35,897 nt of DNA from an uncultured archaeon (GTDB taxonomy: Archaea > Thermoplasmatota > Penumbrarchaeia > JASLWR01): contig CAYSHM010000004.1 in NCBI GenBank assembly GCA_964430885.1, positions 198,136 through 234,032 on the forward strand, given 5' to 3'. Each line of letters begins with the position of its first letter. Positions within the stretch are counted from its first letter, which is position 1. Made by a program: the position numbers and the translations under genes. Below the pieces are notes generated by a model, which searched no databases, had not been told where the DNA came from, and saw nothing but the letters and a program-made list of their open reading frames with translations. This document shows, piece by piece, positions 1 to 35,897 of this stretch.

Positions 1-174
1 ATTATCTCTCATATTATCAGGCAGTTTTGACAATTCCTCTCGGCCCTTGATGATCGTTCCGTTATCAAGATTGTTTTCAGTGGGTGCCTTGGGCATTTCT
101 ACAATGGTCGGTATCAGCATCAGGCAGGCTATTAGAAACGCGGTTATAAGAATTGATGATCTTCCCTTTTTCAT
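1..174 (-). CDS. Secreted/surface protein, N-terminal fragment (runs off the window start)
   Basis: Not in the ORF track. ATG at 174 preceded by CAGGAGGG RBS; frame open to base 1: MKKGRSSILITAFLIACLMLIPTIVEMPKAPTENNLDNGTIIKGREELSKLPDNMRDN. Basic n-region plus hydrophobic h-region indicates a signal peptide. Confidence 0.75.
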   Translation of the reverse strand, partial: MKKGRSSILITAFLIACLMLIPTIVEMPKAPTENNLDNGTIIKGREELSKLPDNMRDN

Positions 175-427
175 GAAATTCCCTCCTGTGAAAGAATATC
201 GAAGGTATACATAATTGAAGAGTGTACATATAATTGACGGGATTTATTATGATTTTATATAGGCAGAAAAGTAAGTCGAATCGAATAAAAAGAAAATGAA
301 TTCAAAACTGATGGTTCTTAGAATTAAAGGACAAATGTCCAGACCCTTCCTGATTTGACCATTATCATGAATAATAATAGCGAATGGACTTTGAAAAATA
401 ATTGTTGACCGATAATACCAGGAAGGC

Positions 428-889
428 TCAGAAGTCTTCTTCCATAAGTTCCATGGCCTCTTCTGCAGTGGCTCCTTCCTCAATTATTTTCTGGAAACAA
501 GGCAGATGATTGTCCATGATCACAACATTTCCGTAAACCACATTGGATACCAGTGCAGGGGTGAGACGGTCGTTCATCACATCGATTCCCGTCTTGAACC
601 TGATCTGATTTCCGTCGGGGTCCATCTCCATGTTGCCCAAGTACATTCCGAAATTCGCCATATTGATGAACTCCATGATCTTCTTCCTGTTATCATCATT
701 TATGCCTTCAGGTTCCAGAATGGAATGGAAGACAAAGAGTCCGTCCTCTTCCTCTACGGTGGCTTGGCAGTCAAATTCACCGTTTTCCCCTACAAAGTGA
801 ACGATCAGTTTACCCTTTCTTATGCTGGGAACTGTCTTCCAGCCTTCTTCTTTAAATAATTCCTTTATCATATCTAGCATTCCGGCCAT
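428..889 (-). CDS. YbjN-family protein (putative sensory-transduction regulator, T3SS-chaperone-like fold)
   Basis: Part of ORF 428..1072; likely start MAGMLD at 889 because the upstream part looks non-coding. Acidic ~150 aa with EFINMANFGMYLGNMEMDPDGNQIRFK, typical of YbjN domains. Confidence 0.75.
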   Translation of the reverse strand: MAGMLDMIKELFKEEGWKTVPSIRKGKLIVHFVGENGEFDCQATVEEEDGLFVFHSILEPEGINDDNRKKIMEFINMANFGMYLGNMEMDPDGNQIRFKTGIDVMNDRLTPALVSNVVYGNVVIMDNHLPCFQKIIEEGATAEEAMELMEEDF

Positions 890-1001
890 GGATAACACCA
901 CATAATTCTTAGCTAATATGGAAACCGCATCCATTCTGGCGGCGGTTTTCGACACACAAAAGCCCGCAGGCTTATGTTCATTGGTTAATTGAACTCTCTG
1001 G

Positions 1002-1010
1002 TATATAAAA
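1002..1010 (-). promoter_or_regulatory. Putative archaeal TATA box for the YbjN-like gene
   Basis: Minus strand reads TTTTATATA, preceded by purine-rich GAAATCAAG, about 115 nt upstream of the start at 889. Confidence 0.35.
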
Positions 1011-1084
1011 CTTGATTTCATTGTTAATTGGCAGATATCATTATCTATCTTATCCAGTAAGGGAAGGGTCAATTTTTCATGGGG

Positions 1085-2188
1085 TCATATCCCATTATTC
1101 TCATTCAATATCTTCATTCTCGCCCAGTAGAACCTCATTCTCTCTTCAGGTCTGAACTTGTTCTTGTATCGGTGCAGTTCCGTTCTCCACGTGGGTCCAT
1201 CATTGATGAGAAGGTACCCCTTATCATGGACTTCTTTCCAGAAATCCATCTGAGCGTATTCAGAGAGATGGGGTATTTTTACATCCGCGATGCCTACCGC
1301 ATGGGCGAAAACATTGCTCTCACTGAAAAGGCCCAGGGGATATCCGAAATTGAAAGCCGCCACCTTCCCGTCCACCTTCAGCACTCTGGAAATAGGCGTA
1401 TGGAAATCCTGCACATTATCCTCTCCATCTAAATCATGCGCCAGTGCAACAGCCATTTTATCGCTTCGTATATCGAAGAAAGATTGATTTGTGCTGCTTA
1501 GTCTTTCGCTGCGCCACTGTCCTATTAGATGTTCTACCTCTTCTCTGTATTGATGGATGGGGACAGCCTCTACTCTATGTCCCTCTTTCTTGAAGCTGTT
1601 GAGATGCCAGCGGAGATTTGAAAATTCTCGCCCTCTATTCTCCATGGATTTTTTCAGATTATACAGATTGTAGTTAAGTTCCTTGAGTTTTGACAGCTGG
1701 AATCGGCCATTGTTTTTCTCTTCCGCTCTCTTATGTAATAGGATACCTGCGGTACCGGGTATGTCCCTTAACAGAATAGTTCGGTTTTTCAGGTTTCTGA
1801 ATATTTCCATGAAAATATCTTCAGAAAGAAAACCTTTCAGGTCCTGGAGTGCTGTATTGAAGGATTCGAATTCAGGCATCGACAGGTGTAGTTGATCATA
1901 GTGCCGTCCTCTGAAACTTCCCATAAATACGGTACTGTTCCGTACGGAGATGAATGGAATATCAGGAGGGGCGCAGTAATAAAGATAGAAATGCAGTATG
2001 CTGTAGTTATAGGGCGGAATTTCCCTAGAAGGTTTTATTCGTCGGCCCCGGATATTTCCAATGAATCTATATTGATCCCGCAGATCTGAAAGTTCGGGTT
2101 TACTTCTTTTTAAAAACCAGAAATCTTTGGCTTTCGATAGAACCTCCCTTACGAAGCAGGCGCCGCTGTTATCAGTCATTTCGATCAA
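1085..2188 (-). CDS. DUF2156 / phosphatidylglycerol-lysyltransferase C-terminal-like protein (double-GNAT fold), soluble
   Basis: Motifs GREFSNLRWHLNSF, KVDGKVAAFNFG, YLLIND and ELHRYKNKFRP match the DUF2156/MprF-C/FemABX pattern. No transmembrane segments. Start is TTG 2188 or ATG 2179. Confidence 0.65.
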   Translation of the reverse strand: MIEMTDNSGACFVREVLSKAKDFWFLKRSKPELSDLRDQYRFIGNIRGRRIKPSREIPPYNYSILHFYLYYCAPPDIPFISVRNSTVFMGSFRGRHYDQLHLSMPEFESFNTALQDLKGFLSEDIFMEIFRNLKNRTILLRDIPGTAGILLHKRAEEKNNGRFQLSKLKELNYNLYNLKKSMENRGREFSNLRWHLNSFKKEGHRVEAVPIHQYREEVEHLIGQWRSERLSSTNQSFFDIRSDKMAVALAHDLDGEDNVQDFHTPISRVLKVDGKVAAFNFGYPLGLFSESNVFAHAVGIADVKIPHLSEYAQMDFWKEVHDKGYLLINDGPTWRTELHRYKNKFRPEERMRFYWARMKILNENNGI

Positions 2189-2428
2189 GAACGGTATAGG
2201 CCAAAACTGCTAGATATATTTTATTGCCTGTAGAATTTACATTCAATTGATCATTTTTCCCTGTTTATTTTCATGAGATTTCCTAAATATACAGCTTATG
2301 AATTGGTGATAGCTTCTTTTCGATGGAATCTCGGTTGGTGACTTTACACCAATACAGTTAAGTAAGGTAAATCCAATTATTATTTCTTAATTAATCCAGC
2401 GTAATCAAGCATATCCAGAGGTATATTA

Positions 2429-2770
2429 TTGAATCACTTGAGAACTCCATTAATGTCGGCTATTTGCTTATTATCGATCCTGCTTTCATGCGGTTGTATG
2501 GACTTTGGCGGAGATAGTGATAATGATAAGGTCGATAATGATTATGGCGACGGTGTTTTACTGGTAGAGTTCATTTACAAGATCAACGAGGAAAAGGCAG
2601 GGGAGATCATCGCTAAATACAATTTGACGATACTTGATAGCGAACTTGATAAAATCGGCTATGTTGAACATTCATTGGTCGAGGTCCCAAGGAACAAGGA
2701 ACTGTATTATGCTGAAATACTTATTCAAGATACCTATATTAAAGATGTTTATAGAAGTGGAAGTTATTGA
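2429..2770 (+). CDS. Small putative lipoprotein with subtilase-propeptide (I9/fervidolysin-prodomain)-like domain
   Basis: GAGGT RBS before TTG; hydrophobic leader ending LLSCGC; acidic linker; then GVLLVEF...AGEIIAKYNLTIL...LVEVP...YIKDV, a beta-alpha-beta-beta-alpha-beta pattern like S8 prodomains. Confidence 0.5.
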   Translation: MNHLRTPLMSAICLLSILLSCGCMDFGGDSDNDKVDNDYGDGVLLVEFIYKINEEKAGEIIAKYNLTILDSELDKIGYVEHSLVEVPRNKELYYAEILIQDTYIKDVYRSGSY

Positions 2771-2848
2771 AGATTAATTAAATTCAGATAATTTTCCTGA
2801 ATTATTAATTGAACGATTTTTAATAAAATTTTAATTGATTAGTATGGG

Positions 2849-4369
2849 TCAATTATATCTTCCGTATAACTTGTTCAGTTCCCTGATATATTCTGCCCGT
2901 TGCCCGAGGCCCAAACCTTCTCTCATGCGCCATTCCCAATTACCTTTTCCAAAACCTGGTCTGTTCATCCTAGCCGAACTGTCGAGGCCCAATATGTCCT
3001 GCATGGGTATTACAGCAGTATCGGCCACGGACATCAATGCACAGCGTATCATCTTCATATGTATGTTGTCTCCATTAATATCCGGTCCAAAATATGCCTT
3101 TACCCTTTCGCGGGTTTCAGAATCGATATCACGGATGAACCATCCTCTCGTGGTATTGTTATCATGAGTTCCGGTATAAACCGCGCAGTGAGCAATGTGG
3201 TTGTGGGGTGCATAGGGATTCTCCGACATCTTCCTTCCAAAGGCAAATTGCAGTATTCTCATCCCTGGCAGGTTGAAATTTCGCATAAGTTCTCTGACCT
3301 TTTTCGTAATAGTCCCCAAGTCCTCGGCGATTATGGGCAGTTCTTCATGGTCATCTCTCAACAGCTCCAGGAGCTGAGCTCCTGGCCCCGTGACCCATTG
3401 TCCGTTGACAGCGGTTCTTTCACTTGCTTGCACCTCCCAATAAGCCTCAAGGCCTCTGAAGTGATCCAATCTTACCATGTCGTACATTCGGAGATTGTGT
3501 TTTACCCTCTCTCTCCACCAGGAGAAATTGTCTTTTCGGTGTTCATTCCAGTTGTATACAGGATTGCCCCACAGCTGACCGGTCTTGCTGAAATAATCCG
3601 GCGGTACCCCTGCCACAAGAGAACGTTCTCCTTCCTCCTTCAACTTGAAAAGATGTCTGTTTGACCATACATCGGCGCTGTCATGATCTACATATATTGG
3701 CAGATCCCCCATTATCGCGATGCCATTTTTATTGCAGTGGACCTTCAGATGCATCCACTGCCTGAAGAACAGGAATTGCTGGAATTTCACATATTTGATC
3801 TCTGTTTCCAGTTTTTCCCCTTTTTCCCTCAAAGCGGAAGCATCCCTGTTCTTCAATGGTTCAGGCCAGTTCACCCAGGAGGCGTCTTCGAATTTTTCCT
3901 TGAAGGACATGAAATGGGAATAGGGGCCCAGCCAGCTTTCATTTTCATTGATGAAAGAATGGAAATCCGAACATAGGTTTTCTCTCGCTTTATCATCCTG
4001 ATTGAATCTTCGGTATGCTTTTTTGAGTATGCTCTCCTTGTAGCTGGCGACCTTGGGATAATCCACTCGTTCTGCAGGAAATTCGGGAATAGGACGTATC
4101 TCTTCCTCAAGAAGAAGTCTGTCCTCCACCAGCAGGTCAGGGCTGATGAAAAGTGGATTTCCGGCAAATGCCGATGCGCTTACATAAGGGGAATTGCCGC
4201 AGAACTCCTTTGTAGGGGTGAGAGGCAGTATCTGCCATATTCTCTGTCCGCTGTTCTTAAGGAAATCAACGAATCGGTATGCTTCCGGCCCCAGGTCTCC
4301 GATTCCGTATCTGGATGGAAGGGAACTGATGTGTATAAGTACGCCGCTTCTTCGGTTTCGCCCTGTCAT
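2849..4369 (-). CDS. malQ: 4-alpha-glucanotransferase (amylomaltase, GH77)
   Basis: SGVLIHISSLP, WQILPL, GDLPIYV, GVPPDYFSKTGQLWGNP, and catalytic motifs RLDHFRG, AEDLG, YTGTHDN. Confidence 0.97.
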   Translation of the reverse strand: MTGRNRRSGVLIHISSLPSRYGIGDLGPEAYRFVDFLKNSGQRIWQILPLTPTKEFCGNSPYVSASAFAGNPLFISPDLLVEDRLLLEEEIRPIPEFPAERVDYPKVASYKESILKKAYRRFNQDDKARENLCSDFHSFINENESWLGPYSHFMSFKEKFEDASWVNWPEPLKNRDASALREKGEKLETEIKYVKFQQFLFFRQWMHLKVHCNKNGIAIMGDLPIYVDHDSADVWSNRHLFKLKEEGERSLVAGVPPDYFSKTGQLWGNPVYNWNEHRKDNFSWWRERVKHNLRMYDMVRLDHFRGLEAYWEVQASERTAVNGQWVTGPGAQLLELLRDDHEELPIIAEDLGTITKKVRELMRNFNLPGMRILQFAFGRKMSENPYAPHNHIAHCAVYTGTHDNNTTRGWFIRDIDSETRERVKAYFGPDINGDNIHMKMIRCALMSVADTAVIPMQDILGLDSSARMNRPGFGKGNWEWRMREGLGLGQRAEYIRELNKLYGRYN

Positions 4370-4426
4370 TTTGCATCGCCGTTATTTATCCTTTTCATCT
4401 GTTCAATTATTCTGCGCGGTCCTGCT

Positions 4427-6883
4427 TCATATCTCGCCGTATCTAATGCCCAGAATGGTACCTAGTTGGGTAAAAGTATTAAGCCAGTCTACTGCATCAG
4501 CATCGCCCTTTTCGGCTTGTTCACTCATCAACAGATATATCTGTTTGCCATTTCTGTAATATACATTCTGCAGTCTCCACCATTCGATATCATCGGTATA
4601 TCTTTTCATTAGGTCCAGGATGTCGACCAAAATATCCATGAGAAAATGGTCTTCCGGAGAACTGGATAGGTCAAAGGTGGCATTGTAGATCCATTCCCTC
4701 AGTAGTTTTTTCATTTTTTTTTCATCAGGAACAATACCGAAACGCTCGGCCCTCAAGAACAATTTTTTCATTACAACAATATCGGGTTTTTTCTCTCTCA
4801 ATTCTCTGAATATTCCATGGCAAACAACTATCTTCACCACGTTTTCAAGGTGCTCAGGCAGTATCATATCCGATGTAGCAACAGTATTGATAAGCGAGTA
4901 ATGACGGTACCACAATTCTAGAGCTGATTGGTAGGAGTCTTCCCTGGAATCAGCCAGCAATCTTTCTAATATGTTCTCCTCCTGGTCCTTGAAGAGGTGA
5001 TGGATGGTGAAACCGTAATCCTGGAAATGCTGCTTCATCATCATGAGAACATCGGGGATGTCGCCCTTTTCGAAACTATCAGTAAGGAGCCTCTTCATCT
5101 CATCGTAGGAGTGTTCATCTATATTTTCATCTACTGTGAGAGCTGCCCTTAGATTCTGATTCCCCATATGGAGGGCGGCAAAGGCCGCCTTTTCACTGGC
5201 TTGGGTAATGGCGGAGCTTATCTTCCCTTTACCGAGTACAAGAGTGTTGTTTCCAGCTTTCATATGTACCATATCTTCGGAATCAAATCTGAAGCTGTAG
5301 ATATTCTCCTCTTCATTTCCTTTGGATTGTCCCCTTCCTTTTCTGAAAACCGATGATAGAACGAAATGAGCAGCGGCCTTCTTGAAATCAACCTTCATGT
5401 GCTTTATTTCCTTCCTGAAAATGTCTGCTGCGCTGCCGATCTCAGGGATATTAGAAGGGACCTTTTCAAGCATATCTAGGAAGACGGGTTCAAGGTTTTT
5501 TCCTGATACGACCTTTGCCAGCTGAATGCCCCTGAGTGCATGAGCCATTATCTGGAGGGTCTCTATACCTGATATCTCCGCGAAGAACCATCCGCAGCTT
5601 GTATACATAAGCATGGCCTGTCTCTGCATCTCCCAGCATCTTAAAAGTTTGACCAAGTCAGAAGAATTCAATTTATCTGAACAATGTTCCCGGGCAAAAT
5701 CATCCAAGTTTCCCATACTCCTGTCAAGTATCACTTCGATATAGGAATTCCGAGCTTCCCAGGGGTCCTTGAGGATATCCTTGGTTTCCTCAGTATATAT
5801 ATTCCTGAAGGATTTTCTAAGCCAATCCAGGGCTTCTCTGAGAGGACCTCTCCATTTCTGATTCCATTCTTCCATCCCGCCTGTGGTGCATCCGCAATCG
5901 CTTCTCCATCTCTCCACACCGTGAAAACAGCTCCATGAGGAGTTCTCCTTTATCCTAACAAGATGATCGGGTGGGCGGATATTGAGAAAGGTATGATAAT
6001 CAGTAATCTTTACGCCGCATTTCTCGTTAAGATAGTAAAGACAGTAGCTCAAAGCCATTTCTCCGAAAGAATGATGGTGTCCGTATGTTTCACCATCTGT
6101 AGCTATATTTACCATCTCATGTACCTGTTCGCCAATGCTTTCCTGGGAAAATATCGATTGTATCCTCCGTGCAAAACCCTTTCCGTCCTTCAGTAGATCA
6201 TTGAAGGCTACATCTTTGGCTGTATGTCCGTCATAGAAGAATATGCTAATCTCTTTTCCGGATGGTAATCTGCATAGATATGGCACCCTGGTATCGATAC
6301 TGCCGTCTGATACATCTATCCATCTATTCGAGTCCAATGGGGATATTTCTTCAGCCTGATGGGGTGCAAGTATCACGAACTGAAGGCCACGATCGGCCAT
6401 TATCTCCAGCGTTCCCAGATCAACTGCTGTTTCCGGGAGCCACATCCCCTTGGGTTCTCTATTGAATCTATAGCGGAAGTCTTCAATTCCCCATATTATC
6501 TGGGTTTCCTTATCCCTTTTGTCCGCCAAGGGCATAATGATATGATTGTAGCACTGTGCCATGGCCCCGTAAGAATCAGACTTTTCCATTCTATCCGAGG
6601 CAATTATGGTGTTGTACAGCTCTTCATCGTTATCCTTCATCCATGAAAGCAGCGTGGGTCCGAAATTAAAGCTAATATTTTGGTAATTATTGACCATTTT
6701 GATAACACGTTTCTCCCCGTTCAGTATTCTTGAAGCTGTATTCGGGGCATAACATTCCGCAGATATTCTCTGATTCCAGTCATGATATGGGTATGCCGAG
6801 GGCTGTCGCTCTATGCTCTCCAGCCACGGATTCTGCCTGGGGGGCTGGTAGAAATGACCATGTATGCAAACGTATCTGCTCAT
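4427..6883 (-). CDS. Glycoside hydrolase family 57 protein with DUF3536 domain
   Basis: Start MSRYVCIHGHFYQPPR at 6883 with GAGG RBS. Motifs SFNFGPTLL, MWLPETAVD (nucleophile Glu), ATDGETYGHH, SWSCFHGVERW, MYTSCGWFF. Confidence 0.93.
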   Translation of the reverse strand: MSRYVCIHGHFYQPPRQNPWLESIERQPSAYPYHDWNQRISAECYAPNTASRILNGEKRVIKMVNNYQNISFNFGPTLLSWMKDNDEELYNTIIASDRMEKSDSYGAMAQCYNHIIMPLADKRDKETQIIWGIEDFRYRFNREPKGMWLPETAVDLGTLEIMADRGLQFVILAPHQAEEISPLDSNRWIDVSDGSIDTRVPYLCRLPSGKEISIFFYDGHTAKDVAFNDLLKDGKGFARRIQSIFSQESIGEQVHEMVNIATDGETYGHHHSFGEMALSYCLYYLNEKCGVKITDYHTFLNIRPPDHLVRIKENSSWSCFHGVERWRSDCGCTTGGMEEWNQKWRGPLREALDWLRKSFRNIYTEETKDILKDPWEARNSYIEVILDRSMGNLDDFAREHCSDKLNSSDLVKLLRCWEMQRQAMLMYTSCGWFFAEISGIETLQIMAHALRGIQLAKVVSGKNLEPVFLDMLEKVPSNIPEIGSAADIFRKEIKHMKVDFKKAAAHFVLSSVFRKGRGQSKGNEEENIYSFRFDSEDMVHMKAGNNTLVLGKGKISSAITQASEKAAFAALHMGNQNLRAALTVDENIDEHSYDEMKRLLTDSFEKGDIPDVLMMMKQHFQDYGFTIHHLFKDQEENILERLLADSREDSYQSALELWYRHYSLINTVATSDMILPEHLENVVKIVVCHGIFRELREKKPDIVVMKKLFLRAERFGIVPDEKKMKKLLREWIYNATFDLSSSPEDHFLMDILVDILDLMKRYTDDIEWWRLQNVYYRNGKQIYLLMSEQAEKGDADAVDWLNTFTQLGTILGIRYGEI

Positions 6884-6924
6884 TTGATGTCCTCGTTTTT
6901 TCGATAGATCGCCGTCAAGCTGAA

Positions 6925-8922
6925 TCATTCAGGTTCAAGTATCATGATCCCCAAGGGTGGGAGATCAAGTACCAGGGTGTAGGATCTTCCGTGTATCTCC
7001 TTCCTGCTGGTGAGTGCCTCCCTATTGCCCACACCGCTGCCGCAGAACTCAATTGCATCACTGTTCAGGAGTACCCTCCATTTACCTTCTTTTGGAACGC
7101 CTATATTGTATCCCTTCCTCACCATAGGTGTGAAGTTGCACACTACAAGAAGCATTCCTTTTTCAGTTTCATCGCTGTTCTTATAGCCCAATCTCAAGAA
7201 GGATATTACACTCTGGACCGAATCGGAGCAGTCCACCCATTGAAAACCTTCCTCCTGGCAGTCGAGTAAATGCAGTGCTCCTTTCTCTCTGTAAATTCTA
7301 TTGAGGGCTTCGATCCAATTCAGGAGGCCAATTCTGTGTTCGTTCGGGGTACTTTTCCAATCCAGTTCTCCCTCGTGGGTCCATTCGCTTTTCTGCCCGA
7401 ACTCGCCGCCCATGAACAGCAGCTTCTTACCGGGCTGGGTGAACATATATCCCATCATCAGACGGAGATTGGCAAATCTCTGCCATTCATCCCCTTTCAT
7501 CTTTCCTATGAGAGAGCCCTTTCCGTATACGGTCTCATCGTGGGATAGGGATAGAACGAAGTTTTCGGTAAATGCATAGAGCATCCGGAAGGTCAATCGC
7601 TCATGATGATACTTTCTATGGACTGGATCCATTGACATATAGTCTAGGGTGTCATGCATCCAGCCCATGTCCCATTTGAATCCGAACCCCAAACCGCCCA
7701 GATAGGTGGGTCTAGATACCATTGGCCAGGCAGTTGATTCTTCGGCGAAGGTCTGAACTCCGGGGAATTCAGCATATATGTGCTCGTTGAGCCTTCTTAG
7801 AAAGAATAATGCGTCCAGATTCTCGTTGCCTCCGAACTCGTTCGGTATCCATTCCCCCTCCTTTCTGGAATAATCCAGATATAGCATTGATGCCACGGCA
7901 TCCACCCTTATCCCGTCCGCGTGATATTTGTCCAGCCAGAATGATGCACTGCTGATGAGGAATTCCGCCACCTCGTTCCTTCCGTAATTGAATATCATGC
8001 TCTTCCAGTCAGGATGGAATCCCTTTCTTTTATCAGCATGTTCGTAGAGGTGGGTTCCGTCAAAGAATGCCAGCCCATGTTCATCTCCGGGAAAGTGGGA
8101 GGGGACCCAGTCGAGAATTACTCCAATATTGTTCTGATGAAGATGATCGATGAAATATTTCAGATCCTCCGGTGAACCGTATCTTGCTGTGGGAGCGAAA
8201 TATGAAAGGGTCTGGTACCCCCATGAACCGTAGAATGGATGCTCCATGACCGGGAGGAGTTCCACATGGGTGAACCCGCATTTTTTCACATGGTCGGCTA
8301 GCAGATGGGCTATATCCCTGTAGTTGAGGAATTCTCCATCTTTCCTTTTCCAAGATCCTAAATGAACCTCATATATTGAAACGGGTGAAGTATGAATGTC
8401 CGCCTTTTCCCTTTTTTTCATCCACTCATTATCCTTCCATTTGTAGCTGCCGATGAAGACCTTGGATGCGGTTTTAGGGGGTATCTCCGTTGCAAAGGCA
8501 AAGGGGTCGCTTTTATCGATTGCATAATCCTCCTGCCGGGATACGATGTGGAATTTGTAAAGTTCACCCACTCCGATGTCCTCAATGAATCCTTCCCATA
8601 TTCCGGACCCGTCATCCCTGTCAGAGAGAGGGTGTTTTTCAGGTTTCCATTCATTAAAATTACCAATCACCGTCACCCCTCTGGCATTTGGGGCCCAAAC
8701 AGCGAAATAGGTGCCCTTTTTACCCTTTCTCTTCATTGGGTGGGCTCCAAGCTTATCAAAGAGCATGAAATGGCTTCCTTCCTTGAAGAGGTATATATCG
8801 CCTTCCATGAACCTGCTTATGTCGTAATAGACCGCAGGCTCTCTGGTACTGGATGCTGTCTTCCTGTCTTCTGTCTTCTTACTGACAGGCTTCCTCTTTT
8901 TTTCCCTTCTTTTCCCTTTCAA
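6925..8922 (-). CDS. glgB: 1,4-alpha-glucan branching enzyme (GH13_9, CBM48)
   Basis: FAVWAPNA, IYEVHLGSW, SWGYQ, ILDWVPSHF, RVDAVASM, AEESTAWP, LSHDE, GKKLLFMG. TTG start with GGAGG RBS. Confidence 0.97.
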   Translation of the reverse strand: MKGKRREKKRKPVSKKTEDRKTASSTREPAVYYDISRFMEGDIYLFKEGSHFMLFDKLGAHPMKRKGKKGTYFAVWAPNARGVTVIGNFNEWKPEKHPLSDRDDGSGIWEGFIEDIGVGELYKFHIVSRQEDYAIDKSDPFAFATEIPPKTASKVFIGSYKWKDNEWMKKREKADIHTSPVSIYEVHLGSWKRKDGEFLNYRDIAHLLADHVKKCGFTHVELLPVMEHPFYGSWGYQTLSYFAPTARYGSPEDLKYFIDHLHQNNIGVILDWVPSHFPGDEHGLAFFDGTHLYEHADKRKGFHPDWKSMIFNYGRNEVAEFLISSASFWLDKYHADGIRVDAVASMLYLDYSRKEGEWIPNEFGGNENLDALFFLRRLNEHIYAEFPGVQTFAEESTAWPMVSRPTYLGGLGFGFKWDMGWMHDTLDYMSMDPVHRKYHHERLTFRMLYAFTENFVLSLSHDETVYGKGSLIGKMKGDEWQRFANLRLMMGYMFTQPGKKLLFMGGEFGQKSEWTHEGELDWKSTPNEHRIGLLNWIEALNRIYREKGALHLLDCQEEGFQWVDCSDSVQSVISFLRLGYKNSDETEKGMLLVVCNFTPMVRKGYNIGVPKEGKWRVLLNSDAIEFCGSGVGNREALTSRKEIHGRSYTLVLDLPPLGIMILEPE

Positions 8923-9179
8923 TCATCTATGCCTCCGAAAACCCTTGGATCATTGGACGAATAATCACTGACAACCGTTTAACAGTTATTTATTATATGT
9001 ATGTAATATTATACCTCATTGATGATGAAATAGATGCATGAACCACAGCTGAAATACCATTGCAGCGATGTTTGCCTCAATTCAGGTCAAAAGTGAGCCG
9101 GAAACATAAATATAACGGAGACCAGTGGGTGAAAATCATAGGTAAATACTTAAACAATCGGCCAATAAACTCACTATTT

Positions 9180-10880
9180 ATGACCGTTGACAAAAACAGC
9201 AAGGAAGACTACGATGACAGACATGAGAGAAAGGTAGCCTATTTTTCCATGGAGATAGCTCTGGAATCGGATCTTCCCACCTACAGCGGCGGTTTGGGAG
9301 TTCTGTCCGGTGATATCCTGCGTTCCGCAGCTGATCTGGAAATGCCGGTTGTGGGGATTACCCTCGTTTATGACAACGGCTACTTCTATCAGATGCTTGA
9401 TTTCTGGGGTAATCAATCGGAGAATATAATCTGGTGGGATTATTCCAAGGAATTCGAAAGAGTCCCCATGGTCATAAACATGCGTGTGAACGGCGATGAG
9501 GTCAATATAGGTGCCTGGAAGTATGACATAGTGGGCACTACTGGATTCAAGGTTCCTGTCTTTCTTCTGGACACAAATGTCGACGGCAATACTCCTGAGC
9601 AAAAGGGCTACACAAGAATACTCTATGATACAACAGCCTATCAGAGGATCATTCAGGAAGGGATTCTCGGAATAGGCGGGGTCAAATTGCTCAATGCACT
9701 GGGCTATAAAGATATTAACACCTACCATATGAATGAAGGGCACTCTGCTTTTCTTACCCTTGAACTGCTGAGCAAGCTCGGTGATAAGAAAAAGGTCAGG
9801 GAGAAGTGTGCTTTCACCACTCATACTCCGGTTCCGGCAGGCCACGACAGGTTCGAATATCATGATGTGAGGAAAGTTCTGGGCAACTACTTCCGCGAAG
9901 AACTTCCGCAGTGGATAGGTGAGGATCGCCTGAACATGACCAAACTGGGTATGCATTTCTCAAATTATATCAACGCTGTATCGGAGAAGCACGGAGAGGT
10001 CACAAGGGAGATGTTCCCCACTAAAGAGATTGATCACATCACCAACGGTGTCCATATAATGACTTGGGTGCATAGGCGTCTTGAATCTCTTTTCAGAAGC
10101 TATTTTTCCGATTTCAATCACAGTCCGGTGGTTCTGGAAGATTCGCATAAGATATACTATTCCGAATTATACCGGCGTCATCAACTAATAAAAAAGGAGC
10201 TCATCAATTACGAAAAATCCCATTCCTGGGTATTTCTGGAGAACAATCTTTTTACCATAGGTTATGCCCGAAGGATAACGGATTACAAGCGTCCTTATCT
10301 TCTGCTCATGGACCTTGACCGACTTGGGAGGATATGCAAGGGCAAGGCCCAGATAGTAATGGCCGGGAAGACCCATCCCAGGGACGAAAGGGGAAAGGAT
10401 CTGATAAAGCAGATATTCCACGCCTCAAAATACCTATGGGAGAATTACCAGGTCCCTCTAGCTTTTATCAATAACTACGATATGGACCTCGCTAGAAAGA
10501 TGGTTTCCGGCTGTGATATCTGGCTGAACACACCCCGGAGGTATCTGGAAGCATCGGGTACCAGTGGTATGAAGGCGGCCATAAATGGCGTTCCCAACTT
10601 CAGTGTTCTGGACGGCTGGTGGATAGAGGGATACCGGCTTTCAGAGGGCAAAGCCGGATGGGCTATCGGCCCCGGACCCGAAGACCCGAATGCAGTTCAC
10701 CGCAGCGACGAGGAGGACGCCGAGGAAATTTATGACAAGCTTGAGAACGAGATCCTTCCCACCTACTTCGATGAACCTGAGAAATGGATGCGTATTATGA
10801 AGAACTCCATAACCCTGGGCAGCTATTTCAATACTCAGAGGGTCGTAAGGGAATATGCCCAACGGGCTTGGCAGCTGTGA
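9180..10880 (+). CDS. glgP: Alpha-glucan (glycogen/maltodextrin) phosphorylase, GT35, short type
   Basis: YFSMEIAL, YSGGLGVLSGD, HMNEGH, FTTHTPVPAGHD, ARRITDYKR, EASGTSGMKAA (PLP lysine), DGWW. Likely start ATG 9180 within ORF 9060..10880. Confidence 0.96.
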   Translation: MTVDKNSKEDYDDRHERKVAYFSMEIALESDLPTYSGGLGVLSGDILRSAADLEMPVVGITLVYDNGYFYQMLDFWGNQSENIIWWDYSKEFERVPMVINMRVNGDEVNIGAWKYDIVGTTGFKVPVFLLDTNVDGNTPEQKGYTRILYDTTAYQRIIQEGILGIGGVKLLNALGYKDINTYHMNEGHSAFLTLELLSKLGDKKKVREKCAFTTHTPVPAGHDRFEYHDVRKVLGNYFREELPQWIGEDRLNMTKLGMHFSNYINAVSEKHGEVTREMFPTKEIDHITNGVHIMTWVHRRLESLFRSYFSDFNHSPVVLEDSHKIYYSELYRRHQLIKKELINYEKSHSWVFLENNLFTIGYARRITDYKRPYLLLMDLDRLGRICKGKAQIVMAGKTHPRDERGKDLIKQIFHASKYLWENYQVPLAFINNYDMDLARKMVSGCDIWLNTPRRYLEASGTSGMKAAINGVPNFSVLDGWWIEGYRLSEGKAGWAIGPGPEDPNAVHRSDEEDAEEIYDKLENEILPTYFDEPEKWMRIMKNSITLGSYFNTQRVVREYAQRAWQL

Positions 10881-10883
10881 TAC

Positions 10884-11813
10884 CTATTTTTCTTTCTTTT
10901 TCTTCTTACTCCCCTTGATCATTTCATAATACAGATATGCGTATGGGTAGTAAAATCCACATAGAACGAATATGAGCATGAACTGCAGCAAAATACTCTC
11001 GATGGAAGTATTATAATAACTTATCAGTATGAACACGAATATACTATAGATTCCAGAAAGGAAATTAGGGATCTTCCTAGCTTTTGAAAAAAGTTTGTTA
11101 ATACCGGTTATGACGAGCAACCCCATCCCTATCATAAATGGCACCAATGTAATTGCGAAAAGCCCTCCGTAAAAGAAAATCGCCGAACCAAAGGACATCA
11201 TGAATCCGAATTTCACACCGTAAGCCCTCATTGGCAGCTGCAATCTATATATCGGAGATAGTTCCAGACTTTCATCTTCCTGTGTTGGATACATGACTCC
11301 GCTGTCATCCAAAGGGATGTGAATATAGCCGAATAAATGCAGAATCTCATGTAAGGCGATATGCTTGATCATTCTTTTTTCCTTAGATGTTCCGTTGCTG
11401 TAATGTTTGACACTCATTATGGCGCTGTTGGTCTCAGAATTCGCTAGTCCTCTAACGGCATTGTTATCTTTATCCCAATCTTGAATGGGTAGGTCTGTTA
11501 CGTAAATTATCAGATCGACATTGTATTCTTCCCTCAATCTTTTGGGCTCCTCAAGTTTGAAGAAATCGGAAATGTGATAATAACCATGGTCAATCCGAAC
11601 TTCGGAACTGTTGAACCTTTCAGGTATCATTTTCGTTTTTAAGTACTCGGGATAGTGTTCTATTCCTTCAGCCGCTATGTCCGCATATTTTTCATCACAA
11701 TCATCAACAAGCACTAATCCGACCTTCACTTCAGGGTGAACCTGATGGGTGAACAGAATAAGACCTGGAGTTATCAGTATAAGGGCCAGAGATATCCAGA
11801 TTATCTTTTTCAT
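10884..11813 (-). CDS. Membrane-anchored metzincin zinc metalloprotease (archaemetzincin/matrixin-like)
   Basis: HEILHLFGYIH (HEXXHXXGXXH) followed by Met-turn GVMYP. N-terminal signal/anchor and several C-terminal hydrophobic helices. Confidence 0.8.
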   Translation of the reverse strand: MKKIIWISLALILITPGLILFTHQVHPEVKVGLVLVDDCDEKYADIAAEGIEHYPEYLKTKMIPERFNSSEVRIDHGYYHISDFFKLEEPKRLREEYNVDLIIYVTDLPIQDWDKDNNAVRGLANSETNSAIMSVKHYSNGTSKEKRMIKHIALHEILHLFGYIHIPLDDSGVMYPTQEDESLELSPIYRLQLPMRAYGVKFGFMMSFGSAIFFYGGLFAITLVPFMIGMGLLVITGINKLFSKARKIPNFLSGIYSIFVFILISYYNTSIESILLQFMLIFVLCGFYYPYAYLYYEMIKGSKKKKKEK

Positions 11814-11878
11814 TTTCTCATAAATTCAAGGGTGAACATTGTATAAAATGGTATTATGGTTTTTTAGGTTGCCTTTGA

Positions 11879-11927
11879 AATAATATCATTATTATTATTA
11901 GTTCCACACTATTATAATAATTATTAT
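11879..11927. promoter_or_regulatory. Putative Fur/Zur-type operator between the metzincin and znuA
   Basis: AATAAT-N3-ATTATT at 11879-11893 and the perfect palindrome ATAATAATTATTAT at 11914-11927, which contains two overlapping ATAAT-N-ATTAT cores. The region is AT-rich, so chance is possible. Confidence 0.4.
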
Positions 11928-12024
11928 TAACTTTCGGGCGAATATTTAATAATGGCCTATCAACATATGCTTTGAGAATGTATTCCTATATTCAGTGTAA
12001 GAATTGGTTGGAGTGATGACTCAT

Positions 12025-13044
12025 ATGAATAGAAAACAGCTAATACTGGTTGTAATAACTCTTGCTCTCATAACCGTTCTGATAGCTAGTGCGGTCTATG
12101 TCAGCTATCGTAAGGAAGAGGAGGATTCCGGAAAGATAAAGATCACTGCCACGTTCTATCCATTGGCATATTTTTCCCAAAGGATCGGCGGTGAACACGT
12201 ATCCGTGGATATATTAGTTCCACCCAATAGCGATATACATTCATGGCAGCCTTCGACCTCGGATATTGTTTCAGCTGATGAATCGGACATTTTGGTTTTT
12301 AACGGGGGGGATGCGGATCATTGGTTCGAGGATGATGTACTTCCTGCACTTCAGAACCGCAACAAGATCAAGATAGTGGAGACCATACATGGAATAGAAA
12401 TTCTGGAGCATGACGACCAGGATGGTCATGAAGATGAGCATGAAGACGAGGGCAATGGGACGGGGGATGACCATGAGGAAGATGAACGCGAAGAGGATGA
12501 TCATCATGACCATGGGGACATAGACCCTCACACATGGATCAGCCCCTTTTTAGCACTCCAGCAGGCAGAACATATCTATGAGGCCCTCGTGGAGATCGAT
12601 CAGGAAAATAAAGAGGCTTACAAGTCCAATTGGCAGAAGTTCAAGACCGAGCTTGAGGACCTGGACGGGGATTTCAAGTCTGAACTGTCAAACACAACCA
12701 ATGAGGAGATATTTGTTTCCCATGCTGCATTCGGTTATCTGGCCCACAGATACGGATTTCATCAGCATGGGGTCATAGGCCTCTCAGCCGATGAACAGCC
12801 CAGTACAAGCACAATCGTTTCATTGGCGGACCTGATGTCCGATGAAGGTATTTATGTGATCTATGTAGACCCGGTGTATTCTGATGATTATGCTCAGACA
12901 ATCAAGACAGAGGTTGAGAAACAGACCGGCGAGGTGGTGACGATTCTATCTCTCTATCTCATGACGGGGCCAGTTGACGGAAAGGATTACATGGCGCAGC
13001 AGAGGACAAATCTTGAAAATCTAAAGACTGGTCTTGGCGTATGA
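12025..13044 (+). CDS. znuA: Zinc ABC transporter substrate-binding protein
   Basis: ATFYPL, DIHSWQP, DPHTW, SHAAFGYLA and a long His/Asp/Glu-rich loop. N-terminal TM anchor. GGAGTGA RBS favours ATG 12025. Confidence 0.92.
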   Translation: MNRKQLILVVITLALITVLIASAVYVSYRKEEEDSGKIKITATFYPLAYFSQRIGGEHVSVDILVPPNSDIHSWQPSTSDIVSADESDILVFNGGDADHWFEDDVLPALQNRNKIKIVETIHGIEILEHDDQDGHEDEHEDEGNGTGDDHEEDEREEDDHHDHGDIDPHTWISPFLALQQAEHIYEALVEIDQENKEAYKSNWQKFKTELEDLDGDFKSELSNTTNEEIFVSHAAFGYLAHRYGFHQHGVIGLSADEQPSTSTIVSLADLMSDEGIYVIYVDPVYSDDYAQTIKTEVEKQTGEVVTILSLYLMTGPVDGKDYMAQQRTNLENLKTGLGV

Positions 13045-13059
13045 GGGGGGAATAAGTAT

Positions 13060-13842
13060 ATGTTCAAAGGGAAACCCATATTGGAGGTAAGCGAACTAAC
13101 TGTGGAACGGTCATGGGAGACCATTATAAAGGATGCTACATTCAGTATTCACTCAGGGGATTTTGTTGGAATTATTGGTCCAAACGGGGGCGGCAAGTCC
13201 ACTATGCTTCACGCTATTCTCGGGACCCTTCCAATGAAAAGGGGATCAATAAAGCTCTTTGGAAAATCCATCAGGAACTTCAAAGATTGGGGCAAGATAG
13301 CCTATGTGTCCCAGGATGCTATAAATTTCGACCATAATTTTCCAGTGACAGTAAGGGAACTGGTCAGTCTGGGAAGGGTAACCAAGAAAAGGATGGGCCG
13401 CAGATTCAAGAAGAGTGATTGGGAAGCAGTGGACCAGGCCTTGGAATATATGGGAATTTCAGATCTGGCAAAGAAAAGGGTGGGTCACCTGTCAGGAGGT
13501 CAGAAGCAGCGTGTTTTCGTGGCTAAAGCTCTAGCAAGGGATCCGGCCATGATATTCCTTGATGAGCCAGTGGCTGGAGTGGATGCCCATGCCCAGGAGC
13601 GTTTCTACAAACGGCTCAGCGATTTGAATATTAAGAAAGGCAAGTCCATTTTAATAGTTTCCCACGATCTGACAGCAGTGTTCTGCAGAATGTCCAAGGT
13701 CATCTGTGTTAACCGGGAAGTGCACTGCACTGATTTAACCGCAGAAACGGACCCGAATCATATACTGAAAAAAGCATACGGGGAGCATTTTCACTTCGTA
13801 TTCCATAAGCATGAATGCGCAGGGGTGTTTGATAATGAGTGA
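13060..13842 (+). CDS. znuC: Zinc ABC transporter ATP-binding protein
   Basis: GPNGGGKST, LSGGQKQR, FLDEP, VSHD and His-rich C-terminus HFHFVFHKHEC. Confidence 0.93.
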   Translation: MFKGKPILEVSELTVERSWETIIKDATFSIHSGDFVGIIGPNGGGKSTMLHAILGTLPMKRGSIKLFGKSIRNFKDWGKIAYVSQDAINFDHNFPVTVRELVSLGRVTKKRMGRRFKKSDWEAVDQALEYMGISDLAKKRVGHLSGGQKQRVFVAKALARDPAMIFLDEPVAGVDAHAQERFYKRLSDLNIKKGKSILIVSHDLTAVFCRMSKVICVNREVHCTDLTAETDPNHILKKAYGEHFHFVFHKHECAGVFDNE

Positions 13843-14659
13843 TCTCACCCTTTTCGACATACCCCGATTGTTCGAGTATCAGTTCTTCCAGTTTGCCATA
13901 ATAGGTGGGATTATAACGGCCTTGGCCTGTTCCTGGGTGGGGCTCTTTCTTATCCTCCGGAAACAATCAATGATCGGTGATGGGATTGCACATACTGCAT
14001 TTGGTGGGATTGCACTTGGCCTGTTCCTTGGCATCAATCCGATATTGAGCGCCCTGGGGGTGTCGGTCCTGGCGGTTTTTGGTATTTCATTTATGCGAAG
14101 AAAGGGCATGGCCCAGTCGGATTCGGCCATAGCGGTCATGCTGGCGATAGGTTTTTCCCTTGGTCTTATAATTATCAGTTTGGCTGATGGTTTCAATGTT
14201 GAGCTTTTCAGTTACCTCTTCGGTTCTATCCTTACGATAGATACTGTTGACCTGATGACCGTGGCGATTCTTGGACTGATAACTGTTATTTTCCTCAGTG
14301 TCTTTCAGAAGGAACTGCTCGCAATGACCTTCGATGAGCAGGATTCACGGTTGATGGGAATCCCTGTCACACCCATGTCAATGGCCTTTGATATACTAGT
14401 TGCAGTGACCATAGTTCTGTCAATAAAGGTCGTGGGCATGATACTAGTGGTAGCACTCATGGTCCTTCCAGGATTAGCGGCCCTACAATTAAGATTATCT
14501 TTCAGGGGGACCACTATTGCTGCTATCTGCTTCGGTGGTGTAAGCATATTTCTGGGAATAATCATTTCAGCCGTATACAATGTAGCCACAAGCGGCGTGA
14601 TAGTGTTTACAGCAGCAGCCATCTACATTTTTACTGTGCTCTACAAAAAACTTGGTTGA
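13835..14659 (+). CDS. znuB: Zinc ABC transporter permease
   Basis: Polytopic; GDGIAHTAFGG, YLFGSIL, TFDE, IKVVGMILV. ATG 13835 overlaps the znuC end. Confidence 0.93.
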   Translation: MSDLTLFDIPRLFEYQFFQFAIIGGIITALACSWVGLFLILRKQSMIGDGIAHTAFGGIALGLFLGINPILSALGVSVLAVFGISFMRRKGMAQSDSAIAVMLAIGFSLGLIIISLADGFNVELFSYLFGSILTIDTVDLMTVAILGLITVIFLSVFQKELLAMTFDEQDSRLMGIPVTPMSMAFDILVAVTIVLSIKVVGMILVVALMVLPGLAALQLRLSFRGTTIAAICFGGVSIFLGIIISAVYNVATSGVIVFTAAAIYIFTVLYKKLG

Positions 14660-14688
14660 CATAAAAAGGTTTTTAGTTTTAATAAAGG

Positions 14689-14752
14689 AAAAAAAAATGA
14701 TCCGGACCCACAAAAAAGAACGGTTCCGGATTGTTTTCATTTTTGTTTGTTT
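14689..14752. terminator. Putative bidirectional terminator between convergent znuB and asnA
   Basis: Stem AATGATCCGGA.CC / GG.TCCGGATTGTT, flanked by an A-tract on the left and a T-rich tract on the right. Confidence 0.55.
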
Positions 14753-14758
14753 TGAGAA

Positions 14759-15904
14759 TTATGATAGAACATGGATGTTCTTCTTTGCGCAGATCTTCTT
14801 CAGGTCTTCTGGCCATACTGTACAGCTTACCTCGCCCAGATGGGCTTTTCTTAGAATGAGCATCTGTATCCTGGACTGGCCGAGTCCTCCTCCTATGGCG
14901 AGGGGAACTTCGTCATTCATGATTGCCTTGTGATAGGGCTGTTCCAGGTAGTGCATTTGACCGGACATCTCCAATTGCTTCACAAGAGTTTCCTTTGTGA
15001 CCCTGATGCCCATTGAGGTCAGCTCGTGCCTTCTCTGGGTGACATCGTTCCATACCAGGATATCGCCGTTGAGTCCGTGGAACTGCTCTCCGTCCTTGAC
15101 TATTGTGGGGGTGACCCAATCGTCGTAATCTGCAGCTCTCATCTCGTGAGGGTAACCGTCCTTGAGGGGCCAACCGATACCGTAAATGAATATGGCCTTT
15201 TTCTCCTTAACGATATTTGTCTCCCTCTGCTTTCGGGGGAGGTCAGGATACATATTCAGGATCTCTTCCGCATGTATGAAATGAAGATCCTCGGGGAGGG
15301 GTGGGTATCTAGGGTCTTGGAGCTTGGGGTATTTCTCAAGTGCCATTCTTTCGGCTCCAACAAGGACCTTCCAGATCTTCTTGACGATCTCAGTAAGGAA
15401 ATCTAGGTTTCTCTGATCTGCAGTGATCACCCTCTCCCAGTCCCACTGGTCCACATAGGAGCTGTGGTCATGATCGAGGAAATAATCCTTTCTTACCGCT
15501 CTCATATCGGTGTTGACGCCTTCGCCAACTTCACAGTTGTACTGCTTCAGAGCCCATCTTTTCCACTTGGTAACAGCCTGGACAATCGATGCGTGTATCT
15601 GCTCCTGTAGGCCTAGGCCACAGTGGAACTCTATGGGAGTTCTGGACCCGTCCCTATCAAGCATATCGTTCATTCCGCTTGCTACCTCGACAATTAGGGG
15701 GCACTGTACCAGCTGGATGTTCAATTCCTTGGCCAGATTGTCCTCGATGTATCTCTTAACATCGTAGATGGCTCTCTGTGTTTCCTTCACATCCAGAAGT
15801 GACTTGTAATCCTTCGGAAGTATCTTATCCACTTCTTCGTAGGTACTGATGCCCGGACCTGCAAGGTCGGCCTTCTTGGCTTCCATTGTGTTGTTTTCTG
15901 CCAT
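14759..15904 (-). CDS. asnA: Aspartate--ammonia ligase (asparagine synthetase A)
   Basis: VQAVTKWKR, DMRAVRKD, HSSYVDQWDWE, RAADYDDW, LNGDI, ELTSMGIRV, IGGGLGQSR, HLGEV. AGGTGA RBS. Confidence 0.95.
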   Translation of the reverse strand: MAENNTMEAKKADLAGPGISTYEEVDKILPKDYKSLLDVKETQRAIYDVKRYIEDNLAKELNIQLVQCPLIVEVASGMNDMLDRDGSRTPIEFHCGLGLQEQIHASIVQAVTKWKRWALKQYNCEVGEGVNTDMRAVRKDYFLDHDHSSYVDQWDWERVITADQRNLDFLTEIVKKIWKVLVGAERMALEKYPKLQDPRYPPLPEDLHFIHAEEILNMYPDLPRKQRETNIVKEKKAIFIYGIGWPLKDGYPHEMRAADYDDWVTPTIVKDGEQFHGLNGDILVWNDVTQRRHELTSMGIRVTKETLVKQLEMSGQMHYLEQPYHKAIMNDEVPLAIGGGLGQSRIQMLILRKAHLGEVSCTVWPEDLKKICAKKNIHVLS

Positions 15905-16135
15905 AACATATCACCTATGATAATATACTATTATTTAACAAAATTCTAACATAATCATCGGGTATTTCCGGCAAATCCTCTTAACCTATATTAATGTTCT
16001 TTAATCACTTAATGTAAATTTATTTAACATAGCATTTAGCTTCACTGTTAGGTATATTGAATCACTAGGTTCCATAAGGATGAATTAAATCCATTTATAA
16101 TAGAATACTACAAGGGAAATTTATCGACAAAATCC

Positions 16136-16143
16136 TTTTAAAA
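16136..16143 (+). promoter_or_regulatory. Putative TATA box for the 16219 surface protein gene
   Basis: TTTTAAAA preceded by CGACAAAA (BRE-like), about 75 nt upstream of the ATG. Confidence 0.35.
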
Positions 16144-16218
16144 GTAATAGAATACTTGATATTGTACCTCTTCGTTTAACCTCTGTTATTGCAACGGTTT
16201 TTAACCGGGGTGAAGTAT

Positions 16219-19200
16219 ATGAGAAAGAGTATATTCGCATCATCATTATTCGTTACACTATTATTAGCCCAGCTGTTCTTGGTTTTCCTACCTGTAAATG
16301 CTACTACCAATCACACAATAACGGTGGACGGTGATCTGTCCGATTGGGCTGCTGACGAGCTCATGGGTATCTCTTCCTCTTCCACTCTCAATATGACCTG
16401 GGATGCCAACAAGCTTTATTTAAGCGTTAGCAATCAGGATTGGGATGCCAACGACGGAGGCGAGGACGGCGATCTGATGATCTATCTGGACACAGTATCC
16501 GGCGGATCCAATCAAACGGTGAACTGGGACGGCCAGAACACACTTCCTTTCCAGGCGGATTGGCTTTTCGCCCTTGAGGATAGCGGCTACTACAATCTGA
16601 GAGAGCACAATCAGAGCTGGATATCTGACAAGCCATATACTGGCAGTGTGTATGCAGGATATAATGGGGATAACAGAACGGAGATAAGCATATCCTGGGC
16701 CGACCTGGGCAATCCTACGAAACTCGGGGTTATGGTTTTTGCCAAATGGGAGAGCGCCAATAATGTCTGGGCTGCGTGGCCTACACAGAATCCCACTGGT
16801 AACGGACCTCTGTCATTCACTCATTATTATTTCTTCGTCAATATTGCCAATGGCGTATCGCCCAATCAGGCTCCCATACTTCAGGGCGGTGCAGGTGAGC
16901 TAGTGAATAGCGGCAGCGACCCCAATACTAATACGGCCTGGGTCGACATATATCCAGGTACTAGCGCAGACAATAATCAAGGCACTCAGAGCAACGGCGG
17001 CGAGACCGATGTTTGGTTCTTCTATACTGTAAACGGTGGCAACCCCACGGACCAGAGCCCAGCCGTTGCAGGGACATTCGACGGTCAGAATGGTATAAAC
17101 GGGAACAACGATAAGTATTACGTTATCATCCCTGCCAACTCTGGAGCGACGGTCAAATGGTTTGCAAGAGGAAATGCATCAAACGGCAAGGAGTGCAGCA
17201 GCAATGTGGGGGTTTTTGTATCCAATCTACCTTTTTGGACAGGTTCCAAGGGCAATGATGCCAAGACCAACACGATCTGGGCGGATGTGAATCCTGGAAC
17301 CAGTGCGGACAACAATCAGGGCACCCAAAGTGACGGGTCTGGAACGTCCATGACATTCTACTACACTTTGGACAATTCCCAACCGAATCTGTTCAGCAAC
17401 AAGATAACCGGGATCTTTGACGGTCAGAACGGCACTAATGGGAACAATGATAAATATTATGCAATAATACCTGCCTCCCGGGGCCAGCATGTCCGCTGGT
17501 TTGCATGGGCCAATGCTTCAAACGGCGCCTATAATTTCACAGGATACGGCCATTTCATATCCCAGACGGTGAAGGATTGGGCATGGATAGGCGGTGAGGG
17601 TTGGAACTCCGATACCAACACGGTCTGGCTGGATGTATTCCCTGGGTCCAGTTATGATGATGACCCTCAAACCATAAGCGACGGTTCTGATACTTCAATG
17701 ACCTTCTATTACACGCTGGATGGCACACAGCCTAATCTGCTGAGCAACAGTGTACAGGGCATATTCGACGGCCAAAATGCGACTTACGGTAATAATGATA
17801 AATATTATGCCATCATCCCTGCTTCCAACAGCGATACTGTTAAATGGTTTGCCACCTGCACTTCGTCAAGCAACGGCGTCAATACATCAAGCATTTTTAC
17901 TTTCCAATCAAACATACCCCTTGATCCCTCTACAATAATGGGTGAGGGATGGGATGCCGAGACCAATACGGTACAGGCCGATGTTGAACCGGGAACAAGC
18001 GCAGACGATGATCCTGGAACAATAAGCAACGGGCAGGGGTCGGCTATAACCTTCTATTTTACAACTGACGGCAGCAGTCCCACTTTAGGGAGCTCATCAG
18101 TGCAGGGGATATTCGATTCCCAGAATGGGACCATGGGGAACCGCGACCGCTACTACGCTATTATCCCTGGCTCTGACGGAGAAATCATAAAATGGTTCGT
18201 CCAGGGACATGGGAAGGCGGCAGCCGATGCAACGGGGGGTGTTGAAACCTTCGTGTCTAGTATCGGTTCCTCAGATGTAGATACCGACGGCGATGGCACC
18301 CCTGATAATATTGACCCTGATGATGACGATGACGGCATGCCAGACAATTGGGAGAACAACAACGGATTCGATCCCCTTGACGATTCGGATGCTTCTGGGG
18401 ACGGCGACAATGACGGCTTAACAAACCTTGAAGAATATCTCAACTCCACCTATCCCGATGATGAGGATACTGACGGGGACGGCATACCTGACGGAGTTGA
18501 GGTGGATGCCGGCTTGGACCCACTGTCTAATCTCGATGCTTCCCTGGACCGAGACAGTGACGGCCTCACCAATGCAGAGGAATACGGTTTGGGAACCGGG
18601 ATCAATGATGATGATAGCGACGATGATGGGATTCCTGACGGTTTCGAGGAGGATAATGCACTGGACCCGCTAGATGCTTTAGATGCTTCACTTGACGGGG
18701 ATACTGATGGTCTCACCAATCTTCAGGAATATACGCATGGAACCGACCCGATACTATCCGATACTGACAGTGATGGTATGAGTGACGGCTGGGAGGTTGA
18801 TAATTCTCTGGACCCCAAATCCAATGATGCTCCCCTGGATCCTGATGACGACGGTTACACCAATCTTCAGGAGTTCATTGCCGGAACAAACCCAAAGGAC
18901 CCTAATTCCCATCCTTCCGGGAACGGAGACGATGACAACACAGGCGACGATGACGCAACCGGAGATGATGACACCACAGGTGACGACGATACGACTGGAG
19001 ATGATGACACTAGTGGTGACGATGATGATAGCGACGATGACAGCACCGGAGATGACGATATCACCGGAAATGATGATACAACCGGCGACGACGATACCTC
19101 GGGAAACGATGATACAACTGGCAATGATGATACCTCGGGGGACGATGACACAACTAGCGGGAACGGCGATTCCACGGGCGACAGAGGAAGCAGCTCATCC

Positions 19201-19761
19201 AGCAATTACCTTTCCTCGGCTCCCATGGGCGTAATAATAGCTATCGCAGTTGTATCACTTCTTCTGGTACTGGTCCTGATAACCCTGTTCGTCAGGTTAG
19301 GTAGGTTGAAGAAACATGCAAGGGATATAGAGGAAATGGAATACCGGGACCTTTCGGAACTTGAAGCCGAAATCGACAAGGAACTTGAAGGCCGAGAGTT
19401 CGAGAGGGAGGATAATGCAGCCTCTTTTGCTCCCAAGGAACTAGTAAGAGTAAAGACTTTACCTGTATCCAAGGATGAGGCTGACGACTATTCAAGTTTC
19501 GACGAACATGATGACGAGGTGGAACTGGCGGAACTGGCGGAACTGGAAGAATTGAAGGAAGTGGACGGCGGTGAAAAGAAAGTCAAGAGGGTAATGATGA
19601 AACCCCGGGCAAAGCTGGAATCCACCAAGCCCCTTGCTGATACTGGGGATGCCGGAAATGATGGGGGAATGGGTAATTATGATGCTGGCGGCAGTACCGA
19701 TGATGCCGATTCAGACGGTGGGATAGACCATAGTGTAGTCAAGATATTCGACGATGAATAA
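16219..19761 (+). CDS. Large single-pass surface protein: DOMON/CBM9-like domain, four Ig-like repeats, TSP3-like Ca-binding repeats, Asp/Thr/Gly stalk, TM, acidic tail
   Basis: Signal peptide MRKSIF...VNA; ITVDGDLSDW...TWDANKLYL...IYLDT...EISISWADLG; four ~110-aa repeats; DxDGDG repeats; TM MGVIIAIAVV...LFVR. No catalytic motif recognised. Confidence 0.8.
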   Translation: MRKSIFASSLFVTLLLAQLFLVFLPVNATTNHTITVDGDLSDWAADELMGISSSSTLNMTWDANKLYLSVSNQDWDANDGGEDGDLMIYLDTVSGGSNQTVNWDGQNTLPFQADWLFALEDSGYYNLREHNQSWISDKPYTGSVYAGYNGDNRTEISISWADLGNPTKLGVMVFAKWESANNVWAAWPTQNPTGNGPLSFTHYYFFVNIANGVSPNQAPILQGGAGELVNSGSDPNTNTAWVDIYPGTSADNNQGTQSNGGETDVWFFYTVNGGNPTDQSPAVAGTFDGQNGINGNNDKYYVIIPANSGATVKWFARGNASNGKECSSNVGVFVSNLPFWTGSKGNDAKTNTIWADVNPGTSADNNQGTQSDGSGTSMTFYYTLDNSQPNLFSNKITGIFDGQNGTNGNNDKYYAIIPASRGQHVRWFAWANASNGAYNFTGYGHFISQTVKDWAWIGGEGWNSDTNTVWLDVFPGSSYDDDPQTISDGSDTSMTFYYTLDGTQPNLLSNSVQGIFDGQNATYGNNDKYYAIIPASNSDTVKWFATCTSSSNGVNTSSIFTFQSNIPLDPSTIMGEGWDAETNTVQADVEPGTSADDDPGTISNGQGSAITFYFTTDGSSPTLGSSSVQGIFDSQNGTMGNRDRYYAIIPGSDGEIIKWFVQGHGKAAADATGGVETFVSSIGSSDVDTDGDGTPDNIDPDDDDDGMPDNWENNNGFDPLDDSDASGDGDNDGLTNLEEYLNSTYPDDEDTDGDGIPDGVEVDAGLDPLSNLDASLDRDSDGLTNAEEYGLGTGINDDDSDDDGIPDGFEEDNALDPLDALDASLDGDTDGLTNLQEYTHGTDPILSDTDSDGMSDGWEVDNSLDPKSNDAPLDPDDDGYTNLQEFIAGTNPKDPNSHPSGNGDDDNTGDDDATGDDDTTGDDDTTGDDDTSGDDDDSDDDSTGDDDITGNDDTTGDDDTSGNDDTTGNDDTSGDDDTTSGNGDSTGDRGSSSSSNYLSSAPMGVIIAIAVVSLLLVLVLITLFVRLGRLKKHARDIEEMEYRDLSELEAEIDKELEGREFEREDNAASFAPKELVRVKTLPVSKDEADDYSSFDEHDDEVELAELAELEELKEVDGGEKKVKRVMMKPRAKLESTKPLADTGDAGNDGGMGNYDAGGSTDDADSDGGIDHSVVKIFDDE
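16903..18261 (+). repeat. Four tandem ~110-aa domain repeats
   Basis: Each copy has TNTxxxDxxPGxSxD...FxxTxxxxxP...GxFDxQNxxxGNxDxYYxIIP...WF. Confidence 0.9.
18280..18915 (+). repeat. Bacterial TSP3-like Ca2+-binding repeats
   Basis: Alternating DxDxDGxPDxxE...LDP and DxDxDGLTNxxEY units with about 49-aa periodicity. Confidence 0.85.
18925..19155 (+). repeat. Degenerate 18-bp tandem repeat encoding G(D/N)DDx(T/S), 13 units (one 5-aa unit)
   Basis: GDDDNT GDDDAT GDDDTT GDDDTT GDDDTS GDDDDS DDDST GDDDIT GNDDTT GDDDTS GNDDTT GNDDTS GDDDTT. Confidence 0.9.
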
Positions 19762-19800
19762 AAAGCAGTCAGCTTAAACTTTCAGAATAAATTAGATCAA

Positions 19801-20871
19801 CTATTGATACTTCCTTTCAGCCCTGTGCATATTCGCTACTTTTCTGTAATATTTGGTCCTGTCCCTGTCGAATTTTCTCTTCTCGTAGGTGCTCCTTTTT
19901 CTTTCAGTATGCATGATCTCCCGTTGGAGTTTTCTGTAGCTCTCAAAGCGGTCCCGGGAAATCTCACCTCTCTTTATGGCTTTCTTGACCGCGCATCCAG
20001 GTTCGCTTCCGTGGTCGCAGTCCTTGAACTTGCACCCCATGCTCAATTGTTCGATGTCATTGAAGACGGCTGAAACCCCTTCTTCCGCTCCCCAGAGCTG
20101 GACCTCCCGAATGCCGGGATTGTCTATTATCATCCCTTTTCCGGGCAGATGTATGAGCTCCCTGGATGTTGTTGTGTGCCTTCCCTTTCCGTCGGAAGAC
20201 CTAATATCGGAAACGCTCTGTCTGCAGTAGCCCAGTAGCCCGTTGATCAATGTGGATTTGCCCACGCCGGATGAGCCGAGGAGCACAGCAGTTGTTCCCT
20301 TATCAAGGAGTTCTGAGACCTTCCGAACATCATCCCCGTTCAGTGCGCTGATGTCTATAACCCTAATATTATCTCCAAGGTTTTGGGCATGTTCAATTAA
20401 CTTATCAGGATATTCGCATAGGTCCTTTTTATTCAGGATGAAGACAGGTTCAGCTCCTATCCCGTAAACGAGTGCAAGATAGCGCTCTAATCGGCGTATG
20501 TTGAAGTCTTGAAGCAGGTCGGTCATTATCAGCACAATGTCAACGTTTGCGGCAATCACCTGTTCGCCTGTGTTCCTGCCAGGAGCCTTTCGGGACAGCA
20601 TGTTCTTCCGTGGGATGATTTCCTGTATTTCATAGGGATGATATTCTTCTTCCTTTCCCAGTATCACCCAATCACCCACAGCGATCTGATGATGGTCCTT
20701 ATCCGGATCTGCTCGGGGTATGCTTACCGTAACTTCACCTTTTTGGGTCAAAGCCCTAAGATGTTTTCTCTGGACCGAGGATATCCTTCCAGGCATTGAG
20801 AGGTTTCTGAGATTGGATAATAAATAATCATGATTTCTATTCCAGCATAGCTCGGCAAGATCCATTTTCAT
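19801..20871 (-). CDS. rsgA: Ribosome small subunit-dependent GTPase A
   Basis: VGDWV OB-fold; circularly permuted GTPase NKKD...SAL...GSSGVGKST...GRHTTT...DNPG; Zn finger CKFKDCDHGSEPGC. AAGGTG RBS favours ATG 20871. Confidence 0.95.
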   Translation of the reverse strand: MKMDLAELCWNRNHDYLLSNLRNLSMPGRISSVQRKHLRALTQKGEVTVSIPRADPDKDHHQIAVGDWVILGKEEEYHPYEIQEIIPRKNMLSRKAPGRNTGEQVIAANVDIVLIMTDLLQDFNIRRLERYLALVYGIGAEPVFILNKKDLCEYPDKLIEHAQNLGDNIRVIDISALNGDDVRKVSELLDKGTTAVLLGSSGVGKSTLINGLLGYCRQSVSDIRSSDGKGRHTTTSRELIHLPGKGMIIDNPGIREVQLWGAEEGVSAVFNDIEQLSMGCKFKDCDHGSEPGCAVKKAIKRGEISRDRFESYRKLQREIMHTERKRSTYEKRKFDRDRTKYYRKVANMHRAERKYQ

Positions 20872-21001
20872 TTTCAGCACCTTAATAGAATAGTAATGGC
20901 ATCAATAATAAGAAATTGATAGAGAAAAATATATTTTTTATCATTTCCCAAATATGGCCCGCAGGACAGGCAAAAGAATTGTGCGACCTTGAGGGATTCA
21001 T

Positions 21002-21331
21002 TTACAATTTTCGATCTTTTGCCTTCTGTTTGAGGCGGTCCTTCCTTTTCTTGGCATTGAACCCCGTACCCTTGTCCAGGAACTGGCCGTATTTTCTTCG
21101 GCTGTCGATCCCTTCCTCGAACTCCACATCTGGATTCATGGTAACATTGACCACCAGCTCAGTTTTGGATTCCATCCAGGTCTCCATGGGTTTTATGGAC
21201 CCGTAGTTCACATAATATTTCCCATCCTTTTCGGACACATACTCCGCCCCGAATATATCCTCCAAAAGTTCGCCGAGCTTTTTCCCTTCAATTTTTTTCC
21301 ACTGTCCTCTTTTAATATCGTATTCAGTCAT
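21002..21331 (-). CDS. Conserved archaeal protein, DUF5611-like
   Basis: MTEYDIKRG...YGSIK...RRKYGQFLDKGTGFNAKKRK resembles a small conserved euryarchaeal/Thermoplasmata family. Confidence 0.7.
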   Translation of the reverse strand: MTEYDIKRGQWKKIEGKKLGELLEDIFGAEYVSEKDGKYYVNYGSIKPMETWMESKTELVVNVTMNPDVEFEEGIDSRRKYGQFLDKGTGFNAKKRKDRLKQKAKDRKL

Positions 21332-21594
21332 GGTATCGTCCAGCCAGGATATTCAGATATTTTTAGGTGATTTAGAAGCGAATGTTGTATTAATATTTTT
21401 TTAGCCTATCATCAATGTTAGGGAAATCTTCATCATCTTTCAATCACACACATAAACACTCAGCATACATATTACGCAGTAATATCTAAATCATCGATAT
21501 TATTATAATATAAGTAAAAACATTAATATTAATACTTGAATGAAAAAACAGTATTGAATCGAAGGAAACTTAATCCAGTTACAATGGTGAAATC

Positions 21595-24012
21595 GTGGTC
21601 AAGAAAATGTCTGATTCAAAAAAGAAGGTGCTGATAACTGTAATAGTAATCTCAGTAATCATTTCCGGAGCTCTGATCTATGTCATCAATAATACTGGCG
21701 AGGACTTATCAACGATATCCATCTATGAGGTCTTAGGGATGACCTCGACGCGTAAGGGGTCAGAAAATGTCGTATTGGCTGGTGATTCGGACCCTTTCAA
21801 CGCCTTGGTCTGCACGCCTCTTTCCTGCTGGTATGATATTTCAGCAGGTTCATCTAGGCCTGATGGTCTAAGGCCTTTCCTGATAGCCAAGGACGGTAAA
21901 CTAGATGATACCCAGGAGCGGTTCATTACCAATTATAATAAGAATGGTTTCATAATAATAGGTAGTGTAAATAAGGATGGATTGAAATTCCAGGGGGGAA
22001 TTTCTGAGCAATCCCTTTCAGCAGCCCAGCACGAGTTCGAATCTGCTGCTGGAGTGATGATTGTTCATGGAAGCCAGGAAGGCTATGAGCTCGGTGTTTC
22101 CACAGCTCCTTTGGCCAGTTATCTGAACATACCTATTCTGATCATAGAGAACAATACAGATATGAGTATGATCAAAAAAGGGGTGAAAAAACTCGGTGCC
22201 AAATACTGCATTGCAGTTTCTGCAGAACCCCGGCAGATAGCTAAGAATATCGGATTGGACTCTATACTGGTTGGTGATCAAGACACCGCCATGGAACTGA
22301 ACCTGATAGCCGTTAAGGACCGCTTCGGATCCTTGAATTATTTGACCATGACAAATCCATCAGATGTCGTTCAGCCCTACATTGTGGATGTCCAGACGGA
22401 GACATTTCAGAATTCGGTGAACAATGTCAGATTGAAAACGGGGAGGATAAGCGCGGATATTGTAGGGGAATCCACCGAGACCTTTGATATCGAGGTCCCT
22501 TCGGGTCTAGATTTGGTACAGATATATGTGAATTTTACCAGTGTGAGTTCCACAATGCTCAATCCATTGAAGGAATCCCTGGATATTGAACCCCTGGTAT
22601 TTGGTTCCCTTTACGATGAGTCGGGAAACATTGCTTCATACGGTCCGAGCTTCAGCCTCGATCTCGGGAAAACATTTCTACAGACCTTAGCAGTAGATGC
22701 GCCGGGCAATTACAAACTGGAAGTGAGCGTGTATTACGGAACTGCCGGTTTCGATACCTATGCAGGCACTGAGCTGGGATTATCTCGGATCGATGCTGAT
22801 TATCAGGTGACCATTGTACACAATCAGCTGTCAAAACCTCATCATCCCATATTCGAGAGCTCATCAATGATGGCTCCTTATCTATCTGCGTCTCACGGGG
22901 GGATAACGATTGCTTCATCTAATTTCAGCCTCACCGATGAACGCTTTGCGCTAGAAGCCAAAGGTCATTCGACAGGCCCCTGGTATGATGCTGAGCTGAA
23001 TGATCTGGCCAATGCGAAGGTTGACCATAATGTTCAGGTTTTGGATAAGACAATGGCCAAGCTCATGGATCATGGAATGTATAATGATTACATCAATGGG
23101 TCCGCCTGGTTGGCGATATTGGGCGGAGCCAATATGATCCCAATGTATTATGAGCCTAAGGAAGCTTCCTGGGTTGAAGATCCGGTATATGGTGTTGGCT
23201 GGGCTACGGATCTCCGGTACAGCTTTGATAGTCAGTTGTCAACAGGGAGGCCATTAGGCCAAGACGTGGGTGACATATCTACGCTCATAGCCCGTACTCT
23301 GTTTTACGAAGAATATGCCACAGCTCATTCCAATAGTATTCAGGGCGAATACGGAAGCAGTGAGAAATGGCTGGATCATTTCCATTTTCTTGCAGGCGAA
23401 GGAGGAGGCCGAACGGGTTGGTTCTTCTGGCAGAGGACCTTTGCCCCGGAGGTGGAACAGCACGGCTTTACATCTGAAGTATATGTGCAGAATTACGAGA
23501 ACGACCGACAGAGCATGGAGTCATGGGGCGCATATGAAAGGGCGAATTATTTCGATCTGATGCTTCATGGCAACTGGTACTGGTATGTCCCAGAACTCAA
23601 CGGTTTTGACAGGTACAGCACCGGTGTAAAGGTCAGTGACATCATGACGAATCCCACAGAATGGGAGCTGGGACCCTCTGTGCTGAATTCAGGTGTCTGC
23701 ATTATGGGCCGTATAGACGGTATAAATCCGCGCCAATCCATAACAATGGCCTTTCTGCATGCAGGGATAAATGCCTTCTACAGTTCAACCAGATCGACAG
23801 GCTCGGAGGCAAAAGCAGGTACCATAGAGACAAGTCTGCTATACGATGATATCAGTGTGGGGGAGGCGCTGCGTCTGGACAAATTGACTAATACCGAACC
23901 TGCCGGTTATTATGTGCGTAATCTTTATGCGGATCCTGCTTTCAATCCCTACGAACCGGAGAATGGTTTCTCGGATCAGGGCAGGCCAGTACTGATACGC
24001 AATAATGAATGA
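21595..24012 (+). CDS. Membrane-anchored gingipain-like (peptidase C25, clan CD) protein
   Basis: N-terminal TM; APLASYLNIPIL (cell-wall-binding-repeat-2-like); C-terminal ILGGANMIP...TDLRY...TGR...MLHG...NSGVC...AFLHAG...SVGEAL...NLYADP, with a candidate His/Cys dyad. Confidence 0.6.
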   Translation: MVKKMSDSKKKVLITVIVISVIISGALIYVINNTGEDLSTISIYEVLGMTSTRKGSENVVLAGDSDPFNALVCTPLSCWYDISAGSSRPDGLRPFLIAKDGKLDDTQERFITNYNKNGFIIIGSVNKDGLKFQGGISEQSLSAAQHEFESAAGVMIVHGSQEGYELGVSTAPLASYLNIPILIIENNTDMSMIKKGVKKLGAKYCIAVSAEPRQIAKNIGLDSILVGDQDTAMELNLIAVKDRFGSLNYLTMTNPSDVVQPYIVDVQTETFQNSVNNVRLKTGRISADIVGESTETFDIEVPSGLDLVQIYVNFTSVSSTMLNPLKESLDIEPLVFGSLYDESGNIASYGPSFSLDLGKTFLQTLAVDAPGNYKLEVSVYYGTAGFDTYAGTELGLSRIDADYQVTIVHNQLSKPHHPIFESSSMMAPYLSASHGGITIASSNFSLTDERFALEAKGHSTGPWYDAELNDLANAKVDHNVQVLDKTMAKLMDHGMYNDYINGSAWLAILGGANMIPMYYEPKEASWVEDPVYGVGWATDLRYSFDSQLSTGRPLGQDVGDISTLIARTLFYEEYATAHSNSIQGEYGSSEKWLDHFHFLAGEGGGRTGWFFWQRTFAPEVEQHGFTSEVYVQNYENDRQSMESWGAYERANYFDLMLHGNWYWYVPELNGFDRYSTGVKVSDIMTNPTEWELGPSVLNSGVCIMGRIDGINPRQSITMAFLHAGINAFYSSTRSTGSEAKAGTIETSLLYDDISVGEALRLDKLTNTEPAGYYVRNLYADPAFNPYEPENGFSDQGRPVLIRNNE

Positions 24013-24073
24013 ATTCCTGAAATTGTCGAGACAAGAAAATGATATATTGGTTTCAATCATGTGAGGATTGGAT

Positions 24074-26101
24074 ATGATCAGAGGACGGAGGAAAACCAAA
24101 AATTGGTACTCATTGTTATTATTTGCAGTTTTATTATTGGCCGTTGATGTTTTCGTCCCATCAACATCCGGCGGCCTTGATGGTAATACCGGTGGATTAT
24201 TGGAACATCCCCCGAATAATGCCGGTTATCAAATGAACTTTACCAGTTATCATTCCTATGAGGAATTGAGTGACATTCTTGCAGACGTTTCTAAAAAATA
24301 TTCGAATATTGCCTGTCTGTATTCTATAGGTAAAACCTATGAGGGAAGGGATGTCTGGGCTCTCAAGATATCCGATAATCCGGCAGAACATGAGCCAGAT
24401 GAAACTGAGGTTCTCTATATAGGAATGCATCATGCTCGGGAGTGGATAACTCATGAGATACCACTCTATTTTATAAATTATATAGTAAATAATTACGGCA
24501 TCGATCCCTGGACCACTTACATAGTGAATAACCGTCAGCTTTGGATAGTACCTATGCTGAACCCGGATGGTTTTGTTTACGACGGCAATGGAGATTATAA
24601 CAATAGGAATAATTGGCGGAAAAATCGCGAACCGAATTGGGACGGGTCTTTCGGGACGGATCTGAATCGAAATTATGGTTGGCACTGGGGGGAGTTGGGT
24701 TATCAAGGTTACTTCAATCCTCGAAGAGAGGATTATATTGGACCCTATGATACTAGTGACGATGACGGAGATATTCGTATAAATGAGGACCCCATGGATG
24801 GCCTAGATAATGATGGAGATTGCAGGATCGATGAGGATCCCAGAGGCGGTTTTTCAACAGCCGAGACAAGAATCATTCGGGATCTTGCAGCGGACCATGA
24901 TTTCAGGATATCCATGGCCTATCATAGTTATGCGGAGACAATATACTGGGGGTGGATGTATACACGTCAACTTCCTCCTGACGAACAGCTTTACAAGCAC
25001 ATTGCTGAGGGGATCAACAGGTACAACGGCTATGAATATCGAAATTACACTGAGGAGGATAGGAATCGAAAAGGCCCTCTGGTTGACGGCGACCTTAATG
25101 ATTACCTGTATGGGGCTCACGATATTCTATCATTCTGTATCGAGGTAGGAAGTGAGGCAACAGGCGGTTTTTATCCTCCAGAGAATATGATAATTCCTCT
25201 ATGCGAACTGAACCTTTTGCAAAATCTATATGTGGCAGAAGTGGCAGCAAATCCTTGGGAGAAACGATTTAAAATCGAACACATTCCTCTTGAAAATACT
25301 ACTGAAGCCGATGGACCTTACACAGTAACCGTAAAAGTAACAAGTTTCAGCAGTTTAGAACTGCAAAATGAAGGTTTAGAGTTGGCTTATTCGGAGGATG
25401 GTATTCTATATGAGAAGATAAAGATGACTTCTACTGGAAATCCCAGTGAATATGCAGCGGAGATTCCCGAACAATCCGCCGGTTCAACCATACATTATTA
25501 TATATCTGCAATTTCCAAGGAAGAATTCATCACCACCTCTCCTAGGTATGCACCTGAGAGAGCTCATCAATTCACTGTAACAGGTGGATTAGGGGGTGCA
25601 AATCCAATTTTAACCAAGGTTCATGGTTTTTTCATGATAGGGACATCAATAGTTTTTGTCATTGCAGGTATTTTTGCATTTTTATTTTTGAAGGATATGA
25701 CCGCCAAGAAACTTGCTAGAACTATTAGGACAACTATTTTAGGTTCTTTATTCCTTTTCATTGGTGGATTTCCATTGGGATGGGCCGTAGCTTATCAGGA
25801 ATTTGGGTCACCTTGGTTTGGTTTTCCTTTTGGATGGGACCTAGTGGATAATATTACTTTGATTCTTTTCATTTCATGGCTGGCGCCTCTTCTCTATTTT
25901 AGAAAAAACCTGAGAAAATACTTGGCGAGTGTTGCATCGGGAATCAATGGAGCTTCTTCAGGCAAATCTTCAATGGACAAAACGCAAGAAACTGAAGGAC
26001 AAAAATACGATTACTCAAGAGTTAGACTTTATTCTACTTTTGTATTGGTTTTGGCAATGATCACAGTATTAATTATGTTGGCCCTGCCCCATGGTTCTTG
26101 A
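24074..26101 (+). CDS. M14 zinc carboxypeptidase (carboxypeptidase-T-like) with Ig-like domain and C-terminal TM helices
   Basis: HHAREW (HXXE), NPDG, WRKNR, DLNRN, YHSY, IEVG. Signal peptide and about four C-terminal hydrophobic helices. Confidence 0.9.
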   Translation: MIRGRRKTKNWYSLLLFAVLLLAVDVFVPSTSGGLDGNTGGLLEHPPNNAGYQMNFTSYHSYEELSDILADVSKKYSNIACLYSIGKTYEGRDVWALKISDNPAEHEPDETEVLYIGMHHAREWITHEIPLYFINYIVNNYGIDPWTTYIVNNRQLWIVPMLNPDGFVYDGNGDYNNRNNWRKNREPNWDGSFGTDLNRNYGWHWGELGYQGYFNPRREDYIGPYDTSDDDGDIRINEDPMDGLDNDGDCRIDEDPRGGFSTAETRIIRDLAADHDFRISMAYHSYAETIYWGWMYTRQLPPDEQLYKHIAEGINRYNGYEYRNYTEEDRNRKGPLVDGDLNDYLYGAHDILSFCIEVGSEATGGFYPPENMIIPLCELNLLQNLYVAEVAANPWEKRFKIEHIPLENTTEADGPYTVTVKVTSFSSLELQNEGLELAYSEDGILYEKIKMTSTGNPSEYAAEIPEQSAGSTIHYYISAISKEEFITTSPRYAPERAHQFTVTGGLGGANPILTKVHGFFMIGTSIVFVIAGIFAFLFLKDMTAKKLARTIRTTILGSLFLFIGGFPLGWAVAYQEFGSPWFGFPFGWDLVDNITLILFISWLAPLLYFRKNLRKYLASVASGINGASSGKSSMDKTQETEGQKYDYSRVRLYSTFVLVLAMITVLIMLALPHGS

Positions 26102-26261
26102 TTTTCATATGACGGTTTTCATACGTTTTTTATTCTTTTCGTAAATTTATAATTGAACTAAATAATAAATAGTAGAATTGAAGTTAATTATTGATGGTTT
26201 AACGCCATTTCAAGTAGTAATGAAATAGGCAGTTTTGATAATAATTAAAGGTTCTGATAAA

Positions 26262-29200
26262 ATGATGAACTCGATGCCCATTAAAATTATTTCCAAATCA
26301 TGCTGTGTAATAATGGTTTTAAGCCTACTACTGATCTCTTTTATATCGGGGCATATGATCCATTCTCAAAATGATATAGAAGCCAAAATAGGGGAAATGA
26401 AAGGGAAGGATCCTTACTTGGAACAGGGTAAGACCCGTATTCTTGAGGACTACCGTGAAAATCTCAATGCGCAGTACAGCTGGATAGATATCACAGGCAC
26501 AGGTTCACAATTATCCCTGACCGACGATGATTATCAGTCCATAAACATGGGGATCAACTTCAATTTCTATGATCAGACCTATACCAGTGTCCATATCTGT
26601 TCCAATGGATACCTGGCATTTGTTGACAATAACAATCTATGGGAGTATTCTAATTCTCCTTTTCCAACGGTTGACCATCCTTTTATGATCTCTCCTCTTT
26701 GGGATGATCTGAACCCCGGGAACGGCGGAAGCATTTGGTATGATACTCTCAGCAATCCAAGCCGTTTTGTAGTGTCTTGGGAAGCGGTCCCCCATTACCC
26801 CTCCGACGGGAGCAATACATTTCAGGTCATACTTTTCGAGGGCAGCGGCATAATCAAGTTCCAGTATCAGGCCCTGCATGCCGGGAACTCCCCCACGGTC
26901 GGGCTCAACCACGGGGATAATATTCATTACAATAATCCTCTAAACCAGAACCCTGCCACACCCAGCGCCATGCAGTTTTATCTAATTATACCTCCGATAC
27001 CTGACAATTTGGGTATGCCCAAGGAGGACTTATTCTACAACACCTGCTTTGCGGGTCTGCCTTATAATATAGGTGTTGCTCTTACAACCTACGAGGGTTT
27101 GAATGATATAGATGATCTGAAGCTTCTGATGGATTACAACACTACCAACATTTCCATTGGCTTTGACGGCAATAACGAGCTTTTCTACAAGGAGAACGAT
27201 CCCTCAGATATGATGGCTCTTCTTAATGACTGCGATTATCACAACGATGGTGTGGACAAGTGGTGGCTTAACTTCTCCATCATGTTCAATTTCAATTTCC
27301 CCCATGAGAGGCCCATAGACATCAAGGTTATCAGCCTTGGGAACTGCGGGATGACTGAAACCTTTACATTTTCCAACGTGATGCAGGTTGAGAATGATTT
27401 TGAGTTCACCGGCGTTCCAAAGATGACCGGCGAATTTGCCGGAAATATTCAGGAGGATGATTGGGTCAGGGGGGATGAGGGGATCACTCTGGAGGACCTA
27501 AGGGTGAACTATGAGGGTGCCGAAAGTCTTTTTCCCGATGATGATCTATTCGATGTGAGGCTTTGGGATACCCAAGGTAATGAATGGTGGGATAACGGCA
27601 GTTCGGGGAGGGATGTTCTTATCAATTTCACCACTAGGAATGTAGTGGATGAGAATGAGGAGATAAATATAAAGATAGTAAATATTCCTGGCATCGGCGC
27701 CTGCCAGACCAACATCACATTTCCCCTAAAGGTGGACGGTGAGGCCCCTTCAGCCCCTGAAGAGGTGCTGTGTCATGCATACGGCAGGGTCACCGAATAC
27801 ACCAATGAACCAGGCATCAATGTTTCCTGGGACCAAGTTGCAGATAACGGTTCCGGACTTTCAGGTTATTACTATTCGAGACATAATTATCAGGGCACAC
27901 CCAATGGAAGCTTCACAGAGCTTACCGAAGGTATGGTCAGGAGTATGTCCGAAGGCTGGCATGAGATCTTCGTTTGGTGCGAGGATAATGTAGGTAATAT
28001 TGGCTTATCCAATTCGGCTGTACTCCAGGTAGATCTCACAGATCCAATGTTCTCCAACAGCACCCCTGATGACGGCATATGGCATAACTCATCCAAACTT
28101 GACTGCTCCATTGAGATAAGTGATCTTGGGGGAACGGGAGTTGACGGGGAATCCATATTTTATTCCCTTTCTACGGCCGGCCCCAATCAGTTCAGTGCCT
28201 GGATACCAGTCTGGGTTTCTGAATCCGCGGAGAAGATTACGCCAAGCGTAAAATGCAGTTTTGAGGAAGGTGATGATAATTATATTAAATGGCGGGCCAT
28301 GGATGTTTCCGAGAACGGCTTTGTGGAATCTCTGCCTTTCAATGTTAAGGTTGATGTATCCCCAATTGAATTCTCCGAAGATATCACACCGTCCTTGAAC
28401 TGGTTCACTCAGGAGGAGATAACCATCGAGATAACCGCCGGTGATGACGGCGGAAGCAAGATCGACCATTCCTCCATAGAGGTAAGGTTCGCTAGATCTG
28501 GCCTTTCTGGTTTCGGCCCATGGATCAAGGTCAATGAGGGGAATATCACCGAGGCCAAGAACGGAGAATGCAAGATATCAGTTGCTTTCATGTTCTCCGA
28601 GGGGAAGGATAATCATATACAGTTCAGAGGTACTGATGGTGCTAACAATCCCAAATCCGAATCAGAGGTATTTGATATCAAGGTGGATCATTCACCAGTC
28701 TATTTCGGTGAGTTCGAGTTGGAGGATATAGATGAACCACCTGAAGCGGAGTTCACCCTTGAGATATTCGATGACGAATCCGGTGTCAATGTGGATACCA
28801 TTGAATATTCCATCTCCACTGAAGGTTCGGAGGATACGGATTTCGGTGATTGGAAGAAGGTGGCGGCCATGGATATATTCCCGGGCACCCCTGTAATAGT
28901 GGATATGAAGGAGGATCTCGACTGGGGCAGGGATAACTATATTAGATTCAAGGCCGACGACAATGTTGCTGCTGGTCCTGTTACATCAAAAGTCTATAGA
29001 ATAAATATTACCTCAACTCCGGAAGCGGACATCCTGCCTCTTGGAGCCATTCATTTCAAGGAGGGCGACGTGATAAACTTTGACGGTACTGGGTCAGCTG
29101 ATAAAGATGGGGATGTGATCACCTACAGGTGGGAATCCAACTTAACCGGGCCTTTGGGGAACAATTCCACGATCCAGGTAATATTAGAACCTGGGAATCA

Positions 29201-30221
29201 TACCATTACTCTTTTTATCACCGATGTTGACGGCAATACTGCTACGGATGATGTTATTGTTGATATTGCCAAGAAAAAAGAGGACAAAGGAGGTGGGCTG
29301 TTCAATGTGGGCGGAGGCAGTGGTGGTGGATTTGGATGGTGGTGGTGGATAATTATAATTGCCGTGGCAATACTACTTATTCTGATACTGATATTTGTAA
29401 TAATTATTGTCCGAAGAAAAAGGAAAAAAGAAGAAGAGCAGGCTCGGGAACCTGAACCCTTCAAACCGGCCCATCAGAAACCTGGTTATACTCCGGGGCC
29501 CAGGACTTCAGCTCCTGGTGGGTCTGTTCCTTATCCCGCACAGAACTTTCAAGCTCGGGGAGCTTCGCCTCAACAAGCTTCTCCAGGCCCCCAAACTCCC
29601 TTACCTCAGCCCCTAGCTCTGCCCGAGTTAACACCACTAGGCCCGGAACCTTCCAGTAGCCCGCAGCTCCCGCCTCCAGCTCCCGATGGTGCTCCTCAAT
29701 ATTCCCTTCCTGCATTCTCCACCCAAAACGGTGAACAGGATCTGAATAGAATGGCCCTGCCTCCAGCTCCTGATGAAAATCTCGATGATAATGCGGAAGG
29801 TGCAAAGGATGATGAGGAGACATTGAAGCCATTACCTCCTGAGCAGGAGGGGAAACTTGCCTCCCCGGAGGCTAAAATCCCACCAAAACCCACTCCGCCG
29901 GAATCTGCTGGCCCTGATAAACCCAAACCTCCTTCACCGGAAAAACCCAAGAAGGATTCCCTTGATGATGTTTTCGGAATGCTTGAGAACCTCGTCCCGG
30001 AAAAGAAAGAGGATGGGGTTAAATCCGCTCCTGAATCCAAACTTCCTGCCCCTCCTGAAAAACCATCTCTGCCCAAACCTCCTACACCCGAACCGAATGC
30101 TATGGAATTGAACCTGCAGTGTCATGAATGCGGAGGCGACTATATTGCAATGGTGGAGAAATTTCCGGTTCTGGTAACATGTCCACACTGTGGAGTGGAG
30201 GGAGAGATAGAGGGAATTTAA
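26262..30221 (+). CDS. Giant single-pass surface protein, paralog 1: NIDO-like head, Ig/FN3/PKD stalk, TM, Pro-rich tail, Zn ribbon
   Basis: Head FNFYDQTY...SNGYLAF...PLWDDL...FVVSW...TFQVIL; PKD-like FDGTGSADKDGD...GNHTITL; TM WWWWIIII...RRKRKK; C-terminal CHEC...CPHC. Confidence 0.85.
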   Translation: MMNSMPIKIISKSCCVIMVLSLLLISFISGHMIHSQNDIEAKIGEMKGKDPYLEQGKTRILEDYRENLNAQYSWIDITGTGSQLSLTDDDYQSINMGINFNFYDQTYTSVHICSNGYLAFVDNNNLWEYSNSPFPTVDHPFMISPLWDDLNPGNGGSIWYDTLSNPSRFVVSWEAVPHYPSDGSNTFQVILFEGSGIIKFQYQALHAGNSPTVGLNHGDNIHYNNPLNQNPATPSAMQFYLIIPPIPDNLGMPKEDLFYNTCFAGLPYNIGVALTTYEGLNDIDDLKLLMDYNTTNISIGFDGNNELFYKENDPSDMMALLNDCDYHNDGVDKWWLNFSIMFNFNFPHERPIDIKVISLGNCGMTETFTFSNVMQVENDFEFTGVPKMTGEFAGNIQEDDWVRGDEGITLEDLRVNYEGAESLFPDDDLFDVRLWDTQGNEWWDNGSSGRDVLINFTTRNVVDENEEINIKIVNIPGIGACQTNITFPLKVDGEAPSAPEEVLCHAYGRVTEYTNEPGINVSWDQVADNGSGLSGYYYSRHNYQGTPNGSFTELTEGMVRSMSEGWHEIFVWCEDNVGNIGLSNSAVLQVDLTDPMFSNSTPDDGIWHNSSKLDCSIEISDLGGTGVDGESIFYSLSTAGPNQFSAWIPVWVSESAEKITPSVKCSFEEGDDNYIKWRAMDVSENGFVESLPFNVKVDVSPIEFSEDITPSLNWFTQEEITIEITAGDDGGSKIDHSSIEVRFARSGLSGFGPWIKVNEGNITEAKNGECKISVAFMFSEGKDNHIQFRGTDGANNPKSESEVFDIKVDHSPVYFGEFELEDIDEPPEAEFTLEIFDDESGVNVDTIEYSISTEGSEDTDFGDWKKVAAMDIFPGTPVIVDMKEDLDWGRDNYIRFKADDNVAAGPVTSKVYRINITSTPEADILPLGAIHFKEGDVINFDGTGSADKDGDVITYRWESNLTGPLGNNSTIQVILEPGNHTITLFITDVDGNTATDDVIVDIAKKKEDKGGGLFNVGGGSGGGFGWWWWIIIIAVAILLILILIFVIIIVRRKRKKEEEQAREPEPFKPAHQKPGYTPGPRTSAPGGSVPYPAQNFQARGASPQQASPGPQTPLPQPLALPELTPLGPEPSSSPQLPPPAPDGAPQYSLPAFSTQNGEQDLNRMALPPAPDENLDDNAEGAKDDEETLKPLPPEQEGKLASPEAKIPPKPTPPESAGPDKPKPPSPEKPKKDSLDDVFGMLENLVPEKKEDGVKSAPESKLPAPPEKPSLPKPPTPEPNAMELNLQCHECGGDYIAMVEKFPVLVTCPHCGVEGEIEGI

Positions 30222-30313
30222 ATTGGTTGATAGGATACAACAGGATCTGAATGAAGTTGTTGTTCGGATTCAAAACCAAGAGCAGTCTATAGAACTCTTT
30301 TCTAGGTGAATCC

Positions 30314-33300
30314 ATGCTTTACAATAAGACAATCAGATTTTCCGGATCATTCCTAGCGGTGATTTTGTATATTGTTTTGTCATTCTTTATTTTAACAACC
30401 TCATTGACCCCTGTGGGATCTTTTTTCTTCTCGGATCGATATGCCAAGAAGGTAGAATCAGTTCAAACAGACCATACCGTAAATGTGCATGACACCCGTG
30501 CCCTCCAGCCCGATGTTCTTTATTATAGCTTCGAGGACGGTGGAGGCAACACTGTTACAGACATGTCTGCCGGCGGAGGCAACGACGGCACCCTTCAAGG
30601 GACCTCATTTACTAACGATGCCAAGTACGGCAGCTATGCTTTGAGCTGTCCGGCCGGCAACCAAAACCATCTGTCGGTCGGCGGCAACATCAACAACCTG
30701 CATATGCAGAGTGCATATACTTTCATGTGCTGGTTCAAGGGATCCCAGCCTGGAAGAAAAGGGGCCATGATGTTCGGAGACTGCTGTACCAATCGTAACG
30801 GGTACACCATGAACGTATACGCTAATGAGATCAGGTTCTGGGGTGGATCGGATGTCAATAATAATAACTACAACACCTATGCCAACAATATCAATGTTTA
30901 TGACAATAACTGGCACCATATCGCCATCAGGTGCAACAATGTAAATCTCCAGATCATTGTGGACGGAATAGTCCGCACGGCCAACGGGCAGCCGAATGTC
31001 CCCACATCTCCAGGGGCCGCACAGGGTTCCCACTGTGACACCGATCCGAGTTTGGGAGGGGATCCAATATCGGGAAATAACGAGGTCCATGCTCTGATAG
31101 ATGAGGCGGCAGTCTTCTCAAGGTATCTTTCCAACCAGGAGATACAGGAAGCAATGGAAGGACTAAGGCCAGTCCCGGTTCCCGAGAATGTAGTGGCGGA
31201 GGACACGGATAACGGAACCTGTTATGCACAATACAGACCTTACAGAATCAAACTTAATGTTACCTCGCCCAGGGAGCTGAACGATATTGCCGAGGTGCAG
31301 ATGTACCTGGACTACAACACCACAAATTCAACACTATGCTATAACTGGACCCGGGATGAGTTCTTTGAGCTTCAGGACGAGGACGGCCATGTGGACCTGA
31401 TAACCAACATGTGCGATGTTACCAATAACGGGATAGATAAGTGGTGGCTTAACTTTACCATAATGATCAACTTCAGTTTTCCCCATGAGGATTGGGTCGA
31501 CTGCTACGTGAATCTTACCGCCAATGACGGCGAGGTGTTCTCCAAGCGTTTCCCTTGGCTCTTTCATGTGGAGAATGATCTAGATTTTTCCGGGGTGCCG
31601 ACCTATACAGCTGAATATCAGGGAGTGCTGGATTCAGGATACTGGGTCAGGGGTAACGAGACAATCATCATAACGGGCCCTATAGTCCATTACCAGGGAG
31701 TACCTGACATTTATCCGGCCGATGATCTCTATGATGTGCGGCTGACCGACCAGGGGGGCGGTGTATGGTGGGACAATATGAGTCATGGGGAAGAGGTATG
31801 GATAGAGATCCAATCCCGAGACGTAGTAGATGAGAACGAGCTCCTGTACATAACAATAGTGAACATACCTGAAGAGGGCTTCTGCATAACCAATTTCTCT
31901 TTTTCCCTTAAGATAGATTCATCTCCGCCGCTGCCCCCTGCGTCCATATCGACCCATGCTTACGGCAAGACCTCTCCATTCACAAAGGATCCCAGTATCA
32001 ATCTTTCATGGCAGGAGGTACCGGACAATGCTTCCGGCCTTTTGGGTTATTATTACTCCAAATCCAACAATTCATATACTGATAACGGCACCTATACCGA
32101 TCTTACAGAGGGTGAGGTCAGGGGGCTTCACGAGGGCAGGAACGAGCTATTTGTTTGGTGTGAGGATAATGTGGGCAATATAGGTTCGGCTCGTTCTGTT
32201 AATATTCTGGTGGACCTTACGGGTCCTTCTTTCTCAAATTTCACCCCCTCGTCGGTCATTTGGCAGAACTTAACCACGCTTGACTGTTCGGTGGAGATAC
32301 AGGATCTCACAGGCACGGGAGTTGACGGTGGTAGTGTATTCTATTCGATATCCACGGCCGGCCCTAATACATTCAGTTCATGGGTTCCTGTATGGGTTCC
32401 TGACGGCGGGGAGCGTATAACGGTGGAAGCAAAATGCAAGTTCGAGGAGGGAACTGACAACTACATCAAATGGCGTGCGATGGATGCCGCAGAGAACGAT
32501 TTCACGGAATCCGAACCCCACAATATCATGATAGATGTTTCGCCAGTTGAATTCAGTGAGAAAATCGAACCTCAGAAGATTTGGTTTGACACCACACATA
32601 TCACCAGCACGGTCTCTGTTATGGATGAAGGCGGGAGCGGGGTTGATACCGAGACCCTGCAGGTCAGGTTCTCCCGTGATGGGGAGGCGTCGTTCAGCCC
32701 GTGGCTCCCCATAGCCCCGAAAAATGTGTCCCAGACCCGTGGTGACCAGGTGATCCTGAGTGCGACATTCGAGTATGAAGAGGGCAGCGGAAACCTGATA
32801 CAGTTCAGAGGGACAGACGTATCCGGGAACTCAATGGTATATTCAAAGAAGTTTGGAATTCAGATAGATATGACCCCTGTAGCCTTTTCGGATTTTGAGG
32901 TTTTCGAAAAGGAGGATCCGGAGGATGTTGAATGCGGAATATTCATCTGGGATGATCATTCGGGAGTTGATCTTAACAGTATAGAATATTCAGTATCCAC
33001 CGACGGGGACGACAACGATACTTTTGGAGATTGGGATAAGGTAGAGCCACATTTCATATTCCCTGGATACCCCGTGAGGATAGATTGCGATGTGGAATTG
33101 GATTGGGGCAGGGATAACTATGTCCGTTTCAGGGCCGATGATGTGATGGGGTCAGGGGAAATAATCTCCGACATATACCGGGTCAATATTACATCCGAAC
33201 CGCGGGCGGTGATAACCCTTCCAGCCGAAAAACGTCAGGAATATAACGTATCCGACATCATACTTTTCGACGGTTCCTCCTCATGGGACAGGGACGGTGA

Positions 33301-34519
33301 TGATCTTAGTTTCTACTGGGAATCCAATATCTCCGGCGGTATAGGTTTAAATTCAACCATTGAGATAAATCTCAGCAAAGGCAACCATACTATCACTCTT
33401 TATGTGTCTGATGCAGATGGCAACAACAGAACGGACCGGGTACTGGTGGATATAAAGGGTTTATCTGGTGAAGGAGGAAAAACAGGTGATGATGACGATG
33501 ATACCGGCGGCGGTATTGCCGATGCTGGTGGTGGAGGCGGGATATGCTGGTGGTGGATAATCGTATTGATAGCGGTATTGCTGCTGCTATTTCTTATACT
33601 GTTGCTGGTGATCAGGAGACGGAAAAAACGGGAGGAAGAGGAGGAAAAACAGCGTCTATTGGCCGAAAGACAGAGGCGGCTGCAGACCCAGGCCGCCCGA
33701 AGGGCTTATACACCTCCCGCAGGTCCGGCGGTCGGCACCTATGTTCAGCCTGGAACTCAGTCCTACCCCCCTGCAAGCGGTGTAAGATACAATGTCCAGT
33801 TCCAGAGACCTGTGCCCCCGGCACCCACACCAGGATATGTATCAAATGCACCTTCACTGCCTGCACCACCAGTACAGCGCCCGGCACTGCCGCAGTATTT
33901 TCCGGCACCAGTCCCTGCAGCTTCAAGAGCGCAGGATGAACTCCTTAAAGCACTGCCGTCTCCGCCGGATGCACCTGAAGCGCCCCAGTACCAGCTACCT
34001 ACTTTCTCTACGGACGAGGGAGAGCAGGACCTGAACTTAATGGCACTTCCACCAGCCCCGGATGATTCAGTAGGTTCCGAAGATGTCAAGGACGCACCAG
34101 ATTTGCAGGAAAAATATATTCCTCCGGCCCCTGGTTCTCCACCTCCCAGTACAGAGGACAAGGTAGAGGAGAAGAAATATATAGAAGGTGAGAAAAAGGA
34201 CAGGGACATATCAATAGATTCAGTTTTCGGGGTGCTTGACAGTCTGGTCTCTGAACCAAGGGATTTACCGTCTCCAGAAGAAGATAGGCTCCCTGCCCCT
34301 TCAATATCTCCTGAAGAACCTACCCCTCCGGCCGATCTCCCCTCTCTCCCCACCCCGCATGATGCCTCTTCAGGGCTTGCCGCTGACGGTTTGGAACCCC
34401 GAGAGATCTCCCTGCAGTGTCATTCCTGCGGCAGGGAATATCCGTCTCTTGTGACCGATCTACCTGCAATTGTCACCTGCATATACTGTGGAGAAAAAGG
34501 ACAGATCGGCTCCCTTTAG
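30314..34519 (+). CDS. Giant single-pass surface protein, paralog 2: LamG-like head, same stalk/TM/tail/Zn ribbon
   Basis: AGGTGA RBS; head YYSFEDG...YTFMCWFK...WHHIA...VDG...IDEAAVFSRYLS; stalk colinear with paralog 1; C-terminal CHSC...CIYC. Confidence 0.87.
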   Translation: MLYNKTIRFSGSFLAVILYIVLSFFILTTSLTPVGSFFFSDRYAKKVESVQTDHTVNVHDTRALQPDVLYYSFEDGGGNTVTDMSAGGGNDGTLQGTSFTNDAKYGSYALSCPAGNQNHLSVGGNINNLHMQSAYTFMCWFKGSQPGRKGAMMFGDCCTNRNGYTMNVYANEIRFWGGSDVNNNNYNTYANNINVYDNNWHHIAIRCNNVNLQIIVDGIVRTANGQPNVPTSPGAAQGSHCDTDPSLGGDPISGNNEVHALIDEAAVFSRYLSNQEIQEAMEGLRPVPVPENVVAEDTDNGTCYAQYRPYRIKLNVTSPRELNDIAEVQMYLDYNTTNSTLCYNWTRDEFFELQDEDGHVDLITNMCDVTNNGIDKWWLNFTIMINFSFPHEDWVDCYVNLTANDGEVFSKRFPWLFHVENDLDFSGVPTYTAEYQGVLDSGYWVRGNETIIITGPIVHYQGVPDIYPADDLYDVRLTDQGGGVWWDNMSHGEEVWIEIQSRDVVDENELLYITIVNIPEEGFCITNFSFSLKIDSSPPLPPASISTHAYGKTSPFTKDPSINLSWQEVPDNASGLLGYYYSKSNNSYTDNGTYTDLTEGEVRGLHEGRNELFVWCEDNVGNIGSARSVNILVDLTGPSFSNFTPSSVIWQNLTTLDCSVEIQDLTGTGVDGGSVFYSISTAGPNTFSSWVPVWVPDGGERITVEAKCKFEEGTDNYIKWRAMDAAENDFTESEPHNIMIDVSPVEFSEKIEPQKIWFDTTHITSTVSVMDEGGSGVDTETLQVRFSRDGEASFSPWLPIAPKNVSQTRGDQVILSATFEYEEGSGNLIQFRGTDVSGNSMVYSKKFGIQIDMTPVAFSDFEVFEKEDPEDVECGIFIWDDHSGVDLNSIEYSVSTDGDDNDTFGDWDKVEPHFIFPGYPVRIDCDVELDWGRDNYVRFRADDVMGSGEIISDIYRVNITSEPRAVITLPAEKRQEYNVSDIILFDGSSSWDRDGDDLSFYWESNISGGIGLNSTIEINLSKGNHTITLYVSDADGNNRTDRVLVDIKGLSGEGGKTGDDDDDTGGGIADAGGGGGICWWWIIVLIAVLLLLFLILLLVIRRRKKREEEEEKQRLLAERQRRLQTQAARRAYTPPAGPAVGTYVQPGTQSYPPASGVRYNVQFQRPVPPAPTPGYVSNAPSLPAPPVQRPALPQYFPAPVPAASRAQDELLKALPSPPDAPEAPQYQLPTFSTDEGEQDLNLMALPPAPDDSVGSEDVKDAPDLQEKYIPPAPGSPPPSTEDKVEEKKYIEGEKKDRDISIDSVFGVLDSLVSEPRDLPSPEEDRLPAPSISPEEPTPPADLPSLPTPHDASSGLAADGLEPREISLQCHSCGREYPSLVTDLPAIVTCIYCGEKGQIGSL

Positions 34520-34693
34520 GCTATGACCAATAGGACTGATGGTTCCCAGATTCTTGAAACTCCTTCTTCCAGTCCTATGCATTTGTTGGTTTTCTATTTA
34601 TATTTCAGAAAATTATTAAATAAATTGTGAACAATAATAATAGGAAGAAATAACAATGTAATGATCTCATTGATATCAAATGGTGGGCCGCCT

Positions 34694-35897
34694 ATGAAAA
34701 AAAAATATTTGTTTCTGATAACAATATCGATCACGATGTTGTTCCTTATGCCGGGTTTATTTTCAGATATTTCCCGTAAAAGCGATATCAAGGTTGATGA
34801 GGTAGGACCGGTCCAAGAAGATAAGTCTGACCCGATGGGGGAAAAACGAGGGACCCTTCATCCCTTCAGCGGCGGCTGGGTTGCCATCACTTCCGGCGGT
34901 GTTGAGAGATATTATGACCGTACACCCCGCAGGGACCAGCAGCATACCAGTGCCTGGTATTATAATGACGCTATAAGCAAGAACGGTAATATTCCCACAT
35001 ACCAGCAGATGATAGACTGGATGCAGAACTGGGGCTGCCAGAATGTAGGCGGGAGTGCGGATATGACATACCTTAATCGGGAGAATCCCCTTGATCTCAG
35101 ATGGACTGACCGCCCCTGCTGTTCATGCGAGGGCGATATCACCGAGAACTCACCCCCCAGGACCAGCGGCAACGGTGGTATTATCTACGGATGGGACACT
35201 CTCTACGCGACCTGTATAATGTCAGAGGCCGCAGAGCTCCGGACCGATGAGGGAGATGATCTTGTATGCTATGCCAGGTACAAACCCTACACCCTCAGGG
35301 TCAAGGTGAACACCATTGACGATCTGAACGATGCGGAGGAGGTCAAGGTATACTTGGATTATAACACCACCAATGCAAGCTTCTGCTACAACTGGGGGAA
35401 TGAGACCTTCTACAAGATGCAGGATCCCGACAACCATGTGGAGCTCCTTGTCAACGAGTGCGAGATATCCAATGATAATTCGGAATTCTGGTTTCTGGAT
35501 TTCACCTTCATAATCGATTTTGCCTTCCCCCACGAAGAGTTGGTGGATTGCTTTATAGACACCCAGGCCAAGAACGGGGATGATTCCAGGGATTTTTTCC
35601 CTTGGTTGTTCAGGGTGGAGAAGGACGTTTCATTCTCGGGTTTTCCCCTTGCCGAGGGTGAGTTCCAGGGTTCTCTCCTTGAGAACCGATGGGTCAGGGG
35701 GAATGAGGGGATTCGGTTCGACAATCTGACGGTCAATTACCAGGGGGCACCGGAAAAGTTTCCTGAAGATGATTACTTCGATGTTAAGATCACCGACACC
35801 CTGGGCAACACTTGGTGGGACAATGTATCTTCAGGTCAGCCTATGGTCATTGATGTGGAGACAATGAACATCACAAATGAGGAAGAGGAATATACCA
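34694..35897 (+). CDS. Giant surface protein, paralog 3 (truncated by window end), different Cys-rich head
   Basis: Not in the ORF track. My translation is open for 401 codons: MKKKYLFLITISITMLFLMPGLFS...CYARYKPY...YLDYNTTN...FPHEE...WVRGNE...DDYFDV...WWDN, the same stalk motifs as paralogs 1 and 2. Confidence 0.88.
   Translation, partial: MKKKYLFLITISITMLFLMPGLFSDISRKSDIKVDEVGPVQEDKSDPMGEKRGTLHPFSGGWVAITSGGVERYYDRTPRRDQQHTSAWYYNDAISKNGNIPTYQQMIDWMQNWGCQNVGGSADMTYLNRENPLDLRWTDRPCCSCEGDITENSPPRTSGNGGIIYGWDTLYATCIMSEAAELRTDEGDDLVCYARYKPYTLRVKVNTIDDLNDAEEVKVYLDYNTTNASFCYNWGNETFYKMQDPDNHVELLVNECEISNDNSEFWFLDFTFIIDFAFPHEELVDCFIDTQAKNGDDSRDFFPWLFRVEKDVSFSGFPLAEGEFQGSLLENRWVRGNEGIRFDNLTVNYQGAPEKFPEDDYFDVKITDTLGNTWWDNVSSGQPMVIDVETMNITNEEEEYT

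Follow-up and report, generated by a model that had tools for sequence, protein, structure and literature searches.

The window, meaning the whole stretch of DNA that we analyzed, is 35,897 nt from an uncultured marine archaeon (Thermoplasmatota; Penumbrarchaeia; JASLWR01; GCA_964430885.1, CAYSHM010000004.1:198,136-234,032). We refer to the source genome (91.6% complete) as G000 and to three other genomes of the same family as G001, G002, and G003; C4, C16, C20, C34, and C44 are contigs of G000, and the window ends at the end of C4. Three genes for surface proteins lie there on the forward strand, with the following features:

26262..30221, +, paralog 1, NIDO-headed, complete (the ORF is open also from TTG 26235)
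26586..26840, +, NIDO-like core of head 1, residues 118-202 (PF06119)
27045..27689, +, neck of copy 1: two beta-sandwiches, D1 and D2, with DYNTTN, FPHE, WVRG, and WWDN
27690..29320, +, stalk D3-D7 of copy 1, five beta-sandwiches (AF2 model)
~29052-29249, +, D7 of copy 1, a PKD domain (PKD_4 match)
29337..29411, +, transmembrane helix of copy 1, WWWW and a hydrophobic run, then RRKRKK
29412..30218, +, cytoplasmic tail of copy 1, Pro-rich and disordered
~29694-29789, +, conserved linear motif in the tail of copy 1
~30105-30218, +, CxxC...CxxC zinc ribbon at the C-terminus of copy 1
30314..34519, +, paralog 2, LamG-headed, complete, 1401 aa
30656..31147, +, Laminin_G_3 / ConA-like head of copy 2, residues 115-278 (PF13385)
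31220..31864, +, neck D1-D2 of copy 2
33548..33613, +, transmembrane helix of copy 2
34400..34516, +, zinc ribbon at the C-terminus of copy 2
34661..35896, +, paralog 3, Cys-rich head, 412 aa, cut by the contig end
34766..35266, +, orphan Cys-rich head of copy 3, tentatively of C-type-lectin-like fold
35267..35896, +, neck of copy 3

Paralog 1 is 1328 aa from TTG 26235 and 1319 aa in its database form, which starts at ATG 26262.

The three genes encode paralogs that share a chassis and differ in their heads. The preliminary description of this DNA had proposed three co-oriented paralogs on a common chassis, and both the ORF map and a three-way alignment bore this out. Identical columns were near zero before Cys residue 271 of copy 1 and dense afterwards, and the sharp junction reported at 27045, 31220, and 35267 falls on the junction codons. 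DYNTTN, FPHE, WVRG, and WWDN, said to be common to all three copies, are present in the dense columns after the junction. A stalk query matched copy 2 with an E-value of 9.5e-243, far above chance. The NIDO, LamG, and Cys-rich heads had been described as mutually unrelated, consistent with hhalign probabilities of at most 0.4% for these pairs. The array of surface proteins is thus real, but "giant" overstated the size of the proteins, which have 1.3-1.4 thousand residues. An alignment of the regions upstream of the three paralogs revealed no shared promoter-like block.

Each protein consists of a signal sequence, a head, a neck of two beta-sandwiches, five further beta-sandwiches, a membrane helix, a Pro-rich disordered tail, and a zinc ribbon. 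A model of the head and neck had a pLDDT of 82.1 (above 90 in the neck), and an AF2 model of the stalk (pLDDT of 87.6) was all-beta with seven beta-sandwiches. The stalk matched only generic Ig strings in structure, and in Foldseek the head and neck model matched nothing but generic Ig, pilin, and Fab structures. D7 of copy 1 matched PKD_4 at 30.1 bits (cut-off 27); D7 of copy 2 reached only 14.6 bits against PKD, below the cut-off of 23.5, yet it aligns with D7 of copy 1. We estimate from the domain count that the rod would be about 25-30 nm long. The stalks are acidic beta-sandwich rods with 2.2-3.5 N-glycosylation sequons per 100 aa (17-28 per stalk), compared to 0-0.9 in the heads (0-2 per head), 0-0.5 in the tail, and a genome mean of 0.99. 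RRRKK follows the membrane helix, indicative of a positive-inside topology, and the tail extends for 185-301 residues after the helix.

The heads belong to different folds. The head of copy 1 matched NIDO (PF06119) with an E-value of 4.1e-8 and 33.9 bits (gathering cut-off 25); because only positions 2-109 of the 186 in the profile were covered, we regard it as a partial or divergent NIDO domain. The head of copy 2 matched Laminin_G_3 (PF13385) over profile positions 2-151 of 151, with an E-value of 3.4e-14 and 53.7 bits (gathering cut-off 27.6). The head of copy 3 matched no Pfam family even at E-values up to 1, had no usable match in the ESM Atlas, and gave seven phmmer hits (four below 1e-10) among 1.84 billion representatives. 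Its part of the model (pLDDT of about 77-89) aligned with 8oks_B, the C-type lectin variant of Bd2740 (Z of 8.6, rmsd of 3.6, 106 of 111 residues), and with 1egg_A, CRD-4 of the mannose receptor (Z of 7.4, 100 residues), where a Z of 7-8 is about the background of the tool. Based on this model, we tentatively assign the Cys-rich head a C-type-lectin-like fold; with seven phmmer hits and no Pfam match, we do not count it as a member of the C-type lectin sequence family.

Three other head types look alpha/beta and might be enzymes instead of binders; there was a ThuA hint with an E-value of 0.037, which is sub-threshold. Among 45 pairs of heads compared with hhalign, the best was T4-GATA, two of the alpha/beta-looking types (probability 38%, E-value 3.4e-4), which is too weak to claim remote homology. 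The ESM Atlas leads for the GATA head (DUF4960 clusters at 0.93, with 136-139 features) were also rejected, as they fell below the 170 features typical of true members.

The three genes are part of a multigene family that is widespread in the class. The preliminary description had called for a search for further copies. Neck motifs were present in 8 of the 1583 G000 ORFs of at least 200 aa and in fragments on C34 and C44, making at least nine genes with seven head types. Because the array is fragmented over contigs, copy number and gene order in G000 are partly inferred; C4, C44, and C34 would join in the order NIDO-LamG-Cys-Cys-T7-GATA-LTD. Ten head types were found among 31 genes from the four genomes and the database members. 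The 47 database relatives are all unnamed or "hypothetical", and Pfam and the PDB sequences contain neither the neck, of 215 aa, nor the family as a whole (the neck profile had no hits in PDB). Apart from G000, 36 genomes of the class were sampled, and 35 of them had the neck, often in many copies. Class-wide, it also follows FG-GAP, Kelch, and SBBP propellers and M28 peptidase + LTD heads, indicating that domain shuffling built the family. We found no description of the family in the literature, in line with the earlier statement that it was not a recognized archaeal system. These proteins are an undescribed multigene family of type I membrane glycoproteins of marine Thermoplasmatota, with unrelated heads on a shared chassis.

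The head and the first stalk domain appear to be inherited together across genera. Six of the seven head types in G000 recur in G001-G003, with 44-74% identity and partly the same gene order; LamG-GATA-T7-T4 is the order in both G001 and G003. In the head tree, LamG heads formed two cross-genus groups, each with support of 100/99, and the LamG head of copy 2 grouped with LamG genes of G001 and G003. For genes with the same head from different genera (n=23 pairs), identity was 57% in the head, 58% in D1, and 46% in D3-D7. For different heads in the same genome (n=107), it was 51% in D1 and 59% in D3-D7, and for different heads in different genera (n=228), 49% and 46%. Three ordinary orthologs that we checked had 51%, 67%, and 76-84% identity. 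The cross-genus identity of the heads is within this range, and no recent transfer is needed to account for it. Most genes flanking the G000 arrays had no match in the fetched array loci of G001-G003. The exceptions were C16_28597 (found after the G002 C87 array) and AsnA, which is separated from the array by about 10 kb in the window and whose ortholog in G001 and G003 is at a distance of about 5 kb. An SPFH-like gene inside the C34 array was rejected as part of the system since it had no homolog in the fetched G001-G003 arrays. From these sequence comparisons, we conclude that the head and D1 form one orthologous unit that is passed on across genera, with gene order conserved in part.

The remainder of the chassis follows the genome rather than the head. 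Incongruence of head and stalk trees had been named as support for the preliminary reading; this comparison was run, and the trees disagree. In a careful maximum-likelihood tree of 31 stalks, seven of the eight G000 copies formed one clade (96/100) regardless of head, and forcing the LamG, T4, or T7 stalks together was rejected (delta lnL of 283-517). Trees of individual regions were made by a quick method, and AU tests were run after the trees had been seen. For D3-D7, the genome clade had support of 99.8, and clades of T2, OLF, NIDO, and GATA were rejected (p from 1e-3 to 9e-56); for D1, it was the genome clade that was rejected (p of 0.004). In both directions, the AU tests thus rule against the opposite grouping. 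The head-type and genome signals cross at stalk residues ~125-200; in copy 2, the switch lies at ~31670-31820.

Adjacent paralogs share near-identical tracts of 260-700 nt at their 3' ends. In about 400 nt of the tail, the DNA of C16a and C16b is 91-97% identical, compared to 60-75% elsewhere. At third codon positions, identity is 92% in the tract, 28-47% in upstream parts, and 71% in the zinc-ribbon end of the tail. Adjacent pairs in G002 (389 nt, 91%) and G003 (260 nt, 94.6%) also have 3' tracts. There was no recent tract between copies 1 and 2 of the window, which were at most 68% identical in any 150-nt segment of DNA. The trees and tracts together indicate that the region from D2 to the C-terminus is homogenized within each genome by gene conversion among neighbors, i.e., by concerted evolution. 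The tree patterns fit either stalks that were converted in place or heads and D1 that moved onto local stalks; we favor the former because gene order and flanks are conserved.

Based on the domain types and topology, we think it probable that the family serves as a set of display platforms, in which orthologous heads with D1 bind ligands and are carried on a homogenized chassis from D2 to the ribbon. Gene conversion between neighboring paralogs homogenizes the chassis and halts where homology ends. The chassis would provide common display and anchoring, and fixed lectin-like, propeller, and alpha/beta heads would stand out from the membrane and bind different ligands, candidates being particle or polymer surfaces, other cells, and substrates. 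The shared tail may link every copy to one cytoplasmic partner or sorting route.

The properties of the tail suggest an additional function, one that we regard as possible but on balance unlikely: the proteins might be outside-in receptors or anchors, in which the tail motif and ribbon couple all paralogs to one cytoplasmic partner, functionally resembling GltJ of bacterial focal adhesions. The partner might be a cytoskeletal, sorting, or signaling protein, and homogenization of the tail might reflect co-evolution with it, a suggestion that we hold equally lightly. This reading is compatible with display platforms and adds to them a claim of signaling or coupling. Of 30 complete members, 28 end in a CxxC...CxxC zinc ribbon (predicted C4), and the C4 pattern also ends about ten further large ORFs of G000. 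In a pattern search, 14 of 30 tails, from different genera, had the linear motif Y.LP.F.T..G.Q[DE]L..[ML]ALPP. The tail is exactly the part spanned by the strongest recent conversion tracts, and GltJ, as described, likewise has a membrane module, a cytosolic zinc ribbon, and a disordered linker that carries a binding motif (PMC11135422). However, two members have no ribbon, the ribbon did not reach the Pfam zinc-ribbon families (17.7 bits at best, cut-off 34.4), and the 3' tracts may be no more than the places where conversion starts between tandem genes.

The chassis may also be a docking platform that co-evolves within each lineage, with all head-bearing paralogs of a cell sharing one stalk-and-tail standard for side-by-side assembly or for connection, by way of the tail motif and ribbon, to one cytoplasmic machine. 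Selection, and not only neutral conversion, would then keep the switch inside D2 sharp. We offer this as speculation, and doubt it more than we believe it.

The preliminary description had interpreted the array as a polymorphic adhesin repertoire in which tip domains continue to be exchanged among copies or strains, giving antigenic or ligand variation. The modular, multigene repertoire with binding-type heads stands; of continuing tip exchange we saw no indication, and we consider it quite improbable. Unrelated heads on homologous stalks, the disagreement between head and stalk trees, and the neck behind many other heads across the class are what such exchange would give, and a NIDO head is also found on a different chassis in G000 (C20:7964-12364, 31% identity). 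Also, the Cys head is duplicated. Contigs from the source sample split into two versions of the copy 3 neck that are ~92% identical; if the second version is the paralog, DNA identity is 76-77% in the head and ~92% at the start of the stalk. This evidence is from four runs (DNA contigs from one marine study), two of which are possibly from the source sample. Apparent "joints" in these reads were rejected as rearrangements: the sides were short and 85% alike, and we read them as cross-matches to internal Ig repeats or other organisms.

Against continuing exchange, the same heads occur in three genera, where D1 is orthologous, gene order and flanks are conserved in part, and head identity is within the range of ordinary orthologs. 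One fixed head set across genomes had been named as an outcome that would speak against it, and within the family this is largely what we observed. All the recent tracts found are at 3' ends and none at heads, so that the recombination signal is homogenization of the chassis instead. We found no silent copies of the three heads in G000 by blastn: the NIDO head had no second DNA copy, the LamG head gave weak matches to the C16a paralog only, and the Cys head matched only the C44 paralog. Cassette-based antigenic variation was rejected, as there were no silent partial cassettes in G000, and so was a diversity-generating retroelement, as there was no RVT_1 reverse transcriptase match in the 91.6%-complete genome (controls were positive) and no extra head copy other than the C44 paralog.

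Least likely of all, in our view, is that the stalks are mainly a structural coat (a glycocalyx or canopy of a wall-less archaeon, with secondary heads and a chassis homogenized for packing), which would suit the high copy number (one relative has as many as 36 neck matches), the sequon-laden acidic rods, and genome-wise concerted evolution of the chassis, but there is no archaeosortase-type C-terminal signal, and the heads, conserved about as well as ordinary orthologs or better than the stalks, appear to be the selected business end.

The family matters in several respects. Uncultured marine Thermoplasmatota are abundant heterotrophs, and the roughly ten conserved surface heads are a catalogue for expression and ligand screening. 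The unannotated neck domain is a marker of such proteins across the whole class. The arrays provide a clean natural case in which concerted evolution stops at a point within a protein and so sets copy-specific constraint (head and D1) apart from genome-wide constraint (the rest of the stalk, helix, tail, and ribbon). The conserved tail hints that the archaeal surface may be connected to the interior of the cell, and if the docking-platform reading were true, the family would be an archaeal counterpart of adhesion-receptor or focal-adhesion coupling.

Of described systems, the mosaic adhesive trimer (MAT) fibers of Bdellovibrio bacteriovorus, with 13 + 8 members, are surface proteins of about 1000 aa (PMC10769870). 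They also combine a common fiber chassis with diverse adhesive tips, and the Bd2740 tip (C-type-lectin fold, 8oks) was the best structural match of head 3. As described there, the MAT fibers are bacterial and trimeric, with a beta-prism/beta-helix build, a C-terminal tip, and neither membrane helix nor cytoplasmic tail. The archaeal proteins have N-terminal heads and a seven-beta-sandwich stalk, and we saw no sequence relationship; we do not place them among the MAT fibers.

GltJ and ZitP, bacterial bitopic membrane proteins, are described as having a small C4 ribbon at a cytoplasmic terminus and a disordered linker with a short binding motif (PMC11135422). In that account, GltJ has its ribbon at the N-terminus, together with a GYF domain, and its partners are the bacterial proteins MglA, MglB, and AglZ. 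In the archaeal tail the putative ribbon is C-terminal and there is no GYF domain. An archaeosortase-anchored (PGF-CTERM-type) S-layer glycoprotein was rejected as a model, as the membrane helix is followed by a tail of the length given above and a ribbon, and not by a short basic end.

Integrin alpha chains, which are eukaryotic type I adhesion receptors, carry a head on Ig-like "leg" domains, cross the membrane with one helix, and end in a cytoplasmic tail. The likeness is in the FG-GAP propeller head, frequent class-wide on the neck, the Ig-like legs, the one helix, and the tail. The tail itself differs, homology is not evidenced beyond shared common domains, and we know of no equivalent of the integrin beta subunit for the archaeal family.

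In long-lasting concerted evolution, prokaryotic paralogs within a genome have reportedly been found to be more alike than orthologs between species, which was explained by gene conversion (PMC6053082). Here, conversion appears to be bounded inside a multidomain protein, taking in the region from D2 to the C-terminus and leaving the head and D1 orthologous.

The last 9.6 kb of the window are filled by three co-oriented paralogs that share a chassis (everything after the head) and differ in their heads.

26235 or 26262 to 30221, plus strand: copy 1, ORF of 1328 aa, NIDO head
30314 to 34519, plus strand: copy 2, ORF of 1401 aa, LamG head
34661 to 35896, plus strand: copy 3, ORF of 412 aa, running off the window where contig C4 also ends, Cys-rich head

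In an alignment of the three, identical columns were nearly absent over the first 200-300 residues and dense from the cysteine at residue 271 of copy 1 onward, where DYNTTN, FPHE, WVRG and WWDN lie; the junction codons are at 27045, 31220 and 35267 in copies 1, 2 and 3. Pfam identified the copy 1 head as NIDO (33.9 bits against a cut-off of 25, with partial profile coverage) and the copy 2 head as Laminin_G_3 (53.7 bits), and gave no match for the copy 3 head. Profile-profile comparison gave a probability of ≤0.4% for any pair among the three head types. These results confirm the preliminary description of co-oriented paralogs in which unrelated heads meet an aligned chassis at a sharp junction.

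The copy 3 head is an orphan, with seven proteins matched by phmmer among 1.84 billion representatives, four of them below 1e-10. Residues 31-146 of its model aligned best to the C-terminal domain of Bdellovibrio Bd2740 (8oks_B, Z 8.6, rmsd 3.6, 106/111 residues), which the available text of PMC10769870 describes as a variant C-type-lectin fold at an adhesive fibre tip, and also to the mannose-receptor C-type CRD (1egg_A, Z 7.4). Because the comparison tool states a background near Z 7-8, we tentatively regard the modelled head as C-type-lectin-like.

Each complete protein has the same eight parts: a hydrophobic N-terminal signal sequence; the head (200-360 residues); a neck of 215 residues, 35 columns of which are invariant across the eight copies in the window's genome; further stalk; a Gly/acidic linker; a membrane helix, led by WWW and followed by RRRKK; a tail of 185-301 residues, 17-24% proline, holding a conserved motif; and a C-terminal CxxC...CxxC zinc ribbon. 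The neck had no relative in Pfam or among PDB sequences. AlphaFold confidence was 82.1 for head 3 plus neck (above 90 in the neck) and 87.6 for the copy 1 stalk (786 residues). In the models, the neck is two beta-sandwiches (D1 and D2), followed by five more (D3-D7, D7 being a PKD domain), and the first strand of D1 precedes the sharp junction in sequence by about 20 residues. Foldseek matches were generic Ig strings only (titin, DSCAM, pilins and GhpA). N-glycosylation sequons number 17-28 per stalk (2.2-3.5 per 100 aa, a 2-3.5-fold enrichment over the genome mean of 0.99) and are nearly absent elsewhere (0-2 in heads, 0-1 in tails), a pattern in keeping with a stalk coated in glycans, a head that is exposed and bare, and a tail inside the cell. 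The tail motif in its loose form, Y.LP.F.T..G.Q[DE]L..[ML]ALPP, was found in 14 of 30 tails, and a stricter form in 6 of the 7 complete members of the window's genome and 1 of 23 members of three other genomes of the same taxonomic family (G001, G002 and G003). The zinc ribbon is present in 28 of 30 complete members; the two without it (C34c, at C34:18449-22555, minus strand, in the window's genome, and the gene at 11687 on contig C87 of G002) keep the rest of the tail and may be natural truncations.

The window's genome holds at least nine family genes. Neck motifs occur in 8 of its 1583 ORFs of ≥200 aa (three in the window, two on contig C16 and three on C34), to which are added partial genes: two C-terminal fragments open at the 5' end (end of C34, start of C44) and an N-terminus open at the 3' end on C44, whose head is 80% identical to head 3 in protein and 76-77% in DNA; the total is therefore at least nine. 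By head type there are one NIDO, two LamG, two Cys-rich, one LTD (36.1 bits in Pfam against a cut-off of 34.3), and three without a Pfam family that we labelled GATA, T7 and T4. We infer that C4, C44 and C34 join into one array. Metagenome contigs from the marine source sample stop at 35286, where the head of copy 3 meets its stalk, and past this position there are two versions (0 and 8-15 differences per 150-180 nt; depths of 10-14 versus 19-21). The second version probably stems from the other Cys-type paralog, which would explain the assembly break there.

Family parts also occur in other settings in this genome: a NIDO head on a different chassis on C20 (31% identity), the neck at the start of a PA14/CARDB protein on C9, and the zinc-ribbon tail on about 10 other large ORFs. 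Three genes of 1330-1352 aa (C16:29568-41926, minus strand, outside the window), immediately following the two family genes on C16, match the family only in the membrane-proximal domains, membrane helix, tail motif and zinc ribbon; their N-terminal parts differ, one being olfactomedin-like (PF02191, 24.2 bits, cut-off 23.9). The chassis itself is therefore modular. Between the LTD- and GATA-headed genes on C34, also outside the window, lies a gene for a 365-aa product (13450-14547, minus strand) that by eye looks like an SPFH/band-7 protein; it had no homolog in the G001-G003 arrays examined.

Upstream of its array, the window contains the following.

2849-10880: glycogen/alpha-glucan cluster unrelated to the surface-protein array (GH77 4-alpha-glucanotransferase, GH57 plus DUF3536, GH13 branching-enzyme-like with CBM48, phosphorylase-like)
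16189-19761, plus strand: 1190-aa membrane-anchored surface protein of different design, 6 kb from the array, with repeated CHB_HEX_C-like units (PF13290, E 5.5e-10), bacterial TSP3 repeats, a long T/S-G-D-D-D run, a membrane helix and an acidic tail without zinc ribbon
21002-21331, minus strand: small DUF5611 protein (PF18446, E 5.9e-23), between GTPase and peptidase genes
21595-24012, plus strand: peptidase C25-like protein (gingipain family), 805 aa, oriented as the array
24068-26101, plus strand: M14 zinc carboxypeptidase, 677 aa, directly upstream of the array and oriented as it is; the G003 ortholog (67% identity) follows a distant neck-bearing gene on contig C15

The neck is widespread in the class. 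Its profile matched 36 of 41 related genomes, that of the window included, usually in several copies (maximum 36 matches per genome), and, at E ≤1e-5, 57 of 201 genomes in an even sample of the phylum; of the 36 genomes of the class other than that of the window, 35 are among these 57, which also include three other families with clear matches. Two relatives are the public MAGs JASLWR01 and CAYFHS01. In 24 genes of other families in the class, 260-780 residues separate the N-terminus from the neck, which is preceded by FG-GAP, SBBP+DUF7948 or Kelch propellers, M28 peptidase + LTD, and others; it thus serves as a class-wide adaptor joining very different heads to an Ig-rich membrane-anchored stalk. 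We found no published description of the family in the literature searched, and each of the 47 database relatives either lacks a name or is called "hypothetical protein", in line with the preliminary view that this is not a described archaeal system.

The heads are conserved between genomes. Clustering the heads of 31 genes from the four genomes together with database members gave ten types (GATA 12, LamG 10, T2 8, Cys 7, OLF 7, NIDO 6, T4 6, T7 4, N8 2 and LTD 1), and six of the seven types in the window's genome recurred in G001-G003, LTD being the exception. The many copies and diverse heads expected of a polymorphic repertoire were found, but largely as a recurring set. The order LamG-GATA-T7-T4 is common to G001 and G003; their arrays have an AsnA ortholog (83-84% identical) at a distance of about 5 kb, compared with about 10 kb for the array in the window, and one gene flanking the C16 array recurs after the C87 array of G002. 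The LamG head tree has two cross-genus groups (support 100/99 each). By BLAST, cross-genus head identity was 44-74%, within the range of three ordinary orthologs (51%, 67% and 76-84%), so vertical inheritance is sufficient. We found neither extra head cassettes nor an RVT_1 reverse transcriptase in the window's genome (91.6% complete).

The chassis groups by genome. In a maximum-likelihood tree of 31 stalks (760 columns), 7 of the 8 stalks from the window's genome formed one clade (96/100) whatever their head, and the main-array copies of the other genus formed another (96/99); G001 and G003 genes paired by head type. A 42-member database set gave the same pattern, neighbouring genes with different heads having sister stalks. 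Forcing a LamG, T4 or T7 stalk clade cost 283-517 log-likelihood units (p-AU <1e-37, the AU tests being post hoc, done once the trees had been seen). Across D1, D2, D3-D4 and D5-D7, head-type changes rose (13, 16, 16 and 17) and genome changes fell (17, 13, 9 and 8). A genome clade was rejected for D1 (p 0.004) and supported at 99.8 for D3-D7, where T2, OLF, NIDO and GATA clades were rejected (p 1e-3 to 9e-56). Mean identity in D1 and D3-D7 was 58% and 46% for pairs with the same head in different genera (n=23), 51% and 59% for different heads in the same genome (n=107), and 49% and 46% for pairs differing in both head and genus (n=228). Followed in windows of 50 residues, the two signals change places at stalk residues ~125-200, inside D2, and the genome signal continues through the membrane helix and tail. 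In these same genes, head and D1 sort by head type, an internal control against compositional artefact. Head and stalk trees disagree, as expected under tip exchange; the chassis groups by genome from D2 onward, and the heads are orthologous across genera.

Traces of gene conversion were found between neighbours. The adjacent genes C16a (LamG) and C16b (T4) have 72.6% DNA identity in an alignment that begins right at the junction, and a tail tract of ~400 nt reaches 91-97%. Third codon positions are 92% identical in the tract versus 28-47% upstream and 71% in the final, ribbon-bearing part of the tail, which marks recent conversion and not purifying selection. A within-genome screen of all family genes in the four genomes (≥88% identity over ≥100 nt) gave three tracts: 702 nt at 89.9% in the window's genome, 389 nt at 91% in G002, and 260 nt at 94.6% in G003. 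All three join adjacent genes with different heads and lie at the 3' end. Copies 1 and 2 of the window had no such tract (maximum 68% DNA identity).

In our reading, domain shuffling onto a shared chassis gave rise to the family, but on the visible time scale the heads form a stable and conserved set and recombination acts on the chassis from D2 through to the ribbon. The proposed ongoing diversification by tip exchange is not supported: the heads are a set largely conserved across genomes, the recombining part is the chassis from D2, and no spare cassettes were found. The recombination is gene conversion between tandem neighbours, which stops at the non-homologous heads and seldom reaches D1. 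The chassis would be a display and anchoring platform, a glycosylated rod that would lift lectin-like (LamG, CTLD-like, NIDO, LTD), propeller-like (OLF) and alpha/beta heads ~25-30 nm off the membrane, a length estimated from seven Ig-size domains; propeller hints for T2 and N8 heads were weak. The shared tail would link every copy to the same interior partner or sorting route. Bdellovibrio MAT fibres serve as a functional analogy for the repertoire idea, and GltJ for the tail; we claim membership for neither.
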